Part shown: positions 1 through 55,023 of the stretch, piece by piece
Numbering within the stretch: the first letter of the stretch is position 1
How the letters are laid out: every line of letters begins with the position of its first letter
Source of the DNA: a virus
Taxonomy: Duplodnaviria; Caudoviricetes
DNA: 55,023 bases
IMG/VR virus record: IMGVR_UViG_3300037469_000008
Span: 1 to 55,023 of that record
Direction: 5' to 3' (one strand)
Made by a program: the position numbers and the translations under genes
Notes under the pieces: generated by a model
What the model saw: the letters and a program-made list of their open reading frames with translations, nothing else
Database searches by the model: none
Told to the model about the DNA's origin: nothing

Positions 1-139
1 GCTATCGCTGGCGATGGAACAACTTATGCCGCTAGTGAAAGACTCCAACGACCATATAGCAGACTTGCGCAGGCGCACAGAATTGGCGCAGCAAAGGAGA
101 GCGGGATGAATATATCAATCTCAACGAGGTATAGCCCAT
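1..139. repeat. Terminal direct repeat / circular assembly overlap with 54885-55023
   Basis: 139 bp identical except G13 vs T54897 (GCG/GCT, Ala in TerL); joins TerL end to portal start. Confidence 0.97.
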
Positions 140-2264
140 GAGTAGAAACCGCGCACACAAGAAACGTCCTATGCTCGAACGCGCTGCTATGCCCGTGAGT
201 GCCGCAACATCCGGCCCGGTGGTCTCGATCCCGCTTTCGGTGTGGAACCAGATGTTCCAGAGCATGGCACCACAGAAGAGCCAGGCGGAAACATTCAGCC
301 CAGGTGCGCCACTGCAACCCATTCCTGGTATCACACCCGCCGCAGGCCCGCGCCAGTGGAGTTACCCTGTCGGATTCAACCTGGCTGGGAACGATCGGAC
401 ACTTCAGCGCGACTATATTCCGGCATTCCAGCAGTTGCGCCTGCTTGCCCAGACCTATAGCGCCGTCGGCACGGCAGAGCGTATCTGGTGCGATCTCATC
501 CCGCGTATGGATATGCAGGTGACGCTAACGGATGAGTTGAAAGCAGCAGGCAAAGACGACAAGGACTATACCCGCGAACGTTTGGGCTACCTGAACTTCT
601 TCGAGAAGCCGGACGGACAAGACGACTATCACGAATGGCTGCGCAAGGCCATCGTCGATCAAACACAGATTGACGCGCTCGTGATGTTCAAGCGTCGCAC
701 CCGAGGTGGCAAGTTGCAGGGACTGGATATCCTCGATGGATCGGACATCAAGCCCTTGCTCGATGAGCGCGGGCGTGTCCCAGTCCCGCCCTATGCTGCG
801 TTTCAGCAATACTCCTACGGCACACCAGGGCAAGCCTACACAACCGAAGACATGATTTACTATCGCGAGAGTCCGCGCACGTTCTCCCCTTACGGCTTCT
901 CGCGGGTCGAACGCATTATCACCATCGTCAATATCGCGCTCAGGAAGCAACAGAAAGACCTCCTGCGCTACACGGACGGGAATATTCCTGCGGGCATCAT
1001 GGAGGTTCCCGATACCAGCGGTTGGACGCCTGACCAGATTGAGACCTTTGAGCAGATGTGGAATAGCCTGCTCGCTGGCAATGCGCAGCAACAGGTGCGC
1101 ATCAAGTTCACTCAGCCCGGCATGAAATACTCGCCCTTTGACCAGCCAGAAGCGCAGTTGCACCTAACCGAATTCGACATGTTTCTACTCAACATCTGCG
1201 CTGGCGTGTATGGCGTCTCGATGGCTGATCTCGCTATGACGGGTGACATCCACAAGAGTGCAGACGAAGGCCAGCAAAACATGCTCTACCGCAGAACGAT
1301 AGAGCCGCTGGCGATCGCCTACGGGCGAATCTTCACGAAGATTTTGCGCGAAGACATTGGCGACCCGCGCTTTGTGGTGAAGTTCGGAGGCTACGACGAA
1401 AAAGAGGATGTTGGCCAGCAGGTGTCCGCATTCGCGCAGGGTATCCAGAACGCCATGATTTCGCCCGCAGACGCTGCGGCAAAACTCGGCTGGCCTGACA
1501 TTCCCAAAACTGGCCCGCTCTTTATTACCAAAGGCGGCATCACCCCACTGGCCAGCTTCGAGATTGGCTCCGCGTCACGTCAGACCAGCGACGATGCGCA
1601 GCTCGCAGGCTTCCAGTTAGCGGCGCAAGGGCAACCAGAGGCAAAAGGCAATCCGGGCAAGCAGGATCAGGTAGCGGGTGGCAAGGAACCGCCGAAAGAC
1701 GGACAGGATACGGCATCGCCAGCACCAGGACAGAAAGAAGACGAGGAATCGCCGGTTTCGCGTGTCGCCGAGATGATCCAGAAAGCCGATGAGATCCTGG
1801 CAATTATCCGCGCACAGAACGTGACGCCACCATGGCCGAAAGAGGAAGACATTGAGCAGAGGACACAACAAGACCCAGAAGAGCTACCTGGAAATCGCAC
1901 GCCAGAGGGAACCTCTCTTCAATCAGATGCACATCCACGAGCAGCGGGCGTATCTGAAATCAGTCATCCGCACGATGGGAGCGAACAGGCTGCCAGAAGC
2001 GCCGATTATCGTAGATGGCGAGAGCGAGCCATCGCAGACGTAAAGGCAGGGAGAGCGCAAAGGCCATTCGAGAGTACGCTGATTTCGAATGATACGTATA
2101 CCTATCTTTTTCAGGAGTTGGCTCGCTGTGAATGTCCCGATGACGTGCGCGCAGCCTTTGAACGCGCGAAAAACCGCGAAAGGGACGCAAGTTTTTTCGT
2201 GACCGCCGTCGGCAGTGGCGGCAACCCACACCCGAGCAGGAGCGATTGGAAACTCAGATGGTAG
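138..2264 (+). CDS. Portal protein with long C-terminal extension
   Basis: Follows TerL; motifs DGSDIKPLLDERG, YGFSRVE, YTDGNIPAG; SD GAGGT. Confidence 0.92.
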   Translation: MSRNRAHKKRPMLERAAMPVSAATSGPVVSIPLSVWNQMFQSMAPQKSQAETFSPGAPLQPIPGITPAAGPRQWSYPVGFNLAGNDRTLQRDYIPAFQQLRLLAQTYSAVGTAERIWCDLIPRMDMQVTLTDELKAAGKDDKDYTRERLGYLNFFEKPDGQDDYHEWLRKAIVDQTQIDALVMFKRRTRGGKLQGLDILDGSDIKPLLDERGRVPVPPYAAFQQYSYGTPGQAYTTEDMIYYRESPRTFSPYGFSRVERIITIVNIALRKQQKDLLRYTDGNIPAGIMEVPDTSGWTPDQIETFEQMWNSLLAGNAQQQVRIKFTQPGMKYSPFDQPEAQLHLTEFDMFLLNICAGVYGVSMADLAMTGDIHKSADEGQQNMLYRRTIEPLAIAYGRIFTKILREDIGDPRFVVKFGGYDEKEDVGQQVSAFAQGIQNAMISPADAAAKLGWPDIPKTGPLFITKGGITPLASFEIGSASRQTSDDAQLAGFQLAAQGQPEAKGNPGKQDQVAGGKEPPKDGQDTASPAPGQKEDEESPVSRVAEMIQKADEILAIIRAQNVTPPWPKEEDIEQRTQQDPEELPGNRTPEGTSLQSDAHPRAAGVSEISHPHDGSEQAARSADYRRWRERAIADVKAGRAQRPFESTLISNDTYTYLFQELARCECPDDVRAAFERAKNRERDASFFVTAVGSGGNPHPSRSDWKLRW
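1852..2043 (+). CDS. Candidate overprinted 63-aa ORF nested in portal linker
   Basis: SD AGAGGA plus TTG; protein-like sequence where the portal frame is low-complexity. Confidence 0.4.
   Translation: MSRGHNKTQKSYLEIARQREPLFNQMHIHEQRAYLKSVIRTMGANRLPEAPIIVDGESEPSQT
2192..2221 (+). promoter_or_regulatory. Candidate -1 frameshift site (T TTT TTC plus hairpin) joining portal to gpF-like ORF
   Basis: Heptamer 2192-2198 is in portal phase; -1 frame is open from 2162 to 2911; hairpin 2203-2221. Confidence 0.7.
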
Positions 2265-2911
2265 CCACGCTTCGTGAGTTGTTCGCGAAGGCACGCCGTC
2301 CGAGTCAGGACGACAAAGAGCGCGCGGTGCATGTGCTGGCCAGTATCATCGAGCAGGCGAAAGCCATTGGCCATGCACACGCGAGCCAGGAAGAAGAGCG
2401 TGCAACGGCCTGGGGCGGGAAGTTTCAGCACGCTCTCAGCAGTGCCTGGAACATCGTCAACAACTTTGTCCAGCGTATCGCGGATTGGTTCGCGGGACAA
2501 GACGAAGTGACAGAGGAGGATGTCGAGGCGGAAGTTGATTCGCTGGCTGAACGCGTGGCGAGTTACGAGGTGGCTACGGCCATCGAAGAGCAGGTGCTGG
2601 AAACGCTTTACTTTGCGGGTGTTACGATGGTGCAATCCATCGCTCAACCTGGGGCGTGTCAGCCCTGCCAGGATAAAGCGGACGATGGACCAAAGCCGAT
2701 CAATGATTTCGATCCGCCTCCGTACCACGGGGGGTGCCGATGTAGCGCAGCGCCTGCCGATAATGTACGCGTGATTCGTTCTGTACAGCGACTAATAAAC
2801 AAGCAGGGCACATGCAACTGTGAGACATGCCGCTCTATGGCTGGGATGCCTGTAGACGAGAATGGGCCGCCATTTCACGATGGCTGTGATTGTACGACCG
2901 AGGAGGAATAA
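2246..2911 (+). CDS. Mu gpF / SPP1 gp7-like minor head protein
   Basis: CQPC...PPYHGGCRCS motif, duplicated as CETC...PPFHDGCDCT; lies after portal. Confidence 0.8.
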   Translation: METQMVATLRELFAKARRPSQDDKERAVHVLASIIEQAKAIGHAHASQEEERATAWGGKFQHALSSAWNIVNNFVQRIADWFAGQDEVTEEDVEAEVDSLAERVASYEVATAIEEQVLETLYFAGVTMVQSIAQPGACQPCQDKADDGPKPINDFDPPPYHGGCRCSAAPADNVRVIRSVQRLINKQGTCNCETCRSMAGMPVDENGPPFHDGCDCTTEEE

Positions 2912-2966
2912 AAAGTCCGTCTCAGGATTGCGCACCAGCGACTGCACAGTAAGGAGACTGAGAACA

Positions 2967-3401
2967 ATGGGATTACAGGACATCCTATATCATATGGAGA
3001 TCGCGCACGATCAACTTACTTACCTCATCGAACAAGGACAACGGACCAAAGAAGAACACAATGCGAGAGGTGAGCGAGAAAGATTTTTCCATTTCGAGTA
3101 TGAGCACAGTGAGAATTCCAGGGGCGCCCAAGATATTCTCGCATACGACGCCGAGAGCGCATTCAAATGGTTTGCTTATGTTGTGATAGAGATTTTTAAA
3201 TTGCACCCGCGCAATATCTCGTACAAAGAACAAGGAGAAAGAGATGCCAACATCGAAACGAAAACCAGCAGCAAAGAATCCCGTAGAGTTGCCTACGGTG
3301 GTGCAGACAGCAACGCCAGAGCCAGAGATGCCCACGGAAGCCCAAGTGCAGACAATGACAGAGGAAGCGTTTGCGCCGACGGAGCCAATGGTTCTCAGTG
3401 A
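2967..3401 (+). CDS. Hypothetical protein (3' end overlaps next gene)
   Basis: SD AAGGAG plus ATG 2967. Confidence 0.5.
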   Translation: MGLQDILYHMEIAHDQLTYLIEQGQRTKEEHNARGERERFFHFEYEHSENSRGAQDILAYDAESAFKWFAYVVIEIFKLHPRNISYKEQGERDANIETKTSSKESRRVAYGGADSNARARDAHGSPSADNDRGSVCADGANGSQ

Positions 3402-3672
3402 ACAGGAACTTGCGGTGGATCTCCATCGCTTGCTTGAGCAGTTTGCACCACAGCCACCAGAAGCAGCAACCGCGCTTGCTCAGATGGTGCGCGATACTGC
3501 CAGCACGCGTGATGTCCTTTTCGTGCCAGAGCCGGGGGTCGTGCTCATGTTTGGTTATGGTGGACTTGTGCGTGTGCTGCCAGCGCATCGGCATGTGCAT
3601 ATTGCCACCGTGGACGAGTTAGCCGCGATGAGCGATCAGCAGGTCTATGATGCAGTAAAGGATGCAAAATGA
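3244..3672 (+). CDS. Hypothetical protein
   Basis: SD AAGGAG; ATGA overlap with next gene. Confidence 0.75.
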   Translation: MPTSKRKPAAKNPVELPTVVQTATPEPEMPTEAQVQTMTEEAFAPTEPMVLSEQELAVDLHRLLEQFAPQPPEAATALAQMVRDTASTRDVLFVPEPGVVLMFGYGGLVRVLPAHRHVHIATVDELAAMSDQQVYDAVKDAK

Positions 3673-3896
3673 TCGAGCAAGCAGCGCATACACAGCGTGT
3701 CACCTGCTCACAGCCAGGTCCGCGCAACGCACGAGGCCAGCCCAAGCCACTTGCGACGATTGAGCCGGACGGAATATGGGTGTATTGCGGTCACTGCAAA
3801 GAGCCGCACTTTCTTGCGCGCTCGGTGGTCATGGCAGCATGGGGACGTGGCGGGAGTGTGCAGTGTGGATGGCAGGATGAAGCGGGTGTGGAATGA
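3669..3896 (+). CDS. Small Zn-ribbon protein, Mu Com-like regulator candidate
   Basis: VTC...KPLA...GIWVYCGHCKEPH; precedes structured leader of capsid operon. Confidence 0.55.
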   Translation: MIEQAAHTQRVTCSQPGPRNARGQPKPLATIEPDGIWVYCGHCKEPHFLARSVVMAAWGRGGSVQCGWQDEAGVE

Positions 3897-4090
3897 CGGT
3901 GTTCACGCTCTGCGGTGGGTTCTGTAAACTCCTGTGGCGGCTGGTAGCCATGTTGCTCAACATAGTGATCAATCATATCTGGCATGGCGTAGACATGCCC
4001 GTTACGAAAAGCGAGAATGACATCCCCGCTGCTTGTTTCGCGGTTACAGTATTCGCAGATGTCTCCTCTCGCGCCATTCTACCACAACCC

Positions 4091-4119
4091 TTGCACGCGC
4101 GTGGGCCGTATGGTATGCT
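4091..4119 (+). promoter_or_regulatory. Sigma70-type promoter for capsid operon
   Basis: TTGCAC-N17-TATGCT with TG extension. Confidence 0.65.
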
Positions 4120-4120
4120 T

Positions 4121-4202
4121 GACGCAAGAGAACAAAAGAGAGCCTAAGCGTTTCACGACGGGCCACAGTCCACGGGACTGCGGGCCGTTTTTTATTGCGT
4201 CT
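4121..4202 (+). terminator. Structured leader / attenuator upstream of protease gene
   Basis: GGGCCACAGTCC-ACG-GGACTGCGGGCC plus T-run, bracketed by GACGCAA/TTGCGTC. Confidence 0.6.
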
Positions 4203-4225
4203 CGCATCCCTCATGAGGCGCATAG

Positions 4226-5887
4226 ATGGCAAAATGGACTGCTGCAAAGCGTAAGAAATACCTCGAAGAACACCCCGAAAATTTTGCCGGGCCAGATGGT
4301 AGCTACCCGATTGAAGACGCATCTGATGTAGGCGACGCGTGGGGGCTGGCTGGTCACGCTGCTGATCCCGATGCCGTGCGTGCCAAAATCAAATCTATCG
4401 CCAAACGCTTGGGCCTGGAAAGTGGCCTCCCCGACACGGCCAAAGAAGACAACAAGGAGCGCTCTATGGACCCCATCGGTGCGGACAATGATGGCAACCA
4501 TGAGCCTATGACTGGCAAACACTCACACGTCCATCCCGCATTTGGGAGCCAGGGCGACGACGATAGCCACGAACACGATCACAGCCACGATGGGGACGCC
4601 GATCACCAGCACGATCATGGGAAGCGCACAGAGATGCCCAGCCAGGCGCTGCTGTATATGCCCATCACCCGCATCGACAATGAGAGACGAGAAGTAGAGG
4701 GCGTGGCGACATCGGAGGCTATTGACTCGTTCAAGACCATTTTCAGCTACAAGGCGAGCAAGAGAGCGTTTCAGGACTGGATCGAGCGTACCGCCAACTG
4801 CCGCGAGATGCACGAGCGCAAGGCCGTAGGCAAGGGCATCGGCGTTTTTTTTGACGACGAGAACAAGAAAATCATCGTGCGCAGTCGTGTCTCTCGCTCT
4901 GCCGATGGGGAGAATACCTGGATCAAGTTCCAGGAGGGCATTCTCAACGGCTACAGCGTCGGGGCGACCAATCCCGTGTGGAGCACCGTCGATCGCGATG
5001 GCAAAATCTACCCCTATCTCGTGAGTTACAAACTTGGTGAACTTTCCTACGTTGATAACGCGTCTAACCCGGACGCGCAGGGCCTGACCATCTGCCGCGC
5101 CGATGGGCTCACTGAACTGGTAGATACCACCGAAGACACCTCTCCTGCTCAAGTTCCGGCTGTCTCTTCTTCCGCGGTTGTGCGAGCCGGCGCGCGGGTC
5201 TCCGATTCTACACGCGCGGCTATGCACGACTCAATCAAGCACACACTGCACGCCGCATCCTCTCAGATGCAGAACTGCGGGTGTGACACCTGCCAAAATG
5301 CCATGAGCCACCTGGACCCGGATGGGGATGGCGATATCGACATCGGCGGTTACGACGATCCTGACAACGACGCCGAGAGCCTGTACAACGGCAAGAACAA
5401 CGCTGACATGGACCGCGCCGTGATTGCGGCCTTAGAGCGCGTCTTGCCCGTGGTCGTCGAGCGCATGTTCGCGCCCGTCTACCAGCGCCAGCAGCAACTG
5501 CTTGCACGACTGGCGCAAACACCTGAAGAAACACCCTCTTTCAATACATCCGAACTGGAAGAACGGCTTACCTCTGCCATTGTAGAGCGAGTGGCCTCTG
5601 CCTCTAGCCTGTCTGAGTTGCGCGCTGATCTGTCAGCGGTAAAGGAGGCGGTAGAGCGCATTGAGAACCAGCCCGCTGTTGGCCTAGCTCCGATTCTCAA
5701 CGGGTCACGTCCCGTTGACAAATCTTTCCCGCTTGATCGAGTCGCCCAGGGGGCAAACGCCGCGCCCGCGCCGCCCGGTGTGATGCAACGTGCGCTCTCT
5801 GCTATGCAGGGAGCGGGCATGCTCGACACACAAGATATGCAAACAAAAGCGGCGACGCTGCTTCTCCAGATGCAGCAGCCCCGCTAA
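4226..5887 (+). CDS. Prohead protease / scaffold fusion with DUF6582-like N-terminus and His-rich linker
   Basis: REMH, GILNGYSVG, ELSYVDNASNPDA protease motifs; C-terminal coiled coil. Confidence 0.85.
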   Translation: MAKWTAAKRKKYLEEHPENFAGPDGSYPIEDASDVGDAWGLAGHAADPDAVRAKIKSIAKRLGLESGLPDTAKEDNKERSMDPIGADNDGNHEPMTGKHSHVHPAFGSQGDDDSHEHDHSHDGDADHQHDHGKRTEMPSQALLYMPITRIDNERREVEGVATSEAIDSFKTIFSYKASKRAFQDWIERTANCREMHERKAVGKGIGVFFDDENKKIIVRSRVSRSADGENTWIKFQEGILNGYSVGATNPVWSTVDRDGKIYPYLVSYKLGELSYVDNASNPDAQGLTICRADGLTELVDTTEDTSPAQVPAVSSSAVVRAGARVSDSTRAAMHDSIKHTLHAASSQMQNCGCDTCQNAMSHLDPDGDGDIDIGGYDDPDNDAESLYNGKNNADMDRAVIAALERVLPVVVERMFAPVYQRQQQLLARLAQTPEETPSFNTSELEERLTSAIVERVASASSLSELRADLSAVKEAVERIENQPAVGLAPILNGSRPVDKSFPLDRVAQGANAAPAPPGVMQRALSAMQGAGMLDTQDMQTKAATLLLQMQQPR

Positions 5888-5901
5888 GGAGATAATCTCA
5901 C

Positions 5902-7653
5902 ATGACTGTGATAACTCAAATCGCAGCCGAACAGTTGCCACCGGGGACACAACTCTCCGAGGGCAATACCAAACAGCCCATCGGCGTGATTGATGAGCGC
6001 TTGGATGGGGATGGCGACGTGCTGCGCGCACAGGCAGCCAAAGTAGCACGCCAGCGTGGCACGCAAATCTACGACGGGAAAATGGAAAACATGCCCGATG
6101 TGGTCCGCATGGTTGGCGAGAGCCGCTATCCGGGTCAGTTCGCGGCTATGAGCCAAGAAACCTTGCAAATGCTGGCGAATGGGACGCTCACCCGTGACCA
6201 GGCGTTCGTCGGCAATAACGCGAACTTTACTGGCTACTACCTGGAAGGTCCGGCCAAGTTCGTCATTCCGCAATACACACCGCTGCGCAACAAGATTCCG
6301 CGCGTGGCAGGCCCTGGCATTGATACCATCAACTGGCGTGCTGTGACTGACTACTTCGGCGGCTCCGGCCCCTCTGTTGGTCAATTCATCTTGCAACAGC
6401 AGGGCACACTTCAGAAACTGTCCTACAACTGGGTCAACCAGTCCAACATCTTCAAGATGCTCGCGGCGCAGGACATCGTAACATTCGAGAGCGAAATCTA
6501 TGGCCGCATGTGGCAGGGCGATGTGCGCGCCACCGTGGCCGCGAAGCTCATTCCCGCGCTCATGCAGGGGCAGGAAATCTGGATGATTAACGGCGGGCAG
6601 AAGTGCTGGGCACCCGCGCCTCCGTCCGGTGGTTCGACCGCAACCGGCGGTACGATCGCCGCAGCTACCAACTGGATCATCGTCACCGCCGTGAACGCCA
6701 ACGGTGAGACTCTCGCCAGCGGCACTACCGCAAGCGCACCACAGGCGCTATCTATTGTCACCACTGGATCTACCAGCACGGTCAGTTTCAACATCTTCCG
6801 AGTGCCGGCCGCGACCAAGTACAACGTCTACGTCGGGACGGGAAGCACACAGCCGGCGAATTCCGCGATGTGGCTGCAGTCCGCGACCACGCAATTCGGT
6901 GGGGCGAATGCGCTTAACGACCCGGGTGGATTGGCTGCCGGCTGGTTCACCGTGACGGCAACCGCAGCGTGGGCCGGTTCTGGTACGGCGTACAGCACAG
7001 TGGTCACTGCTGGCAACACGGCCATTCAGTACAAATCGACCGATGCCAACACGCTCAACCTGCCGCTGGTCTACGACGGCTTGCAGGCGCTGATTATGCA
7101 GAACCAGGGCAACCCCGGCACCATCGGCGTCTCTGGCGAAGTGCCGTTCGTGATTCAGCCAGCTGCCGCCAATGGCGCACTAGCGCAGAGCGACATCGAC
7201 AACCTGCTGGAAAAGATGTTCCTGAACGCGCACGCTGATCCCGACAGCATCTATTGCTCCGTCAAGGATCACCGCACGCTGACCTACATCGTCAGCCAGG
7301 GAACCAATTTCAGGATCACGCAGGACATCGGCGGGGCAGGGCTTACTAACCTGACCGTGGGCGGACGAGCCACGAAATACATCAACCAGACCACCGGCAA
7401 GGTACTCGATATCATCATGCTGCCGTACCTCATGCAAGGCACGCTGATCGTCGGATCTGATTCCATCCCATACCCGGTGTCCGCCATCGAGAAGGCCATC
7501 TTCCGCATGGAGTGCAATAAGGAGATGTGGGCGATGGAGTTGCCGCCTGACCAGTCGCACACATCGCAGTGGATGTACAACGCCTTTGTCAACGAGACGA
7601 TGGTCATTCAGTACCTGGGTGGCTTCGCGGCCATCACTGGTATCAAGGCATAA
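5902..7653 (+). CDS. Major capsid protein with inserted T/A/G-rich beta domain
   Basis: Position; TPLRNKIPRV and YDGL motifs; strong SD and codon bias. Confidence 0.85.
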   Translation: MTVITQIAAEQLPPGTQLSEGNTKQPIGVIDERLDGDGDVLRAQAAKVARQRGTQIYDGKMENMPDVVRMVGESRYPGQFAAMSQETLQMLANGTLTRDQAFVGNNANFTGYYLEGPAKFVIPQYTPLRNKIPRVAGPGIDTINWRAVTDYFGGSGPSVGQFILQQQGTLQKLSYNWVNQSNIFKMLAAQDIVTFESEIYGRMWQGDVRATVAAKLIPALMQGQEIWMINGGQKCWAPAPPSGGSTATGGTIAAATNWIIVTAVNANGETLASGTTASAPQALSIVTTGSTSTVSFNIFRVPAATKYNVYVGTGSTQPANSAMWLQSATTQFGGANALNDPGGLAAGWFTVTATAAWAGSGTAYSTVVTAGNTAIQYKSTDANTLNLPLVYDGLQALIMQNQGNPGTIGVSGEVPFVIQPAAANGALAQSDIDNLLEKMFLNAHADPDSIYCSVKDHRTLTYIVSQGTNFRITQDIGGAGLTNLTVGGRATKYINQTTGKVLDIIMLPYLMQGTLIVGSDSIPYPVSAIEKAIFRMECNKEMWAMELPPDQSHTSQWMYNAFVNETMVIQYLGGFAAITGIKA

Positions 7654-7668
7654 GGGAGGGACAAAACC

Positions 7669-8307
7669 ATGGCCTGGACCAATCCTGTTGCTGATACCAA
7701 TGGGTTGCAGGTGCTCAATCCGCCACAAAAAATGATGCCGGTCGATCTCGCGGGCAATGCCTACACGTTGCAGAACAACGCTGTTCCGGTGTTTCCTCTG
7801 CCAAACTACAAAGCGACATATGTGTATGCTGTCTCGGCAACCGCGCCGTACGCCACGCCAACCGACTGGATCGTGATACGTGGCTCGGCATCGAAGACGG
7901 TCAAAATCTTGCGCATCGACATATCAGGCGCGGCAACAGCCGCCACCGAGGTGCTTTTTACGCTCAAAAAGCACCTGGTCGCCAACACGGGAGGGACCAG
8001 TACGACCCCTACGCCGATGCAGCATGACAGCAACGACGGAGCAGCGACTGCAACCGTTCTGCTGTACTCGGCTGCGCCCACGATCGATGCGGGGGCAACC
8101 ATCTGGAAAAACGTGCGCATGACGCTGGCGGTTGCTCCCGCAGCCACATCTGTCAACCCTGATCGGTTCGTCTATGACTTCGCGTCGCAACCCTACGAGC
8201 CGCTGACGCTGCATGGTGCTGCGCAGGAATTCGCCATCAACTTTGCCGGCGCAGCCGTACCGTCAGGGGGCGTATACGACGTGGCAATCACATTCTCGGA
8301 AGAGTAG
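7669..8307 (+). CDS. Virion structural / decoration protein
   Basis: Follows capsid gene; beta-rich; SD GGAGG. Confidence 0.6.
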   Translation: MAWTNPVADTNGLQVLNPPQKMMPVDLAGNAYTLQNNAVPVFPLPNYKATYVYAVSATAPYATPTDWIVIRGSASKTVKILRIDISGAATAATEVLFTLKKHLVANTGGTSTTPTPMQHDSNDGAATATVLLYSAAPTIDAGATIWKNVRMTLAVAPAATSVNPDRFVYDFASQPYEPLTLHGAAQEFAINFAGAAVPSGGVYDVAITFSEE

Positions 8308-8310
8308 CAC

Positions 8311-9225
8311 ATGAATACCTATCTGGATCACTTCGATTTCATTCGAGCCACGCACGGGCTAGAGTATCAGTCGCTGATTGGCAACTCTGCCCGGTTTACC
8401 AGCGCGCAACTAGCGTTTGCGAACGCGCTGACTGCGCCAGCGACTGGCCCGAATGCGATCACAGTGCCGTTGAACTATTTCGATCGAATCACGATTTTTG
8501 ATGGTTCAAGTACCGAAGTGGTTCAGGTAGGCAGTGCAGGTGCAGCAGCGGGCGCAACGAGCATCCCTCTGCTTGTCCCCACACAATTCGCGCACGGCAC
8601 TGGTGTTGCATGGTGCTCAGATGGCATTGGAAGCCTTGCCGATCAGATTGTCGATGCCAGCGCCTGGATCGAGACGCAGTGCAACCAGCCGCTCTTGCAA
8701 ACATCCTGGACGGGCGAGCAACTTGCAATACCAGGTATGCGCGCCAGCATCGACAACTGCGGGGCGCTGCACTTTCGTCCACGGCACTGGCCAATTCAGA
8801 CGCTTACAGCGGTCTCGATTGCGACATCACCCACCACTTCGACGGTGTATGATCCCGCGCAAGCGTGGATCGACTCGGATAAGCAGATTTGCATCATGCC
8901 CTATCCAGTCCCACTCAACACTCAGGGCCAAACGCAATCGACCTACCCGGTGCAGCCAAGACTCAACCGCCAGCAATTGGCGCAACTCACGCTGACCTAC
9001 ACGAGTGGCTATGCCTATGCCACTCTGCCGGGCGATCTCAAAGAAGCGGCGATCCTCGTGACTTCTGATTTTGTGGCAAAGCGGCATAACCCTGTGGGGG
9101 CGCCCGACATCCAGGACGGAAGCACGCGCATCAGCACAGTCTTGCGTGGGGACACAAGCGGAGAGAGCCTGCTGGTGAAACGGGCATCCAAGATTCTGGT
9201 GAAGTACAGCACACAGCCATTCTAG
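8311..9225 (+). CDS. Head-tail adaptor with N-terminal insertion
   Basis: ASAWIETQCNQ and TYTSGY...LPGDLKEAA motifs. Confidence 0.75.
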   Translation: MNTYLDHFDFIRATHGLEYQSLIGNSARFTSAQLAFANALTAPATGPNAITVPLNYFDRITIFDGSSTEVVQVGSAGAAAGATSIPLLVPTQFAHGTGVAWCSDGIGSLADQIVDASAWIETQCNQPLLQTSWTGEQLAIPGMRASIDNCGALHFRPRHWPIQTLTAVSIATSPTTSTVYDPAQAWIDSDKQICIMPYPVPLNTQGQTQSTYPVQPRLNRQQLAQLTLTYTSGYAYATLPGDLKEAAILVTSDFVAKRHNPVGAPDIQDGSTRISTVLRGDTSGESLLVKRASKILVKYSTQPF

Positions 9226-9234
9226 AGGTGATCC

Positions 9235-9561
9235 ATGAGCGAGTACATCTTTGCCAACATTGTGCGAGGTGCTTCTACCACCATCGCGAAAGGCATCGTG
9301 GTGCATCTCTCGAAAATGGACGCTAAAGAAGCCAGCGAGTACCAGGGCACGGAGCCGCATTTCACCTACACGATGGACACTCGGCAACTGCCCACAGTTC
9401 CCAATGTGCAGCTCGTTCAGCAAGGCGACCACGTGATCGACCAACAGGTCATCGACGCGAAAACCGGCACGAACCGCCAATTTTTGGTTATCAGCGATCC
9501 GCAGCCAAAGACTCTGCTCATGTCATGGCAATGGGTAGCAGAGCGCTACAGGGGGACGTAA
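9235..9561 (+). CDS. Head closure / stopper-like protein
   Basis: Synteny, size, QQGD motif. Confidence 0.55.
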   Translation: MSEYIFANIVRGASTTIAKGIVVHLSKMDAKEASEYQGTEPHFTYTMDTRQLPTVPNVQLVQQGDHVIDQQVIDAKTGTNRQFLVISDPQPKTLLMSWQWVAERYRGT

Positions 9562-9971
9562 TGGACGACTTTAACATACAGTTTGACCCAGGTTCCCTTG
9601 CCGAACTCACGAAACTTGAGGGCATGGCGGCGCTGCTCAACCCTGACGTACAAAAGGCGCTCACCCAGGCAGGCGAGCTTATCACGACCACGACGCAGAC
9701 CAACACGTGGGGAGTGTTCGACAACCCCACGGGGGTGCTGGCCAGCAGCATCTATTTCTGGGTAGCAAGCCCATCGCAGGTTGAGGTAGCAGTGGGTGTG
9801 CCATATGGCAGACGGCGCGAACTCGGTGGCGGCGGGCTACGGGATAGCTTAGGGCGCCCGATGAATGATCGGGCGCGACCATACATGCAGCCTGCGGTGG
9901 ATACCGACGCCCCGATGATCCAGATGATGGTGAAAGAGACGGTTCTCAATTCGTTCGGAGGGGTGCTCTGA
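9561..9971 (+). CDS. HK97 gp10-like tail completion protein
   Basis: TGVLASSI, PYGRRRELG, ARPYMQPAVD. Confidence 0.8.
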   Translation: MDDFNIQFDPGSLAELTKLEGMAALLNPDVQKALTQAGELITTTTQTNTWGVFDNPTGVLASSIYFWVASPSQVEVAVGVPYGRRRELGGGGLRDSLGRPMNDRARPYMQPAVDTDAPMIQMMVKETVLNSFGGVL

Positions 9972-10462
9972 TGCCCGCAACGACTGCACCCCAAACCAAA
10001 GCGATAGGCGAGTCCATCGTATCCTATCTCTCCAATCTGACCTATCCCGACGCCTCAAGGGTGTACGCGGTGGCGCAGTTGGAGTCAATCAAGGATGTGA
10101 TTAATGCGGTGTCTGGTGGCGGTGCCTGCGTGGAAGTGTATGGCGATACGGATAAAAGCGAGCGCAGGGGCTTCGGCGGGCGCATGTGGGACTACCAGCA
10201 GTGGTACATCCTCTCGATGTGTTCGCTCGATACGGCTTCTTCTGCCGCAAAGATCTATGACATTCGAGATGCGATCGTGCAACCGTTCCAGGTGCATGCA
10301 CAACTCGGCAATATCGTGAGCAACCTGTTTCACTCGCAGCTACAAGACAACATGCGCTTCTTGCGCATCCAACGCAATGGCCAGTTCTTACGCGCCCACT
10401 TGGCCATCTTAGAAACGCGGCAGGAGTGGACCGTTCCGATCCCGCCGGGGGTGATTTCATGA
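9971..10462 (+). CDS. Tail terminator-like protein
   Basis: Synteny before tail tube gene. Confidence 0.55.
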   Translation: MPATTAPQTKAIGESIVSYLSNLTYPDASRVYAVAQLESIKDVINAVSGGGACVEVYGDTDKSERRGFGGRMWDYQQWYILSMCSLDTASSAAKIYDIRDAIVQPFQVHAQLGNIVSNLFHSQLQDNMRFLRIQRNGQFLRAHLAILETRQEWTVPIPPGVIS

Positions 10463-10632
10463 TCTGGACTTTTCACGAGCCGGGTGTTATCCCCGGCATT
10501 CCTGGCCAGTTCGCCAATTGCCGCGTGGAAATTGACGAACGTGGCGAGCCAACCATTTTGCCGCTTGTGCCCACGCCAACAGCGGAACCAGAAACGCAGG
10601 TCGAGGTGCCTGAGAACATAGAGGAGGCATAA
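10459..10632 (+). CDS. Small hypothetical protein
   Basis: ATGA coupling to upstream gene. Confidence 0.6.
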   Translation: MIWTFHEPGVIPGIPGQFANCRVEIDERGEPTILPLVPTPTAEPETQVEVPENIEEA

Positions 10633-10636
10633 CGAG

Positions 10637-12241
10637 ATGGCACTTACGCCCACAAGTGCAAAAGGGACCGTTGGCATCATGATCGAGGGGACGAGCGGGA
10701 TGCCGCAACTCCTGGCACCCACTGCGATCAGCGCCACAGTCGGTGGCATCACCGCGCCGTCTGGTTCCACTGGCATGAAAATCTATGTCAAAATCACCGC
10801 ATGGACGGGGGCTGGCACATTCACCATCAATGGCACGGCCAGCCCCGGCGCCGATTCCGCCGTGACCGTTGCAGCACCAACGGCTCAGCAGTTGCAGTCA
10901 GGTCAGTTGTACAGCTTTGATTATGTTTCGATTGGGGCCTACACGGCCATCACCAATATCACGACGACCGGTTTTACTGGAGGGGGGACCATCCAGGTTT
11001 TTGGCGTACAAGCGGCCAAATTTAATGTCCCCGTCACCTCTTTCAAGGCCAATCGCAAGGTACCGTTGTATTCACCCAATGAGCACAACGGCTTAATGGA
11101 GCGGGATAAAAAGCTCATTGCTACGTACAACGAGACGAGCATCGACAATCTGGATAGCGATTTCTACGGGGATCTCTCGCTCTACTGGGTATACCTCGAA
11201 ATGGGTATTCCCTCCTTCTCTACGTTGCCTGCGGCTCCGCTCTCGATCATTGCCTCCGCGACCATCATAGCCTCAATGACGATCGCGAATCAGCCAACAG
11301 CGCCGGGCATGAAACTCATTATCGTTGCGAGTACCTTTACCGGCAGCCCTGCAATCACAATTACGGGAACAAGCTATGGTATTGCGACCAGTGAGACAGT
11401 CACGATCACTGGCAATGGCACATACTACAGCGCAAATGTGTATAGCGCACTCACAACGATTGGCGGAAGCACCAACGGCACAACCCTGGTCATCACTGGC
11501 GTCTACGGGTGGAAGGGAACCGTGCTCTCCGGCGCAACCCGGCAAACCGCAGCAGTGGAGCACTTTGATGGCTCAGCTTCCTGGACACACCCGTTCGTCG
11601 CCGCAACCGAGGGCAGTATGGCGATTTCCGCAAAAGGGGAAGCGAAACTCACGTTGAAAGGCATCGCGCAGGATCGCTTGCCGATTGGCGATAGAACCAC
11701 CAACCCAATGCAGATCTCACGCGTGACCAGTATCGGCACGCCGCTCGCTGATATGCCGCTGGCTGGCTGGCAAACACAGGTGTGGATAGACGCAATCACT
11801 AGCACCAGCCAGACGACGCTCTTTACGGACCCGGACGAGGAAATCAAAATCGTACTCAAGACACCAACGGAGGCGCACTGGACATTCAACAACCAGCAGC
11901 CGTTCACCAGGGCGTATCCGATCAAGCCCGAAGCCACGGCAGAACTCACGTACGACATTCTGAATCTGCTCCAGTACGAACAGTTCAGGCAAAACCTCAA
12001 GCAGTATCTGGTAGTGCAGATGTTTGGCCGCTTCATCGGCACAACTGGCGGCACTACCTACTATGAGGGCTGGACCTGGACACTCCCAGGCCGCTATGAC
12101 GGCGAGTATGGGCAAGAGGCTGATCCGGGCAAGGGCAACGTGTTCGCGAAACCAAAGTGGCGCACAGAGTACGACAGCGGAATCGGTGGTTCCTATCAAC
12201 TGGTCATTATCACGCAGAACCCACCCAACTATAACGCTTAA
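10637..12241 (+). CDS. Major tail tube protein with Thr/Gly-rich insertions
   Basis: Lies before chaperone and tape measure; 534 aa. Confidence 0.7.
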   Translation: MALTPTSAKGTVGIMIEGTSGMPQLLAPTAISATVGGITAPSGSTGMKIYVKITAWTGAGTFTINGTASPGADSAVTVAAPTAQQLQSGQLYSFDYVSIGAYTAITNITTTGFTGGGTIQVFGVQAAKFNVPVTSFKANRKVPLYSPNEHNGLMERDKKLIATYNETSIDNLDSDFYGDLSLYWVYLEMGIPSFSTLPAAPLSIIASATIIASMTIANQPTAPGMKLIIVASTFTGSPAITITGTSYGIATSETVTITGNGTYYSANVYSALTTIGGSTNGTTLVITGVYGWKGTVLSGATRQTAAVEHFDGSASWTHPFVAATEGSMAISAKGEAKLTLKGIAQDRLPIGDRTTNPMQISRVTSIGTPLADMPLAGWQTQVWIDAITSTSQTTLFTDPDEEIKIVLKTPTEAHWTFNNQQPFTRAYPIKPEATAELTYDILNLLQYEQFRQNLKQYLVVQMFGRFIGTTGGTTYYEGWTWTLPGRYDGEYGQEADPGKGNVFAKPKWRTEYDSGIGGSYQLVIITQNPPNYNA

Positions 12242-12262
12242 ACACAGCAGAAAGGCACAAGA

Positions 12263-12712
12263 ATGGGTGCATTCGATCAAGTCACAAATATCACGGTTCC
12301 TGATGACGAGGGAGATCCCATCGGGGCAACGGCATTCCGCAAACGCTACGGATGGGAGCCGCACGAAGTCGTGATCATGCGCGGGATGTTCACCACCGGG
12401 GACATGGAGGCAGTTGGTAACGCATCCATGTCGGTAGACAAAAACAAGCCCACATTCTCAGGTGGAAGTGGGCGTGTGCATCTGCTGCACCGCATGATTG
12501 TGGATTGGACGTTTTCGGCGGGCGGGCGCAAAGTGCCGGTAACACTTGACGCCATCAGGCGACTTCCTGCCAACTACTCGACGCCACTCCTGGAGAAGTG
12601 CGATGCGCTGGCGCAGGGCATGACAGAGGAAGAACAATCCGATTTTTTCGGCTCTGCAAACGGGCATTCAGAGGAAAACTCAAACGCGATGAGCGTGTCC
12701 CTATCGACATAA
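12263..12712 (+). CDS. Tail assembly chaperone (gpG-like)
   Basis: IVDWTF...PVTLDAIRRL; ends near slippery site. Confidence 0.85.
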   Translation: MGAFDQVTNITVPDDEGDPIGATAFRKRYGWEPHEVVIMRGMFTTGDMEAVGNASMSVDKNKPTFSGGSGRVHLLHRMIVDWTFSAGGRKVPVTLDAIRRLPANYSTPLLEKCDALAQGMTEEEQSDFFGSANGHSEENSNAMSVSLST

Positions 12713-12858
12713 TCGAGAATGAAGTCTGGCCCGTCTTTGGCGGCTACTGGGGGTATTTGGCAGCCCCGATCATCAAGACGCAAAAGCAAATGCTTGTTGT
12801 CCAGGCCCGCCACGAAGCGAAGTCGGAAATCGACGCAGAGAACCAACCATCAACGTAA
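12643..12858 (+). CDS. -1 frameshift extension of tail chaperone (gpGT-like, about 198 aa fusion)
   Basis: T TTT TTC at 12643-12649; -1 frame open to 12858, just before tape measure. Confidence 0.85.
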   Translation, partial: FFRLCKRAFRGKLKRDERVPIDIIENEVWPVFGGYWGYLAAPIIKTQKQMLVVQARHEAKSEIDAENQPST

Positions 12859-12867
12859 GGAAAGAGC

Positions 12868-15507
12868 ATGGCGGCAGGAGACATTGCACTAAAACTCATT
12901 CTTGCAGGAAATGCTACGAGCGCGATTGCTGCCATGTCTGGGCTAACAAAACAGAGCCTGAATCTTAAGAACGTGGTAGCGATGGCCGGACTCGCAGCGG
13001 GCGCCGCCATGGTTGATTTTGGGGCCCAGAGTGTGCATGCAGCGGGTGATTTTGGGGCGGGCATGACGACACTGCAAACAGGCGCAGGAGAGCTTGCAAG
13101 CAACATGAATCTTGTCTCCAATGGCGTCCTCGATATGTCCACACAGACGGGGGAGAGTACCAAGCAACTCACCGATGGCATGTTTATGATCGAGAGCGCC
13201 GGCTATCGAGGCGCGGATGGCCTGAATGTGCTCAAGGACGCTGCGGAAGGTGCAAAAGTCGGCAACGCTGACCTCGGCGTGGTTGCGAATGCCGAGACTA
13301 CTGTCATGAAAGACTACGGAATCAGTGCCAATAACGCAGCCACGGCCATGAATTTCCTGACGGCCATTGTGCAAAATGGCAAGACCACATTGCAAGACCT
13401 CGCGTCCTCTATGTCTCAGGTACTTCCTACCGCAGCTGCGGTCAAAGTGCATCTTGTCGATGTTGGCGGCGCCATGGCAACGATGACTAGCGAAGGCGTG
13501 CCTGCCGCGAACGCTGCCACCTATTTGCGCCAGATGCTCATCTCGCTTGCCGCGCCATCCTCTGCCGGATCAAAGGCGCTCAAAGACATCGGGCTTTCCA
13601 GTCAGCAGGTCTCCGATGAAATGAAAAAGAGCCTGCCTGGCGCGCTGCAACTGATTATGTTGCATCTGGGCGAGACCTACAAGGTTGGCTCGCCGCAGTA
13701 TGTGACCGCACTCAAAAACATCGCAGGCGGCAGCAAGCAAATGCAGGGCATGCTCGACTTAACAGGTTCACATCTCAAAGAGTTCCAGGCGAATGTCAAG
13801 AACGTCTCCGGCACAATGAACCAGGGCAAGGGATCGGTGGTCGGATGGTCGCTGGTCCAGCAGGATTTCAACTTCAAAATGGCACAGGCCGGACAGGCAG
13901 TCAATGTACTCATGATCCGCCTGGGAACGGCGCTCTTGCCCATCGTCTCGTCCGTCGTGACTTCGTTCTCGAACTTCGTCTCCTGGCTCAGCCAGGGCAG
14001 CACTGGCGCACGCGCGCTCGAAGTCGCACTCGGTGTCGTAGTGGGGGCGCTCACGGCGTTCGCGATCGGCATGGGGGTACTGAAAGCCATCTCCATCGCG
14101 CAAACGCTCGCAAGTTGGGTGAGTGGCTTTATTGCCATGATCCCGGCCATGTGGGGAGCCGTCACGGCATCCTGGGCATTTACCGCGTCGCTGCTCGCTA
14201 ATCCCATCACCTGGATCGTGCTCGCTATCATTGCGCTCATCGCGGGTCTGGTCCTGCTCATCACGCACTGGAGCCAGGTGGTTTCCTTTTTGCGCGGCGT
14301 CTGGGGCGCGGTCGTCTCCTGGCTTGCTGGAATCTGGACGAACATCAAAAATACTGCTATTTCTGTTTTTACCTCTATTGTCAATTTCTTCACAGAAACT
14401 TGGACCCGGGTAAAAAACACAGCAACAAATATTTGGGGAGGTATTGTTGGGTTTTTGTCTGGAATCTGGTCGCGAGTGACTAGCGTATTCTCATCCGTAT
14501 GGCGCGGGATAGTAAGCGTACTAACCGTTATCTGGGATATTATCAAAATGACAGCTTTTGTTATTTTTGCAATAATTGTTGCCATAATTCTCAAACCATT
14601 TGTTCCGCTTATTGACTGGTTCCGCGCACATTGGGCGCAGATACAGGCAGCACTTTCCACTGCTTGGCGGACGATCCAAAATATAGCCTCAACCATATGG
14701 ACTGCGATAGGCAATTTTTTCTCGACAATAGGCACTTTTATCCATAATTTAATCACAACCGTTTGGTCCGCGACTTCTAGCTTTCTGCTCGGAATATGGT
14801 CAAATATATCAAAAGTCGCATCTTCTATTTGGTCAGGAATAACAACATTTTTCCGAATAGAACTCATTGGATGGAAAAATATCATCTCAACCGTTTGGGT
14901 CTGGATTTCCGGTTTTTTGTCGAAGATTTGGTCTGGGATCAAATCTGCGGCGTCCTCAATTTGGGGCGGAATAAGTTCATCAATCATGAATGTGGTCCAT
15001 AGTTTGCAAGATAAACTCAGCAATATATGGGGAAATATAAAATCTGCATTTTCTAACGCCATGAATTCGCTGGCGGGGATCGCGCATGGTGCCTGGAGTG
15101 CCGTATCAGGCGCGATCAAATCCGCGATCAATACCGTTATCGGGCTGATCAATGGGATGATCGACGGGGTGAACAGCGTCACAAGCAAAGTGGGTATCCC
15201 GTCGATCCCGCATATTCCCTACCTGGCCAGCGGAGGGAGCAACCTTTCATCCGGCATGTACTGGGTAGGTGAATCTGGACCAGAACTGTTGTGGATTCCG
15301 CAGGGATCGACTGTCATGTCGCATCAGCAGAGCACTGCACTCGTGTCGCGTCCTGGTAGCTATGCGCTCGCTGGCCGAGGTGGCGGCTCGTCCACCATTG
15401 TCGTGCAGCCTGCGCCAGTTTATCTCGACAAGCGGCAGGTGGGGCAAATCCTCTTCAACTATCAGGCTTCGGAGATTCGCAAACAGGGAGGCATCAGGCA
15501 CCGATGA
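12868..15507 (+). CDS. Tape measure protein (TP901-type)
   Basis: Ala-rich N-domain, TM segments, about 11-aa Trp periodicity, YLASGG...VGESGPELL. Confidence 0.93.
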   Translation: MAAGDIALKLILAGNATSAIAAMSGLTKQSLNLKNVVAMAGLAAGAAMVDFGAQSVHAAGDFGAGMTTLQTGAGELASNMNLVSNGVLDMSTQTGESTKQLTDGMFMIESAGYRGADGLNVLKDAAEGAKVGNADLGVVANAETTVMKDYGISANNAATAMNFLTAIVQNGKTTLQDLASSMSQVLPTAAAVKVHLVDVGGAMATMTSEGVPAANAATYLRQMLISLAAPSSAGSKALKDIGLSSQQVSDEMKKSLPGALQLIMLHLGETYKVGSPQYVTALKNIAGGSKQMQGMLDLTGSHLKEFQANVKNVSGTMNQGKGSVVGWSLVQQDFNFKMAQAGQAVNVLMIRLGTALLPIVSSVVTSFSNFVSWLSQGSTGARALEVALGVVVGALTAFAIGMGVLKAISIAQTLASWVSGFIAMIPAMWGAVTASWAFTASLLANPITWIVLAIIALIAGLVLLITHWSQVVSFLRGVWGAVVSWLAGIWTNIKNTAISVFTSIVNFFTETWTRVKNTATNIWGGIVGFLSGIWSRVTSVFSSVWRGIVSVLTVIWDIIKMTAFVIFAIIVAIILKPFVPLIDWFRAHWAQIQAALSTAWRTIQNIASTIWTAIGNFFSTIGTFIHNLITTVWSATSSFLLGIWSNISKVASSIWSGITTFFRIELIGWKNIISTVWVWISGFLSKIWSGIKSAASSIWGGISSSIMNVVHSLQDKLSNIWGNIKSAFSNAMNSLAGIAHGAWSAVSGAIKSAINTVIGLINGMIDGVNSVTSKVGIPSIPHIPYLASGGSNLSSGMYWVGESGPELLWIPQGSTVMSHQQSTALVSRPGSYALAGRGGGSSTIVVQPAPVYLDKRQVGQILFNYQASEIRKQGGIRHR

Positions 15508-17258
15508 ATTATATCACACGTTCCGGCTCAACACTGATGAATGGCACCAGCATATTTCGCTTCGCCGGATGTAATTGTTTCTGGCTCGGCTTACTCTGGC
15601 CGGCGCAGGAGTCGGCGGCTCGCTACCCTACCAACAGCGAGATAGACGATGCTTTGCAAACGGCCGTCGAGATGGGCGCGAGCGTTATACGCTCTCATAC
15701 ACTCGGAATCAGTGTTGGGAATAGCCTCTCTATCGAGCCGTCTCTGGGGGTCTTCAACGATGCGGCATTCGCGCCCATCGACTACACCATCAAGCGCTGC
15801 AATGACCTGGGTTTGCGCATGATTATCCCGCTCACGGATAACTACCACTACTACCATGGCGGGAAGAGCACGTTTACGACATGGCGAGGGATCAGCGACG
15901 AGACGCAGTTCTACACGAACAGCCAGGTGATCGCTGACTTTGAGGCGTACATCAGCCACCTCCTGAATCACGTCAGTACGCTGTCCGGTGTGGCACTCAA
16001 AAACGATCCAGCCATTCTAGCCTGGGAGACAGGCAACGAACTCGGCAACCCGACGCCGCCAACATCGTGGACCACGATCATTGCTAATTACCTCAAGAGC
16101 ATCGACAGCAACCACATCGTGATAGACGGCTCGTATGGCGTGAATAGCGCGGCGCTCTCCATCGCCAACGTGGACATCTATTCCAACCACGTTTACCCGC
16201 TGCAAATCAGCCAGATCGCGAGCGATGCCTCGACAGCAAACGCGGCGGGCAAGGCGTACCTCATCGGCGAGATAGACTGGCGACCTTACGCATCTTCCGG
16301 CTCTGGTGCGATGTACCTGGACACAATCACAGCGTATGCCGGCGCTGCGTCTGCGAAAGTGGTGGTCAATCGCCCTGATGCCTATCCGTACCATGTGCAG
16401 TTCAGACAGGCGGGCTTATCGCTGATTCAAGGCACCTCCTACACACTTTCATTCGCGGCAAAAGCGGATGAGGCGCGCAACCTGCAAATAGCTGTGATTG
16501 GAGGCGCAGCTCCTTATCCTGTCTATTTCCAGCCTGCCGATTTTCTGATCGGAACGAGTTGGCAGGTGTATAACTTCACATTCACGATGAACAAGGCGAG
16601 CGATGCAAACGCGGTGCTCAATTTCGACGTGGCGCAGGTAGTGTCGAGCGTGTGGATTGACTGCGTATCGCTTATTCCAGCAGGCGGCACGAGTCTCATT
16701 GTGAATGGCGACATGGAAGCGGGATCACTCAGCCCCTGGACCATGCACAATACCACCGTCACTCCCGACAGTCTCTCAGCGTTCGAGTCTTCCGTCGAGA
16801 GCAATGCGGCCATCTCAGGAGATCTGTTCTGGTGTCTCATGCCACATCGGGATAGCTACGGGTTCGCACTGCAAAACGATGGATTCAGCCTCTACTATCC
16901 TGGGCAGGAAAGCGGTGCGCAGGCCAATGCGCAAACACTGCGTACGCACGCCTATACCATGAGCGGGTTAGCGGTTTCCTCAGCTCTTGTTCCCGCAGCG
17001 CCGGCACTGAACGCCATTACCAAGGCCAGTGGCGTGTACAGCGTCTCGTGGCGTGGCGCCGTGGGGGCAGAGACGTATGCCTTAGAGCAGTCCACATCGG
17101 GCACGTCCGGGCCGTGGGTGGTACTTGGAAGTGCATACACCGATTTCAGCACGCCTGTCTCTGTTCCGGCGCTCTCACAGTGCTGGTACCGCGTGCGCGC
17201 AGCCAATGTGAGCGGCGTATATGGCCCCTACTCGGAGGTGGTCGGAGGGCCTGACTGA
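15504..17258 (+). CDS. GH5 glycoside hydrolase (mannanase-like) with inserted CBM4/9-like module and C-terminal FN3
   Basis: FRFAGCN, AWETGNE (acid/base Glu), H-Y, IGE (nucleophile); YTLSFAAKA..R CBM motif; YRVRAAN FN3 motif. Confidence 0.85.
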   Translation: MNYITRSGSTLMNGTSIFRFAGCNCFWLGLLWPAQESAARYPTNSEIDDALQTAVEMGASVIRSHTLGISVGNSLSIEPSLGVFNDAAFAPIDYTIKRCNDLGLRMIIPLTDNYHYYHGGKSTFTTWRGISDETQFYTNSQVIADFEAYISHLLNHVSTLSGVALKNDPAILAWETGNELGNPTPPTSWTTIIANYLKSIDSNHIVIDGSYGVNSAALSIANVDIYSNHVYPLQISQIASDASTANAAGKAYLIGEIDWRPYASSGSGAMYLDTITAYAGAASAKVVVNRPDAYPYHVQFRQAGLSLIQGTSYTLSFAAKADEARNLQIAVIGGAAPYPVYFQPADFLIGTSWQVYNFTFTMNKASDANAVLNFDVAQVVSSVWIDCVSLIPAGGTSLIVNGDMEAGSLSPWTMHNTTVTPDSLSAFESSVESNAAISGDLFWCLMPHRDSYGFALQNDGFSLYYPGQESGAQANAQTLRTHAYTMSGLAVSSALVPAAPALNAITKASGVYSVSWRGAVGAETYALEQSTSGTSGPWVVLGSAYTDFSTPVSVPALSQCWYRVRAANVSGVYGPYSEVVGGPD

Positions 17259-17259
17259 T

Positions 17260-19212
17260 ATGGCTCTCCAAATCACGATCGCCGGGACGCCCGTGACGTT
17301 CCTGGAAGATAGCTTTCAGTTACATCTCAAAATCGATGAGCGCCAACGCTGCCAGTTCACCGTCATTGATTACACCGGCACGCAGTTCTACTCGCGCGGT
17401 ATGCAAGTGGTGGTGACGGACCCCGTTTTAGGCAGGCTCTACCAGGGCTACGTGATCAACGATAAGCAGGATAAGAGCAACGTCTACCCGGACCCGACAG
17501 TGGAGCACCAGATAGACACGATCGACAATATCTATCTCGCAGCCAAACGCACCAGCAAGCTGACGTACACCAACCCGACGCTGGCCGGCAAAATCGCCGT
17601 GGATATGGTGCGCTCGGTGCTCGGCGCGGAGGGAGTTGTAGCCAATTACGCGGTAGATGAGAACCAAACGCAGGCAGATTTCGCCGAAGGGACGCTCACC
17701 AACGTTGTGAGTACGTTGAATATCGGGGACGGTGATCTCGAACTGCTATCCTCGTCCTCCGTCTCGCAGACCTACAACACGCAAGCACAGTGGCAAATCG
17801 GCACGTTCACGAACACACAGGCGAACAGCGGCGGCGATCTCTCGCTCATTGGTTTCACGCGCAATTGGGATGATGGCAACAAGAGCAATCAAACGCTCTT
17901 TGGGCAAGGCTCGCCAACGGACTCGATTAATTCAGGGAATCAATACGCGCTCACCTGCACCGCGGGCAAAGAGACGCGCAGCAGACTCGACTTCGCTGGT
18001 ACCTGGCTGAATGGCACGATGGAATGCGATGTCGTTCTGGGAGCCGATACGCCAAAGCATTCGCTCTCCTGGCGCACAACCACATGGAGCAACAACGACT
18101 CGACGTATGCCTACGTGGTGGAGCTGACCACCTCCCAAATAGAATTGCGCAAGGGCTCGAATAGCAGTTCTGGCAGCAGCTCCTCGCTGGCCTTGACGAC
18201 GTTCGCCACGAAGCTGGCGGCTGGCTCCTACCGCCTGCGCGTGGTCTTCAACGGCTCGTCGCACACGGCGTATGTGAACGGCGTCCAGCAGGTGACAGCG
18301 ACGGATGCAACCTGGAGTACTGCCGGGATGCTTACGCTGCGCAACCGCAACGGCACGAGCGCCACGCTCACCCAGAAGTTCGACAACTTTGGGGTGATGT
18401 CCTCGCTCAGCGGGACATGGCAGGGTCCGTCCACCAGCATCAGCAGTATCGCAGCGATTGCCTCATCAGTCATCAAGTGGGACACATCGCTCTCGACAGG
18501 CGGGACCGTCCTCGTACAAACAAGCATCGACGGTGGATCGACGTTTCAGACCTGCTCCAACGGCGGGACTATACCAGGACTGACGAATGGATCCTCTGGC
18601 GCTGGCAAGAGCGTGATCGTCAAGGCGACACTCAGCAATACGACAACCGCGACCATGCCGGACATTCGCAATCTGACCTGGAACGTGATCGGTGGCTATG
18701 TGTCCTCCGGGTCGCGTTCCACCGCGCCCATCGGCAACGATACGATGGTGCGCGCCGATCAAGCGGGCATCGGCACTGCCTTTGACGGGCAAACCTATAC
18801 CAAAGTCGGGACGGCGACGGATGCGATCAGCAGCAACGAGGCCACGATCACAAACACGACCGGCGATGTGTTTGAAGTCCTGGGCAGTACGACTGCGGGC
18901 GATCAGGATGCCACTGTGCGCATCAAGCTCTCAGCTTCGACCATGACGGCAGGGCTGGCGATGCGCTATGTCGATGTGAACAACCACTATCGTTTTAGCG
19001 CATCGACGACCACGCTCACCATTACCAAGGTCAGCGCGGGCGTGTCGTTCTCATTCCCTACGGTGGCGCAGGCGACGACCGTAGGGACTTTCTACTACAT
19101 GCGTTTTCGCGTCACTGGAGATGGCGCCGCGGCGGCAATCAGCCTGCAAGGCAAAGTCTGGCAGGCGGGGACATTGGAACCGCCTGCGTGGTCGATCACC
19201 GCGAGCGATTAA
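17260..19212 (+). CDS. Tail hub / baseplate protein, N-terminal part with lectin-like domains
   Basis: Hub-like N-terminus (CQFTV, AGKIAVDMV) followed by beta-sandwich repeats. Confidence 0.7.
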   Translation: MALQITIAGTPVTFLEDSFQLHLKIDERQRCQFTVIDYTGTQFYSRGMQVVVTDPVLGRLYQGYVINDKQDKSNVYPDPTVEHQIDTIDNIYLAAKRTSKLTYTNPTLAGKIAVDMVRSVLGAEGVVANYAVDENQTQADFAEGTLTNVVSTLNIGDGDLELLSSSSVSQTYNTQAQWQIGTFTNTQANSGGDLSLIGFTRNWDDGNKSNQTLFGQGSPTDSINSGNQYALTCTAGKETRSRLDFAGTWLNGTMECDVVLGADTPKHSLSWRTTTWSNNDSTYAYVVELTTSQIELRKGSNSSSGSSSSLALTTFATKLAAGSYRLRVVFNGSSHTAYVNGVQQVTATDATWSTAGMLTLRNRNGTSATLTQKFDNFGVMSSLSGTWQGPSTSISSIAAIASSVIKWDTSLSTGGTVLVQTSIDGGSTFQTCSNGGTIPGLTNGSSGAGKSVIVKATLSNTTTATMPDIRNLTWNVIGGYVSSGSRSTAPIGNDTMVRADQAGIGTAFDGQTYTKVGTATDAISSNEATITNTTGDVFEVLGSTTAGDQDATVRIKLSASTMTAGLAMRYVDVNNHYRFSASTTTLTITKVSAGVSFSFPTVAQATTVGTFYYMRFRVTGDGAAAAISLQGKVWQAGTLEPPAWSITASD

Positions 19213-19224
19213 AGGAGCAAAAAT

Positions 19225-19851
19225 ATGGCTTTCGGGGCAGTCCCAAAGGACAGCGGCAATATTCCAGTAGCAGAAACCTACGTGCCTGGTGTCGGTTTCG
19301 TCGCGCTGCAAGGCTCAACGCTGACGAATACCGATGGATCGAGCAATCAATCGAGTCCGGGCAACTTCAACCTGAAGCAAATCAATGACAGCGCGGTGCA
19401 GATGTCAGGCGCGGATGCGGTGACTGTGGCCAATGTGCTGCTGGTGAGCCGGGGTCAGTATAACGGCACGACCGTCGACCAGGTGCGCGGCAACCTGGAC
19501 AACATTGTGGTGCTGGCCTCTGCGGCGCGCACTGCCACGCAGACGCAAGCAGACCAAACTAATTTTAATCACCGCGGGATTGTTGTTGTGCTTGACATGA
19601 CCATCGTTGGCACCGGCTCCGTCACTCTGGAAATCGATGGAAAAGATCCCGTATCGGGGAAGTATTATGCATTGCTCACAGGCGCTGCAGTCATCACAAA
19701 CAGCACGAACATTTATCGTGTGTATCCAGGGCTCACGGCAGCAGCCAACGCGACTGCAAATGATGTCCTGCCACGTACATGGAGAATCAAAGTGACGGCA
19801 AATAATAGCAACTCCTGCACGTATAGCGTGGGCGCGATGCTCATCTTGTAA
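19225..19851 (+). CDS. Virion beta-sandwich protein inserted in tail hub locus
   Basis: SD AAGGAG; SAARTAT...GKDPVSGKYY motif. Confidence 0.65.
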   Translation: MAFGAVPKDSGNIPVAETYVPGVGFVALQGSTLTNTDGSSNQSSPGNFNLKQINDSAVQMSGADAVTVANVLLVSRGQYNGTTVDQVRGNLDNIVVLASAARTATQTQADQTNFNHRGIVVVLDMTIVGTGSVTLEIDGKDPVSGKYYALLTGAAVITNSTNIYRVYPGLTAAANATANDVLPRTWRIKVTANNSNSCTYSVGAMLIL

Positions 19852-19861
19852 GGGGAAGTCA

Positions 19862-22357
19862 ATGGGCAGTATCTACCGCACTAACGCATTTGGACCAGCG
19901 ATTCCGCCACGTATCCAGACGGGTGGAGTAGCGCTCTATGCCAATGGCACGGGAACTGCCTCATTCGATCATCTGCGCTGGACTCAGTACCCGGACCCGG
20001 GCCTCTCGCTCGCCACCGTCTCGCGCTGCGGTTCCACATTTCTCAACTGGACGGCCAATCTGCCATCAACCGCGACCACGCTCGGTATCGATACCTCAAC
20101 CGATGGCGTCAACTGGACTGACTCGACGCTGCAAAATGGGCAACCGATCCCGGGCATCAATCAGCAAGATCCGCCGTGGGTGGATGTCTTCAGCAGCAAC
20201 GATTCGTACTTTCACTACACGAACGTCTTCCAGGGCTATCTGGGGCGGGATAGCTTCAGTCGGGCCGATCAATCAGGCTTGGGCCCGGCAACCGATGGGC
20301 AGATCTGGACGGTGCTCACCGCAGGCTCGCCCGTGCTAGCGATCTCTAGCAACAAGGGCACGTTTACCGGGACGAACATTATTACCAACATTCAGTTGGG
20401 GACCAGCACGGCGGCGGATATGGAGGTGCTCTGTCGCGTGAGCTTCACCAGTAACTCGGACAACGTGGGCATTGCCCTGCGCATCGTATCCGCGTCCATG
20501 TACCGGGTGCGGCTCAACGCCAATACCATCGGCATCGGCACCTATGCGGGCGGAACGTTCTCTGGTATCACGTCAACGGCGTTCACGACGACACCAGGTC
20601 AATTTTACTGGCTGCGCGGGCGCGTGATGGGCACCACCATCGAGGCAAAGGTATGGGCCGATGGATCAGGAGAGCCAGGTGCGTGGACGATTTCGACAAC
20701 AGACAGTAGCATCGCTGGGGCTGGCGGATTCGGTGTTAGCAGCTTCCTCAACAGTACCAGCGACGTGGTGACGTATGATACATTTAGCGCTGCCCAGGTC
20801 GTGGACACCACATCGCTCACCGGGCAACCCACTATCGCGACGGTTGACCCCGCGAACAGCAGGCTCACGCTTTCCAGCGGCGTGTTCGCCATGTATCTCT
20901 ACAACGACTTTACCAGGGATAGCTGGGATCTCATTGCGGACATGGACGAGGCGGACCAAGCGGGCATTGTGTTCAACGTCGTGGACTACCTCAACTTCTA
21001 CCGGGTGGTGGTTAACGATGCGAAAGCTGTGAACGGCTCGCCCCAGAACACCGTGAAACTCTTCAAAATCGCAGCAGGGGTGCAGACGCAACTCTCCACG
21101 ACGGCCACTATCTCGTTCTACAGGAATACCTATCACCGACTGCGTGTGAACATCCTCTCCGGGGTGATTACTGTCTCCTTTGACGGCACACAGATAATCA
21201 CCTACACCGACAGCACGCCACTTGGAGCAGGCCAGGTCGGACTGTATGTGAACGGCTCACCTGCCCGCTATTATCAATTCTGGGTGCAGCCGCAGGGCGA
21301 CGTGCTTACTGGCACCCCTGCCGGGGACGTGGTGTCAGGGATGTTCTTGTACACACGCGCCCGCCTCGCGACCACAGACGCCACAGTCACGCCGCAGCTC
21401 CTCGACCTCAGCACATCCGTGTTCGATGGCAACATAGGCCCCGGCGCGCTGATTCCGAGCGTTGCCTACGTCGATACCTTTTGTGATAAGAACATGGATG
21501 ATCTTTGCAAGCAGTCGAGCACCTATGGCTGGTACATCGACCCAAACAAGGCGCTCATGTTTAAGGATAGGAACGTCACGCCAGCTCCCTGGATTGCCCA
21601 GAGCAGCAATATCATGCCCGTGGTGGATGTGGAGGCGGATAACAACCTTGTGGTGGATGTGGCCAATGATTTGTACAGGAATCGGCAGAAGCTGAAGAAT
21701 GTGATTGGCGCCAGTACGTTTTCAGACTCATTCCAGGGCGATAGCCAGCGGCGCTCGTTTACTTTGCGCTACCCAATAGCGCCGGGAACCACGCCAACCA
21801 TCTCGCTCAATGGCAACTCGCAAACGGTTGGGACAAAGGGATCAAGCGGCTCGCAGTGGTACTACGCGGCAGGGGATGCGACCATTGCGCAGGATACGTC
21901 AGGAACGATCCTCACGAACGCCGATACTCTCTCGGTCAACTACACCGGAACCTACACCTTTACCGAACAGATGGATAACATCGCTGCGCAGACCGCGCTT
22001 GCCGCAGTAGAGGGCGGAACGGGCATTGTGGAATCAGTAGAGGATGTCAGTCAGAAAAACATGACCGGGACTGCGGCATCTCGGTATGCGAATCAGCTTA
22101 TCACGAGGTACGGAGTGATCGGCAGAACGATCGTCTACAAGACATACAGGAACGGTTTGAGCGTGGGGCAAATTCAGCCTGTGTTCATCCCAGAGGAGAA
22201 CCTAGTCAACGCGCAGATGCTAATCACACAGATTGATATAGGCGTGCAAACGACCGCGCCCAACACGCAACTCTACAATTATATTGTGACCGCATCTGAG
22301 CTTCCAAATATTGGAAGTTGGGCGAAGTTGCTTGCATCGGGCATCCCGCTCACATAA
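19862..22357 (+). CDS. Tail hub / receptor-binding protein, C-terminal part
   Basis: Lectin-like domains, then MDDLCK...WYIDPNKALMF and GLSVGQI hub motifs. Confidence 0.7.
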   Translation: MGSIYRTNAFGPAIPPRIQTGGVALYANGTGTASFDHLRWTQYPDPGLSLATVSRCGSTFLNWTANLPSTATTLGIDTSTDGVNWTDSTLQNGQPIPGINQQDPPWVDVFSSNDSYFHYTNVFQGYLGRDSFSRADQSGLGPATDGQIWTVLTAGSPVLAISSNKGTFTGTNIITNIQLGTSTAADMEVLCRVSFTSNSDNVGIALRIVSASMYRVRLNANTIGIGTYAGGTFSGITSTAFTTTPGQFYWLRGRVMGTTIEAKVWADGSGEPGAWTISTTDSSIAGAGGFGVSSFLNSTSDVVTYDTFSAAQVVDTTSLTGQPTIATVDPANSRLTLSSGVFAMYLYNDFTRDSWDLIADMDEADQAGIVFNVVDYLNFYRVVVNDAKAVNGSPQNTVKLFKIAAGVQTQLSTTATISFYRNTYHRLRVNILSGVITVSFDGTQIITYTDSTPLGAGQVGLYVNGSPARYYQFWVQPQGDVLTGTPAGDVVSGMFLYTRARLATTDATVTPQLLDLSTSVFDGNIGPGALIPSVAYVDTFCDKNMDDLCKQSSTYGWYIDPNKALMFKDRNVTPAPWIAQSSNIMPVVDVEADNNLVVDVANDLYRNRQKLKNVIGASTFSDSFQGDSQRRSFTLRYPIAPGTTPTISLNGNSQTVGTKGSSGSQWYYAAGDATIAQDTSGTILTNADTLSVNYTGTYTFTEQMDNIAAQTALAAVEGGTGIVESVEDVSQKNMTGTAASRYANQLITRYGVIGRTIVYKTYRNGLSVGQIQPVFIPEENLVNAQMLITQIDIGVQTTAPNTQLYNYIVTASELPNIGSWAKLLASGIPLT

Positions 22358-22375
22358 AGGAGGAATGATGGGCTC

Positions 22376-22900
22376 ATGCTCCAAAGAAAATCACAGGCCC
22401 CAACGGGAGATTCAGGCAAAAATCAATGGACGGTTGAGACGCTCCGTGAGCACCTTCTAGCAATTATCATAACAAATGACGCAAAGTACTCAGAGCGATT
22501 TGAGGCATCGCAAAGTGCGATAAATGCCGCGTTTCTGGCACAGCAGACGGCCATGCAAACCGCTCTCACGGCACAGAAAACTGCGACGGATACGGCTCTA
22601 GCATCTGCTGATCGAGCTGTGACGAAAGCAGAAGTTGCGGCTGACAAAAGATTTGAGGGCGTCAACGAATTTCGAGAAACGCTTGCTGATCAGCAACGCA
22701 CGCTTATGCCTCGAGCAGAGGCAGAGTTGCTATTCAGACAACTTACAGAGAAGTACGAGAATGTCATGAGAGAGATAGCAGGACTACGCGAGTCCCGCAG
22801 TGAGGTGACGGGCACGAAAATCGGCAGTAATCAGATTATCGCCTATCTGTTGGCGGCGGCAGGCGTCGCTCTTGCTTTAATTTCATTCTTGACGAGGTAA
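22376..22900 (+). CDS. Coiled-coil protein with C-terminal TM helix (lysis region)
   Basis: KRFEGVNEFR motif; hydrophobic C-terminus. Confidence 0.7.
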   Translation: MLQRKSQAPTGDSGKNQWTVETLREHLLAIIITNDAKYSERFEASQSAINAAFLAQQTAMQTALTAQKTATDTALASADRAVTKAEVAADKRFEGVNEFRETLADQQRTLMPRAEAELLFRQLTEKYENVMREIAGLRESRSEVTGTKIGSNQIIAYLLAAAGVALALISFLTR

Positions 22901-22939
22901 AGGAGCGTAGATGCCGTCTCGTGTGTGCAGGAGAGGACA

Positions 22940-23107
22940 ATGAAAAACCTGATCCAGCCAACCATCATTCTCTTGTTGTTCGTCTTCGTACGCTGTGCAG
23001 ACATCGCGATCACGTCGGCCATGGTACGGAGCACTATCCGCGCTGTTACCTACGGTATTGTTGCAATTCTGGCGCTCATTGCGCTCATTGTCGCACTTAT
23101 CGCATAA
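22940..23107 (+). CDS. Small two-TM membrane protein
   Basis: SD GAGGA; two hydrophobic stretches. Confidence 0.6.
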   Translation: MKNLIQPTIILLLFVFVRCADIAITSAMVRSTIRAVTYGIVAILALIALIVALIA

Positions 23108-23137
23108 GGAAAAACGCACGGGCATTGAAGGAGATCT

Positions 23138-24745
23138 ATGGGAATATCTCAATACGCGGACATCAGCGCCTATCAGGGCATCATCGACTGGCAGAAGTAT
23201 GTTGCCTGGGCAAAGAGCTTCGATGGCACTGCGCGCGTCGCCATGAAAGCCACAGAGGGCGCGGGATTCACTGATGCCCGCTTCGCCGCCAATCGCGCAG
23301 GGGCGCTCGCTGCGGGCGTGGACAGCATCATTTTCTACCACTACGCTCGGTCTGATCTCAATGCTGCTATAGCAGAAGCTGACTGGCTGACTCACGTCGT
23401 TGGGCTGATCCGCGCGCAGGATCTGTTCATGCTTGACTACGAGCAGGGGACGCCGCTGGCGACTGCGCAATGGGCGTATGACTTCCTGACGCGACTCGAA
23501 TCGCTCACGGGCCGCACGCCTATTATCTATGCGAGCACAAGCTACATCCGCGCCCACCTACAGGATGCGCGCCTCGCACACTTCCCGCTCGTGCTGGCCA
23601 ATTGGACCTACGACCCAACGGTGAGGCCTGCTTGCCCTGCGCCGTGGAAGTCGTATGCCTACATGCAGTACAGCGACAAGGCCACGATCCCGGGCATCCA
23701 GGGCGCGGTGGATGCCAATGTTTATATAGAGGACAGACCTATGACAGATCTCAATGTACACGGAGAAGTCGCAGACTTTCTCGACGACGACCAATTCATT
23801 GTCGGGCGCAGCGCATATGAATGCGTTGCCTATTGCGCTGCGCTCATAAAGTTTGCGGGCGCCCCCGGACATGGATCATCAGGCACGGCTCGGCAGATAG
23901 CTGATCTCGCGCAGGCGTGGTACGCGCGCGAGGAGGGAAGCAATCTCGCGTCCAACACCAATGGAATGTCACTCTCAGACGAATACGACATGCTTGCTGG
24001 AATTGGTTTGCGCTATCAAGTCCTCAGTCCTACTGTCACGGCGGTAAAGCAGGCTCTTGGTAAAGGATATCCTGTCCTACTTTGCGGGGCAGAAATAGGA
24101 TTTTATGATCTGGATCTCGGGCATATCCCCTATTCATGGCCTCCATCAGGCAATCACTGCATCGTCGCGAGCGGCGTCGATGGCACCGGCAATCTGCTGG
24201 TCCACGACTGCGCATCCATTGGCTCCGCTGGCGTGCGTCCGGGTCCGCGCAGATATGATATCAGCAAAATGCAACTGGTCAGTGCCACGGCTATCCTTGT
24301 GCCGTGGATAGGAGAAGATATGGTAGATATCAACAACCCCTGGGTAAAAAGCTACTTCACTCAGACTAGCACCAGCCCCGATCGCTGGCACTGTGCGAAA
24401 ACAGGCTTTGATCTTTTCGCGGGCATCCTGGCCGGCTGGCGCGCGATGAATGGCGCTCCGCGACTTCCACTCGGGCCAGAGGTGAAATGCGGGCGTCTGG
24501 CCGTCTACCAGGAGTGTGAAAGCGGGATTGTGCTCTACGATCCTGGCAGAGAATTCGACGCGCCTGGTGGTCCTTGGGCGCCGTGCTATCTGCTCAAATT
24601 GGAAAGCGATCTGGCAAAGAAGTTGCTTGGCAGTGGTCAAACTGCGCCAGCGGACACCACCGCGCTCATCGCAGCCATCAACGCGATTGCTGACGGCATT
24701 GCGCCGCTGGTGGCTCAGGCGCTGGTGGAAGCAGGGAAGCTGTAG
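23138..24745 (+). CDS. Endolysin: GH25 muramidase + C39-like cysteine peptidase + C-terminal domain
   Basis: DISAYQG, KATEG, LDYE, QYSD, VDAN; C...GYPVL...NHCIV...VHD. Confidence 0.9.
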   Translation: MGISQYADISAYQGIIDWQKYVAWAKSFDGTARVAMKATEGAGFTDARFAANRAGALAAGVDSIIFYHYARSDLNAAIAEADWLTHVVGLIRAQDLFMLDYEQGTPLATAQWAYDFLTRLESLTGRTPIIYASTSYIRAHLQDARLAHFPLVLANWTYDPTVRPACPAPWKSYAYMQYSDKATIPGIQGAVDANVYIEDRPMTDLNVHGEVADFLDDDQFIVGRSAYECVAYCAALIKFAGAPGHGSSGTARQIADLAQAWYAREEGSNLASNTNGMSLSDEYDMLAGIGLRYQVLSPTVTAVKQALGKGYPVLLCGAEIGFYDLDLGHIPYSWPPSGNHCIVASGVDGTGNLLVHDCASIGSAGVRPGPRRYDISKMQLVSATAILVPWIGEDMVDINNPWVKSYFTQTSTSPDRWHCAKTGFDLFAGILAGWRAMNGAPRLPLGPEVKCGRLAVYQECESGIVLYDPGREFDAPGGPWAPCYLLKLESDLAKKLLGSGQTAPADTTALIAAINAIADGIAPLVAQALVEAGKL

Positions 24746-24815
24746 CCTTATTATCGTTTCGAGGCTGTTGGCGATAATAGCGAGAGGCTTATTATTGCCA
24801 ACAATAGGAGGAAAG

Positions 24816-25223
24816 ATGGAACCGACTATACCGCAGGACATCGCAGTTGGCCTGCCATTCGTGGCTGCGATGATCGCGCACTACCTCACTAGCGACAACC
24901 TCGCGCCCTGGAAGAACGCACTTATTGCAGCTCTGTTCATTGTCGCTACTGCTGGCCTGTGCATCTGGCTCAGTGGCTCGTTCATCCCCGGCGACCCGCA
25001 GGCATCTGTGCTGCTCGTCGTGGCGTACGTCACGCTGCTCATGCGCGGACCTTTGAGCATGCTGGCTTCGTTCTTCGCGTCCGTGCCATCGCCATTTGAC
25101 CCTGCGCCACCGACCAGTATGCAGAGCGTGGTGAGCAAGGCATATATCCCGGCTGGCAGTAGCACGCCAACGGTAGTCCCGTCACGTTCGAGCGCACAGC
25201 CACCACAGCCACCGATCGCATAA
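24816..25223 (+). CDS. Holin-like membrane protein
   Basis: SD AGGAGG; three hydrophobic segments; follows lysin. Confidence 0.65.
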   Translation: MEPTIPQDIAVGLPFVAAMIAHYLTSDNLAPWKNALIAALFIVATAGLCIWLSGSFIPGDPQASVLLVVAYVTLLMRGPLSMLASFFASVPSPFDPAPPTSMQSVVSKAYIPAGSSTPTVVPSRSSAQPPQPPIA

Positions 25224-25258
25224 AGAGAGAGCCACCCGCTGATGGGTGGCTCTCTTCA
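25224..25258. terminator. Terminator hairpin between convergent genes
   Basis: AGAGAGCCACCC-GCTGAT-GGGTGGCTCTCT. Confidence 0.8.
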
Positions 25259-25312
25259 GTTGAATATTTACTTTTGATACGACGATCAGGGCGGTTTTTA
25301 GATTCTCTCTCA

Positions 25313-26149
25313 CTACTGCGTCTCTATCAGTGAGCGCACCTCCATCACACGCACCGGCATGAGATACGTCGAGCAGAGTTTGTTGCCATAGTCAATGGTA
25401 CGGCCCCCTATCTCGCACTCAATTAGGGCCAGCGCCGGCGTTACAACGTTCCCGCGAGATAATAGATGCGAGCATCCGGCAAGATACTCTTGCCCAGCCT
25501 CCTGCGTCGGCCAGGAGAAGTAGCCGCTCGCATGGCCCGGCTTCGCGGCTTGTTTCATACGCTGTCCGATCACGTATTCGACATCGGGACGCCACAAGGA
25601 GTAGTACCGGCCATCGATCACGCGCACTACCTTGTACGAGATACGCTCTATCATCTTGGCAGGTGGCTTGCGCTGGCTGGACAGCTTTCCGGGTGCCCTC
25701 GCCCATTCTGGACGGGGCAAATTGAGCACCATGCGGCGCGTCTCATCGTTCAACTGCTGCCATATGAGTTGCTGCCAATCGCCAGATGGTTCCTGCCTGT
25801 AGTAGCGGTAGAACTGGCCTTTCCACGCCACACGCTCGCGCCTGCTGATTTTGTAGGTATCCGTCGAGTGGTATGCGCAGAGCACAACCACCAGCCCCAT
25901 CTCAGTGTCTGCGAGCAGGATTTCTGTCCCGATGTATGGCGTCTCAAATTTGCCGTGCTCGCCTTGCCGGCGAATCGTGAGCAACCACAGACCATCGGCG
26001 TTCTGACTTAACTTCGGCTCTGCCTGCTCGCGCTTCCAGATGTCCGCGAGCACATCGCCCGCCTGCATGAGTTGCAACTTAGCAACAGGCAAGTCGAGCA
26101 GCGAGATAGCGGGCGATGCTTCAATAATGAACTCTTCCAGACATTGCAT
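25313..26149 (-). CDS. Hypothetical protein (moron-like)
   Basis: 278-aa ORF, SD GAGGA, own AT-rich upstream region. Confidence 0.8.
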   Translation of the reverse strand: MQCLEEFIIEASPAISLLDLPVAKLQLMQAGDVLADIWKREQAEPKLSQNADGLWLLTIRRQGEHGKFETPYIGTEILLADTEMGLVVVLCAYHSTDTYKISRRERVAWKGQFYRYYRQEPSGDWQQLIWQQLNDETRRMVLNLPRPEWARAPGKLSSQRKPPAKMIERISYKVVRVIDGRYYSLWRPDVEYVIGQRMKQAAKPGHASGYFSWPTQEAGQEYLAGCSHLLSRGNVVTPALALIECEIGGRTIDYGNKLCSTYLMPVRVMEVRSLIETQ

Positions 26150-26214
26150 CGTATAATCCTCTCTGTCAATCTCGTAAAACAGCTTTTCTATATAAATACA
26201 TGGTAAATATCATC

Positions 26215-26244
26215 TTGTCAAGCCCTTGCCAATCGTGCTATACT
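26215..26244 (+). promoter_or_regulatory. Promoter of non-coding tRNA-like unit
   Basis: TTGTCA-N18-TATACT with TG extension. Confidence 0.65.
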
Positions 26245-26296
26245 CATCTCACATACAAGTCTCGATCGAATGTAGCGCTCTGGTATGTGGCGTAGA

Positions 26297-26376
26297 CATG
26301 GAGCAGCGTGCAATGCGCTTGCCGATGTGAGGCAGATCCGGTGCTTCGGATTCAGGTTCGAACGTTGTAAGCATGA
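26297..26376 (+). ncRNA. Degenerate class-II tRNA-like fold
   Basis: D-like hairpin, TGCC-GATGTGA-GGCA arm, long variable arm, GGTTCGAA; poor T and acceptor stems. Confidence 0.35.
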
Positions 26377-26392
26377 TGCGTTCGTAGCCGAT

Positions 26393-26482
26393 CGGGATGT
26401 AGTGTCCGATGAGGCCGGTAACAAGGAACGGCAACACGCCTGACGTATTCAGGAGATGGATGTTCGATTCATCCCATCCCGA
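26393..26482 (+). tRNA. Atypical tRNA-Pro-like RNA (probably non-decoding)
   Basis: CGGGATG/CATCCCG acceptor stem, U8A9, GTGT/ACAC D-stem, CCTGA/TCAGG with 5-nt loop, GGATG-TTCGATT-CATCC, A73; no encoded CCA. Confidence 0.8.
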
Positions 26483-26522
26483 TTTTCCGCGATTTCACCT
26501 GGACTGTTGCTTGCAAAAACAG

Positions 26523-26562
26523 GCCCTGCCTGGGAACAACTCATCAGGCAGGGCTTTGTATT
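26523..26562. terminator. Intrinsic terminator (probably bidirectional)
   Basis: GCCCTGCCTG...CAGGCAGGGC followed by TTTGTATTT; A-run upstream. Confidence 0.75.
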
Positions 26563-27026
26563 TAGGGATGCTCATCGTCCGCAATGTGCACAGGCGGTGC
26601 AAGGAACCTCGCCCACGTTGTGCGAATAACCTCTCGCCCAACCGGATGCTCGCGGGCCGCATCGCGCGCCTCGCACACCTCGCGGGGAACATCAGTTAAA
26701 TCAACGATTTCGACGGCGACAGGATCTGGAAATGTGGCAACGAGTTCTCGAATATCGGCTTCGTGCCGTGGATCCAAATTGATGTCGTCAATGATTGGGC
26801 TAAAGCCATGCATCAGCGTGTCAATGATGATTGTATTTCTTATCCTGCGCACAAACCATTCATCTTTGTAGGTATAGCCCGTGCCGAAGAGCATTGCGCG
26901 CAGCAAGTCACGCGAGATAATGATGTATCGCTCTGGATTTTCGCCGTGCAGAGCCTCTGTCCGGATTTGTCGCGCTCGTGTTGATTTCCCCGATCCCTGC
27001 AAGCCTTTCATGAGAACTACTTTCAT
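26562..27026 (-). CDS. P-loop kinase (polynucleotide kinase-like, AAA_33)
   Basis: GLQGSGKST, ISRDLLR, IIDDINL, VCEARDAAR. Confidence 0.88.
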   Translation of the reverse strand: MKVVLMKGLQGSGKSTRARQIRTEALHGENPERYIIISRDLLRAMLFGTGYTYKDEWFVRRIRNTIIIDTLMHGFSPIIDDINLDPRHEADIRELVATFPDPVAVEIVDLTDVPREVCEARDAAREHPVGREVIRTTWARFLAPPVHIADDEHP

Positions 27027-27337
27027 CTCTCCTCCAACGGAGACCATGCTTGCTCAAAATCGATTTGGTAACGGCGCAAGAAATTGATCAATTCGCCCAT
27101 GTTTTTAAACTCGATATTGACATGGGCATTAGGCGAAACAATATCAATAACTCGGGCGTCCTGCCCCCTCTCCTGATGCACACAAAAGATTTGGAAGCGC
27201 AGTGCATCATCTTCTTTTGATACCAGGAATCGGTACATCTTTGGCGCACTGGACGCAAAGAGAAGAAAGCCTGGTTCCCTCTCCCATGTCTCCGCTTGTT
27301 GCGTACTACTTAATAACAATGCCCGCGTGATTTTCAT
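27023..27337 (-). CDS. Hypothetical protein
   Basis: ATGA overlaps on both sides. Confidence 0.65.
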   Translation of the reverse strand: MKITRALLLSSTQQAETWEREPGFLLFASSAPKMYRFLVSKEDDALRFQIFCVHQERGQDARVIDIVSPNAHVNIEFKNMGELINFLRRYQIDFEQAWSPLEER

Positions 27338-27678
27338 TTTGTACTCCTATATGCATGCAGTGAGAGATTCCTCTCATAACCCCCAGAGGAATCTCTCACT
27401 GCTGATGAGTTGGGTGCTTCGACGCACATCGTGGGCATCGTCCGCGTGTGATCACCCGCCAACGTATGGCCCAGGTAAATTGGTCGCGTGACCACAGCAG
27501 TTTCGCGCCCGGTAAAGACGTGTGAACGTATGGCTCGATGGAGGTACGGGTCGCAGGCTATCCATTTCCATTCCGTGGACTGCCAGCCAATCCGGTAGCC
27601 ATTGCGGCGCTGGAATTCGTACCAGCTTGTCTTGGGCTTGCTCCGGCGAAGCAGCCGCCAGAGTTTGCTCGTTCTCAT
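27334..27678 (-). CDS. Hypothetical protein
   Basis: Fills gap in operon. Confidence 0.5.
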   Translation of the reverse strand: MRTSKLWRLLRRSKPKTSWYEFQRRNGYRIGWQSTEWKWIACDPYLHRAIRSHVFTGRETAVVTRPIYLGHTLAGDHTRTMPTMCVEAPNSSAVRDSSGGYERNLSLHAYRSTK

Positions 27679-27692
27679 ATTCTACTCGCTCT

Positions 27693-28112
27693 CTAGATAC
27701 TCAGAATTTCCTCGCCGCCAATGTTGATTTTGCCTTCGAAATGTGGGAGGACACCATGTGGTTCGTCAAGGCAACAGTAGAGGTGCAAAACCGCCGGGTG
27801 AAGATTCACATACCGGTCATTCGGCGGCCACACCATATAACACTCGCGGTCTTTGCCAATGAAGATCCTCCGCACTTCAGCAAGTTCGTCATAGGACGGG
27901 ATTTTCTTGTTGCGTTTAGAAACTGAGACATGTAGCCAGTTTCTTCCATCCTCTTTGTCAGCGATCGTCTCAATCACGCGTAACGGATTGCCAAAAAGGC
28001 GCTCCCATATCATCCCTTCCGGCCCGAATTTTTGAATGATATGCCAATCGGCAGGAGCTTGTAGTCCGCCAATGGTTTTCTCTGTATCGATTTCGTATTC
28101 AGTTGCGCTCAT
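27693..28112 (-). CDS. Conserved phage protein (WLHVSVS...P..YVNLHP..LHL family)
   Basis: Recognisable motif set. Confidence 0.8.
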   Translation of the reverse strand: MSATEYEIDTEKTIGGLQAPADWHIIQKFGPEGMIWERLFGNPLRVIETIADKEDGRNWLHVSVSKRNKKIPSYDELAEVRRIFIGKDRECYMVWPPNDRYVNLHPAVLHLYCCLDEPHGVLPHFEGKINIGGEEILSI

Positions 28113-28687
28113 GCGTTATCCTCTCTTCTCTCATGCTTCAATCTGATGGCCTCCATGGCCGGGACTGTGTGTTCATCTGGATTTTGCGCGGCTAATGCTG
28201 CCAATTTGTCCAGATAGCCCGTTTGTTGCGTCCCGACAAGCCATTGAGGCGTCATCCAGTCGGATTGCGGCGTCGTTGTTGGCGGAGGTGCTTGCTGGCG
28301 CGCCCACAAATCATCCGCTTCTTCGAGTGGCTGTTTGGATGATGGCTGCGTGCGAATCATCGATATCATTTCCTCATGCGTGTAGCGCCGATCTACCCGC
28401 ACATCTGGGACGGGAGGATTCGGACGAGTCAGCATTGTGTACTGAGTTGCCTGCCCAGGTTCCGCGCGGGCAGCCCGCGCAGCAGCTCGCAGTCGCACAG
28501 GACTCACCGGCTTCAATTCACCCGTCCCGCAATCGGGGCATTTCCACACAATGCCCTCGCGCAAAACCACCTGCCTCATAGATGTTTGCGTATGGAGCGG
28601 GCAAGGATTGGGCACCCTCTCCCATGCGGGCGTCAACTGGGGGATAGGCTGTTGATGTGCCCGCCGCCATTTCCAAAGATTCCACAT
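28109..28687 (-). CDS. Hypothetical protein with Zn-ribbon
   Basis: CPLH...WKCPDCG. Confidence 0.7.
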   Translation of the reverse strand: MWNLWKWRRAHQQPIPQLTPAWERVPNPCPLHTQTSMRQVVLREGIVWKCPDCGTGELKPVSPVRLRAAARAARAEPGQATQYTMLTRPNPPVPDVRVDRRYTHEEMISMIRTQPSSKQPLEEADDLWARQQAPPPTTTPQSDWMTPQWLVGTQQTGYLDKLAALAAQNPDEHTVPAMEAIRLKHERREDNA

Positions 28688-28699
28688 ATGTCCCCTTTC

Positions 28700-29065
28700 C
28701 TAGTCGACTGGTGACCATGGAGCAATTTCAAATTGCCCGAATTCGTCACGCAAGATAACGACACAGCGCATCAATCGTTGTAGCGGATACTCCAGACGCG
28801 AGTCGAGAGTAACGATATTGCCACGCGGCGCGTGCATCTCAATTCTGAATGCGGTGTAGACCTCTTGCCCGTTGAGTAAATTGCATAACAGATTACAATC
28901 CATCCATGCATCATCTCCCAAATGCATGGCAACAAACGCCCGCAGCGTATCTCCGAGCGTGCGCTGATACGCGTAATCGGCTTCTTTGCCATCCACAATA
29001 CAAGCTGCCGCGCGAAGAACGTCGTAGTCTTCCAGCATCTTCGACTTCCTTTCTCCAATGTCCAC
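28700..29065 (-). CDS. Hypothetical protein
   Basis: Operon-packed ORF. Confidence 0.65.
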   Translation of the reverse strand: MDIGERKSKMLEDYDVLRAAACIVDGKEADYAYQRTLGDTLRAFVAMHLGDDAWMDCNLLCNLLNGQEVYTAFRIEMHAPRGNIVTLDSRLEYPLQRLMRCVVILRDEFGQFEIAPWSPVD

Positions 29066-29068
29066 GCA

Positions 29069-29272
29069 CTACATAAGGTTGAGATAGCCAACTGCAACAC
29101 CTGCGATGAGAGCCAGCACAGCCAACAGCAGGATCGCGAAGCAGCCGATACCTGCGGTAAGTTGCCACCATGGCAGCACGTGATCCAGCGGTTTGGTGCG
29201 CGCTCGTTCTGTTCGTAAGTCGATCAAGCGTTCCTCTCTCGACTTACGATCTGGTCCAATGAGCAAGTACAT
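29069..29272 (-). CDS. Small membrane protein
   Basis: SD AGGAG; C-terminal TM helix. Confidence 0.7.
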   Translation of the reverse strand: MYLLIGPDRKSREERLIDLRTERARTKPLDHVLPWWQLTAGIGCFAILLLAVLALIAGVAVGYLNLM

Positions 29273-29290
29273 GTCGTCTCCTATTCATGT

Positions 29291-29494
29291 CTACCCTCTC
29301 TGTTGTTCCATGGGCCGGAACACGGAATTCCGTATTGCACCTCCTTTCTTGCTGATATATGTTTTCGGCATTTCCCGCACAGTAGCACCACAGAAGCACC
29401 CATAGACGACGCAGGAATGGGTGAACCCGGCCCTGCGAATCGATGTTTGGCATTGCGGACAAGTAATTGTTGTCGGGTGTTGTTGCTGTTCCAT
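29291..29494 (-). CDS. Small Cys-rich protein
   Basis: SD AGGAG; CPQC, C..C.C. Confidence 0.65.
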   Translation of the reverse strand: MEQQQHPTTITCPQCQTSIRRAGFTHSCVVYGCFCGATVREMPKTYISKKGGAIRNSVFRPMEQQRG

Positions 29495-29502
29495 GAATTC
29501 TC

Positions 29503-29925
29503 CTATGCGATATTTTGTGGATCGTCTCCACCGTCTTCTGGCGCTGGTTCAGGCCATACAAACAATTCCGAAACAGTTCTCAAACATCTCTCCGGCGGAA
29601 TTGTTACAAGTCGCAACTTGACGCCATGCTCAAGAGCGTAGTTAATGACTGCGCACCGGGCATCAAATGTCCATATAGTCAATCCGTTAAACGGGACTCC
29701 ATTCCAGTTCAGCCAGGCCGTAAATTCGCGATCCGTCGCGAATTCAGCGTCTACGGCGTTGCCGTTCCTGAGACAAATCGGTAACGGTAGTATGTCGAGT
29801 GCTTCCAATCGTTTGAATGTCGGCAATCCACTTTTCGCGTCTTTCCCATGCTCTGAGATGTTTTGCATAATCTGCACCGTCTTTCTTCCTATTTGGTCGA
29901 GAGAAGTACCAGAAATCGTACTCAT
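29503..29925 (-). CDS. Hypothetical protein (start uncertain)
   Basis: Overlaps upstream gene. Confidence 0.55.
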   Translation of the reverse strand: MSTISGTSLDQIGRKTVQIMQNISEHGKDAKSGLPTFKRLEALDILPLPICLRNGNAVDAEFATDREFTAWLNWNGVPFNGLTIWTFDARCAVINYALEHGVKLRLVTIPPERCLRTVSELFVWPEPAPEDGGDDPQNIA

Positions 29926-30166
29926 CTCGCATATCCTGGCTCATCCCCTCGATATGGCGCCCGTTGATAAAGCGAAACCGAACCACGTCCCGCACTGGCA
30001 AATCCCCCCATATACCGACTTCTTCGTACTTCCGCAGGCGGCCCATATGCCTCTCATTTTCAAATGGCTGCATAACCGCCTGCGAGGCTGGTTCTTGCCC
30101 CCCAAACATCTCCTCAAAGGGAACTGATTCAGGAGGTGTTTGGGAGATGTTTGGAACTGATTCCAC
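29744..30166 (-). CDS. Hypothetical protein
   Basis: Start abuts upstream stop. Confidence 0.6.
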   Translation of the reverse strand: MESVPNISQTPPESVPFEEMFGGQEPASQAVMQPFENERHMGRLRKYEEVGIWGDLPVRDVVRFRFINGRHIEGMSQDMRDEYDFWYFSRPNRKKDGADYAKHLRAWERREKWIADIQTIGSTRHTTVTDLSQERQRRRR

Positions 30167-31203
30167 TATTTTCCGTTCAGCGACGGGCCTCTGGGCGCCT
30201 GTGTCTCTAAAGGGCTGGCCGTTGCACCTCCAACGGAATCTGCTAAGTCATCGATATACGTGGATTGCGCTACTATCGGGGTGAGCGGTTCAGTATCCGC
30301 GTCGTAGCGGGGAGCAGACGACAAGAACGGGTAGCGAGCAACAGGCGGCTCTTGAACACGCGCTTGCGGGATTGGCTGCTCATCATCGCGATCGTTCGCC
30401 GGAGCCGGATGCGCATCTGGTTCTGGTGTCTTTGGATCCTCATTCTGCTCAGCAGTCTTTGTTGGTGTCTGCTGCGGGCGAGAGTCTACGATGGAACCCT
30501 GGGCGATCGGGTTCGGTTGCGATGGCAGGGGCAGATACATCCCGGTAAGTTCGCGGAGCTGTTCGCCAGCAAATTTCCAAGCCCCCAGTCGCAGTCCGGC
30601 CTGCACCTGCGGATCTTCGGCAATCTGCTCGAGGTAGGTAGTCGTGCTGTCAAGATATCGTCCTTTAAGCATCATCTTTGATGCATGGACGGCCATCGCA
30701 TGTTTACGATCCGATGCAGCCATGTCATCCTGCATTTCACGTTCATCGTGGCGAGCTTTCTGACTCTCATCCAGGGCGAAAACGATGATCCAGCAGAATG
30801 CTGCGACAACCGGCGTGGCAGGACAAAACCAGAGATAAGAGGCCATAAATGGATCGAGGTGAGAGACACCGCCAGTCAATTCAAATCCGAGAATGACGTT
30901 GGATGCGGAAACAGATGCTTCAACCGCTGTGAAAAGCCAGCCGGCCAGCATCTGTGGACCGCGCGAAAACCAGTATGCTTCGGCAATGATCAACGCCAGC
31001 ATGCTGGCGCCAGTAGCAACGGCGCCGATGAGCGAGAAAATCTTTCCCACGCCATCAGGGTAGGTCTTCCACATGACCTGGATAAATTGGATATCGCAGT
31101 ACACTACCACCCCTGCGATGACCCCGAACGCGATTATCTTCACCAGTCCTGCAATGGCTTGCTGATTCTTCGACAGGCCCGCAGTTCGCCCACGTAAATT
31201 CAT
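30166..31203 (-). CDS. Multi-TM membrane protein with coiled coil and disordered tail
   Basis: About four TM segments; SD AAGGAG. Confidence 0.8.
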   Translation of the reverse strand: MNLRGRTAGLSKNQQAIAGLVKIIAFGVIAGVVVYCDIQFIQVMWKTYPDGVGKIFSLIGAVATGASMLALIIAEAYWFSRGPQMLAGWLFTAVEASVSASNVILGFELTGGVSHLDPFMASYLWFCPATPVVAAFCWIIVFALDESQKARHDEREMQDDMAASDRKHAMAVHASKMMLKGRYLDSTTTYLEQIAEDPQVQAGLRLGAWKFAGEQLRELTGMYLPLPSQPNPIAQGSIVDSRPQQTPTKTAEQNEDPKTPEPDAHPAPANDRDDEQPIPQARVQEPPVARYPFLSSAPRYDADTEPLTPIVAQSTYIDDLADSVGGATASPLETQAPRGPSLNGK

Positions 31204-31295
31204 AAGGAGTCTCCTTTTCATTTTGCCCTGCTCGTCCGTTAGGATAAGCAGGAGGGGCGTTTTGCTAGGAGACGCCCTGACTCCTATTTGCTATC

Positions 31296-31409
31296 TCAGA
31301 GCACCTGGCCGTTCCATTCGGCATCACTTTGTGGGCGATCCCACGCGCGTTCGATCATGCCGATCATATCGCTGATTTGCGAAATGATTCTCAGATAATC
31401 ATCTGCCAC
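31296..31409 (-). CDS. 37-aa ORF (MADDYLRII...)
   Basis: SD AAGGA plus GTG; below ORF-track cutoff. Confidence 0.4.
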   Translation of the reverse strand: MADDYLRIISQISDMIGMIERAWDRPQSDAEWNGQVL

Positions 31410-31590
31410 TGATATCATCCTTTCGCATCAATCTGTCCACGGTCGACTTTTTTACGCGATACGCCTGGCGCTTTGCGCTATGGGGCAATGTGATGGCATC
31501 GAGTGCGCCACCCTTGATCCAGCGGCGTACTGTTGTGTCGTCCACGCGCAGCTGGAGCGCGACCTCGCGTACAGTAAAAAGTTCTTCCAT
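31399..31590 (-). CDS. Excisionase-like HTH protein
   Basis: LFTVREVA..LRV...TVRRWI..G.L. Confidence 0.88.
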   Translation of the reverse strand: MEELFTVREVALQLRVDDTTVRRWIKGGALDAITLPHSAKRQAYRVKKSTVDRLMRKDDISGR

Positions 31591-31666
31591 TGTGTGTTCT
31601 CCTTTTCTAAAATGGGATGCAGTATCCATCTGCGGCCGCCCAGAAGTCCGTCGCTCGGCCGCTTCA

Positions 31667-31897
31667 TTAATTCACCCATTCTGCTCTTCCTGGGCCGCGT
31701 GCCAGGGCCAGATCCTGCTGGATGCCCGGACGCGCACGCAGGCAGGCCAGCATCGCCTGCTCATCGCCCGTGAGCATCGTTGGCACGGTGGACCGCGTCA
31801 ACTCCTGCCGGCGTGGACGCTTCCAACTGCTAACGCACAGCAGAATACCCGATCCAATGACCGTCAGCAGGAAGATCCCGGCCGAGATATAATTCAT
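31667..31897 (-). CDS. Small membrane-anchored protein
   Basis: N-terminal TM helix. Confidence 0.55.
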   Translation of the reverse strand: MNYISAGIFLLTVIGSGILLCVSSWKRPRRQELTRSTVPTMLTGDEQAMLACLRARPGIQQDLALARGPGRAEWVN

Positions 31898-32017
31898 CCT
31901 CACACTCACTTTCTGCCCGCGTCGGGCATCCAATTAATTTTTGGGGCACTGGCGCGCCTCTCGCCAGTCTTCCGGGCGAATGAGAAATGCAGCCCGGACT
32001 CGGTTGATGGCATCCTC

Positions 32018-32803
32018 CTATCTCAACCGGAAATCTGCACCATCCATCCGGATGATTTCAGCGGCCCCAAAGAGCCGCGATACCAGCGATGGATGCACAT
32101 ACAAATCCCATTCATCCGTTTTGTTGGCCGTTACGATCGTCGGCCTCTCGGCCAGGTCGCGAGCATTGAAGATGTCAAAAAGCGTACTTCTTTGGTATGA
32201 ACCATCATCACGCAGATGCATCTTGTCCAAATCGTCAAGGCAAAGCAACGGAGTCTCCATGGCTTTTCGCAGGATGCCGACCTGCGAATCAAAACCACTG
32301 TCAAAGAGAGCCTGGAAGAGTTGATTACCGGAAGCAAAGAGGCAGGGTATGCCAGCTTCTCGAACTGCATTCAGCAATGCACATGCCAAATGCGTTTTTC
32401 CGATTCCGCACGGGCCGAGAAAGATGATGTTGTACGTATCCTCATCATCCTCCTGCCGACAGAGTTTATCGGCAAGAGAACGCGCATGGCGGTATGCTTG
32501 TGCGACGCTCACGCCGTTCGCACCGGAATCAAACGCGTCGAAATTTTTACTTTCCAGCCGGCGGACATATCGCTCATGCGCGCCGAGCCAGCGATAGGTG
32601 AGCGAGCGTGCTTCACTCACCTCCTTCAGGTATCTGCACTGGCACTTCACCGCCGTCCCGAAACGTTGATCGTTCACATCTTCGATGTAGCGGCGCACAA
32701 ATCCCAAATCCTTGCACACAGGACAGGCGTACTCAGGTGCACTCCTGACGGACAAACGAGGCACTCGGCTGGTCGCCGGCAGAATTTTTCCGATTTGGAT
32801 CAT
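32018..32803 (-). CDS. DnaC/IstB-like helicase loader
   Basis: CPVC...CQC, GPCGIGKT, LCLDDL, TIVTAN, SRL, DFR. Confidence 0.9.
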   Translation of the reverse strand: MIQIGKILPATSRVPRLSVRSAPEYACPVCKDLGFVRRYIEDVNDQRFGTAVKCQCRYLKEVSEARSLTYRWLGAHERYVRRLESKNFDAFDSGANGVSVAQAYRHARSLADKLCRQEDDEDTYNIIFLGPCGIGKTHLACALLNAVREAGIPCLFASGNQLFQALFDSGFDSQVGILRKAMETPLLCLDDLDKMHLRDDGSYQRSTLFDIFNARDLAERPTIVTANKTDEWDLYVHPSLVSRLFGAAEIIRMDGADFRLR

Positions 32804-33969
32804 CAGATCGCTTCCCTTCCGGCGGCTCGATCTGCCGCCTCTCGTCGCGCTCGTCGCCTCTCGGAGACGAGCAGAAGATTGTCCATGGAATATTGCGCGT
32901 TTCTGTCTGGCTGCCGAGCAGTGCCGACAGGTCCATTTCTCTCCATGGCAGATTGCCATGCCTCGAAGTCTCGCAGGAGATCCGTGAGGCGAATCCCGCG
33001 CACGTAGAAGCCCTTCTTGTCCACCTTGAACATCCAGGACTTCTGCGCTCCCAGCACTTCCGCGATCGATTGATATTCTTTCGTCCACGGGAGCATGAGC
33101 GGATAGAGCGCGTTCGCTGCCTCGATCGTTTTTGGTCCGAGAGGCACTCGCGATTTGAACAACGAACACCAGGCATCGTAGATTTGCTGACCGCCTGTAT
33201 CGAGCAAGGGGACAACCGTTTCTATTTCCGTCGATTTTGCTTGTTTCCCCTTTTTTGCTTGTTCTGTCGGTTCCCGGGCCGGTGTTTCCTCAAGCGTTGT
33301 GTTGTTTCTCAGAGGCGGGTTAGTGCCTCGTTCTGCAGTATCGGTATGAGCAAATCGAGTTTGAGAAGATGCTGTCGTAGGCGAGTCGAAAGACGAGCCG
33401 GAATCGGCAGGCGTCGATTCGCGCCCGGCTAACGTCCCTATATCTTCTTCTGGATATATTTCCGTATCTATATTCTTAGGATATATTCTTATGTCACTAA
33501 ATTTTGAACAACCGCGTTCAAAATTTGAACAATCTCCCTGCTCTTTGTTCGATTTTTGAACATCATTGTTCGTTGAATGAACAACAGGCATGTCTTCGTT
33601 CAAAATTTGAACAGACTCATCTGGACTTTGTTCTATTTTTGAACAATAATCCTTGTTCATCTGCCAGATATCGATGATGGAGATATGCCAGATTTCCTTC
33701 CCCGAACGAGGGCTGGGCTTTTTCTCTGCATGGATGAGTCCAGACTCGTGAAGGTGTGGAATCATCGTCGAAAGAGACGCGATGGAAATATCGGTCTCTT
33801 CTTTCAGAGATCGCAGCGTGCGGAAACAGGTTCCCCCCTTGCCGCACAAATCTTTCAGGCAGGTGTAGAGCCACTTCTCGGTGTGGCTAAGCTTTTTATA
33901 CAACGTGCGCACGATGCGCGGTGTCATCGCGTAGAATCCCCAATCCATCCTCGGATCTGTTTTGCTCAT
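32803..33969 (-). CDS. Replication initiator protein (HTH) containing the origin
   Basis: N-terminal wHTH, internal iterons, coupled to DnaC-like gene. Confidence 0.85.
   Translation of the reverse strand: MSKTDPRMDWGFYAMTPRIVRTLYKKLSHTEKWLYTCLKDLCGKGGTCFRTLRSLKEETDISIASLSTMIPHLHESGLIHAEKKPSPRSGKEIWHISIIDIWQMNKDYCSKIEQSPDESVQILNEDMPVVHSTNNDVQKSNKEQGDCSNFERGCSKFSDIRIYPKNIDTEIYPEEDIGTLAGRESTPADSGSSFDSPTTASSQTRFAHTDTAERGTNPPLRNNTTLEETPAREPTEQAKKGKQAKSTEIETVVPLLDTGGQQIYDAWCSLFKSRVPLGPKTIEAANALYPLMLPWTKEYQSIAEVLGAQKSWMFKVDKKGFYVRGIRLTDLLRDFEAWQSAMERNGPVGTARQPDRNAQYSMDNLLLVSERRRARREAADRAAGREAI
33449..33645. repeat. Replication origin: five GTTC-N7-GAAC iterons plus AT-rich flank
   Basis: Copies at 33516, 33547, 33568, 33598, 33630; partial copy ending 33509. 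Confidence 0.8.
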
Positions 33970-34011
33970 AGCAGGCTCTATTTCTCCGGCGTGGGCAGCC
34001 GGTGGATATAT

Positions 34012-34320
34012 TCAGGTTCGATTAAGTTTCATGCGTAGATGCAGAATGGCCTCAATCTCTTCTGCCTCTAACTCTGCGCAGCTATCGCAGCAGTTATATT
34101 GGTTGAGATCAGGCCCGGAAATGTGGCCATCTTTGCCATAGCACTCCCAACAGAGCATGCGCCCGCATACGTCGCACATAGGAGCTGCTGGCCGCGCATC
34201 GGCAAAGGAAAATCGGCTCATGTGGCAGATTTCGCATCCGGTAGGTTCGAGTACTTTGGTGGCGTGTACGCGGATAATCATGCGATATTTTGGCGGCACT
34301 GCCAATTCGGTGAAGTTCAT
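34012..34320 (-). CDS. Cys-rich Zn-finger protein
   Basis: Four CxxC-type pairs. Confidence 0.7.
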   Translation of the reverse strand: MNFTELAVPPKYRMIIRVHATKVLEPTGCEICHMSRFSFADARPAAPMCDVCGRMLCWECYGKDGHISGPDLNQYNCCDSCAELEAEEIEAILHLRMKLNRT

Positions 34321-35507
34321 GCCACGACCCGCCTTTCTGCCAGGCTTGCCAGCCCGCGCTGGGTGATCATCGCAGCGACTGCCGGCGTGACGGACAACCC
34401 GATTTGGCGCAATGCCTCCTTCTTGCTGCAGTCGAAGCGAAAGCTGGCCGGATAGCCCATGGCGCGCCGGGATTCGTCAAACGTCAACATCCGGTAGCCA
34501 CACTCGTCCACGCTTGCTTCTGGATGCGGCACGGTGATGAACGCATGTCGATCTCTTGTGGTTATCGTGCCGATTGGCTCATTCACTGTGCGGTAGATGG
34601 CCGTTCCGTAGTAGCTCATCAAGAAAAAAGGGAGATGGCGGTATCGGGCCAGTCCCTGCCGGATTTTGTGGTAGGTTCTCTCCACCAGCGGCCTGGTGCG
34701 CTGCCCGATGATAGGTGTAGGAAGCTTCCAGTCCAACACATCTTTGGCCGGGTGATAGAACGGGACCACCTCTTTGCCGCATCCAGGGCACACGTAGATG
34801 TACTGCTCCCCGTATGCGCCCCAATGCTTCAAGCTTTTCCAGGATTGGAGTGCGCCCACTTGCCGGTCACAGGCTTTACAGTAGGCCCCCGGCCTGATGT
34901 CCAGGTCTGGCATCTGATGGCCATTCAGGGAGAATACCGCATACCAGCGATCGCGCGACTCGCAGCAAGGGGCCGGGAATGCTGGGGCGAACATGCTGTT
35001 GAAGTAGACGGTTTGCGCCTGATACCCCAATCTTTTCATGTCGCTCACCCAGGTCTGGTATCCTCCCCATCGCTCAACTTCCGGCACATTCTCCACAAAA
35101 ATCAGTTTGAACGGATGCCCCCGCTTTTTCTTCGTCTCCGCCCAGCGAACAACTTCGTTCATCGTTGTTCGGGACCGCGTTGCGGGATCGTCTTCTTCAC
35201 GATCCGTCCACCTGCCGCGCAACTCGGGCCAGAGTTCTGGCTGGTTCTGCCCCAGGATCTTTGCGCCTATGGCTGTGGACTGGTAACGACACTCGGGAGA
35301 AGCCTGCAGTATATCGGCATCCGGATAATGTCCCGGATGAGTTTTTGTGATGTCCGTAAGCACCTGCCGCGTGTGTGGAAAGTTCAACGCATGTGTTTCG
35401 AGGCTTCTCTCGTTGTGGTTGAAAGCTGCCAGAGTGTGAACACCACATGCGGCAAATCCCGAATCCCATCCACCAGCCCCTGAGAAAAGGGTTAATGCAG
35501 TAGCCAT
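34317..35507 (-). CDS. C5 cytosine DNA methyltransferase
   Basis: LFSGAGG, SPEC, ENV, R.R, IGLSV. Confidence 0.9.
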   Translation of the reverse strand: MATALTLFSGAGGWDSGFAACGVHTLAAFNHNERSLETHALNFPHTRQVLTDITKTHPGHYPDADILQASPECRYQSTAIGAKILGQNQPELWPELRGRWTDREEDDPATRSRTTMNEVVRWAETKKKRGHPFKLIFVENVPEVERWGGYQTWVSDMKRLGYQAQTVYFNSMFAPAFPAPCCESRDRWYAVFSLNGHQMPDLDIRPGAYCKACDRQVGALQSWKSLKHWGAYGEQYIYVCPGCGKEVVPFYHPAKDVLDWKLPTPIIGQRTRPLVERTYHKIRQGLARYRHLPFFLMSYYGTAIYRTVNEPIGTITTRDRHAFITVPHPEASVDECGYRMLTFDESRRAMGYPASFRFDCSKKEALRQIGLSVTPAVAAMITQRGLASLAERRVVA

Positions 35508-35556
35508 ATAACACCTCGCATCCATCGTAGAGCCGAGATACCCCGGCGGATAATAA

Positions 35557-36372
35557 CTAAACCATGCAATAGCCCGACTCACATGTGTCAAGCTCTTCAA
35601 ACAGTCCCTGCTGGCCGTATTCATGGGTACTCTGGTCCAGGGGCTTCATTAGTCGCGTGAACCACACCGGGTCCATACCCAGCATCTTGCGTCGCTCATT
35701 GAGGAACCGCTCTAACTCAACCGACTTCTGGAAGAGTTCGGGTTGATTCTGTCTCATCTCCTGCCAGACACTAAGCTTGTGATACGGGCAAAACCAACAG
35801 GACGACTTTGGGGGAATAGGCAATCCAGCGCTGGTGATAATGTTCATGCAATCTTGCCGGGTGAGTGGGCGCTCTACCTCATCCAGTAGGGGGAAGACAT
35901 TCTCTTTCCATTCAATCGTGTCGGGGTCCGTGTTGGGCTTCACACGCTCAATCTCGTCCAGACTGATGCCAAGTCCAACCTGAGCACCACTGGTCTTTGC
36001 ACCATGCGAACGCAGCCATTTATCCACCACCAGGATTTTGAAGTCTGCTGTGCAGGAGCGCCGGGGAGGCGCTCCTGATCCGTTCATGCGCACCGGAATG
36101 CCAATCGAGCGAGAACCTGGGCGAGTAAGATGCTGATAGAGCGTTTCCGGTTCGCCAAAGCGGGTCTTTTGCAACTCAATGAATGCAATATCGTGTTTCC
36201 CTGCGAACGGCCTCGCGTAATCGCGCACATATGTCAGCGTCGCGGGGTTCTCTGAGTCCTCGCCCACGTTACAGAAGAGGAATGTTTTGAAGTCGATTTT
36301 ACTCTGTGCAGCGAGCACCAGAGCGGCTGTACTCTGGACTCCACCCCCATAACTAAAGACACGCAGAGTCAT
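35557..36372 (-). CDS. PAPS-reductase-like (PP-loop) protein
   Basis: SYGGGVQS, CT..FK, FPL, KSSCWFCPY. Confidence 0.85.
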   Translation of the reverse strand: MTLRVFSYGGGVQSTAALVLAAQSKIDFKTFLFCNVGEDSENPATLTYVRDYARPFAGKHDIAFIELQKTRFGEPETLYQHLTRPGSRSIGIPVRMNGSGAPPRRSCTADFKILVVDKWLRSHGAKTSGAQVGLGISLDEIERVKPNTDPDTIEWKENVFPLLDEVERPLTRQDCMNIITSAGLPIPPKSSCWFCPYHKLSVWQEMRQNQPELFQKSVELERFLNERRKMLGMDPVWFTRLMKPLDQSTHEYGQQGLFEELDTCESGYCMV

Positions 36373-36623
36373 CTCTCATCCCCTTTCCGTTCACGCTCTA
36401 CTTGGCAGAACAGGCATTCACACCCCGGCTGATGGTCAAATCCCGCCTGCTGGATCACCACCGTGTCAGCTTTGTCCCGCGCGCTGTATTGGTTCGTCCA
36501 ATAGCCAGCGATGCTGCCCTTGAGTCGGACGAGGTGCGCCATGGCTTTCTGGTGATACTCTTCCATGCAGCGATCACAGGGGCATGCAAATGCTGTGCCT
36601 TTCAGGCAGGCTTTTTTACTCAT
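36369..36623 (-). CDS. Small Cys-rich protein
   Basis: CPCDRC, H.PGCECLFC. Confidence 0.65.
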   Translation of the reverse strand: MSKKACLKGTAFACPCDRCMEEYHQKAMAHLVRLKGSIAGYWTNQYSARDKADTVVIQQAGFDHQPGCECLFCQVERERKGDER

Positions 36624-37074
36624 GATCTCTCGCTTCCTGTGTTTGAGGGGCTGGCAGGAGAAATTGACGTTCTACCATCGTTTCAAAGAGGGTCTGGCCG
36701 CCTTGGCCGATGAGATAAGGCAGGAATACTTCCGCCGGCTGGACCATGCCGGTATCAATCATGGCCATCTGGCTGGATATCCAGTCGCGAATGTTGGCCC
36801 AGGCAGTGCGATATGCCTGATCTTTTTGTGCGGTGGTAAGATTCCTCCTGCCGGGATAAAGGATCTTTTCAACGTTTTCGATACGGGCAGGCAGGCGAAA
36901 GGGGCAAATGACGCCGTTAATTTCGATAGAAAACGAGATAGCAACGACACGCCCATCATCGTAGTCCAGGATGATTTGTCTGGCTTTGTGGCTGGCCAGT
37001 GTTTTCTGTATCGCGTCGAACGTATTACGCGACGTACTTGTGGTGTTTTTGAGTCGTGGCCTATTCTGAGTCAT
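36616..37074 (-). CDS. Conserved phage protein
   Basis: IQKTL..H.A..I, FRLP, AYRTAW..IRDWI..Q, EVFLPY. Confidence 0.8.
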   Translation of the reverse strand: MTQNRPRLKNTTSTSRNTFDAIQKTLASHKARQIILDYDDGRVVAISFSIEINGVICPFRLPARIENVEKILYPGRRNLTTAQKDQAYRTAWANIRDWISSQMAMIDTGMVQPAEVFLPYLIGQGGQTLFETMVERQFLLPAPQTQEARDHE

Positions 37075-37397
37075 GGCAACTCTCTCGTATCTGATTCGGG
37101 CGTGCCGTTGTGCAATTCACCGCCGTTCCAACTCATCCAGTAGTGATCGTGGCATCCATTACAGAAAATTCCGCTTGCCTCGCATCCAAGTGAACGTCGA
37201 GAGAGCACAAGCGACTGCCCGCATCGGCGACACTCAAATGCAACTGACTTGATGGTGTAACTCACGGTGTACGTTGACTGCTCCACCGGAAACTCTTGCA
37301 GCATCTGCTCGACGGCTTGTATGCTTACCCCAACCATAGGCGCGAGTTTTGCCAGCAGAAGTTGGCAAGCCAGGTTGTTGGGAGTGGGCGCGTACAT
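37071..37397 (-). CDS. Zn-ribbon hypothetical protein
   Basis: CRRC...CNGC; SD AGGAGG. Confidence 0.65.
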   Translation of the reverse strand: MYAPTPNNLACQLLLAKLAPMVGVSIQAVEQMLQEFPVEQSTYTVSYTIKSVAFECRRCGQSLVLSRRSLGCEASGIFCNGCHDHYWMSWNGGELHNGTPESDTRELP

Positions 37398-37400
37398 GGG

Positions 37401-37605
37401 CTATGCCTCCTGGATCGGCTGATAATCTCCTATTTCAAGACCAAATGACCATGCAACCAAGTATCCGGCCATCGACCAGGGAATGATGATGCCCGGTGGC
37501 CTCTCCCTCGACGATGATTTGAGTTTTTCTCTGAGTCAGCCCCTCTGGCGCTTTTTCGATTTTTGTGAAGAGAACGTCTCCCTGACGATACATAACTGAT
37601 TCCAT
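37401..37605 (-). pseudogene. Deletion scar: N-terminus of RQGD/GEATGH-family gene joined to last codons of a DUF6745-like gene
   Basis: YRQGDVLF...EGEATGHHH truncated; other frame reads VAWSFGLEIGDYQPIQEA*. Confidence 0.65.
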
Positions 37606-37642
37606 TGTTGTGATTTCCCTTTCGTTATAAATCATCACCTCG

Positions 37643-37865
37643 CTACCTTGCGGTAGTACAACTGGTAGTGGAATGCCATATGCGGGTCGCGACAAAACCA
37701 CCACTATCAGCAGCACGCTCACACACGTGCGGAGGTAGGACGGGAATTTTTGCCGTAGCGTCGGACTTCCACCGCTGCGTACGAGCTGGCAGTGAGCAAC
37801 ACGCGGTTGGTGGCGATGCGCGAAAGCTGGTCGCGTGCGACAGTCGGATAGAACGTGATGCTCAT
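37643..37865 (-). pseudogene. Frameshifted, truncated TGT/DpdA-like gene remnant
   Basis: 48-aa ORF; +1 frame continues ...RAADSGGFVA then stops. Confidence 0.5.
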
Positions 37866-38131
37866 TTGTACTTCTCTCCTTGCATCGCGGCCATGATCGC
37901 CTCTCGCAAGCGCGCCAACATCATGCGGTACTCGATTTCGTGCGGGGACTGCACCGCGAGCAAGCCGGCTTTTGCCCGCGCCCGCAGGCGCATCCGTTCG
38001 TGCCAGCGAAAGCCGAGAAGCAAATCAGCCGCATCGACACGGCGGCCTGCGAGCACCAGGGACTCGACGCGCGTGAGGTTGGCGATATTGTTGGCATGTG
38101 CGGCGTTATTGTGGGTGAGTAACTCGATCAT
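37862..38131 (-). CDS. Hypothetical protein
   Basis: ATGA overlaps. Confidence 0.65.
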   Translation of the reverse strand: MIELLTHNNAAHANNIANLTRVESLVLAGRRVDAADLLLGFRWHERMRLRARAKAGLLAVQSPHEIEYRMMLARLREAIMAAMQGEKYK

Positions 38132-38664
38132 GACAGCACCTCACTCTCAAAGAGCGCTAGTTGCGACGCTGCATCAAGCTCGGGCCATCTTATTTCAGTG
38201 CATGGCAGTGCTGTGCCGGTAGTGACTTCCCATCGCAGTTTGGGTAGAGCGAACAGGGCGTTGAACGCGCGTGGCCTGCCAGGGTTGCTCCACTGGTGGC
38301 TCTTGCGCTCACCTACCAGTTGCCAGCCAGCTGCTCGTAGGGATGCGCCGCCCTCTTTGGGGAGCGTGTATGTAACGAGGTGCAGGTACCCGATGGCGCG
38401 AACTGCGCGCCATACTGCCGCATAGAGCAGTGAGCAGGCATTGCGTGTGCCATCTGTCGCCACGCGATTCACTTCCAGTGTCCAGCCATCATCTAAGTGG
38501 CGCGCCACGGGCCGGCCTGCCAGTGCGACACCGTGAACATGCCCGGCTTCATCGGCACATGCCAGGGCAATGCGGGCGCTCACCACCGGGCCGTGATGGC
38601 GGTGAAACTGCGCAACGTAGGTGTTCGCCTGCTCGATAGTGCAGGGGACAATATGCAGGCTCAT
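38128..38664 (-). CDS. XF1762-family (Mom-like) protein
   Basis: HRHH, GRPVAR.LDDG.TLEV.R, NACS.LY, TYTL..E.GASLRAAGW. Confidence 0.85.
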   Translation of the reverse strand: MSLHIVPCTIEQANTYVAQFHRHHGPVVSARIALACADEAGHVHGVALAGRPVARHLDDGWTLEVNRVATDGTRNACSLLYAAVWRAVRAIGYLHLVTYTLPKEGGASLRAAGWQLVGERKSHQWSNPGRPRAFNALFALPKLRWEVTTGTALPCTEIRWPELDAASQLALFESEVLS

Positions 38665-38852
38665 GCAGTCCTCGCTTTCCGCCGTTGGCGATTGAGGTAG
38701 GTATACGCCTCGATGATCGCCTCATAGCCCAGACTCTTCCATTCATGAATGAGTTGTCGTCTCTCAACTTCGTTTGCTGGCTGATCGCACTCGACGAGTT
38801 CTGCCACCACATCACGGATTTCGAGTTGCTGCCAGTATTCAATATCCATCAT
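38661..38852 (-). CDS. Hypothetical protein
   Basis: Coupled ORF. Confidence 0.6.
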   Translation of the reverse strand: MMDIEYWQQLEIRDVVAELVECDQPANEVERRQLIHEWKSLGYEAIIEAYTYLNRQRRKARTA

Positions 38853-39079
38853 CTCCCTCTCATCCAGGCATCGCGCACGGATGGTTTCGTTTCAGGTGCG
38901 TGCTGGCGTTGCCATTCGTCCTGTGTCAGAACGCATTCGGGAAACACCTGCTCTTCATCGCCAGCGCCATTCCATCGCACCCAGACTATGCGGTGTGGTG
39001 CAACATCGCGCGTGGCGATTCCCTGTGTGCCATGAATGTGATGGACGACATCACCGACTTTGAATCGTAATTCAGTCAC
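38849..39079 (-). CDS. Small SH3-like hypothetical protein
   Basis: FKVGDVV...V.VRW. Confidence 0.65.
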   Translation of the reverse strand: MTELRFKVGDVVHHIHGTQGIATRDVAPHRIVWVRWNGAGDEEQVFPECVLTQDEWQRQHAPETKPSVRDAWMRGR

Positions 39080-41276
39080 CTGCCACCTCCGCCCACAGCG
39101 TTGTCTGCGTTTTGCTTCTGATCATCCGGTCCAGGTTCTTGCGCGCAGCGGCAAAGTAGGACGGCTTGAGTTCACACCCTACAAATCGGCGTCCGTGTCG
39201 AATTGCCTCATAGCCAGTGCTGCCAATGCCGGCGAATGGATCAAGTACCGTCTCGCCTGCGTTGCTCCACAAGCGCACGCACCGCTCGATGAGTGACAAC
39301 TGAAGCGGGCATACATGTTTCTCGTCGTCGCTCTCGCGCCCCTCCGCAGCGTTCAGGGTGTTGCTCTCGCGGATGTCGTACCACACCGGATGCGCCCACT
39401 TGATCCATTCGTCGTTGGTGATATCGGGCTGAATGGGCGTCGTGTTCTCTCCCGGTTTGCGAAAGATGAGGATGTAGTCCGCCAGTCCGGGCCGCATCCA
39501 GGAGCTGTCTTTGCGGAGTTGCACGAAGAGCAGGCCCTTTGCCTTTGTGCGCACAGCCTGGGCCTGTGGGTTTTTGTCCACCGTGATTTCGCCGTGATAC
39601 ATCCATCCCCGATCCACAAACGCGCGCACGACCTCACCGCGAAAGTCCTTGAGTCCGATAAAGCCATCTTTCACGAGGCTGGCGGCCACCTGCTGTACAT
39701 GGATGCAGCAGTCTCGTCCGGGCTGAGTAACCCGCAGCAGGTGAGTGATGATGTAGTTGAGATGCTGATAGAATTCAGCGGTGTTTTTGCTATTGCCGAG
39801 ATCGCGATCTGTCGGGCTGTAGCAAAACAGGTCCTGAAATGGGATAGAACTGACAGTGAGGGCGACGGAATTATCAGGGATCTCAGCCAGCCGCTCACAG
39901 CTATCACCCAGCATCAGGGTATAGTGGGTATTCTTGATCGTGTCGGTGGTATAGGCGTCGTCCTGGCTCGCGTTCTCGATTTCTGCGCGCTCAAAGGACT
40001 GGACATGTTGAATAAGTTGCTGACTCATGGACGCAGCCTCATGCTCTTTCCGCATCACATTTTGATAGATTTCCTGTTCAATTTCAGAGAGGACAATATA
40101 GGCGTTCACCGGATGTTTTTGCCCGAAACGGTAGCACCGCCTGATGCACTGGTAGTACGCCTCGAAACTGTCGGAGAGGCCAATAAAAGCCATGTTGTGA
40201 CAGGACTGGAAGTTCATTCCATACCCAGCAATTTTGGGTTTGGTGATAAGCACGCGGACGTGTCCACCCTGAAAGGCTTCGATCGCGGCGATTTTCTCGT
40301 CCGGGCTATCGCTGCCCGTGATTTCGACTGCACCAGGGATTGCCTGAGCCAGTGCGGCGCTCTCATCGTTCATGCCGCACCACAAAATCCACTGCTCATC
40401 GTTCGACTGCACCAACTCAACGGCGTGAGCAACCCGCTCTTCGATCGTGCCCCTGCGCGCCTGACTACGATCCTGGATGCCTTTTAGTCCGGTAAAGAAA
40501 AGCTGATCGGCGGGTTTGTAGTCCGTCCCCACGATCACCGACTCGACCTGCAGCGCCGGCAGGACATAGCCCTCATCGCTGAATCCGATGTCAGATGGAC
40601 GCTTGATCGACATGCTCCATGATGCCATCCAGCGATAGAATGCATCCGTTGCGTGGCCTTTCAGCCGCCAGCCGGTGCCGCTGCCATTGGAGCTGTCGTG
40701 TACGAAGAATGTTGCGAGCATCTCGGCGCGTGGCAGAATGCCCAGGAATTCGCTGTGATTGGCGATTTCTACGAGGTCATTGGGCGCCGGGGTTGCAGTG
40801 CAACAGAGTCGGTAGGGCGTCTTCATGAACATCTCGATCAACAGATCGCGTGTTTTGCCGTCTACCGCTTTGAGGATACTGCTCTCATCCAAGACCACCG
40901 CGCCGAAGTCAGCAGGATCAAAGTGGCCGATCATCTCATAGTTGGTGATGTTGATGCCGTTCGTCATGTCGTCACGCGAACGGGTGTAGTGGACATCGAC
41001 GCCGATTTTTCTGGCCTCGGTCGCTGTTTGGCGGGCCACTGACAACGGTGCGATGATCAGCACACGCGTTCTCGTGAGTCGCGCCCATTCCACCTGGCAC
41101 ATCGTCTTCCCTAACCCGGTGTCAGCAAACAGGGCCGCGCGGCCTTTTCTCAGTGCCCACTGCACCAGGGTTTTCTGGAAGTCAAAAAGTTTCGGGTGGA
41201 TGGCAGAAATCGGGACCTCGATCCCTGCCGACGGCGCGGTGGCTTTTTTGCTTGCTAGGAAATGCTGATAATCCAT
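39072..41276 (-). CDS. SNF2-like helicase fused to N4/N6 DNA methyltransferase
   Basis: DTGLGKT, DESS, TATP, QCIRRCYRFGQ; GDSCE, SSIPF, HVCPLQ, VLDPFAGIGST. Confidence 0.9.
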   Translation of the reverse strand: MDYQHFLASKKATAPSAGIEVPISAIHPKLFDFQKTLVQWALRKGRAALFADTGLGKTMCQVEWARLTRTRVLIIAPLSVARQTATEARKIGVDVHYTRSRDDMTNGINITNYEMIGHFDPADFGAVVLDESSILKAVDGKTRDLLIEMFMKTPYRLCCTATPAPNDLVEIANHSEFLGILPRAEMLATFFVHDSSNGSGTGWRLKGHATDAFYRWMASWSMSIKRPSDIGFSDEGYVLPALQVESVIVGTDYKPADQLFFTGLKGIQDRSQARRGTIEERVAHAVELVQSNDEQWILWCGMNDESAALAQAIPGAVEITGSDSPDEKIAAIEAFQGGHVRVLITKPKIAGYGMNFQSCHNMAFIGLSDSFEAYYQCIRRCYRFGQKHPVNAYIVLSEIEQEIYQNVMRKEHEAASMSQQLIQHVQSFERAEIENASQDDAYTTDTIKNTHYTLMLGDSCERLAEIPDNSVALTVSSIPFQDLFCYSPTDRDLGNSKNTAEFYQHLNYIITHLLRVTQPGRDCCIHVQQVAASLVKDGFIGLKDFRGEVVRAFVDRGWMYHGEITVDKNPQAQAVRTKAKGLLFVQLRKDSSWMRPGLADYILIFRKPGENTTPIQPDITNDEWIKWAHPVWYDIRESNTLNAAEGRESDDEKHVCPLQLSLIERCVRLWSNAGETVLDPFAGIGSTGYEAIRHGRRFVGCELKPSYFAAARKNLDRMIRSKTQTTLWAEVAGD

Positions 41277-41337
41277 TAATTGTCCCGTCCTTTTTGCCGC
41301 GAAAGCGGATTCCTTGTAACTCGTCCTGTGGCTCCCC

Positions 41338-41492
41338 TTGCGGAATGGCATTCTGGGGAGTATAATAGTTGCTTACCGCGCAAGTCCGGTGCAGCCGCAT
41401 CATTCCTGCTTCCACGCTTCCGCGTGAACAGAACCTACAGTCCGAACACTCAAGGCCGCATCCAGATGTCAGAGAGATGCGGCCCTTTTATG
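41338..41492 (+). ncRNA. Antisense sRNA unit (promoter, about 120 nt, terminator)
   Basis: TTGCGG-N17-TATAAT; GGCCGCATC/GATGCGGCC hairpin plus TTTT. Confidence 0.7.
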
Positions 41493-41509
41493 CCTGCCGC
41501 GCATCTCAT

Positions 41510-41701
41510 TCATGACGCCATGTGCGCCTGGATGAATCGCTCTACTTCCTCATCGGTAAAGCGTATGATTCGCTTGCCAGGGCCCGACCGTCGATGGCCG
41601 TACTCCACATCTCGAATCTCTCCGCGCTGCCGAAATCTATCCAGAGATGTAACGGAAATGCGCAGTCTCTCTGCCGTTTCCTTTTTTGTTAAAAGTCGCA
41701 T
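41510..41701 (-). CDS. HTH DNA-binding protein (excisionase/Cro-like)
   Basis: LLTKKETAERLRIS...RF...V..FI. Confidence 0.85.
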   Translation of the reverse strand: MRLLTKKETAERLRISVTSLDRFRQRGEIRDVEYGHRRSGPGKRIIRFTDEEVERFIQAHMAS

Positions 41702-41794
41702 AACCACTTCTCTCACTTGCAGCATTCTACGCACTACGAATACCATTAACACGCATTCTATAATATCTATATTCACCCAAATTCACCAGATTTG

Positions 41795-41905
41795 TTGACA
41801 TTGTATGTTCGCTTGCGTTATGCTTTGAAATGATAAAACAAGGTTTTATCGGGCCTGCGAGGGGCTATCTCCCTGATCCCCATCAATGGAGCCCTCTCAG
41901 CAGGC
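41795..41905 (+). ncRNA. Promoter plus two-hairpin RNA, convergent with HTH gene 3' end
   Basis: TTGACA-N18-TATGCT; GATAAAAC/GTTTTATC and GGCCTGC...GCAGGCC stems. Confidence 0.5.
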
Positions 41906-42106
41906 CACCCGACCATCCGCTTCGTTCTCCGCCGGCATCGTCGCTTGGCGACGCAAATAGTCAGCCAGATCGCCTGATCCGATACGATATTCGCCGCCAA
42001 TTTGGATAGCGCGCAATTCCTTTCCCCGAATCTTCTGGCGAACCGTTGTCTCCTTAATTTGTAGGAGTTGTGCAATTTCTTTCACTGTATAGTAGCGTTC
42101 GTCCAT
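41897..42106 (-). CDS. HTH DNA-binding protein (excisionase-like)
   Basis: YYTVKEIA.LLQI...TVR..I....L.A..IG..YRI. Confidence 0.88.
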   Translation of the reverse strand: MDERYYTVKEIAQLLQIKETTVRQKIRGKELRAIQIGGEYRIGSGDLADYLRRQATMPAENEADGRVAC

Positions 42107-42176
42107 TGGCTGTGCTCTCCTGCCCATTCTATGAGTAACCGTAGGTATGTGTCACTTCACGTTACTCTGTGGTATA

Positions 42177-42248
42177 AGTATAGGCTCTTGAAACCGCCGT
42201 TGTCAAGGTTTGCATCGCCTTGCCTGGACGCTACGCGTGTGTGATAAT
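42177..42248. promoter_or_regulatory. Divergent promoter pair
   Basis: (-) TTGACA-N18-TATACT at 42206-42177; (+) TTGCCT-N17-GATAAT at 42220-42248. Confidence 0.65.
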
Positions 42249-42250
42249 GT

Positions 42251-42622
42251 GGGAGCGGCGCGCGCCGCTTGCTCCGTCGGGGATGCTCTCGTTTACAAAA
42301 CATCTCCGTTTGCGTTAACGCAGTTCGTCGCGTGCCTGTTCGGCCCCATAAGACCGGCACGTTCTACTGTAGGGTTCCACCTCCTCATTCACCAAGATAC
42401 AAGCCCGTATCGGCGGGCAGAAGAATGCAAGGGAAAAACTCTTTGGGGGCGTCGCGGAATTCGTGGCGTCCAATCTGCTCAGGAGCAAGCGAGCAGTATA
42501 CAAAGTGTAACATTCACCACATAAATGTTCAAGCTTTGAACGAGGATGTTGAGAATTCTTTACTTCACTGCCCAAAAGTCCTAGGACATCTGTTTCTCTG
42601 TTGTGTTTAAAAGAGAAACATA
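42251..42622 (+). ncRNA. Candidate structured RNA or long leader, about 370 nt
   Basis: About nine hairpins; G-U pairs favour the + strand; no convincing ORF. Confidence 0.5.
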
Positions 42623-42708
42623 TCTTGTGCACTGTATCTCTACTCTCCCCGAAACCGCATCTCTACCCCATTTGCCATATACTATCCTATTATTTAGGAA
42701 GGACAAAG

Positions 42709-43200
42709 ATGATGCGGTTAGATATTCCCTGTAAAACTGGCAAAATCAAATTGGGCGATGATGATGTCCTGCGTATTCAGGCATTCGGTAAGGTGCTCTG
42801 GCAATCACCTGTATCTGAAGTCACCAAGTTCGTGACACAACCCGGCTCACTTGGCATGATTGTAATCACCATCGCGTCCAAAGGTGGTCCGTATAGGGCA
42901 GAGATGGTCACGAAAGCTAACTTTGAGAAACTCCAGTCGCTCTTTCCGCTGGTGCCAGTGCAGGCGGTCGGCAAGGACTGGTGGTTGAACCCGGCGATGC
43001 TTACGCACGTCGGAGTCTACATCAAGGAGAAAGACCTGCAGCGTGAGATGGAAGCGGCGTATCAGCACGGATGGCAAATGCAAGGTCAATCAGGGACAGG
43101 CGGATTCGTCAATGCGGGCGGTTTCACGATGCGAGGCAAGACGGAAACCACCGTGACATTTATCAGAACGCCAGAGTGGCTGGCCGAACATCAGCAGTAG
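42709..43200 (+). CDS. Hypothetical protein (possible PH-like and DUF4177-like domains), moron
   Basis: SD AAGGA; C-terminal EMEAAYQHGWQM motif. Confidence 0.75.
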   Translation: MMRLDIPCKTGKIKLGDDDVLRIQAFGKVLWQSPVSEVTKFVTQPGSLGMIVITIASKGGPYRAEMVTKANFEKLQSLFPLVPVQAVGKDWWLNPAMLTHVGVYIKEKDLQREMEAAYQHGWQMQGQSGTGGFVNAGGFTMRGKTETTVTFIRTPEWLAEHQQ

Positions 43201-43394
43201 CTTGGCAGCAGGCGGCAAATGGGGGCTCGTCGCCTGCTCACGTCTGCCCCGTCAGGCAGAACGTAAACTATCTTTTGATGTTCCAGTGGCGTTGTTCTGA
43301 AGTTGTGGCTGCGGTAGGATCGCTCGGATTCTACGACAACCACAACTCCATACTTCTCCTACGTTGGTCTCGCTGAACGCCATACTCGCATTGC

Positions 43395-43547
43395 TTACCT
43401 TCCGGTAAGGACATATATGATGAAACTCATGACTAACGTTACCATCATGAGAAACCAGAGCCAGCGCGGCAAGCCAATTTGGTTCGTAAATAAACGCATG
43501 TAGAACGTCCATGCGTCTCGCAGAAAAGAAGTCAAACGTGGAATCAT
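43395..43547 (-). CDS. 50-aa membrane peptide (not in ORF track)
   Basis: SD GGAGG; MIPRLTSFLRDAWTFYMRLFTNQIGLPRWLWFLMMVTLVMSFIIYVLTGR. Confidence 0.7.
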   Translation of the reverse strand: MIPRLTSFLRDAWTFYMRLFTNQIGLPRWLWFLMMVTLVMSFIIYVLTGR

Positions 43548-43615
43548 CACTCCCCTCCATGTTGTACTCAGCCAACGACGGTTTTGCGGGCTGCTTCTTT
43601 ATATTGAATAGTATA

Positions 43616-43930
43616 GGCGTGGAACGTGGGGACTCTCCACGCCGCGACCCGTTGTTGTGCTCTCCCCGCCGGGCCACAGTTAGGCCGTGAGGCGATTATG
43701 GCAACTCACTGGGTTGCCTGGGAGACGCTCTGAAGTTGTTCAAGTGCAAAATCAAGGGAGAGCAGTCCCGGTGACCCGGATGTACCTCCACTTGCGAGGA
43801 TGCGTTGCCGGGACTGCATATGTTTCAAGAGTACTCAGTTTTCATTCTCGTCGGAACCCAATACGCACCCGATATTCTGAGAAGCAGCTGACGCTGACCT
43901 ATCAGCAAGTGACCTGGAGAATCAGCGTAT
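43616..43930 (+). ncRNA. Candidate structured non-coding region
   Basis: GGCGTGGA/TCCACGCC stem, three-way junction, 14-bp GCAGTCCCGGTGAC stem. Confidence 0.4.
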
Positions 43931-44009
43931 AGACGCAAAAGCAAACAGAACGTCTTCTGAAAACGTACTGTTCGATGTTATAATGAAAGTGGTGCTATGG
44001 CCTACCAGC

Positions 44010-44297
44010 TTACGCGACCAACGATCCTGGTAGGCCACGGCCTAGACGGTCATCCTCTGCTGCGTTCTCGGCAACAGCAACTCCCATCTCCTTTGCCTCT
44101 GCATCGGAAACTATAAGCTCCTGCGGTTTAACCCCCAAGGCGTTAGCGATCTTCTCCAGAGCATCAAGTCGAACACTCACGGTGTCATTGCTCCAATACC
44201 GATAAAGTAGCGGGAGAGTGACGCCGCTTTTAATTTGTAGCTGATTGCGGTTTAACCCCTGTTTCTCAGCTAATTGTCTAACGATAAGTTGGGCCAT
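44010..44297 (-). CDS. Cro/CI-type HTH repressor (no S24 peptidase domain)
   Basis: L..KSGV....L.RY......VRLD.LEKIA.ALGV.P.ELI; SD GGAGG. Confidence 0.88.
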   Translation of the reverse strand: MAQLIVRQLAEKQGLNRNQLQIKSGVTLPLLYRYWSNDTVSVRLDALEKIANALGVKPQELIVSDAEAKEMGVAVAENAAEDDRLGRGLPGSLVA

Positions 44298-44316
44298 CGA
44301 CCCCTCCACAAGTAGA

Positions 44317-44453
44317 ATATGTCTTAACCATACGCCAATATTAACATGCAAAAGTATGTCTGTCAATATGGGTATGAATTTGTCTGTACGCTCGAAATAC
44401 TAACGAAAACATATTGACAAGAACGTAGGTTTTCTGGTATACTTAAGACATAG
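44317..44453. promoter_or_regulatory. Divergent switch promoters with operator repeats and LexA-like box
   Basis: (-) TTGACA-N17-TAATAT; (+) TTGACA-N18-TATACT; TATGTCTTAA/TTAAGACATA repeats; GAAC-N4-GTTT at 44421. Confidence 0.8.
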
Positions 44454-44485
44454 AAGAGAGCAACCAAGTAGCAAGGAGCACGAAG

Positions 44486-45331
44486 ATGGCAACCATCGAC
44501 ATCACCCCGGAAATCCGCGAGAATATGAACACCGTCCTCAACGCACTTCGCCAAATCTGCACCCATGACGGCAGTTTCGAGTTCGATGAACTCAAATCAA
44601 CTGGGCTGAGCCGAACAGATGTCATGCAAGCGATTGCATTCCTCAACGACGCCGGCCAGTGCATTCGCAAAGAGCCCGTTCGCCTCTTCGGATGTACTAT
44701 GTACCAGTGGTGCTGGCGCACGGTGTACGAAAATAAAATGAAAGTGGCCCGCGAAAGCGCACAGTGCTCAGTCAGTGAGCCCGCCGTCGAAGAGACCGCT
44801 CCGGCAGTTGCTCCCCCCGCTGCTGAAAAACCGGCCCAGTCAGTTGATCGGAAAGTACGCAAGCCAGCGAAAGAACTGAAAGAACTCCGCTACGAGCAGG
44901 TTCTTGACCGCGCACAAGTCGGCGAGTACGTCATCTACACTGTCCTGTCCAGCGACGGCAGAAGCCGGTATCATACAACGTTGGTGGCTGGGATCGCGAC
45001 CGGGTGCGATTGCCCGGCAGGACAGCACGGACGCAATTGCTACCACCGTGCCGGGGTTGAAGCCTATGAGCGTTTCCATCAGGCGTGGGAAGCACCTGTA
45101 TCTCCTACGGTTGTCGAATCGCCTGCTCAACAGCAGGATCGGCATGCCGTGACAGTGGCCTCTGCCCTGATGGGAGAATCGTTCGCTGCGGATATGCAGG
45201 CACACGTCGAGGACTCGATTTCGTCGGGAGACTTTGAACCAGCGCAAGTGGTGCGTGGCAGCTGCAACGGATGTGGACGGTCAGTCCGCCGGCACGGCTT
45301 CTGTGCACGGTGCGCGGGCGTGGCGGCGTAG
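44486..45331 (+). CDS. SWIM Zn-finger early protein
   Basis: Y.V.S...Y...CDCP...CYH; C-terminal CxxC...CxxC. Confidence 0.8.
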   Translation: MATIDITPEIRENMNTVLNALRQICTHDGSFEFDELKSTGLSRTDVMQAIAFLNDAGQCIRKEPVRLFGCTMYQWCWRTVYENKMKVARESAQCSVSEPAVEETAPAVAPPAAEKPAQSVDRKVRKPAKELKELRYEQVLDRAQVGEYVIYTVLSSDGRSRYHTTLVAGIATGCDCPAGQHGRNCYHRAGVEAYERFHQAWEAPVSPTVVESPAQQQDRHAVTVASALMGESFAADMQAHVEDSISSGDFEPAQVVRGSCNGCGRSVRRHGFCARCAGVAA

Positions 45332-45380
45332 TGAGATCCGCGACGGGCGGCGCGTTATCCGCCCGAGAACAGGATTGAAG

Positions 45381-46223
45381 ATGAGCGTTGCCGGATATAA
45401 CGTTGACCCGGAGTCGGGAGATGCGGTCGCCGGGATCAACCAGAGCGAATACATGGTTTTTAAATATCGCCATATCCATGGTGGCTACACACTATGGGAT
45501 ATTATCGACAAGCGGATGCATACAATGTATGGCGTGGTCTTGCTCAAGACCACCGCTATCACCTGCAGTTGCCCCAAGAAGGCGCGGGAGGAAAAATGCG
45601 AGCATATGCTCGCATGCGAGAAGCGCGAGCAGGGCCGGGTCGCCGTCAACCTCGCGCACTTCTTCCGGGCAGTCTCGCGCTTTGTGGAGCGCGGCCAGCG
45701 CGAACTGACAGGCGCCGATCTCGTCAAGCAGCGCGAGTTGAGCGCTCCCCGCCGAAAGGAGATGAGGATGAACCCGGAAACGTACCCCTGGTCGCAGTGC
45801 GATCCAGAGGATTATGACAGCAATGCCAGTCCCGAAGATCAGGCTGAGATGGCAGCGGCGCGCAAACAGCAGGCGGAGGTGACTCTCGCATCCATGCGCA
45901 AGGCAGTAGCGGGCGTTCCGTCGTACTGTGAGCGGTATGCTGACCGTCCGTTACCCGACGAAAACCTCTACCGGTGCGCCTGTTGCGGGCGCACCTACCA
46001 GCTTACGCAAGACGAATGCGGCTGGTTGTATGAGCAATGGACGCTGCCCTGCTGCGGATCCAGTTTCCGACAGATGACGTTCATCCGTCGGATCGCAGAC
46101 GGGCGCGTCTTCGACGCAGAAGTCCTCGACTGGATTGAGCCCGACCCGGCCCTCCCCGAATGGTTCGACGAGGACGACCGACCGTTCTGGGGGGATATTG
46201 AGGACGTCTACCCTGGATGGTAG
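45381..46223 (+). CDS. SWIM Zn-finger protein (probably two fused ORFs; start uncertain)
   Basis: CSCP...CEH; internal SD AAGGAG plus ATG near 45768. Confidence 0.65.
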   Translation: MSVAGYNVDPESGDAVAGINQSEYMVFKYRHIHGGYTLWDIIDKRMHTMYGVVLLKTTAITCSCPKKAREEKCEHMLACEKREQGRVAVNLAHFFRAVSRFVERGQRELTGADLVKQRELSAPRRKEMRMNPETYPWSQCDPEDYDSNASPEDQAEMAAARKQQAEVTLASMRKAVAGVPSYCERYADRPLPDENLYRCACCGRTYQLTQDECGWLYEQWTLPCCGSSFRQMTFIRRIADGRVFDAEVLDWIEPDPALPEWFDEDDRPFWGDIEDVYPGW

Positions 46224-46311
46224 GGACTGGCACCCGGCGTGGACTGTGCTGCTGGATCGGCGAAATGCCAGGGAACTGGCCGCGAACTATTATTGTCGAA
46301 AAGGAGAAGAG

Positions 46312-46590
46312 ATGAACTTCGTGCGTATTGGGACGACTGTGATCAACCTGGATAAAATCACTGAGATTGGTGAGTTTGCGACGTATGTGACGGTCCATTT
46401 CGATGGGGACTTGGCCACCACGTTTACCGGGGCGGAAAAAGAACTGCTGCTTCAATGGATCGTGATGCAGCCGCGAATGGAGGATGTGGTGCATTCGCAC
46501 GTGAAACGAGGTGCCAATACTCACGGCAACGATTGTCACGAATGCGGGAACAAGACAGATGACCTGTGCTATCGCGACCCGCGCCAGTAA
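46312..46590 (+). CDS. Hypothetical protein
   Basis: SD AAGGAG; FVRIG..VINLD.I motif. Confidence 0.75.
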   Translation: MNFVRIGTTVINLDKITEIGEFATYVTVHFDGDLATTFTGAEKELLLQWIVMQPRMEDVVHSHVKRGANTHGNDCHECGNKTDDLCYRDPRQ

Positions 46591-46607
46591 GTGAAAGGAA
46601 ATGGACT

Positions 46608-47054
46608 TTGTTTGTGCAGGCAAATGACCGTATGGTCGTCGATCAGGGAGAGATCATGGCTATCTCCCATGATATTGAAGGATTCAACAGTGCGAGCGGC
46701 CATACCAAGAGCATTCAGTTGCAATTGCGGAATGGTGTTGAGATTACCGTGCTTGAATCTGACAGCCATTATCAATGGTGGGTGGCTTATATGGCGCGGA
46801 TACCGTCCATACGATCCGTCATCCTGAATGATATTCGCAACAACGAGTTCGACCCCTTTGTCGAGGATATGCCTCGCACACTGTACGCCTTGTTCCAGTC
46901 CATCACTGGCGCAACAGGATGGCGCATGGAATTATATGGAGACGGGTCCGGCGTGATCAAAGACCAGGACAATATTCTCTGCCAATGGGGTGCCGATTTC
47001 GATGGTGCGATTGAACGGATTGAAGAGTTAAAAAAGCGGAAAGCGGTAGAGTAG
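46608..47054 (+). CDS. Hypothetical protein
   Basis: SD AAGGA plus TTG. Confidence 0.65.
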   Translation: MFVQANDRMVVDQGEIMAISHDIEGFNSASGHTKSIQLQLRNGVEITVLESDSHYQWWVAYMARIPSIRSVILNDIRNNEFDPFVEDMPRTLYALFQSITGATGWRMELYGDGSGVIKDQDNILCQWGADFDGAIERIEELKKRKAVE

Positions 47055-47149
47055 AGCGGGCAGCGCGCAGTCGGCACACAACAAGACTGCGCGCGCAGTT
47101 GGCGACGTGCGGACTTGCGAGGAAAGCGCGTCGCACAAGGAAGTGTACC

Positions 47150-47389
47150 ATGAACTTTTCTCGTTTGGCTAGCGTCGCGTACCCGGCCCGATGGGGACGA
47201 CCTAAATATCGATTTGGGCAGCAGGTTCGCTTTTCGGGCGGATTGGCTTGCGTAACGGGGATGCGCTACTGCGTCTCCTGGAGAGGCGACGAACGCACGC
47301 CGGACCTGATGGAATGGCGATACGAATTGGATCATGAGGTGTTTGTCCCGGCAGAGGTGATCGAGCCAGTTCTGATGGGGGTTGCTTAA
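47150..47389 (+). CDS. Small SH3-like hypothetical protein
   Basis: PKYRFGQQV...G.VTGM.Y...W.Y. Confidence 0.7.
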   Translation: MNFSRLASVAYPARWGRPKYRFGQQVRFSGGLACVTGMRYCVSWRGDERTPDLMEWRYELDHEVFVPAEVIEPVLMGVA

Positions 47390-47390
47390 G

Positions 47391-47543
47391 ATGGACATTA
47401 TCGTTGTGTGCGAGCCGTTGACGCTGACGGAAGAAGTAGACTTCCTGGCAATGGTGAATGATGCTGTGGCGGCAGGCGAACTGACTGCTGAGGATGCGTC
47501 AGAAATCATCGATAGGGAATATTCACTGCAATTGGAGGTATGA
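47391..47543 (+). CDS. 50-aa acidic ORF
   Basis: Fills gap; ATGA overlap with next ORF. Confidence 0.55.
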   Translation: MDIIVVCEPLTLTEEVDFLAMVNDAVAAGELTAEDASEIIDREYSLQLEV

Positions 47544-47761
47544 ATATGGTCATTCGTCCTGCGGAGGAGGTGAAGCAGGGCAAGACGCACGCGTTACTGG
47601 AATTGGCGACGGCTCTAGCCAACGGAGGCAAAATAGGCGTGATTTCTTCTGAGCGTGGCTCTTCTTCATTGCTCTCGCCCTCTGCAGTCGCGAGAGCCAC
47701 GGGATCTGCGCTGAGCACGATGCCCAGATGCGCGCTCAGAGTGCGGTTCGCCGGGCACTGA
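47540..47761 (+). pseudogene. Remnant of AAA_24 / Sak4-like ATPase
   Basis: GKT.ALL.LA..L..GGKIGVI.SERGS.SL without the preceding strand or the rest of the domain. Confidence 0.55.
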
Positions 47762-47832
47762 GGCTGGCGAAGAAGAACGTTGTGTAGCGTGGCCGGGGCC
47801 GAAGAGGCCCCTTTCTGTGCGAGGGTGATGTT

Positions 47833-48609
47833 ATGAGGCTTTCTGAAATAACAGCACAACTGGAAGAGCCGTTTGCCCTGGAAGATATTGATTTCCTTCC
47901 CAAGGGGGCTTTCGAGAAGAATGGCAACACTTTCTGTATGGGATTGCCGTTTGCAGACAAGCGGGTGTATGAGGACCGCCTGAATGTAGTCTGTCCTGAT
48001 GAGTGGGCGACTCAGGCGAGTGTGACGGTCGCCGCAGACCGGATTGTCACAGTGGTTACCGTAACAATTTGCGGGATACCGCATACCGACGTGGGCGAGG
48101 CATTTCTCGTTAAGAGCAATGGCAAACGCGAGGAGAATCCTGCAACAGAATCGTATGCTCAGGGCTTCAAACGCGCCTGTTCGCAAGCGCGCATAGGGCG
48201 CTTCCTGTATGCGCTGGGGAAGGTGTATCTTCCCTTTGATAAGCAGGACAACAAAATCCTTCTTGATGCCAATGCTTTGCGCGCCGAGGCCCGCAAATTG
48301 TATGTCAAGGCTGGTCTCATTGAATCTACGCCTCGTCGCCAGCAAGCATCGCTGTCCGCCGGGCTGCCACCAGAGCCAGAACACGGCCAGATCGCTACGC
48401 CAACTGTTTCTACTCCGCTGTCGCCTGAAGTGGGCAGTCTAAAATCGCACGCTGTCGATCTTGGCATCATTCACACGAAAGCCGATTGGGTCACATACAA
48501 ACAGCGCGTTCTGGGCACACAGGTGCGCGATGGTGCGCTGACCGACCAACACATTGCAACATTACGCGCTGCGATGGATATCGATAAGCAGCAGAAAAAA
48601 ACCAGTTAG
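47833..48609 (+). CDS. Rad52/Sak-like ssDNA annealing protein
   Basis: L.EPF...DI, D.R...DRLN.V, FKRAC...IGRFLY. Confidence 0.88.
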   Translation: MRLSEITAQLEEPFALEDIDFLPKGAFEKNGNTFCMGLPFADKRVYEDRLNVVCPDEWATQASVTVAADRIVTVVTVTICGIPHTDVGEAFLVKSNGKREENPATESYAQGFKRACSQARIGRFLYALGKVYLPFDKQDNKILLDANALRAEARKLYVKAGLIESTPRRQQASLSAGLPPEPEHGQIATPTVSTPLSPEVGSLKSHAVDLGIIHTKADWVTYKQRVLGTQVRDGALTDQHIATLRAAMDIDKQQKKTS

Positions 48610-48656
48610 CAAGCAATGGGGCAGGTCGGCAGATCCACCTGCCCCGGGAGGAAGAA

Positions 48657-49340
48657 GTGGACGTATATCACCGTGCGCGTGAAGCCGCGCAGCGAGGGGA
48701 GTGGGGAGTGGTCTGGGACATCTTCTGTGCGGATGCGGACCTGTCTGAGGATATGGATAGAATGCAGGCGCAGACGATGCGCAGGCGGATGGCCGGCCTC
48801 TGCCTGATCCTGGCTCAGGCTCACCTGGCGATGGATCATATGGATATGGCCCTGGCCTACGGGCTTGATGCCTTGGCTCTGGACGGGGATGCCGTCCAGA
48901 CATATGAGTTGCATCTGTTTATCGGATACATCCACGCCCAGATGGGCAATCAGGATGCTGCGATGACCGTTTGGCAGAGCGCCATCGAATCCGCTATACG
49001 GATGCAGCGGCCGGGTGATGCTGTCAAGGGCCTGATTCTGTTGGCTGGGCAGACACACAGACTTGAGGCTCAGCGCCTGTGTGGCAAAGCATTGAGGCTG
49101 GCAGGAGAGACCCCGCCTAGTGCGCTTCTCCTATTGTGCGCCCGGGTTGCGCACAACAACAAAGATGCAGCCGAGTGGTATCGGAAAATTTTGGCATCGC
49201 ATTCCTCAAATTCTGCCGATCGAGTGAGTGCGCATGTTGCGTTGGCTCGCCTGGCGGAAGAAGCCGGCGATATCCGGCAGGCGCTGGATCATTGGAAATA
49301 TGCGTGCAAGGAGGATGCGAGTGAAGCACGTAACGATTGA
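48657..49340 (+). CDS. TPR-like helical repeat protein
   Basis: Ala/Leu-rich TPR pattern. Confidence 0.7.
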   Translation: MDVYHRAREAAQRGEWGVVWDIFCADADLSEDMDRMQAQTMRRRMAGLCLILAQAHLAMDHMDMALAYGLDALALDGDAVQTYELHLFIGYIHAQMGNQDAAMTVWQSAIESAIRMQRPGDAVKGLILLAGQTHRLEAQRLCGKALRLAGETPPSALLLLCARVAHNNKDAAEWYRKILASHSSNSADRVSAHVALARLAEEAGDIRQALDHWKYACKEDASEARND

Positions 49341-49755
49341 TGAGTTGCAGGCCGGTCTGACTTGGGAAAATATCCATGCATGGGCGAATGCATGTCCAGA
49401 TGATTCGCCTATTGGCGACGTGGCGGCGCATAATATCTGCCCGGTCGCACGATTTCTGGGCCATTTCTGGCCGGGAAGTACATGGAGTGTATGGTCAGAT
49501 ACAATCAGCAAGACCGATAGTCCCTTAATGGGTATACCGACGCCGACGTGGCTGTCAGATGTCATCAGATCGGTAGATTTGTGCGGAGAGAGCACAATTA
49601 GCCGCCAGGATTTTCTCTCCATTCTAGAGCAGCATAAATCAGAGAGTCTGGCTGCAATGCCAGACTGCAAGGAGAATGAGATGAGCAATTATCCGTTCTG
49701 CGCAGAGCACTATGCTGCGCACGTCGAGAACATGAAAGGATGGGAGGGCAAGTGA
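49321..49755 (+). CDS. Hypothetical protein
   Basis: SD AGGAGG plus GTG; CPVARFL. Confidence 0.7.
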
Positions 49756-49973
49756 CTGAAGAAACTTGGGAATGTCACATTGCACATGCACAAATCCCCC
49801 TCTCTGAAATCGCCGGTGTGTTGTACGCACGCGTCCCGTGCAACGAGGAAGAAGCACCGTCAGGGAATTGCCACGATTGCGCAGTCGGCATCGGGCAAAT
49901 GCATGTGCCAGGCTGTGACGTGGAAAGATGTCCAAAATGTGGATGTCAGGCTATCTCCTGCGGGTGCAGTTAG
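49752..49973 (+). CDS. Cys-rich Zn protein
   Basis: CHDC..G..H.PGCD.ERCP.CG.Q.ISCGC. Confidence 0.75.
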
Positions 49974-50024
49974 GACTGAAAAAAAGCAAGCACAGGGCTT
50001 TCAAACCACGACGAAGGAGGAATC

Positions 50025-50249
50025 GTGACTAAGCAAACGGGAAAATCTGACGTGTTTGTTTGCGGGCTCAGCGCAGAGGAGACCTACGAGATAGCGTCAG
50101 AGGCCGCCAAAGTCGGGCTCTACGGCATTGCGAATCCGAGTCCGGGACAGGTCTTCTTCCCGGACTTTGAAAATACTGAGATAGCGCAAGACCTGGCAAA
50201 GATGCTTTGCCAGGCGGGATACCGGGCTCAAACGATCCGCCACGAGTAG
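50025..50249 (+). CDS. Hypothetical protein
   Basis: SD AGGAGG plus GTG. Confidence 0.7.
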   Translation: MTKQTGKSDVFVCGLSAEETYEIASEAAKVGLYGIANPSPGQVFFPDFENTEIAQDLAKMLCQAGYRAQTIRHE

Positions 50250-50305
50250 AGTATTGGAGATGACATTGAAAAGGGACTGTTCGGTATCGATCGGGCGAGC
50301 GGTCC

Positions 50306-50426
50306 ACACAAGAGCACCGGGTGTACCGGTGCTCTTGTGTTATGCCACTACACCATAGATTGCTCCTTTCTATACGCCCCAACTTATTGCAGGTGTACCG
50401 GTGCTCTTGTATTATGCCACTACACC
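50306..50426. repeat. Two 35-bp direct repeats around a 37-bp spacer, plus 15-bp anti-repeat (CRISPR mini-array-like or att-like)
   Basis: 50320-50354 and 50392-50426 match at 34/35; 50306-50320 is the reverse complement of 50326-50340. Confidence 0.85.
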
Positions 50427-51460
50427 TGCAGTTTTGCTGCCAGCATACTGGCAATCGGATCGCCCGCCACGCGTCGCTTACGCTTTTCGATATAGCCGAG
50501 CGTGGTTTGCACATTCGTGTGGCCGAGCGCATTTTTCACATCGAGGATATCATGTCCATTGAGATTGTACCGCGTCCATGCGTGCTCATGCCGAAGCGAG
50601 TGGACAACGATATTATCAGGGATGCCCGCTGCACGGGCATAGATGCGGAATCGCCGATCAACAACACTCAAACCGATCGGCTTTGCCTGTTCCATCGGTG
50701 CCATGGCACCAGCGAAAATACTAAAAAAAATGGGTTGGAATGGGCGCATGTCGTCAAAGTTGCATCCCGCAGCCAGGTGATACGAACGTATCACCTCAAT
50801 ACACGCCGATGGCATCTCAGCGCGCTCTTTGCGGAGGCGCCACTTTGGGAGGTATTGGTACATCCATCCATGGCGGGGTTTACCTTCTTCGTAGAATATG
50901 GCTGGTTCCATATCGCCCCGCAAGAGCTCGGCGATTTCTTTACGCCTGCGTCCCGTGGCAAACAGGGCAAAAAAAATCGCATAATCGCGCTTGCCGATGA
51001 TCGTACTTCTATCAATTTGAGCAAAAAATCGATTGATTTCTCCCTCATCCATGTCTCTGTCCGCTGGTCCAGTTCCCTGCACTTTGATGTGTTTTGTTGG
51101 TAGCGTCTTGCCGCGCAGGGCTGACATCTGTTTTCCGCGATATTCCACCTCTACATTCTCGGCATAGGCATAAAATGACCGGATGGCCATTAAATACGTG
51201 TTTCGCGAAAATGGAGATAATGGATGGCCAGCGCGCATTGTAGGAATGCTCACTGGCTGACGCAGGAACGCCTCGATGTCGGATTGTCCTACCTTGTCGG
51301 GCGTCACGGCGCGCCCGTGTTTTTCGCGCAAAAACGCGAAGAATCTGCGCAGCGTCTTATCATATTGGCCCTGGGTGGTCTTGTTGTTGATTTGCGCGAG
51401 GAAGTCAGCAAATATGGTGTTCCACCGCTCGCTTCGCCAGAGTGGTTTGTCTGGCATCAT
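50420..51460 (-). CDS. Tyrosine recombinase / integrase (XerC/D-like)
   Basis: RD...TGRR..EI, HSLRH, LGH....T..Y catalytic motifs; SD GAGGAG. Confidence 0.92.
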   Translation of the reverse strand: MMPDKPLWRSERWNTIFADFLAQINNKTTQGQYDKTLRRFFAFLREKHGRAVTPDKVGQSDIEAFLRQPVSIPTMRAGHPLSPFSRNTYLMAIRSFYAYAENVEVEYRGKQMSALRGKTLPTKHIKVQGTGPADRDMDEGEINRFFAQIDRSTIIGKRDYAIFFALFATGRRRKEIAELLRGDMEPAIFYEEGKPRHGWMYQYLPKWRLRKERAEMPSACIEVIRSYHLAAGCNFDDMRPFQPIFFSIFAGAMAPMEQAKPIGLSVVDRRFRIYARAAGIPDNIVVHSLRHEHAWTRYNLNGHDILDVKNALGHTNVQTTLGYIEKRKRRVAGDPIASMLAAKLQV

Positions 51461-51499
51461 ATACTCCTCTCGGTTCCGATCCCCCGATGGAGCATCACA

Positions 51500-51588
51500 A
51501 TCATATCTTCCGACAAGAGCACGTGTCAAGAGGCAGAAATATCGAGAAATGGCTACCTCTTGCGAATTTACCGTGTCGAATATATACT
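51500..51588. promoter_or_regulatory. Divergent promoters (recombinase / late operon)
   Basis: (-) TTGACA-N18-TATGAT; (+) TTGCGA-N17-TATACT; CAAGAGG/CCTCTTG inverted repeat. Confidence 0.75.
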
Positions 51589-51615
51589 TGCAGTAAAGCA
51601 CGCCGGAGTGTGTGT

Positions 51616-51828
51616 ATGGCAAAACTGACACCAACAGGTGAGCATGAAGCCATCGATCTCAAGCGGCTTCACTCCAAGGACATCCTGTATTTGGACGATG
51701 AAATTGACACGACTCTTACAGGAAAATATCCTAACGGCGGGTTCGCCCGAATCTGCCTGGAAGTGAAGAATGGGATCGTGGGGCTCATCGAATTCATAAA
51801 AACGAGTAAGCCTGAGAACAGGCACTAA
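51616..51828 (+). CDS. Small DUF2292/YezD-like protein, late regulator candidate
   Basis: GGFARICLEVKNGIVGLIE pattern; SD GGAG. Confidence 0.6.
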   Translation: MAKLTPTGEHEAIDLKRLHSKDILYLDDEIDTTLTGKYPNGGFARICLEVKNGIVGLIEFIKTSKPENRH

Positions 51829-51835
51829 ATACAGT

Positions 51836-51903
51836 CTCGACGTAACGAGCCAAGATGCCGGACGCCGACTCTCGTCCAAGAGTTTGCGCCCGGTTTTTGT
51901 TTT
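51836..51903 (+). terminator. Small hairpin plus terminator in late leader
   Basis: CTCG-ACGTAA-CGAG; CCGGACGC...GCGCCCGG plus TTTTTGTTTT. Confidence 0.7.
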
Positions 51904-52071
51904 CGTTTGGATATCTCTCTCGCCGGGTTCGGGGATCAGCCCGGCATCGTCCTGGTGTTCTCCTGCGTATCAGGGCAGTCCGGTGAGTCTGCCCTGGGGG
52001 TGGTTTCCCGGCGCGCTGGTGCTGCTCGCGTGGTGTGTGGGCTGGCTGGCCTGAATAGAAACGAGGTTGAG

Positions 52072-52914
52072 ATGACGGATGCGCGCAACGTGTACCCGCG
52101 GCTCTGTTGGGGCTGTCTGAGTGTGATCGAGGATTACGATCATGATCGGGCGCTTATGACCTATGGTGGCTATTGTTCTTATTGCCACATAACCCGGAAT
52201 GGCGAAAAACCAGGATTGCGTGATGCGCTGCGCGGGCAAGTAGAGCGCATGAACGATGTGAGCGAACAAGAGGAATTGCAGCGAGAGGTGAGTATGAGCG
52301 ACGAACAAGAGATGGCAACAGGCGGGATTGAGTATTTCGATCCGCCAAAGACGCACTACTTTGAAAATGCGCTCGCTGGCATTGATGTTGAGCAGGTGAC
52401 AGCAGAGTCGCTGCGCAAGGCACTGGATGAGGCAGCAGAGCAGGCGCAGACGAGCACCCCAGTAAGCGAGACAGTCAGGTTGCGCACGAATGGCACGACG
52501 GAGAGTGCAAACAAGTATAGCTGGCTCGCAGGATCGGAGCCAGTCTCGAACACGCTCACGAAAGCCGACATTCGCAAGATGGTGCGCAAGGCCGTGCGGA
52601 AAGCGCTGCATGGCGAGAGTGATGGCATTGTGAACGCATACGAGCATCGCAGGGTGCGGCAGTGGGATGAGGACGGCACGGAATGGCGCGGCGTGCTGTA
52701 TCGCGTGCAGAAAGCGGGCGACAAGGCATTCCAACCGGGGACAACAGGGCGAATCGTCCCGCGGCAGAAAGGACCGAGCGGCATTTGCTGGGTATGCGGT
52801 GAGCCGGGTGAAGACATGGCGACGCTTGTGCGAGGTCCGGGCTTGCCTACGGTGCATATGCACAGCACTGAGGAATGCGTTTCTGGCGCGTATCGCAAAG
52901 ACAAGGCGAAATAG
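52072..52914 (+). CDS. Hypothetical mosaic protein with Cys motifs
   Basis: SD GAGG; internal SD plus ATG near 52294. Confidence 0.65.
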   Translation: MTDARNVYPRLCWGCLSVIEDYDHDRALMTYGGYCSYCHITRNGEKPGLRDALRGQVERMNDVSEQEELQREVSMSDEQEMATGGIEYFDPPKTHYFENALAGIDVEQVTAESLRKALDEAAEQAQTSTPVSETVRLRTNGTTESANKYSWLAGSEPVSNTLTKADIRKMVRKAVRKALHGESDGIVNAYEHRRVRQWDEDGTEWRGVLYRVQKAGDKAFQPGTTGRIVPRQKGPSGICWVCGEPGEDMATLVRGPGLPTVHMHSTEECVSGAYRKDKAK

Positions 52915-52955
52915 CAGGTGAGCGATGAGCAGGAGAAAGGTCAGGATGTGGAGCC

Positions 52956-53051
52956 GTGATCGTGCTGATTATCATTGGCGTGTGGGTGCTGATCGGCGTG
53001 ATCGTGCTGATTCGTGCGTATCGCAAGGCGACGCGCAGAGATGATTGGTGA
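52956..53051 (+). CDS. 31-aa single-TM peptide
   Basis: VIVLIIIGVWVLIGVIVLIRAYRKATRRDDW. Confidence 0.45.
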   Translation: MIVLIIIGVWVLIGVIVLIRAYRKATRRDDW

Positions 53052-53054
53052 GAC

Positions 53055-53597
53055 ATGAGCGAGAACGAGCAGGAACCTTGGGCAAGGAAAGAGAATGAGC
53101 CAAACATGTGGTATGACAGGTTCATGGTTTTCTTGCTCATGGGTCCGTCTCGTTCGCTGTTAGGGGCTGTTCACCTTGAAGAAGCGCAGAAAAGCACAGA
53201 AAAGCGTTCTCGTTCAGTCCCTGGCGCTTGGTTTGCAACGGCCAAAGAGTGGAACTGGCGAGATCGCGCAGATGCGTGGGATGAGTACCGACGTAAGCAG
53301 GTATTTACTGAGGGCAATGCGTACGATCTTACGCGCATAGAGAAACTCAATAAGTATTCTCAGCGACTGGAACGGCAGTTAGATTTGATGCTCGATGCCA
53401 TGCCAAAGAAAATACGCAAGCCCTGGTTTAACCACTTTCTGTATGAGAAATACCTGCAGTCCCTGGATGCTCTTGCACAAGAGACTGGTGGGCGTGTTAG
53501 GAAGCAAGACATCACATCTGCAGGTGAAAAGTTAGATAGCCCGCAGGTGGTTTTCTATATGCCCGATGTTCCGCCAGAGGAGGGCTATGATGGGTAG
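53055..53597 (+). CDS. Terminase small subunit (putative)
   Basis: PW.R...E....Y..F..FL.MGP.RSL, W..RA.AWD; lies before TerL. Confidence 0.75.
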   Translation: MSENEQEPWARKENEPNMWYDRFMVFLLMGPSRSLLGAVHLEEAQKSTEKRSRSVPGAWFATAKEWNWRDRADAWDEYRRKQVFTEGNAYDLTRIEKLNKYSQRLERQLDLMLDAMPKKIRKPWFNHFLYEKYLQSLDALAQETGGRVRKQDITSAGEKLDSPQVVFYMPDVPPEEGYDG

Positions 53598-54993
53598 TGC
53601 TCTTCTCTCTCCTGAACGCATCGAGGTAAAGCCGCAGGCAGGACCGCAAACCGCTTTCGTCAGTTCGCGTGCCGATATTGTTGTGTATGGCGGGAGTGCC
53701 GGGGGCGGGAAGTCCGTAGGACTTTTGCTTGATGCGCTCCGCTTTGCAGCATTAAAACCTGTTCCTGGTTACGGTGCGGTCATCTTTCGCCGCGAGGGTC
53801 CACAAATCACGAACCAGGGCGGACTGTGGGACGAGGCGAACTCTATTTACCCGCTCGCAGGCGGGAAACCCAATAAAACCTATCTTGCCTATGATTGGCC
53901 TCGCCATAAGACACGTATTCGCTTTTCGCATATGCAGTATGAACAGGATAAGTTCGCCTGGCAGGGTGCGCAGATTCCTTATATCGGTTTTGACGAACTC
54001 ACCCACTTCACGCAGGATCAGTTCTTCTATATGCTGAGCCGCAACCGATCGACGTGTGGGGTAAAGCCGCGCGTGCGAGGAACAACGAACCCCGATCCTG
54101 ATAGCTGGGTCAAAGCGTTTCTCGCTCCGTGGGTTGACTCCTCTTATCCTCGCTCAGCTCGCTCGGGTGAACTTCGCAGATTCATCCGCGACGGCGGACA
54201 GATCCACTGGCTTCCCAAAGGTGAGCACCATCCCGACGAAAAGACAGTCACTTTCATCGCCGCCAATATTTACGATAATAAAATTCTGCTCGCCAAAGAT
54301 CCCGGCTATCTCGCCAACCTCAAAGCCTTGCCACCCGTCGAACGTATGCAGCTCCTTGAGGGGGACTGGAATATCAGGCCATCGGGCAACAAGTTTAAAC
54401 GTCATTGGTTTGAGATTATCGACGCAGTGCCTGCGTCGATGGAAAAGATCGTGCGCGCTTGGGATAAAGCAGGGACCGAAGCGAAGCAGGGCAAAGACCC
54501 TGACTGGACAGTAGGCTGCAAGGTAGGGCGCAAGGATGGCTTGTACTACGTGCTGGACGTGGTACGAGACCGCTTGACGCCGGGGGCAGTTGATAGACTG
54601 GTGAAAATGACAGCAGATATGGATGGGCGCATGGTCGTCGTGCACGAAGAGCAAGAGCCGGGCAGCAGCGGCGTTGCGCAGATAGAGCGCTCTCGGCGCC
54701 TGCTTGCAGGGTATGAGTATCACGGAGTGAAATCCACAGGAAGCAAAGAAATCCGCGCGAATCCTACCTCATCGCAGGCAGAGGGCGGCAATATTAAGAT
54801 TGTGCGTAGTGCCTGGAACGAGGTATTTATCAATGAGTTGTGTGCGTTTCCAACTGCGGGTGTCCATGACGATCAGGTGGACGCGCTATCGCTGGCTATG
54901 GAACAACTTATGCCGCTAGTGAAAGACTCCAACGACCATATAGCAGACTTGCGCAGGCGCACAGAATTGGCGCAGCAAAGGAGAGCGGGATGA
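53587..54993 (+). CDS. terL: Terminase large subunit
   Basis: YGGSAGGGKS, FDELTHF, TTNP, LLEGDW, WDKA, HDDQVDA. Confidence 0.96.
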   Translation: MMGSALLSPERIEVKPQAGPQTAFVSSRADIVVYGGSAGGGKSVGLLLDALRFAALKPVPGYGAVIFRREGPQITNQGGLWDEANSIYPLAGGKPNKTYLAYDWPRHKTRIRFSHMQYEQDKFAWQGAQIPYIGFDELTHFTQDQFFYMLSRNRSTCGVKPRVRGTTNPDPDSWVKAFLAPWVDSSYPRSARSGELRRFIRDGGQIHWLPKGEHHPDEKTVTFIAANIYDNKILLAKDPGYLANLKALPPVERMQLLEGDWNIRPSGNKFKRHWFEIIDAVPASMEKIVRAWDKAGTEAKQGKDPDWTVGCKVGRKDGLYYVLDVVRDRLTPGAVDRLVKMTADMDGRMVVVHEEQEPGSSGVAQIERSRRLLAGYEYHGVKSTGSKEIRANPTSSQAEGGNIKIVRSAWNEVFINELCAFPTAGVHDDQVDALSLAMEQLMPLVKDSNDHIADLRRRTELAQQRRAG

Positions 54994-55023
54994 ATATATC
55001 AATCTCAACGAGGTATAGCCCAT

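Follow-up and report, generated by a model that had tools for sequence, protein, structure and literature searches.

The portal gene and its overlap with a MuF-like reading frame

The window analyzed here is a 55,023-nt stretch of a Caudoviricetes genome (the whole of the sequence under study). At its left end, on the plus strand, it carries a portal gene (138-2264, taken as the 0 frame) that ends with the TAG stop at 2262-2264 and encodes 708 aa if no frame shift occurs. Residues 154-451 match PF04860 (Phage_portal) with 66.4 bits, against a gathering cut-off of 39.1, and the protein matches the portal family phrog_2662 (E 3.3e-49). A blastn search of window positions 1-4200 against the phage collection gave no match, and tblastn of the portal against cultured phages returned distant matches only (identity ≤30%).

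A MuF-like ORF adjoins the portal gene directly, in the -1 frame of the same strand. This frame opens after the TGA at 2159-2161, as the first-pass annotation had stated, and runs from 2162 to the stop at 2909-2911. It overlaps the end of the portal gene over 34 codons (2162-2264). The product sizes given in that annotation, 708 aa for the portal and 924 aa for a product read across both frames, agree with those we computed.

After the proposed shift, the coding part of the -1 frame (2198-2911) specifies a peptide of 239 aa, counting the two Phe codons of the heptamer described below. It has a helical N-terminal part followed by a MuF-like Cys/His domain. The earlier description of this product as gpF-like stands insofar as it matches phrog_115, annotated as minor head protein (E 1.8e-8), but the window's -1 ORF had no direct match to PF04233 (Phage_Mu_F, gathering score 29.6 bits) even at E ≤ 10. 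The link to PF04233 is transitive, through the profile of the family. Weak PF04233 matches were found in 4 of 11 family members (best E 4.5e-4), and PF25310 (VG15) matched 7 of the 11 (best E 6e-6). Locus L032 scores 22.4 bits against PF04233, below the cut-off. The profile of our 11-sequence alignment, A2, in turn matched the -1 ORF of L087 (E 3.6e-21) as well as L083 and L089-L093 (E 1e-16 to 1e-18), and the PF04233 cut-off is passed over the same region in L087 (51.4 bits), L047 (39.3 bits), and L051 (45.5 bits).

Five residues of the MuF-like domain are invariant in A2 (C156, C159, H179, C182, and C184). The corresponding H-x-x-C-x-C motif lies at 2726-2743 in the window, preceded by C-x-x-C, and is conserved in all 11 aligned relatives. 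A second H-x-x-C-x-C motif (2876-2893) is part of a C-terminal extension and, among the 11 aligned loci, is present only in the window copy. An AlphaFold2 model of the -1 product built from A2 (mean pLDDT 69.6) has helices followed by a small beta/alpha domain. Compared with the PDB by Foldseek, this model had no hit at E ≤ 0.001; what came back were generic helical bundles, of no help in assigning a family. No longer protein that contains the -1 module in full turned up in a search, a weak point against the proposed shift.

Slippery heptamers and a conserved hairpin at the junction

The portal codons at 2190-2198 read AGT TTT TTC. They contain the heptamer T_TTT_TTC (2192-2198), phased as X_XXY_YYZ with respect to the portal frame and proposed as the site of tandem -1 slippage; the sequence confirms the first-pass annotation on this point. 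Across the long plus-strand ORFs of the window, in-phase heptamers of this form occupy 27 of 13,155 codon positions, and about 0.07 would be expected by chance per 34-codon overlap. The tail-chaperone ORF (12263-12712, plus strand) has the same heptamer in phase at 12643-12649, as was also pointed out before. Its -1 ORF reaches 12858, just ahead of an 879-aa ORF (12868-15507). Against a shift here, U_UUU_UUC is not known to rank with the most efficient slippery heptamers of E. coli.

We compared 14 distinct related loci with a frameshift-type layout, the window included. They come from different samples, and their -1 products share 30-63% identity. In all 14, one and the same alignment position is occupied by an in-phase heptamer (T_TTT_TTC in seven, T_TTT_TTA in three, and C_CCA_AAA in four), although the loci are related and neither these counts nor the combined hairpin-stability p-value represent independent trials. 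The check proposed in the first-pass annotation, whether related portals keep the heptamer and the overlap, thus has a strongly positive outcome. In L032 and L014 the opening of the -1 frame coincides exactly with the heptamer, and in L029 it comes two codons earlier. Loci of the same portal clade that are in-frame fusions or that end shortly have no heptamer at that site. Three loci with C_CCT_TTA, no hairpin, and an ATG overlapping the stop (L061, L062, and L064) were left out of the 14. Scanning with A3, an alignment of the five closest sequences, yielded two metagenomic loci, one of them duplicating L029, and among viral sequences nothing beyond duplicates of known loci. Judged by residue pattern only, 53 of 115 anchored portal homologs have a matching tail (x-F-F, x-F-L, x-P-K, x-P-F, or x-P-L).

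A GC-rich hairpin (2205-2222), proposed to be stimulatory, follows the heptamer after a spacer of 6 nt (2199-2204). The minimum free energy register pairs 2205-2210 (5' arm) with 2217-2222 (3' arm) around a loop at 2211-2216, and the 3' arm overlaps the W-R-Q codons of the -1 frame. A hairpin had been noted here before and does exist, but the register then given (2203-2209 with 2215-2221) is only an alternative, and both the minimum free energy fold and the relatives favor 2205-2210 with 2217-2222. The spacer is 5-6 nt long in all 14 loci. In nine aligned loci, 54 of 54 cells in the arms are paired, and two of the six stem pairs are compensatory, both partners having changed (four of the nine loci have U-A in place of G-C). 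Covariation in the stem was 0.296 compared with 0.124 after shuffling, and none of 500 shuffles reached the observed value.

The folding energy of the hairpin segment in the window did not differ significantly from that of shuffled sequences, either for 99 nt from the heptamer (z -0.73) or for 45 nt against mononucleotide shuffles (z 0.1). Per locus, the 45-nt folds gave mixed results against mononucleotide shuffles (z 0.1 to -3.98). Because GC-rich shuffles fold well, we replaced this test with a comparison to the real 30-nt windows of each locus. By this measure, the hairpin ranks in the top 5% of local stability in all 14 loci (median 0.3%) and among the most stable 1.3% in the window's own locus.

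Upstream, the purine-rich AAGGGA at 2180-2185 ends 6 nt 5' of the heptamer. E. coli dnaX, which produces tau and gamma, combines a slippery heptamer and a downstream hairpin with a Shine-Dalgarno-like element about 10 nt upstream. The window shares the first two and possibly the third. AAGGGA may possibly act as such a stimulator, an uncertain assignment. Its duplex energy (-5.2 kcal/mol) is not rare in the background. In contrast to dnaX, elements of the GGGA/GGAG type are found in only 11 of the 14 loci (absent from L010, L013, and L032), end 5-9 nt from the heptamer, and are confounded with conserved E-R-D codons.

Selection on the -1 frame and competing explanations

In every locus, the stretch of the -1 frame from the upstream stop to the heptamer lacks ATG, GTG, and TTG, and the first possible start lies 16-77 codons past the heptamer. 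Conservation of the -1-frame protein begins at the heptamer, ahead of any start codon. The motif invariant across the 11 loci of A2 (W9, R10, P12, Q16, and E20 of the post-shift peptide) is encoded at 2216-2251, and W9 to Q16 are encoded 5' of the first possible start in the window, TTG 2246. Counted by -1-frame codon position (1/2/3), differences in the overlap of these 11 loci number 553/408/660, compared with 1119/956/1736 and 1580/1326/2006 in two coding controls. The most variable position of the overlap is the second codon position of the 0 frame. These substitutions fit purifying selection on the -1 frame and not selection on the 0 frame.

One relative offers a view of the two modules joined in frame. 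Locus L035 encodes the portal and the MuF module in a single ORF of 794 aa. Aligned to its relative L032, residues 23-553 match the portal frame (65% identity), ending 3 nt before the heptamer, and residues 580-786 match the -1 frame (51% identity), starting just past the hairpin. L035 follows the very frame switch that is predicted for L032 and serves as a natural control. In the portal tree, at least 33 changes of architecture are required. The linker of in-frame fusions (W-Q-x-x-D ... Q-L-E) was also likened to the -1 frame of the window (W-R-Q-P ... L-E); we dropped this resemblance as ambiguous because phmmer aligns the domain of the fusions to a later part of the window module.

Our analyses make it very likely that the 3' end of the portal gene holds a programmed -1 ribosomal frameshift cassette that joins the portal to a MuF/gp7-like domain. 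The first-pass annotation had read the locus in this way, and the conserved heptamers, the hairpin, the conservation of the -1 frame, and L035 support that reading. If these were instead two ordinary adjacent genes, the MuF-like protein would be made only from TTG 2246 or ATG 2258, and the heptamer and hairpin would be incidental. We consider this improbable. ATG 2258 does sit 4 nt before the portal stop in a coupling-type overlap where termination-reinitiation at the TAG is possible, five of the six closest loci have a Met at this position, and in L088 and L092, which are more distantly related, MuF has a gene of its own, with an ATG overlapping the portal stop and no heptamer. Against it, invariant W, R, P, and Q residues are encoded ahead of every possible start, the first start is as far as 77 codons past the heptamer in L003 and 52 in L001, the overlap has the substitution pattern of a coding -1 frame, and three kinds of heptamer are kept in phase in all 14 loci. 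AGGAG at 2238-2242 is 3 nt from TTG 2246 and 15 nt from ATG 2258, and it merely corresponds to the E-Q-E codons; L011, L030, and L095 have AAGAG instead. The absence of AGGAG conservation among relatives upholds the earlier remark that the start of this ORF is weak. Since an ATG overlaps the 0-frame stop in five of the six closest loci, termination-reinitiation could also yield a free MuF-like protein, and independent initiation at ATG 2258 could thus take place in addition to frameshifting.

RNA polymerase slippage on the T6 run (2192-2197) could add one U, so that some transcripts would encode the fusion in frame. The heptamer contains a T6 run in 10 of the 14 loci, but in the other four this site holds C_CCA_AAA, whose longest run is four A. 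Reports of productive transcriptional slippage usually concern longer runs. Moreover, all heptamers keep the X_XXY_YYZ phase, which is relevant to tRNA re-pairing and not to the polymerase, and a hairpin at 5-6 nt has the geometry of a ribosomal stimulator; polymerase slippage is accordingly very improbable. We give the least credence to an artefact or decay, in which the true gene is an in-frame fusion and the T run of the window was altered by an assembly error of one base or by a recent frameshift mutation. Homopolymers are prone to indels, and 37 of the 115 anchored portal homologs are portal-MuF fusions joined in frame at the heptamer position. Yet 14 distinct loci, drawn from different samples and including some with non-homopolymer heptamers, all have this -1 offset, and both the hairpin and its distance from the heptamer are conserved. 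One run, which may be the source sample, has an independent Logan assembly that is identical over 1500-3000, with no indel at a depth of about 11. The contigs of another run cover 1525-1675 only. None of the runs listed for this region is an RNA run.

Proposed frameshifting and the number of MuF domains on the portal

In the frameshift cassette that we propose, most ribosomes would stay in the 0 frame and terminate at 2262-2264, releasing the 708-aa portal. The hairpin (2205-2222) would make a fraction pause while TTT and TTC are occupied by the P- and A-site tRNAs, both tRNAs would move back one base on T_TTT_TTC, and the shifted ribosomes would read the -1 frame to 2909-2911. The resulting 924-aa portal would end in a helical linker and an SPP1-gp7-like (MuF) Cys/His domain. 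Fused and plain subunits would assemble together into the dodecamer, so that the side of the portal facing the capsid interior would bear a few MuF-like domains. We infer that the slippage is ribosomal and sub-stoichiometric; the fusion would then plausibly be a minority product and determine how many MuF domains a portal ring carries.

Programmed -1 frameshifting is textbook knowledge for the tail chaperones of tailed phages and is known for a few capsid genes. Lambda-type tail assembly chaperones are not known as virion components. As with the G/GT pair of lambda (Xu, Hendrix and Duda 2004, as cited in PMC7302621 and PMC7911831), the upstream, structural ORF of the window, the portal, carries an X_XXY_YYZ heptamer close to its end, and reading on in the -1 frame would add a second domain and yield two products with a common N-terminal part. 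The window's own G/GT-like chaperone pair has the identical heptamer. The cassette differs from G/GT in that it involves a portal and a MuF-like head protein rather than chaperones encoded before the tape measure, its extended product would be a virion component in a 12-fold ring, and its hairpin is conserved. Also comparable are the -1 frameshifts in capsid genes of Lactobacillus phage A2 (Garcia et al. 2004, as cited in PMC10885494) and of T7 (10A/10B; mentioned in PMC12846349), where a shift near the end of a head gene gives a minor, C-terminally extended structural protein that co-assembles with the major form, as proposed here. There the major capsid protein is extended, whereas here it would be the portal, present as one 12-mer per virion, and the extension is an independent MuF-like module.

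The two modules are also found fused, in the same order and in one polypeptide. In-frame portal-MuF fusion genes are described for Microbacterium phages of Clusters EA3/EA5/EA8 and EB, in an account of these fusions that does not mention a frameshift (PMC7302621). Arthrobacter phage Sonali has a protein annotated as 'portal and MuF-like fusion protein' with 28.7% identity to the window portal. In such fusions every portal subunit carries a MuF domain, whereas two products are expected from the window because the join needs a change of frame. [quoted passage not shown] The SPP1 proteins are separate and bound non-covalently. A covalent fusion would replace this recruitment, with copy number presumably determined by recoding efficiency. 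Our literature search found no description of frameshifting at a portal-MuF junction, in line with the first-pass annotation. Frameshift recoding of the portal-MuF pair would therefore be what is new; in-frame fusions of the pair and the mechanism itself are already known.

A more tentative idea, which we hold to be rather unlikely, is that the ratio of plain to MuF-carrying portals is a selected trait set by -1 frameshifting in both polarities. In the soil-phage clade of the window, the shift would add the MuF-like domain. Actinobacterial prophages of Nonomuraea, Streptosporangium, and Actinocrispum (L089-L093) encode portal and MuF in one frame and keep an in-phase C_CCA_AAA of rare codons at the junction. 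Their -1 frame stops 10-11 codons after the heptamer (43 in L089), so a shift would remove the MuF domain. This polarity, in which shifting shortens the product, would fit that of dnaX, whereas the shift in the window lengthens the protein. In Acrocarpospora (L087), an 8-nt insertion just past the same heptamer has produced the polarity opposite to that of L089-L093. If the idea were true, frameshifting would offer phages a general means of breaking the portal's 12-fold symmetry and of loading a few copies of internal or ejected cargo. Toxin domains linked to MuF, for example the ADP-ribosyltransferase domain of L087, would be part of that cargo. Related sites in prophages of cultured actinomycetes make it experimentally accessible.

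Automatic gene calling cuts the MuF-like ORF short by choosing an arbitrary start within it, and about half of the portal clade, judging from the residue pattern in 53 of the 115 homologs, is probably mis-annotated in this way. DNA passes in and out through the portal, a unique vertex with 12-fold symmetry, and the cassette would bring a new gene pair under a known mechanism. It speaks to the question of how few-copy internal proteins, such as SPP1 gp7 and MuF-toxin fusions, are counted onto the portal during assembly, and offers a simple counting device, frameshift efficiency multiplied by twelve, that predicts mixed portal rings. It would also explain how separate genes, full fusions, and frameshift-dependent fusions occur within one portal clade.

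Slippery heptamer and hairpin in the portal gene

The portal gene (138-2264, plus strand) encodes 708 aa with matches to PF04860 (66.4 bits; cut-off 39.1) and phrog_2662 (E 3.3e-49). The IMG/VR virus record is linear, with 55,023 bp, 55% G+C and a CheckV completeness estimate of 54%. The portal codons AGT TTT TTC (2190-2198) hold a slippery heptamer, T_TTT_TTC (2192-2198), in X_XXY_YYZ phase. The -1 frame, on the same strand, begins after TGA 2159-2161 and stays open from 2162 up to its stop codon (2909-2911); conceptual translation across the shift gives 924 aa. Within the overlap, AGGAG (2238-2242) is located 3 nt ahead of TTG 2246, and ATG 2258 is 4 nt before the portal stop. X_XXY_YYZ sequences are in phase at 27 of 13155 codon positions in the window's long plus-strand ORFs, a rate that predicts about 0.07 chance cases across the 34 codons of overlap. 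A T8 run at 4845-4852 also forms an in-phase T_TTT_TTT in a protease-like ORF (4226-5887; phrog_9427, residues 141-301). It is probably incidental, and no -1 ORF of at least 50 aa follows it.

The same phage carries the identical heptamer, in phase, at 12643-12649 within a 149-aa plus-strand ORF (12263-12712). Its -1 ORF runs to 12858 and ends 10 nt short of an 879-aa ORF (12868-15507), presumably the tape measure. This is the classical G/GT-like tail chaperone layout (12263-12858), and neither chaperone ORF had a Pfam or PHROG match. The first-pass annotation had described both heptamers, the limits of the -1 frame and the AGGAG/TTG pair, and all of these statements were borne out.

We searched for portal homologs (204 at E <= 0.001, of which the best 120 are listed) and took the DNA of relatives from IMG/VR, one metagenome scan and GTDB genomes. 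The nearest GTDB portals (39-42% identity) were in Ktedonobacterales and Chloroflexia MAG contigs, which makes a host in the Chloroflexota probable. After removal of duplicates, 14 distinct loci had the window's layout (the window, L001, L003, L007, L009, L010, L011, L013, L014, L029, L030, L032, L033 and L095). The first-pass annotation had proposed heptamer conservation in related portals as a check, and an in-phase heptamer was present at the same aligned position in all 14 (seven T_TTT_TTC, three T_TTT_TTA and four C_CCA_AAA). No heptamer was found at that position in same-clade in-frame fusions or in loci whose portal simply ends. The shift site is pinned by L032 and L014, whose -1 frames are open only from the heptamer on, and by L029, where the opening is two codons ahead of it.

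A GC-rich hairpin begins 5-6 nt 3' of the heptamer in 14/14 loci. In the window, 2205-2210 pairs with 2217-2222 (plus strand) around a 6-nt loop, a pairing that both the MFE fold and the related loci favour. The first-pass annotation had also described this hairpin, in a register that differs by 3 nt at its 3' side. All 54 cells pair across the nine loci that align without ambiguity. In two of the six stem pairs both partners differ, with G-C replaced by U-A in four of these loci and C-G replaced by U-A in one. The covariation score (0.296 versus 0.124 shuffled) was reached by none of 500 shuffles, and sliding the partner by 1-3 columns abolishes pairing. One compensatory change links the opposite arm to a CGG/AGG difference that is synonymous for arginine in the -1 frame. 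L001 and the L003/L009/L013 group have other hairpins at an equal distance. Stability was unimpressive in longer-segment shuffle tests for the window. The hairpin was among the most stable 5% of its own locus's real 30-nt windows in 14/14 loci (median 0.3%, window 1.3%), although these loci are related and the counts are not independent trials.

A purine-rich GGGA/GGAG-type element is located 5-9 nt upstream of the heptamer in 11 of the 14 loci (2180-2185, plus strand, in the window). It recalls the dnaX signal but is confounded here with the codons of a conserved E-R-D, whose Arg is encoded by AGG. The element could act as a Shine-Dalgarno-like stimulator, or could simply mirror these codons.

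Probable translation of the -1 frame and competing explanations

The -1-frame products of 11 loci could be aligned from the heptamer onward. In all 11, the invariant residues W9, R10, P12 and Q16 (post-shift numbering) are encoded 5' of the first start. Within the overlap, pairwise comparison gave 553/408/660 nucleotide differences at positions 1/2/3 of the -1-frame codons. The controls gave 1119/956/1736 (portal frame upstream) and 1580/1326/2006 (-1 frame downstream). Judged by these counts, the overlap varies as a translated frame does. Variation there peaks at the second 0-frame position, and on this comparison the -1 frame is the selected one. The S-G-G-N ... W-K-L-R-W tail of the 0 frame, which is widely conserved in many annotated portals, is accordingly a shadow of the -1-frame W-R-Q-P ... 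L-E motif.

The -1 ORF of the window matches phrog_115 'minor head protein' (E 1.8e-8), with no match to Phage_Mu_F in Pfam even at E <= 10. Among the 11 aligned members, four match Phage_Mu_F (PF04233) weakly and seven match PF25310 VG15. The family profile built from them matches, over the same C-terminal region, ORFs that score above the PF04233 cut-off (51.4 bits in L087, 45.5 in L051 and 39.3 in L047). Based on this profile link and the phrog_115 match, we assign to the module a helical N-terminal part and, C-terminal to it, a diverged MuF-type C-x-x-C ... H-x-x-C-x-C domain. Among the 11 aligned loci, the window copy alone has a second H-x-x-C-x-C motif at its end. An AF2 model of the -1 product (pLDDT 69.6) retrieved nothing informative from the PDB.

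We consider it highly likely that these features are best explained by programmed frameshifting. With the hairpin as stimulator, ribosomes would undergo tandem -1 slippage at the heptamer and make two products, the portal of 708 aa and a portal-MuF protein of 924 aa. In five of the six closest loci an ATG overlaps the portal stop, so some free MuF-like protein could be produced in addition. That the two are separate genes, with the MuF-like protein made exclusively from its own start, is improbable. In every locus, the stretch of -1 frame from the upstream stop to the heptamer lacks ATG, GTG and TTG alike. A codon that could serve as a start first occurs 16 to 77 codons past the heptamer (window, 18; L001, 52; L003, 77), beyond the invariant residues, and overlap substitutions are patterned as in a translated -1 frame. 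An ortholog also argues against separate genes. L035 (identical in L036) encodes the portal and a complete MuF-like module within a single 794-aa frame. Its residues 23-553 match the portal frame of L032 at 65% identity, up to 3 nt short of the L032 heptamer, and its residues 580-786 then match the L032 -1 frame at 51% identity, from just past the hairpin.

Slippage of the polymerase during transcription is less likely still, because C_CCA_AAA variants exist and the codon phase of the heptamers is kept. We give least weight of all, and very little, to an assembly error or gene decay, as the layout is found in 14 distinct loci and an identical independent assembly exists, possibly from the source sample.

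Mosaicism at the portal-MuF junction

Among the matches listed, 115 annotated portal homologs have the C-terminal anchor block. A frameshift-type tail, with F-F, F-L, P-K, P-F or P-L at the site, was found in 53 of them, their heptamers being inferred from residues alone and not from DNA. A further 37 continue in frame into a MuF-like Cys/His domain, joined at this same junction; the remaining 25 have a short or other ending. On a FastTree phylogeny of the portal core of these 115 homologs, the three architectures (frameshift, fusion, short) need at least 33 changes, so the C-terminal module has often been exchanged or remodelled. The window's two nearest portals are short (P0004) and an in-frame fusion (P0005), both unlike the window, a difference that points to strong mosaicism at this junction.

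In many portals of the clade, with lengths of about 850-1190 aa, a 2'-5' RNA ligase-like domain (PF13563, in some also PF02834) is inserted into the variable linker ahead of the C-terminal block (P0013, P0017, P0024, P0031, P0034, P0036 and others). Some portals with a frameshift-type tail (P0007, P0012, P0022, P0041, P0054, P0066, P0091 and P0097) have an internal P-P-x-H-x-G-C-x-C at about residue 590-620. In the window, a second copy of this motif is instead at the end of the -1 ORF (2876-2893). This small Cys/His unit appears mobile.

Wider occurrence and possible role

Two GC-rich IMG/VR loci have in-phase heptamers, C_CCT_TTC in L047 (4826-4832) and C_CCT_TTG in L051 (4769-4775). Both fall in the region in which in-frame orthologs (L048, L057-L059, L063) change from the portal to the -1 frame, and both -1 ORFs pass PF04233. 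More distant portals have in-phase C_CCT_TTA in L061 (2473-2479), L062 (5117-5123) and L064 (3099-3105), with a Pro/Ser-rich 0-frame tail, a protein-like -1 frame and an ATG overlapping the portal stop. No stable hairpin was found in these three, and their frameshift status is ambiguous.

A prophage of Acrocarpospora catenulata H8750 (L087) has C_CCA_AAA at the switch point. Compared with Nonomuraea/Streptosporangium orthologs (68-77% identity), it has an 8-nt or 5-nt insertion just past the heptamer, which creates the -1 layout and would make the fusion dependent on a -1 shift. These in-frame orthologs and a more distant Actinocrispum locus (together L089-L093) retain an in-phase C_CCA_AAA at the junction. 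They are actinobacterial prophages, among them those of Nonomuraea sp. NBC_01738 and the Streptosporangium strains (L090, L091, L093). The codons AAA and CCA are rare in those loci (Lys AAA/AAG 2/20 to 7/15; Pro CCA 2-10 of 66-76), and the -1 frame of the fusions stops after 10, 11, 10 and, in L089, 43 codons. This suggests frameshifting in dnaX-like reverse polarity; common descent could also explain the kept heptamer. In L087, the -1 ORF (5369-6922) encodes a MuF domain and then an ADP-ribosyltransferase exoenzyme domain (PF03496, E 7.6e-15). This is a MuF-toxin fusion like those described for temperate phages, and frameshifting may attach it to the portal here.

In-frame portal-MuF fusions have been published for Microbacterium phages (PMC7302621). 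The accessible text of the PRFect paper (PMC10885494) includes MuF-like and VIP2 genes in its predicted cases and suggests, in general terms, that frameshifting may connect genes known elsewhere as fusions; 'portal' has 0 occurrences in that text. In agreement with the first-pass annotation, which knew of no such case, frameshifting at the portal-MuF junction had no description in the full-text literature searched (open-access main texts) or in the accessible text of PMC7911831, PMC12846349 and PMC10299305. In SPP1, the MuF-family protein gp7 is bound non-covalently by the portal in 'a few number of copies' (PMC6316719). By analogy, one idea is that a few fused subunits per dodecamer would replace this non-covalent recruitment.

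What the first reader, a model, noticed from the sequence alone, without database searches (positions are those of the whole stretch)
26215..26562. Stand-alone ncRNA unit with a remodelled tRNA-Pro mimic
A promoter (26215-26244) and terminator (26523-26562) bracket about 300 nt with no credible ORF, antisense to the surrounding operon. 26393-26482 keeps all four tRNA stems perfectly paired, plus U8/A9, a TTCGATT T-loop and tRNA-Pro-type C1-G72/A73. However, the anticodon loop is only 5 nt (CGTAT) and the D-loop is 28 nt with its own hairpin (GCCG/CGGC). Intact stems with rebuilt loops suggest selection for shape rather than decoding. Possible roles: decoy for anticodon nucleases or tRNA-sensing defences, synthetase or EF-Tu sponge, or an RNase P processing tag for the upstream RNA. 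A PNK-like kinase gene converges on it.
Basis: partly seen in the sequence, partly recalled or inferred. Interest (0 to 1): 0.8.

Follow-up and report, generated by a model that had tools for sequence, protein, structure and literature searches.

The report
Phage gene for anticodon-less proline-tRNA look-alike
A temperate soil phage carries a small, separately transcribed gene for an RNA that derives from a proline tRNA but has lost its anticodon loop and gained a swollen D-loop; it probably cannot decode, and may be either a tRNA mimic or a decaying tRNA gene.

Summary
Window 26215-26563 (+) has a sigma-70-type promoter, about 310 nt with no supported ORF, and a strong hairpin terminator shared with the converging kinase gene.

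At 26393-26482 lies a cloverleaf with canonical junction geometry (7/2/4/1/5/4/5/7, all 25 pairs Watson-Crick). It has a canonical T-loop, a 5-nt "anticodon" loop and a 28-nt D-loop. It is unique in the window and appeared in 0 of 1500 shuffles.

ARAGORN at default settings and Rfam do not call it a tRNA (RF00005: 13.7 bits; threshold 29).

The tRNA-Pro reading is supported. A covariance model of the element ranks ordinary tRNA-Pro genes first in two bacterial phyla. Its acceptor stem matches 115 or more phage-contig tRNAs, 111 of which are tRNA-Pro of normal length. Against the closest cellular tRNA-Pro, 16 pairs are unchanged, 4 changed on both sides, 1 on one side, and none is broken.

Function is not shown. 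No relative with the same remodelling was found, and no RNA data exist. Related phages lack the gene at this site. Three other contigs carry different aberrant tRNA-like genes.

Decoy/mimic, about 0.4, is my best guess. A decaying tRNA relic, about 0.3, is the main rival.

The parts
26215..26244 (+). Sigma-70-type promoter TTGTCA-18-TG-n-TATACT. The transcription start is inferred near 26251.
   Evidence: 10 of 12 matches, TG present; one of the three best such sites in the window, alongside 44414(+) and 42206(-), which also have TATACT.
26193..26221 (-). Promoter of the neighbouring gene g278 (TTGACA-17-TATTTA). It lies back to back with the RNA promoter, and the two -35 hexamers overlap by 5 nt.
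   Evidence: Read. The same TTGACAA motif with 17-nt spacing and a TA-rich -10 lies upstream of g278 homologues in 10 of 18 related loci.
26251..26392 (+). 5' leader of about 140 nt with three predicted hairpins. It contains a GGTTCGAAC motif (26355-26363).
   Evidence: MFE -49 kcal/mol, z = -0.88, so not significant on its own. No family match. The related element in L012 has no such leader.
26393..26482 (+). tRNA-Pro-derived cloverleaf, 90 nt. Acceptor 26393-26399/26475-26481; U8 A9 26400-26401; D stem 26402-26405/26434-26437; 28-nt D-loop 26406-26433 with hairpin 26414-26417/26429-26432; G26 26438; stem 26439-26443/26449-26453 with 5-nt loop 26444-26448; variable 26454-26457; T stem 26458-26462/26470-26474; T-loop 26463-26469; A73 26482.
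   Evidence: structure and chance. (not called a tRNA). (tRNA-Pro relatives).
26483..26522 (+). 3' trailer, starting with U74. No CCA is encoded.
   Evidence: Read.
26523..26563 (.). Bidirectional intrinsic terminator. Stem 26523-26532/26545-26554; T-run 26555-26563 on the + strand; TTTTTGC on the - strand after the kinase gene.
   Evidence: z = -3.23. One search reports the minus-strand core.
26562..27047 (-). Converging gene for a kinase-only polynucleotide-kinase-like protein (161 aa; Walker A GSGKST).
   Evidence: Pfam AAA_33 7e-15. PHROG 505 'polynucleotide kinase' 7e-21, covering profile positions 2-140 of 295. 34-39% identity to annotated phage PNKs among the 25 records listed. Translation.
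25313..26149 (-). g278, a conserved phage protein of unknown function, transcribed divergently from the RNA gene.
   Evidence: 110 homologues. No Pfam or PHROG match. AlphaFold model with pLDDT 86.5 and no PDB fold match at E <= 0.001.

Best explanation
The locus is a self-contained accessory gene ('moron': own promoter, own terminator, opposite in direction to the neighbouring genes) of a temperate soil siphovirus. Host RNA polymerase makes a primary transcript of about 310 nt. Within it lies a 90-nt RNA that descends from a tRNA-Pro gene.

The part of a tRNA read by the end-processing machinery is intact. This comprises a 7-bp acceptor stem with C1-G72 and A73, U at -1, U at 74, and a 5-bp T stem with a canonical T-loop. 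I therefore infer that RNase P and RNase Z cut it out and that CCA is added.

The decoding part is gone. The 7-nt anticodon loop is replaced by 5 unrelated bases. The D-loop has grown from about 9 to 28 nt, and the insert pairs with the old G18/G19 region. It should therefore not read codons. Lacking G35/G36, it should be a poor ProRS substrate.

My best guess for its role is molecular mimicry. An abundant, uncharged tRNA-shaped RNA would occupy a host or rival factor that recognises the tRNA acceptor/T-arm domain or tRNA-Pro specifically, such as a tRNA-directed defence nuclease or an enzyme that modifies the acceptor end.

Shown: the anatomy, the non-random cloverleaf, the tRNA-Pro ancestry, and the failure to be called a tRNA. 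Inferred: transcription, processing and mimicry.
For: Anatomy and promoter/terminator.

Strand-specific structure: z = -4.06 on the + strand against -1.21 on the - strand.

Non-random cloverleaf: 0 of 1500 shuffles reproduce it.

Not a decoder by standard criteria: ARAGORN default finds 0 genes; Rfam has no match at E <= 10; RF00005 scores 13.7 bits against a threshold of 29.

tRNA-Pro ancestry:
- Model R1 ranks tRNA-Pro 1-3 among the 8 loci fetched from 151 genomes of one phylum, and 1-5 among the 8 fetched from 151 genomes of another.
- 111 of 115 IMG/VR stretches with its acceptor and T-loop are tRNA-Pro of 72-78 nt.
- The D-loop still contains AGGCCGGTAA, which aligns with the AG-CCGGT-A D-loops of tRNA-Pro.

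Stems: all 21 canonical pairs are kept. Against the closest cellular tRNA-Pro there are 4 two-sided changes and 0 breaks.

Phage lifestyle: it is temperate, with an integrase at 50420-51634, which fits a moron.

The slot between the upstream genes and g278 is variable in relatives.

Other phage contigs carry solitary or clustered aberrant tRNA-like genes with their own TATACT promoters: L012, L027 and L170.

In print: phage tRNAs as counter-measures to tRNA-targeting defences (abstract of PMC10264068; listings of PMC11464382 and PMC11555353). Irregular, apparently non-translating tRNAs in acidobacterial soil metagenomes (passages of PMC5389517).
Against: - No second copy of this architecture was found. 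blastn against 31 related loci gave nothing. R1 found nothing in 33 sources apart from the element itself. The exact 25-mer is absent from IMG/VR. Only 2 elongated stretches with this acceptor exist in IMG/VR, and neither shares the remodelling. Selection on the new shape therefore cannot be demonstrated.
- The closest relatives of the phage (63-65% identity in g278) have no RNA gene here.
- The compensatory changes may predate the loss of the anticodon.
- RNAfold's ensemble favours a different register for the T arm and D stem. The element alone folds with only z = -2.11.
- L027 holds a tRNA-Lys-like remnant whose T arm is broken. tRNA genes therefore do decay in this phage group.
- The kinase has no phosphatase domain, and no RNA ligase or RtcB was found. 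The kinase is almost an orphan, so its adjacency to the RNA is not a conserved module.
Confidence: 0.4

Rival explanations
1. A decaying tRNA gene. The phage once carried a working tRNA-Pro gene, perhaps part of a small tRNA cluster. Indels in the D-loop and anticodon loop killed it. It is still transcribed but has no function and will eventually be lost.
For: - It is a singleton with no conserved relative.
- The gene is absent at this site in the nearest relatives.
- L027 shows a clearly broken tRNA-Lys-like remnant beside the same neighbouring gene.
- The leader contains a stray GGTTCGAAC motif. At very relaxed thresholds ARAGORN calls a poor second 'tRNA' there.
- The compensatory changes could all predate inactivation.
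Against: - All 25 pairs are Watson-Crick, and none of the 21 canonical pairs is broken relative to any of six tRNA-Pro genes compared. Damage is confined to two loops.
- One of the three best promoters in the window and a strong terminator are retained.
- The anticodon loop is not merely shortened but wholly replaced.
- Phage genomes are compact and usually shed dead DNA (general knowledge).
Confidence: 0.3
2. A processing or stability tag. The cloverleaf matters only as an RNase P/RNase Z cleavage site that sets the 3' end of the 140-nt leader RNA, which would be the true effector (for example a base-pairing small RNA). Alternatively, as in L012, it sets the 5' end of a downstream mRNA.
For: - The cloverleaf sits 140 nt inside the transcript rather than at its start.
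- In L012 a tRNA-like element lies between a TATACT promoter and a ribosome-binding site plus ATG of a small hydrophobic ORF.
- Precedents recalled from memory, not checked here: mascRNA/MALAT1 and the tRNA-miRNA units of murine gammaherpesvirus 68.
Against: - The leader alone is not significantly structured (z = -0.88) and has no Rfam match.
- It is absent in L012, where the element follows the promoter directly.
- A plain tRNA would serve as a tag without the loops being rebuilt.
Confidence: 0.12
3. An unusual but working decoder. One version is the type-II tRNA-Leu(CAA) fold proposed by relaxed ARAGORN. Another is a 4-bp stem with the 7-nt loop ACGUAUU (anticodon GUA).
For: ARAGORN -ps calls tRNA-Leu(CAA) at 26392-26483. 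Irregular tRNAs that still translate are known, for example allo-tRNAs (passages of PMC7609411 and PMC5389517).
Against: - The Leu fold is 10 kcal/mol worse than the Pro-type fold. It needs a 3-bp D stem of two G-U pairs and one U-A, a G.A mismatch and A33.
- The junction geometry and nearest relatives are those of a class-I tRNA-Pro.
- The alternative 7-nt loop has C33 rather than U33.
- RF00005 gives 13.7 bits.
Confidence: 0.05
4. A phage attachment site (attP) that copies part of a host tRNA-Pro gene.
For: The phage has a tyrosine integrase. tRNA genes are common integration targets (general knowledge).
Against: - The element lies 24 kb from the integrase gene.
- It contains both strands of the acceptor stem, its own promoter and a terminator.
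- It shares only short runs with real tRNA-Pro 3' halves.
- A pair of 35-nt direct repeats next to the integrase gene is a better attP candidate.
Confidence: 0.02

Closest known systems
Ordinary bacterial and phage tRNA-Pro genes
   Same: The acceptor stem CGGGATG/CATCCCG, A73, U8 and A9 are identical. The same junction geometry is kept. The anticodon stem is 4 of 5 pairs identical, with the fifth compensatory. The T-loop is canonical, and the D-loop core AGGCCGGTAA is retained.
   Different: There is no 7-nt anticodon loop and no GGN/UGG anticodon. The D-loop is 28 nt instead of 8-10. The variable loop is 4 nt. It is not detected by ARAGORN at default settings or by RF00005 at threshold. It has a 140-nt leader and its own promoter and terminator.
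Irregular and allo-tRNA-like sequences of soil Acidobacteria (Mukai et al. 2017, PMC5389517; review PMC7609411; passages read, supplements not seen)
   Same: They also come from soil metagenomes. They are tRNA-shaped RNAs with extra loops or five-stem junctions that standard tools miss. [quoted passage not shown] One related phage contig here was binned with a Blastocatellaceae genome.
   Different: Allo-tRNAs are defined by 8/4 or 9/3 acceptor/T stems and a long variable arm, whereas this element is 7/5 with a 4-nt variable loop. Those described keep an anticodon loop. Sequence relatedness was not tested, because their sequences are in supplements that I could not open.
Phage tRNAs that counter tRNA-targeting defences (PMC10264068, abstract read; PMC11464382 and PMC11555353, search listings only)
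   Same: They are phage-encoded tRNA genes altered in the anticodon loop, interpreted as a response to host tRNases.
   Different: Those tRNAs still decode and replace the cleaved host tRNA. This RNA has no usable anticodon, so it could act only as a decoy, not as a replacement.
tRNA-like processing tags and viral tRNA mimics (mascRNA, MHV68 vtRNAs, plant-virus TLS; recalled, not checked here)
   Same: They are cloverleaf-like elements recognised by RNase P, RNase Z or the CCA-adding enzyme without decoding.
   Different: They come from eukaryotic or RNA-virus systems, and there is no evidence of homology.
T4-type tRNA repair (Pnk plus RNA ligase)
   Same: A polynucleotide-kinase-like P-loop kinase gene lies next to the tRNA-like gene.
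   Different: Only the kinase half is present. There is no RNA_ligase or RtcB match in the window. The kinase-RNA pairing is not seen elsewhere.

Membership tests
Canonical tRNA (Rfam RF00005 / ARAGORN) | Covariance-model score at or above the gathering threshold (29 bits), or an ARAGORN call at default settings | tested here: not met
   RF00005 best match is 26416-26482, 13.7 bits, E = 0.2. There is no Rfam match at E <= 10. ARAGORN default finds 0 genes.
Canonical tRNA (Rfam RF00005 / ARAGORN) | 7-bp acceptor stem stacked on a 5-bp T stem, with a T-loop TTCRANN and G53-C61 | tested here: met
   Note that RNAfold prefers a shifted 7-bp/5-nt register for this arm.
Canonical tRNA (Rfam RF00005 / ARAGORN) | 7-nt anticodon loop with U33 | tested here: not met
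   The loop is CGTAT, 5 nt. Opening the closing A-U pair gives ACGUAUU, which has C33.
Canonical tRNA (Rfam RF00005 / ARAGORN) | D-loop of about 7-11 nt presenting G18 G19, with A14 pairing to U8 | tested here: not met
   The D-loop is 28 nt and position 14 is C. The GG of the retained CCGGT core lies at the edge of the GCCG/CGGC hairpin.
tRNA-Pro lineage | C1-G72 and A73; acceptor stem shared with known tRNA-Pro genes | tested here: met
   The acceptor is identical to that of the tRNA-Pro(GGG) in L040. 111 of 115 IMG/VR stretches with this acceptor are tRNA-Pro. R1 ranks tRNA-Pro first in two phyla.
tRNA-Pro lineage | Anticodon NGG (G35 G36), the main ProRS determinant (recalled from the E. 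coli literature) | tested here: not met
   No GG is present in the 5-nt loop.
Allo-tRNA (Mukai 2017) | 12-bp acceptor branch in 8/4 or 9/3 form, plus a long variable arm | tested here: not met
   The element has a 7/5 branch and a 4-nt variable loop in the best-supported fold. The definition is taken from passages of PMC5389517 and PMC7609411.
tmRNA | tRNA-Ala-like domain with G3-U70, plus a tag reading frame | tested here: not met
   ARAGORN's tmRNA search finds 0. Rfam has no match. Pair 3-70 is G-C.
Bacterial Y RNA (YrlA) | Rfam model match; tRNA-like module closed at the acceptor end and opened at the anticodon end onto a Ro-binding stem; linked rsr gene | tested here: not met
   No Rfam match. 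The topology is that of a tRNA, with an open acceptor stem. An rsr gene was not searched for specifically. The YrlA topology is recalled from memory.
T4-type tRNA repair module | Kinase-phosphatase Pnk together with an RNA ligase | tested here: not met
   Only the kinase half is present. PF09414 and PF01139 have no match in the window at E <= 1. PF09511 was not tested.
Phage moron | Own promoter and terminator, inserted between genes of a temperate phage, absent from relatives | tested here: met
   Promoter and terminator. Integrase present. The gene is absent at the same site in relatives. Expression from the prophage was not tested.

The most novel reading that the evidence does not exclude
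Soil phages carry a so far undescribed class of solitary, promoter-driven 'anticodon-less' or otherwise rebuilt tRNA genes. These keep only the acceptor/T-arm half that host enzymes recognise. They would act as decoys that soak up tRNA-directed immune effectors, such as tRNases or enzymes that modify the CCA end. The element here would be a tRNA-Pro-derived example. The aberrant elements in L012, L027 and L170 would be further, independently derived examples.
Probability: 0.2. Interest if true: 0.8.

Novelty: new variant of a known kind. Interest (0 to 1): 0.5.

Why it matters
Phage tRNA genes are now read as weapons in a conflict over the host tRNA pool, but the known cases are working tRNAs that replace cleaved ones. 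An RNA that keeps the tRNA handle but discards the anticodon would be a different tactic, namely titration rather than replacement. It would also give a function to the 'irregular tRNAs' seen in soil metagenomes since 2017.

There is a practical point as well. Standard tRNA finders miss such genes entirely, so their frequency in phage genomes is unknown.

If it turns out to be a relic instead, it is a clean example of how phage tRNA genes decay: through loop indels first, with the stems still intact.

Tried and rejected
Close relatives:
- Single-protein scans of IMG/VR with the kinase, g278, the lysin and a tail protein found none.
- blastn of 25300-27100 and of the element alone against 50,697 phage records gave no match and one 24-nt chance match respectively.

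Sequencing runs:
- No RNA holder is listed.
- Contigs from 4 runs were laid on 25300-27100. Only the probable source run covers the RNA gene. Two other runs hold identical short pieces of the flanking genes, and no variant letters were seen. This gives no evidence on expression or variation.

Host tRNAs:
- The two genomes that hold relatives of g278 (titled Blastocatellaceae and Ktedonobacteraceae MAGs) have no stretch similar to the element (best E = 0.1).
- The host remains unknown.

Other searches:
- The relaxed version of my own motif scan was too noisy to use.
- Rfam at E <= 10 on 16 related loci gave only long-hairpin chance hits to miRNA models.
- The fold of g278 gave no PDB match at E <= 0.001, so the neighbouring gene offers no functional clue.
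- Classifying L012 and L027 by alignment to 891 ARAGORN tRNAs was weak: Glu/Gln-like and Gly/Lys-like respectively. For the window element that panel is circular, because it was fetched with the element's own acceptor.

Rejected readings:
- tmRNA, Y RNA and T-box: no Rfam or ARAGORN hits.
- attP: see the rival explanations.
- A coding region: no family hits.

Literature:
- Searches for a described phage non-decoding tRNA decoy listed none. This is not proof that none is in print.
Full report
CONTEXT

The window is a 55,023-base IMG/VR virus record. Near-identical DNA occurs in soil and rhizosphere metagenome runs.

It is a siphovirus-like genome:
- portal at 138-2264, and a protein at 4226-5887 that matches a head-maturation-protease family;
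- tape measure at 12868-15507;
- GH25 lysin at 23138-24745;
- large terminase at 53566-54993;
- a minus-strand block from about 41.3 kb down to 25.3 kb holding replication and methylase genes.

A tyrosine integrase lies at 50420-51634 on the minus strand, so the phage is temperate. ARAGORN finds no tRNA or tmRNA anywhere in the window, and Rfam finds nothing at gathering thresholds.

THE OBSERVATION

The promoter TTGTCA-18-TATACT, preceded by TG, lies at 26215-26244. It is one of the three best sigma-70-like sites in the whole window. The other two, at 42206(-) and 44414(+), also use TATACT.

The terminator is a 10-bp G+C-rich stem (26523-26532/26545-26554). It is followed by TTTGTATTT on the plus strand and by TTTTTGC on the minus strand. 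The scanner reports only a minus-strand core, because the loop is longer than it allows. The trailer folds with z = -3.23. The hairpin therefore ends both the RNA gene and the converging kinase gene.

The predicted 313-nt plus-strand RNA folds far better than shuffles (z = -4.06, 0 of 100 as good). The minus strand does not (z = -1.21). Small ORFs exist here, but six tested ones match no phage protein family.

THE CLOVERLEAF

At 26393-26482 the pieces follow the canonical tRNA spacing exactly:
- 7-bp acceptor stem;
- two bases (U8, A9);
- 4-bp D stem;
- one base (G26);
- 5-bp stem;
- 4-nt variable loop;
- 5-bp T stem with loop TTCGATT, stacked directly on the acceptor;
- A73.

All 25 pairs, including a 4-bp hairpin inside the D-loop, are Watson-Crick.

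My own scan for acceptor plus T arm finds this one site in the window. In 1500 shuffles of the window there were 59 acceptor-plus-T hits. Of these, 8 also had a stem at the anticodon position, and none also had the D stem.

The two anomalies are as described: a 5-nt loop (CGTAT) where the anticodon loop should be, and a 28-nt D-loop.

Standard tools do not accept it as a tRNA:
- ARAGORN at default settings calls nothing.
- Rfam has no match at E <= 10 in 551 nt.
- RF00005 gives 13.7 bits against a threshold of 29.

Two caveats apply.
- With thresholds lowered, ARAGORN proposes a type-II tRNA-Leu(CAA) using the 5-bp stem as a long variable arm. That fold needs a 3-bp D stem made of two G-U pairs and one U-A, a G.A mismatch and A33.
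- RNAfold's ensemble prefers a shifted 7-bp register for the T arm and a different pairing for the D stem (canonical T stem p about 0.18, D stem p about 0.09). Thermodynamics alone therefore does not single out the cloverleaf. The comparative data below do.

ANCESTRY

In 151 genomes of the phylum of one genome that holds a relative of the neighbouring gene, 16 genomes had a match. Of the 8 loci fetched, ranks 1-3 are ordinary tRNA-Pro genes: GGG, GGG and TGG, at 36.6-33 bits. Three more are tRNA-Arg(CCT), and two have no ARAGORN call. The fourth-ranked match overall (30.3 bits) was not fetched as a locus.

In 151 genomes of a second phylum, 10 genomes had a match. Ranks 1-5 of the 8 fetched are tRNA-Pro(TGG). 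The rest are one Ala, one Gly and one with no call.

One cellular tRNA-Pro(GGG), in L040, has exactly the same acceptor stem and discriminator.

ARAGORN of the 115 tRNA-Pro, 3 tRNA-Ile and 1 tRNA-Leu. Their lengths are 72-78 nt, with one of 87 nt.

The best pairwise match, a phage tRNA-Pro(TGG), is identical at 57 of its 75 bases. The alignment places the D-loop core AGGCCGGTAA opposite the AG-CCGGT-A of normal tRNA-Pro D-loops. The extra 6 and 12-13 nt lie on either side of that core. The downstream insert supplies the CGGC that pairs with the old GCCG, so the former G18/G19 region is partly sequestered.

Against the closest cellular tRNA-Pro, the 21 canonical pairs are 16 unchanged, 1 changed on one side (G.U to G-C), 4 changed on both sides, and 0 broken. 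Against five other tRNA-Pro genes there are 6-9 two-sided changes and again no break. The anticodon loop shares nothing with CTGGGGG or TTTGGGA.

RELATIVES OF THE PHAGE

The neighbouring gene g278 (25313-26149, minus strand) has 110 homologues at 46-74% identity, many on contigs of 47-67 kb. I fetched 33 loci around such homologues.

None has sequence similarity to 26150-26562 by blastn, and R1 finds nothing in them.

In most relatives g278 is preceded by tightly packed same-strand genes, or by a terminator followed directly by a conserved promoter. That promoter, TTGACAA-17-TA-rich -10, is present in 10 of 18 loci examined and in the window at 26221-26193. Its -35 hexamer overlaps the -35 of the RNA promoter on the other strand by 5 nt. 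The two promoters are thus back to back and probably mutually exclusive.

The kinase gene is also absent from these relatives and has only three weak homologues in the large protein database. The RNA gene and the kinase gene therefore sit in a variable accessory slot. They are not a conserved pair.

OTHER ABERRANT tRNA-LIKE GENES

Three observations suggest that the window's element is not an isolated oddity.

1. L012, a 1.3-kb contig whose g278 is 52% identical, has a promoter TTGTCA-17-TATACT at the same place and in the same divergent orientation. A few bases downstream lies an 88-91-nt element with a perfect 7-bp acceptor (one G.U), U at -1, A73, U74 and a canonical T arm. Its body folds as one long irregular hairpin. 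It is followed by a ribosome-binding site and a small hydrophobic ORF.

2. L027/L011 is a complete 102-kb phage. Directly after its g278 gene it has a promoter TTGCAA-17-TATACT and then a tRNA-Lys(UUU)-like sequence. This has an 8-bp acceptor, a 25-nt insert before a canonical D arm, a canonical CTTTTAA anticodon loop, and a T-loop that lacks the 3' strand of its stem. RF00005 gives 24 bits for a partial match.

3. When the acceptor pattern is restricted to long bodies, only two stretches turn up in all of IMG/VR. One, L170, lies in a 53.6-kb contig whose fetched 14.4-kb locus shows no protein similarity to the window. It is a 91-nt element with the tRNA-Pro acceptor, a normal D arm and a 41-nt aberrant anticodon region. 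It sits in an array with two further irregular tRNA-like genes.

These cases cut both ways. They show that rebuilt tRNA genes with their own promoters recur in such phages. The broken T arm in L027 shows that plain decay also happens.

MECHANISM

Shown:
- the anatomy;
- its non-random nature;
- its tRNA-Pro ancestry;
- its failure to qualify as a decoder;
- its moron-like setting in a temperate phage.

Inferred from general knowledge of tRNA processing (recalled, not tested): an intact acceptor/T-arm domain with U at -1 and U at 74 should be cut by RNase P and RNase Z and should receive CCA. Without G35/G36 it should be a poor ProRS substrate. With a 5-nt loop it cannot pair with a codon in the normal way.

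The most economical functional reading is therefore a non-decoding tRNA mimic. It would act by occupying something that recognises tRNA, in line with the current view that phage tRNA genes answer tRNA-directed host defences (PMC10264068, abstract; PMC11464382 and PMC11555353, listings). I put this at about 0.4.

The main rival, at about 0.3, is a tRNA gene caught in decay. Minor rivals are:
- a processing tag for the leader RNA (0.12);
- an odd but working decoder (0.05);
- attP (0.02).

The kinase is kinase-only, and no RNA ligase or RtcB is present. A T4-style repair module is therefore not supported.

COMPARISON WITH WHAT IS KNOWN

The closest described things are the 'irregular tRNAs' and inactive allo-tRNA-like sequences that Mukai et al. 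found in acidobacterial soil metagenomes and metatranscriptomes. They carry extra loops and five-stem junctions, and some lie near toxin-antitoxin genes (passages of PMC5389517 and PMC7609411).

The element here does not meet the allo-tRNA definition (8/4 or 9/3 stems and a long variable arm). I could not compare sequences, because they are in supplements that were closed.

I found no paper describing a phage-encoded, anticodon-less tRNA decoy in four full-text searches. That is not proof that none exists.

VERDICT

The tRNA-Pro-mimic description is supported as anatomy and ancestry. The functional interpretation remains open, because the element is a singleton with no expression data.

It is a new variant of a known kind, namely phage tRNA genes and irregular tRNAs. 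Interest is 0.5.

Noticed in passing
window 26193-26244: The RNA promoter and the promoter of g278 are back to back. Their -35 hexamers (TTGTCA on the + strand, TTGACA on the - strand) overlap by 5 nt, so RNA polymerase probably cannot occupy both at once. The TTGACAA box is conserved upstream of g278 homologues in 10 of 18 related loci.
   Followed up: partly
window 25313-26149 (-): g278 is a widespread phage protein with 110 homologues at 46-74% identity. It has no Pfam or PHROG family. Its AlphaFold model is confident (pLDDT 86.5), mostly beta, and has no PDB fold match at E <= 0.001. One 433-aa homologue carries a recombinase zinc-ribbon domain, PF13408.
   Followed up: partly
L012 104-232 (- strand): A second aberrant tRNA-like gene sits at the same position relative to g278. 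It has a promoter TTGTCA-17-TATACT, then an 88-91-nt element with a perfect acceptor and T arm but a rod-like body, then a ribosome-binding site and a small hydrophobic ORF that runs off the contig.
   Followed up: partly
L027 3327-3455 (same as L011): A complete 102-kb phage has, just after its g278 gene, a promoter TTGCAA-17-TATACT and a tRNA-Lys(UUU)-like remnant. The remnant has a 25-nt insert after the acceptor strand and no 3' T-stem strand. It is the only RF00005 signal in that genome (24 bits).
   Followed up: partly
L170 11432-12378 (- strand): An apparently unrelated 53.6-kb viral contig holds an array of three irregular tRNA-like genes, one with the tRNA-Pro acceptor and a 41-nt aberrant anticodon region. 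Two copies of a 22-nt hairpin motif lie in the same array. It resembles the 'polycistrons of irregular tRNAs' of Mukai et al. 2017.
   Followed up: partly
window 50320-50354 and 50392-50426: Two 35-nt direct repeats (97% identical, 72 nt apart) lie just downstream of the tyrosine integrase gene (50420-51634, - strand). They are candidate integrase arm sites or part of attP.
   Followed up: no
window 1-2264 and 53566-54993: The large terminase lies at the right end and the portal at the left end of the record. The contig may therefore be a nearly complete, circularly permuted genome, despite the 54% completeness estimate.
   Followed up: no
window 39072-41351 (-) and 34317-35624 (-): There is a 759-aa fusion of an SNF2-type helicase with an N6/N4 DNA methylase, and a separate C5 cytosine methylase.
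   Followed up: no
L010 1-312 / L014 (- strand): Upstream of another g278 homologue lies a strongly structured stretch (z = -4.08). It has three tandem near-copies of an 11-nt unit beginning GTTCCCG and a long perfect hairpin that serves as the terminator of the upstream operon.
   Followed up: no
L032 3520-3593: A tRNA-Ala(TGC) with G3-U70 lies about 480 nt downstream of a distant g278 homologue. It scores only 19 bits with RF00005 because of an unusual D arm.
   Followed up: no

Follow-up and report, generated by a model that had tools for sequence, protein, structure and literature searches.

Does a pair of CRISPR-sized repeats at the stop codon of a phage integrase gene mark a CRISPR-derived unit, a recombination site or a transcription terminator? 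The question is raised by the 3' end of an integrase gene in a 55,023-nucleotide viral record (the whole stretch analyzed, hereafter the window), where a sequence-only reading had described a repeat-spacer-repeat-antirepeat element. The layout is as that reading gave it: two 35-nt copies agree at 34 of 35 positions with their starts 72 nt apart, a 37-nt spacer lies between them, and the 15-nt "anti-repeat" (50306-50320) is fully complementary to 50326-50340 across a 5-nt loop. Also confirmed are the integrase TAG stop inside the integrase-proximal copy, the AAAGGAG-N6-ATG GTG TAG stretch that runs on the integrase strand from the spacer into the distal copy, and the lack of any cas gene in the window (Pfam on 74 ORFs, PHROGs on 16). 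Coordinates are collected in Table 1.

Table 1 Features of the window at and around the 3' end of the integrase gene.
Feature	Position	Strand	Details
Last ORF of the rightward early operon, 74 aa	50025..50249	+	Strong GAAGGAGGA-N4-GTG start; converges on the integrase gene
Perfect palindrome, 15-bp arms and 5-nt center	50306..50340		Separates the integrase gene from the converging early operon
Integrase-distal repeat copy, 35 nt	50320..50354		+ strand GGTGTACCGGTGCTCTTGTRTTATGCCACTACACC; 50326-50340 is the second palindrome arm
tRNA D-arm-like stretch	50338..50355	-	Integrase strand TGGTGTAGTGGCATAACA; 17/18 match to positions 8-25 of tRNA-Asp/Glu genes
SD-like AAAGGAG, 6 nt, ATG GTG TAG two-codon frame	50348..50369	-	AAAGGAG 50369-50363; ATG GTG TAG 50356-50348; enters the distal copy; no sign of use
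Unique 37-nt stretch between the copies	50355..50391		Integrase strand: starts TGCAATAAG, ends AAAGGAG-N6-AT(G)
10-bp inverted repeat TGCAGGTGTA / TACACCTGCA	50388-50397 / 50421-50430		Encloses the proximal copy
Integrase-proximal repeat copy, 35 nt	50392..50426		Last G of CAG, then GTG and the integrase TAG stop
Tyrosine recombinase (integrase) gene	50420..51460	-	Likely ATG 51460; stop TAG 50420-50422
Promoter-like site upstream of the integrase gene	51500..51529	-	TTGACA-18-TATGAT, 11/12
Small ORF, 70 aa	51616..51828	+	Diverges from the integrase gene; kept beside it in L003 and L030

The integrase and the repeats at its stop codon

The longest integrase ORF reaches back to TTG 51634; the recorded protein (P0002) has the 345-aa form. 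The protein matches Pfam Phage_integrase (2.2e-12) together with SAM-like N-terminal domains, PHROG likewise assigns it as integrase, and the R..K..HxxR..Y columns are kept in 20 of its relatives. Only ~26 residues stand ahead of the core-binding domain. Among solved proteins, the family profile is closest to XerA (4e-14), XerD (6e-14), IntI4 (1e-12) and XerH (1e-9), with HP1 integrase (1e-4) far behind these Xer-type matches. Judged from its domains and profile matches, the integrase is a two-domain, Xer-like tyrosine recombinase. Two-domain enzymes of the Xer type act on sites of ~30 bp, in which inverted arms surround a 6-8-bp center.

The two copies are not a chance pair. Allowing up to 3 mismatches, the repeat is matched at two places only in the window, and none of 100 dinucleotide shuffles gave two matches. 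The palindrome next to the distal copy can also be parsed as 14 + 7 + 14, with ACACAAGAGCACCG - GGTGTAC - CGGTGCTCTTGTGT at 50306-50340. Read from the integrase gene, the copied segment consists of the last integrase codons and the stop, 7 more nt, the first palindrome arm and the palindrome center. It is bounded by the inverted hexamers GGTGTA/TACACC, which are the sequence of that center, and one of its ends is the center itself. The 10-bp inverted repeat around the proximal copy was absent from the earlier description. TGCA stands on either side of this copy (50427-50430 and 50388-50391), and taking out the copy with one TGCA (39 nt) leaves the frame CTG CAA TAA with an in-frame TAA. The C-terminus after that removal is ...AAKLQ*, and that of the relative P0015 is ...AAKFQ*.

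A 151-nt region spanning these features folds far better than shuffled sequence (z = -6.5 and -6.6 for the two strands; 0 of 200 shuffles as good). The palindrome dominates the minimum-energy fold on both strands, and the 10-bp stem around the proximal copy also forms. No Rfam family was matched in the window at its gathering score; a match to the SpF25 sRNA (30.6 bits against a gathering score of 48) was rejected as hairpin-driven. A type III toxin-antitoxin unit was rejected by reading, the next ORF on the integrase strand being only antisense to a well-started gene.

The D-arm-like stretch recurs among 401 Chloroflexota genomes, and all ten of the places fetched there were tRNA genes (9 Asp, 1 Glu); a poorer match to the same stretch lies in the proximal copy at 50410-50426. 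The likeness covers D-arm positions only, with neither acceptor strand nor anticodon arm, and the Rfam tRNA model found nothing in the region at E<=10 or in the whole window at E<=5. We therefore do not consider the stretch a tRNA gene or a tDNA fragment of attP. ARAGORN found no tRNA gene in the window, and lysogeny of the tRNA-dependent kind described in the available text of PMC10865867 is thus unsupported for this phage.

On the other side of the integrase gene, a 10/11 copy of the palindrome arm falls in the spacer of the promoter-like site (51513-51523). Autoregulation of the integrase through this motif was considered and set aside, since the window should contain about one such match by chance and the motif does not recur at the relatives' promoters. 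An attP upstream of the gene was also discarded, since that region consists of diverging promoters and a conserved small ORF and carries no repeat or RNA-family signal.

Related loci and the phage background

The window represents a near-complete temperate tailed phage from soil, with portal, tape measure, lysin, Cro/CI-like, HTH_17, Erf, integrase and terminase genes. Its integrase gene and the rightward early operon converge onto a 170-nt gap. The last ORF of that operon (74 aa) had no match in Pfam, PHROG or Atlas. The neighbors of the repeat pair are small ORFs of unknown function and do not form an acr/aca setting. TerL relatives at 45-53% identity occur in 10 of 401 Chloroflexota genomes; identity to TerL of Methanoculleus or Rhizobium phages (44-49%) is on a par with this, so that TerL does not settle the host. 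In the probable source run, a single 21,245-nt contig spans the site; it is identical to the window and gives the phage form only. Of two other runs, X2 had no contig on 49000-52000 and X3 had two short pieces elsewhere.

Single-protein queries of IMG/VR returned no close relative of the integrase, and the same was true of the neighboring 335-aa ORF. A profile search of genomes and metagenomes with the integrase alignment gave distant matches only, at 24-32% identity: four loci in one Chloroflexia MAG and one in an unclassified MAG, all with uninformative flanks. Among 50,697 phage records, blastn with the region had no match at E<=1.

Six distinct closer relatives (L003, L004, L027, L028/L029, L030 and L031; integrase 35-44% identical) share their gene order with the window. 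In all six, an inverted repeat begins no more than ~35 nt after the integrase stop. Each has this single post-stop hairpin, and none has the repeat pair. The hairpins vary in sequence and in loop length (3-12 nt), and most have A/T tracts, so that they look more like plain terminators than like conserved recombination sites, a point against a recombination core here. Conservation of a site among the related recombinases was not seen beyond a loose likeness of the arms (AAGAG..CCGG), and the records behind L003 and L004 hold no copies of the element.

More distant relatives resemble the window in another way. They share a stop-codon block, TTATG(AG)CCACTAC, and their TTATGAGCCACTACGAC resembles the window's TTATGCCACTACACC. 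In L034 the block is doubled around inserted DNA, with 20/23 identity, a 78-nt period and the stop in the first copy; the 9-mer ATGGTGTAG from the window's SD-ATG stretch also precedes or starts the second block copy there. In L012, TAGCTAGTC stands on either side of a 626-nt gene at the integrase stop. Four others (L010, L011, L013 and L035) have different single genes at that place. The block is cut at differing points in L012, L034 and the L010 group, which fits illegitimate or homologous exchange equally with site-specific recombination. The sequence-only reading had held that a single copy with no variable spacer in relatives, together with no processed RNA and no recombination at the site, would speak against it. 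The six closer relatives, with one hairpin each and no repeat pair, agree with part of this.

Origin and role of the element

We tentatively favor a reading in which the element is a recombination and terminator region next to the integrase gene, scarred by an insertion or duplication, and not a working CRISPR unit. A temperate tailed phage such as this one should carry an attP, and attP sites usually lie at the integrase flank. The available text of PMC6070905 and PMC4383910 gives precedent in Mx8 and SSV for an attP that overlaps the integrase gene, and that of PMC10865867 gives common cores of 30-45 bp as typical. The palindrome, with 14-bp arms around GGTGTAC, could be a simple dif- or lox-like core for the two-domain recombinase and could also stop or stabilize the converging transcripts. 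It has two inverted arms and a center within 6-8 bp, a likeness of geometry alone. The element adjoins the recombinase gene, with the proximal copy overlapping the stop codon and the palindrome lying 80-114 nt beyond. The second copy would have been born by insertion or copying of DNA between breaks at two GGTGTA-type sequences, either through the recombinase acting on a secondary half-site or through a 39-nt insertion into TGCA at the gene end. Since the copied segment carries a stop codon, the integrase frame would have been preserved. The 37-nt piece with its SD-ATG may be a leftover with no function of its own.

An att-site scar or emptied recombinase slot had been among the proposals of the sequence-only reading. 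This proposal now fits the locus better, given the Xer-like integrase, the bounds of the copy at the palindrome center and the duplications in L034 and L012. Against it, no attB-length match was found in 401 Chloroflexota genomes, where the 141-nt region gave noise-level matches save for the 17/18 D-arm, and neither attL nor attR was seen; at the site, contigs from the probable source run show only the phage form. A true crossover product would also share sequence without limit on one side, and here just 28 nt are shared. The failure of the arm motif to recur at the relatives' integrase promoters likewise counts against this reading.

Less likely, though credible, is a purely transcriptional role, in which the 10-bp stem at the integrase stop and the 15-bp palindrome end or stabilize the converging transcripts, the 35-nt identity comes from a recent functionless duplication, and recombination takes place elsewhere. 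The palindrome takes the position that terminator-like hairpins have in relatives, the predicted folds of the two strands are both dominated by the two stems, and a single difference in 35 positions is as expected for a young duplication. A hairpin that ends the converging operon, also proposed from the sequence, fits better than a CRISPR origin. Its stem and position are as expected for an intrinsic terminator. However, no T-run follows either stem on either strand and the terminator scan makes no call at 50300-50430, although a terminator lacking a U-tract could act here. The transcriptional reading also offers no explanation for the exact coincidence of the copy's ends with the palindrome center and its inverted copy, for the TGCA flanks, or for the duplicated stop-codon blocks of L034 and L012.

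A CRISPR-derived unit is very unlikely in either of two forms. In one, transcription from the early operon would run along the + strand through a phage mini-array or RNA anti-CRISPR, and the "anti-repeat" would serve as a leader-repeat hairpin; in the other, the element would be the footprint of off-target spacer integration by Cas1-Cas2 ("neo-CRISPR") in repeat-like native prophage sequence. The 35-nt repeat with complementary hexamer ends, the 37-nt insert and the sharp borders speak for such an origin, and staggered integration at the two repeat ends would yield exactly this layout. According to the available text of the sources, leader-first-repeat hairpins are known in type VI arrays (PMC13187072), cas-less solitary repeat units are known in phages (PMC10651486), and new arrays can start from off-target spacer integration (Nivala 2018, cited in 10.1101/148544). 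Yet the element reaches the range of CRISPR lengths (repeats of ~23-47 nt, a unique spacer of similar length) at the bare minimum of one spacer, one of its two copies overlaps a coding stop, and the window is without cas genes. Neither CRISPR-DR nor any other Rfam family was matched at E<=10, and no array or repeat match was found in the 401 Chloroflexota genomes searched. A 29-nt exact pattern of the repeat had no occurrence in IMG/VR, where a degenerate pattern of its ends gave two single chance matches within one coding sequence. The spacer was matched neither elsewhere in the window nor in INPHARED, and a 27-nt exact search of IMG/VR gave 0. The repeat pair occurs in none of the six closer relatives, and the duplications of the distant ones (23/55 nt and 9/626 nt) are not of CRISPR-like size. 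A solitary repeat unit would be expected to have a promoter no more than ~250 bp upstream. A consensus scan, whose consensus may not be that of the host, found no promoter on the + strand at 50250-50320; the sole candidate nearby is a weak - strand site (9/12) inside the integrase gene at 50558-50531. The mini-array proposal of the sequence-only reading is thus weakened.

The TGCA flanks could alternatively record the arrival of a tiny mobile or copy-pasted palindromic unit, REP- or MITE-like, of 35 nt with 6-bp terminal inverted repeats, that entered a TGCA at the end of the integrase gene as the proximal copy and doubled the TGCA. We regard this as highly improbable. Without the 39 nt, the gene would again end in an in-frame TAA with a C-terminus like that of the family, the ends of the unit are inverted, and the unit begins GGTGTAG; a leading GTAG is a hallmark of REP sequences. 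But the 55 kb contain only two copies, searches of IMG/VR and of the genomes gave none, the second palindrome arm is missing from the copy, which is thus an incomplete hairpin element, and no transposase accompanies it. TGCA is also itself palindromic, and its "duplication" may merely lengthen the stem.

The favored recombination and terminator reading could be carried further. This Xer-like integrase family may keep its recombination core on its own stop codon as an insertion slot, although we consider such a generalization unlikely. Under this doubtful scheme, doubled cores would enclose inserts ranging in size from tens of nt up to entire promoterless genes, in an integron-like manner but at the gene's 3' end. 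The window and L034 might then, with equally little confidence, be viewed as emptied or minimal slots and L012 as two genes split by the core. It is similarly doubtful that L010, L011, L013 and L035 would each hold a different gene in such a slot. A true integron was rejected. In integrons, intI diverges from attI and the cassette array, and attC cores are RYYYAAC/GTTRRRY; the present element is found at the recombinase gene's 3' end and converges with that gene, its hexamers are GGTGTA/TACACC, and IntI4 is just one of several Xer-type matches.

If the favored reading is true, the locus offers a candidate minimal 35-bp recombination site for an uncharacterized, purely metagenomic family of Xer-like soil phage integrases, and an example of a site that overlaps its enzyme's own stop codon and takes insertions without damage to the gene. 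Such a site would be testable in vitro and could serve as a recombination tool. If instead the element were CRISPR-derived, it would be a rare natural phage-borne unit or a case of off-target spacer integration. A repeat-spacer-repeat-antirepeat of CRISPR-like lengths can arise beside an integrase gene with no CRISPR link, and a cas-less "mini-array" in a viral contig should not be counted until its repeat has been matched to a real one.

Comparison with known systems

Phage solitary repeat units and the leader-repeat hairpins of type VI arrays resemble the element as a cas-less intergenic unit with lengths in the CRISPR range, complementary ends and a pairing neighbor, as far as the available text of PMC10651486 and PMC13187072 describes them. 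Solitary repeat units are defined there by their similarity to a CRISPR repeat of the host, and they usually come with a promoter of their own (PMC10651486). The window shows no such similarity, one of its copies overlaps a stop codon, and the pairing partner is a palindrome arm, the relatives having a palindrome without the repeat.

In the lambda int - attP - sib/tI arrangement, as here, the integrase gene is transcribed toward the att region with a strong hairpin beyond it. With a layout of the lambda type, a crossover between stop codon and hairpin would leave the prophage gene uncoupled from the hairpin (retroregulation). However, lambda integrase has an arm-binding domain and uses a 240-bp attP with arm sites.

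In the TnpI/IRS systems of Tn4430 and Tn5401, a small tyrosine recombinase gene lies beside two inverted motifs that form the core, with direct copies of the motif on one side. The arm CCGGTGCTCTTGT of the window is similarly present as an inverted pair and one direct copy. The accessory motifs of TnpI/IRS are 12-16 bp and lie upstream of the gene, whereas the window repeats a whole 35 nt downstream of the gene and has no transposon.

In Mx8 (intP/attP) and SSV1, the recombination site overlaps the 3' part of its own integrase gene and touches the C-terminus, as presented in the available text of PMC6070905 and PMC4383910; the doubled block of the window holds the last two codons and the stop of its integrase. 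According to the same text, the Mx8 site lies well inside the coding sequence, its target is a tRNA-Asp gene and its attB sites are known. In the window, by contrast, the overlap is limited to the last 7 coding nt, the free phage genome carries two copies of the block, and the integrase is of the Xer-like kind.

Known dif sites are conserved among relatives and form imperfect palindromes around a 6-8-bp center, whereas the arms in the window are perfect over 14-15 bp, are not kept in the relatives' hairpins and have a half-site copy 72 bp off. In single-recombinase Xer modules and Cre/loxP, the gene adjoins the site. With XerS/difSL, XerH/difH, XerA/dif and P1 Cre/loxP, the window shares the combination of a two-domain recombinase and a site of ~30 bp with inverted arms and a short center.

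Repeat anatomy and genome setting

The layout of the element is not a product of chance. The unit pattern matches only twice in the 55-kb window, whereas none of 100 shuffles contained two such matches, and folding of the region has a z-score of -6.5 on both strands. On re-reading, the sequence-only description of the element proved right, including the string AAAGGAG-N6-ATG GTG TAG. The 35-nt unit starts with GGTGTA and finishes with its reverse complement TACACC, and its distal end is the palindrome centre; with 14-bp arms, the boundary of the unit coincides exactly with that of the 7-nt centre GGTGTAC. Given these ends, the unit on the integrase strand opens with the final G of CAG and goes on through GTG, TAG, 7 nt, the first arm, and the centre. 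The distal copy continues into the second palindrome arm. The proximal copy (nearer the integrase gene) adjoins unrelated sequence instead and therefore resembles a half-site.

Features of the window and of the repeat element
Feature	Position	Strand	Remark
Left end, before portal	1-137
Portal	138-2264
Tail-region protein	15504-17258	+	GH5 cellulase-like and CBM_4_9 carbohydrate-binding domains
Tape measure, tail proteins, GH25 lysin			present
C5 cytosine methylase	34317-35624	-	separate protein
759-aa fusion	39072-41351	-	SNF2/DEAD-type helicase and N6/N4 DNA methylase domain
Two DNA methylases, HTH_17 protein, Cro/CI-type repressor			present
Rightward early operon	ends 50249		includes Erf-like annealing protein
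Perfect palindrome	50306-50340	read on +	ACACAAGAGCACCGG-GTGTA-CCGGTGCTCTTGTGT
35-nt unit, distal copy	50320-50354	read on +	GGTGTACCGGTGCTCTTGTGTTATGCCACTACACC; takes in palindrome centre and second arm
Unique 37-nt stretch	50355-50391
35-nt unit, proximal copy	50392-50426		34/35 identical to distal copy
10-bp inverted repeat			TGCAGGTGTA / TACACCTGCA; encloses proximal copy
Integrase stop TAG	50420-50422	-	within proximal copy
Integrase gene	50420-51460	-	strand opposite to early operon
Copy of palindrome arm	51513-51523	-	CGTGCTCTTGT, 10/11
70-aa ORF	51616-51828	+	diverges from integrase gene
Small and large terminase	right end
Right end, after large terminase	54994-55023		30 nt

TGCA lies on both flanks of the proximal copy. 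If this copy and one TGCA were absent (39 nt in all), the gene would read CTG CAA TAA, giving ...AAKLQ*, close to the C-terminus ...AAKFQ* of the related protein P0015. Two reconstructions are possible: either the ancestor had a single unit, its stop codon lying, as in relatives, 9 nt ahead of the palindrome, and gained 72 nt, or the ancestral gene ended at the restored TAA and gained 39 nt. The break points of both are GGTGTA-type sequences or TGCA. A small mobile palindrome, inserted with TGCA duplication, would leave such TGCA flanks; we hold this origin to be improbable. The best promoter-like site upstream of the integrase gene has the arm copy within its spacer; by chance alone, the window should hold about one arm match of this quality.

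The window, an IMG/VR virus record, is probably a nearly whole, circularly permuted temperate-phage genome (CheckV completeness figure 54%), since terminase and portal lie at its opposite ends. No tRNA gene was found in it, and Rfam gave no match, whether at gathering scores or at E<=5. The helicase-methylase fusion and the C5 methylase likely have anti-restriction or replication-linked functions. The GH5/CBM_4_9 tail protein is a possible depolymerase and could hint at the host envelope.

The integrase and the stop-codon flanks of its relatives

The 345-aa integrase (P0002) contains a SAM-like core-binding domain from approximately residue 27, which leaves no space for an arm-binding domain, followed by the catalytic domain. 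The R..K..HxxR..Y catalytic columns are conserved in 20 relatives. Against the PDB, the family profile found XerA, XerD, IntI4, an XerC-like protein, and XerH at 4e-14 to 1e-9, and the HP1 integrase at only 1e-4. All 27 homologues found are metagenomic, with a top identity of 53%, and the only genome-borne relatives sit in a Chloroflexia MAG; Chloroflexota was therefore taken as the search phylum. Nothing claimed here depends on the unpublished genome G274. The 70-aa ORF is kept beside the integrase in two related loci, L003 and L030. It was assigned to no family and could be a directionality factor or regulator.

The stop-codon flank was compared in 19 related loci and the window. Each of the six distinct closer relatives (L003, L004, L027, L028/L029, L030, and L031; integrase identity 35-44%) has one inverted repeat starting no more than about 35 nt from the stop codon, in most cases with A/T tracts like those of bidirectional terminators. 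Because the relatives also have a gene order in common with the window, its palindrome is the positional counterpart of these hairpins; an early-operon gene is also conserved in L003. What sets the window apart from these relatives is its extra 72 nt.

In a more distant group (L010, L011, L013, and L035; integrases ~30% identical), a conserved block, TGTAG-YYAGTCGTAGTGGCTCA, follows the stop codon. On the opposite strand it reads TTATGAGCCACTACGAC, compared with TTATGCCACTACACC in the window. Beyond it lies a converging ORF, different in each phage, after which conserved sequence resumes. In L012 the block is split, with GTAGCTAGTC followed by a 626-nt gene, ATAGCTAGTC-GTAGTGGCTCA, and a second gene. 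L034 has the block twice (20/23 identical, 78-nt period) with no gene there and the stop codon in the first copy; ATGG precedes the second copy, so that ATGGTGTAG is formed there just as in the window, and the conserved far flank directly follows this copy. A block with the integrase stop codon is thus duplicated around inserted DNA in three phages, namely the window, L012, and L034. The sequence-only reading had proposed checking relatives for more units or an inserted gene: none of the six closer relatives has a direct repeat at this flank, and among distant ones L034 and L012 have the duplications just described. The cut points differ among the three phages, so illegitimate or homologous exchange fits as well as site-specific recombination.

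The distant group, L012, and L034 have a hypervariable single-gene slot within 1.1 kb past the integrase stop. It is bordered at the stop codon by the conserved block (17-22 nt) and on the far side by a promoter/5'-UTR-like flank that is likewise conserved. It holds five unrelated ORFs in four phages, two more in L012, and none in L034. Directly past the integrase stop of L005, an IMG/VR contig (integrase 34% identical), lies a ~730-nt array (2046-2776) of ~40 units of 18 nt, with alternating 10-nt motifs TGGCTCGCTC / TGGYACTCTC and 8 variable nt after each; its conservation pattern is unlike coding sequence, and it may be a protein-binding array. In L026, an unclassified MAG, an ~85-nt unit with hairpin CCCTGACGGTTCGACCGTCAGGG is repeated ~200 nt apart (~3436-3760), after a distant integrase-like gene.

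Origin of the element and comparison with known systems

As the likeliest account, we tentatively read the element as an integrase-proximal recombination and terminator region in which duplication has left two copies of a 35-nt segment on either side of 37 nt of leftover DNA. We observe how the element is built, which kind of enzyme adjoins it, that it is positionally homologous to the hairpins of relatives, and that the pattern recurs among relatives; integrase binding, the crossover position, and terminator activity we infer. The lox/dif-like palindrome would serve the Xer-like integrase and also close the converging transcripts. The duplicated segment is bounded by palindrome-centre sequence, and its copy would have preserved the integrase stop codon. 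Alternatively, the element could be a purely transcriptional pair of stems, duplicated by accident. The terminator-like hairpins of the closer relatives agree with this, the recurrent duplication of stop-codon blocks in L034 and L012 less so, and we regard it as rather unlikely.

The only recurrent match among 401 Chloroflexota genomes joins TGGTGTAGTGGCATAACA, the half of the unit nearer the integrase, to tRNA-Asp/Glu positions 8-25 (17/18). All 10 match places fetched were tRNA genes (9 Asp, 1 Glu); by rough estimate, a match of this kind with one or another conserved stable-RNA gene has a chance of ~1 in 100. The match stops short of the acceptor strand and anticodon arm, a tRNA model matched neither the region nor the window, and the window has no phage tRNA gene replacing a disrupted target (cf. 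an excerpt of PMC10865867). In an excerpt of PMC4383910, Islander reports a 5' tDNA fragment in 159/3919 islands, and D-arm crossovers are absent from the classes listed there. We treat the D-arm-like stretch as a lead that still lacks an explanation; it may be what is left of a tRNA-linked site.

The proposed CRISPR mini-array or RNA anti-CRISPR found no backing. The window has no cas gene, as had been noted, and the region matched neither CRISPR-DR nor another convincing Rfam family at E<=10; the sole low-E-value hit, SpF25 sRNA (30.6 bits, where the gathering score is 48), rests on the hairpin and was rejected. A search of the 401 genomes with the 141-nt region yielded neither an array nor any long match. 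The 29-nt exact repeat pattern had no match in IMG/VR, where a degenerate pattern of the repeat ends only gave two single matches in the same coding sequence. The spacer, which was to be sought in viral databases, matched nothing in IMG/VR (27-nt exact), in 50,697 phage records, or elsewhere in the window. What remains is a resemblance of form: the 35/37-nt lengths, the complementary hexamer ends, and the pairing of a flank with one repeat. A CRISPR-derived unit, including one made by off-target Cas1-Cas2 spacer integration into repeat-like native sequence (Nivala 2018, as cited in an excerpt of 10.1101/148544), is improbable. Phage solitary repeat units, as defined in an excerpt of PMC10651486, resemble a host repeat and have a promoter; the searches above gave no such resemblance, and in a consensus scan no promoter turned up on the + strand at 50250-50320, the only candidate being a weak site (9/12) on the - strand within the integrase gene (50558-50531). 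In type VI arrays, the leader pairs with the repeat (excerpt of PMC13187072), and the flank-repeat pairing in the window resembles these leaders.
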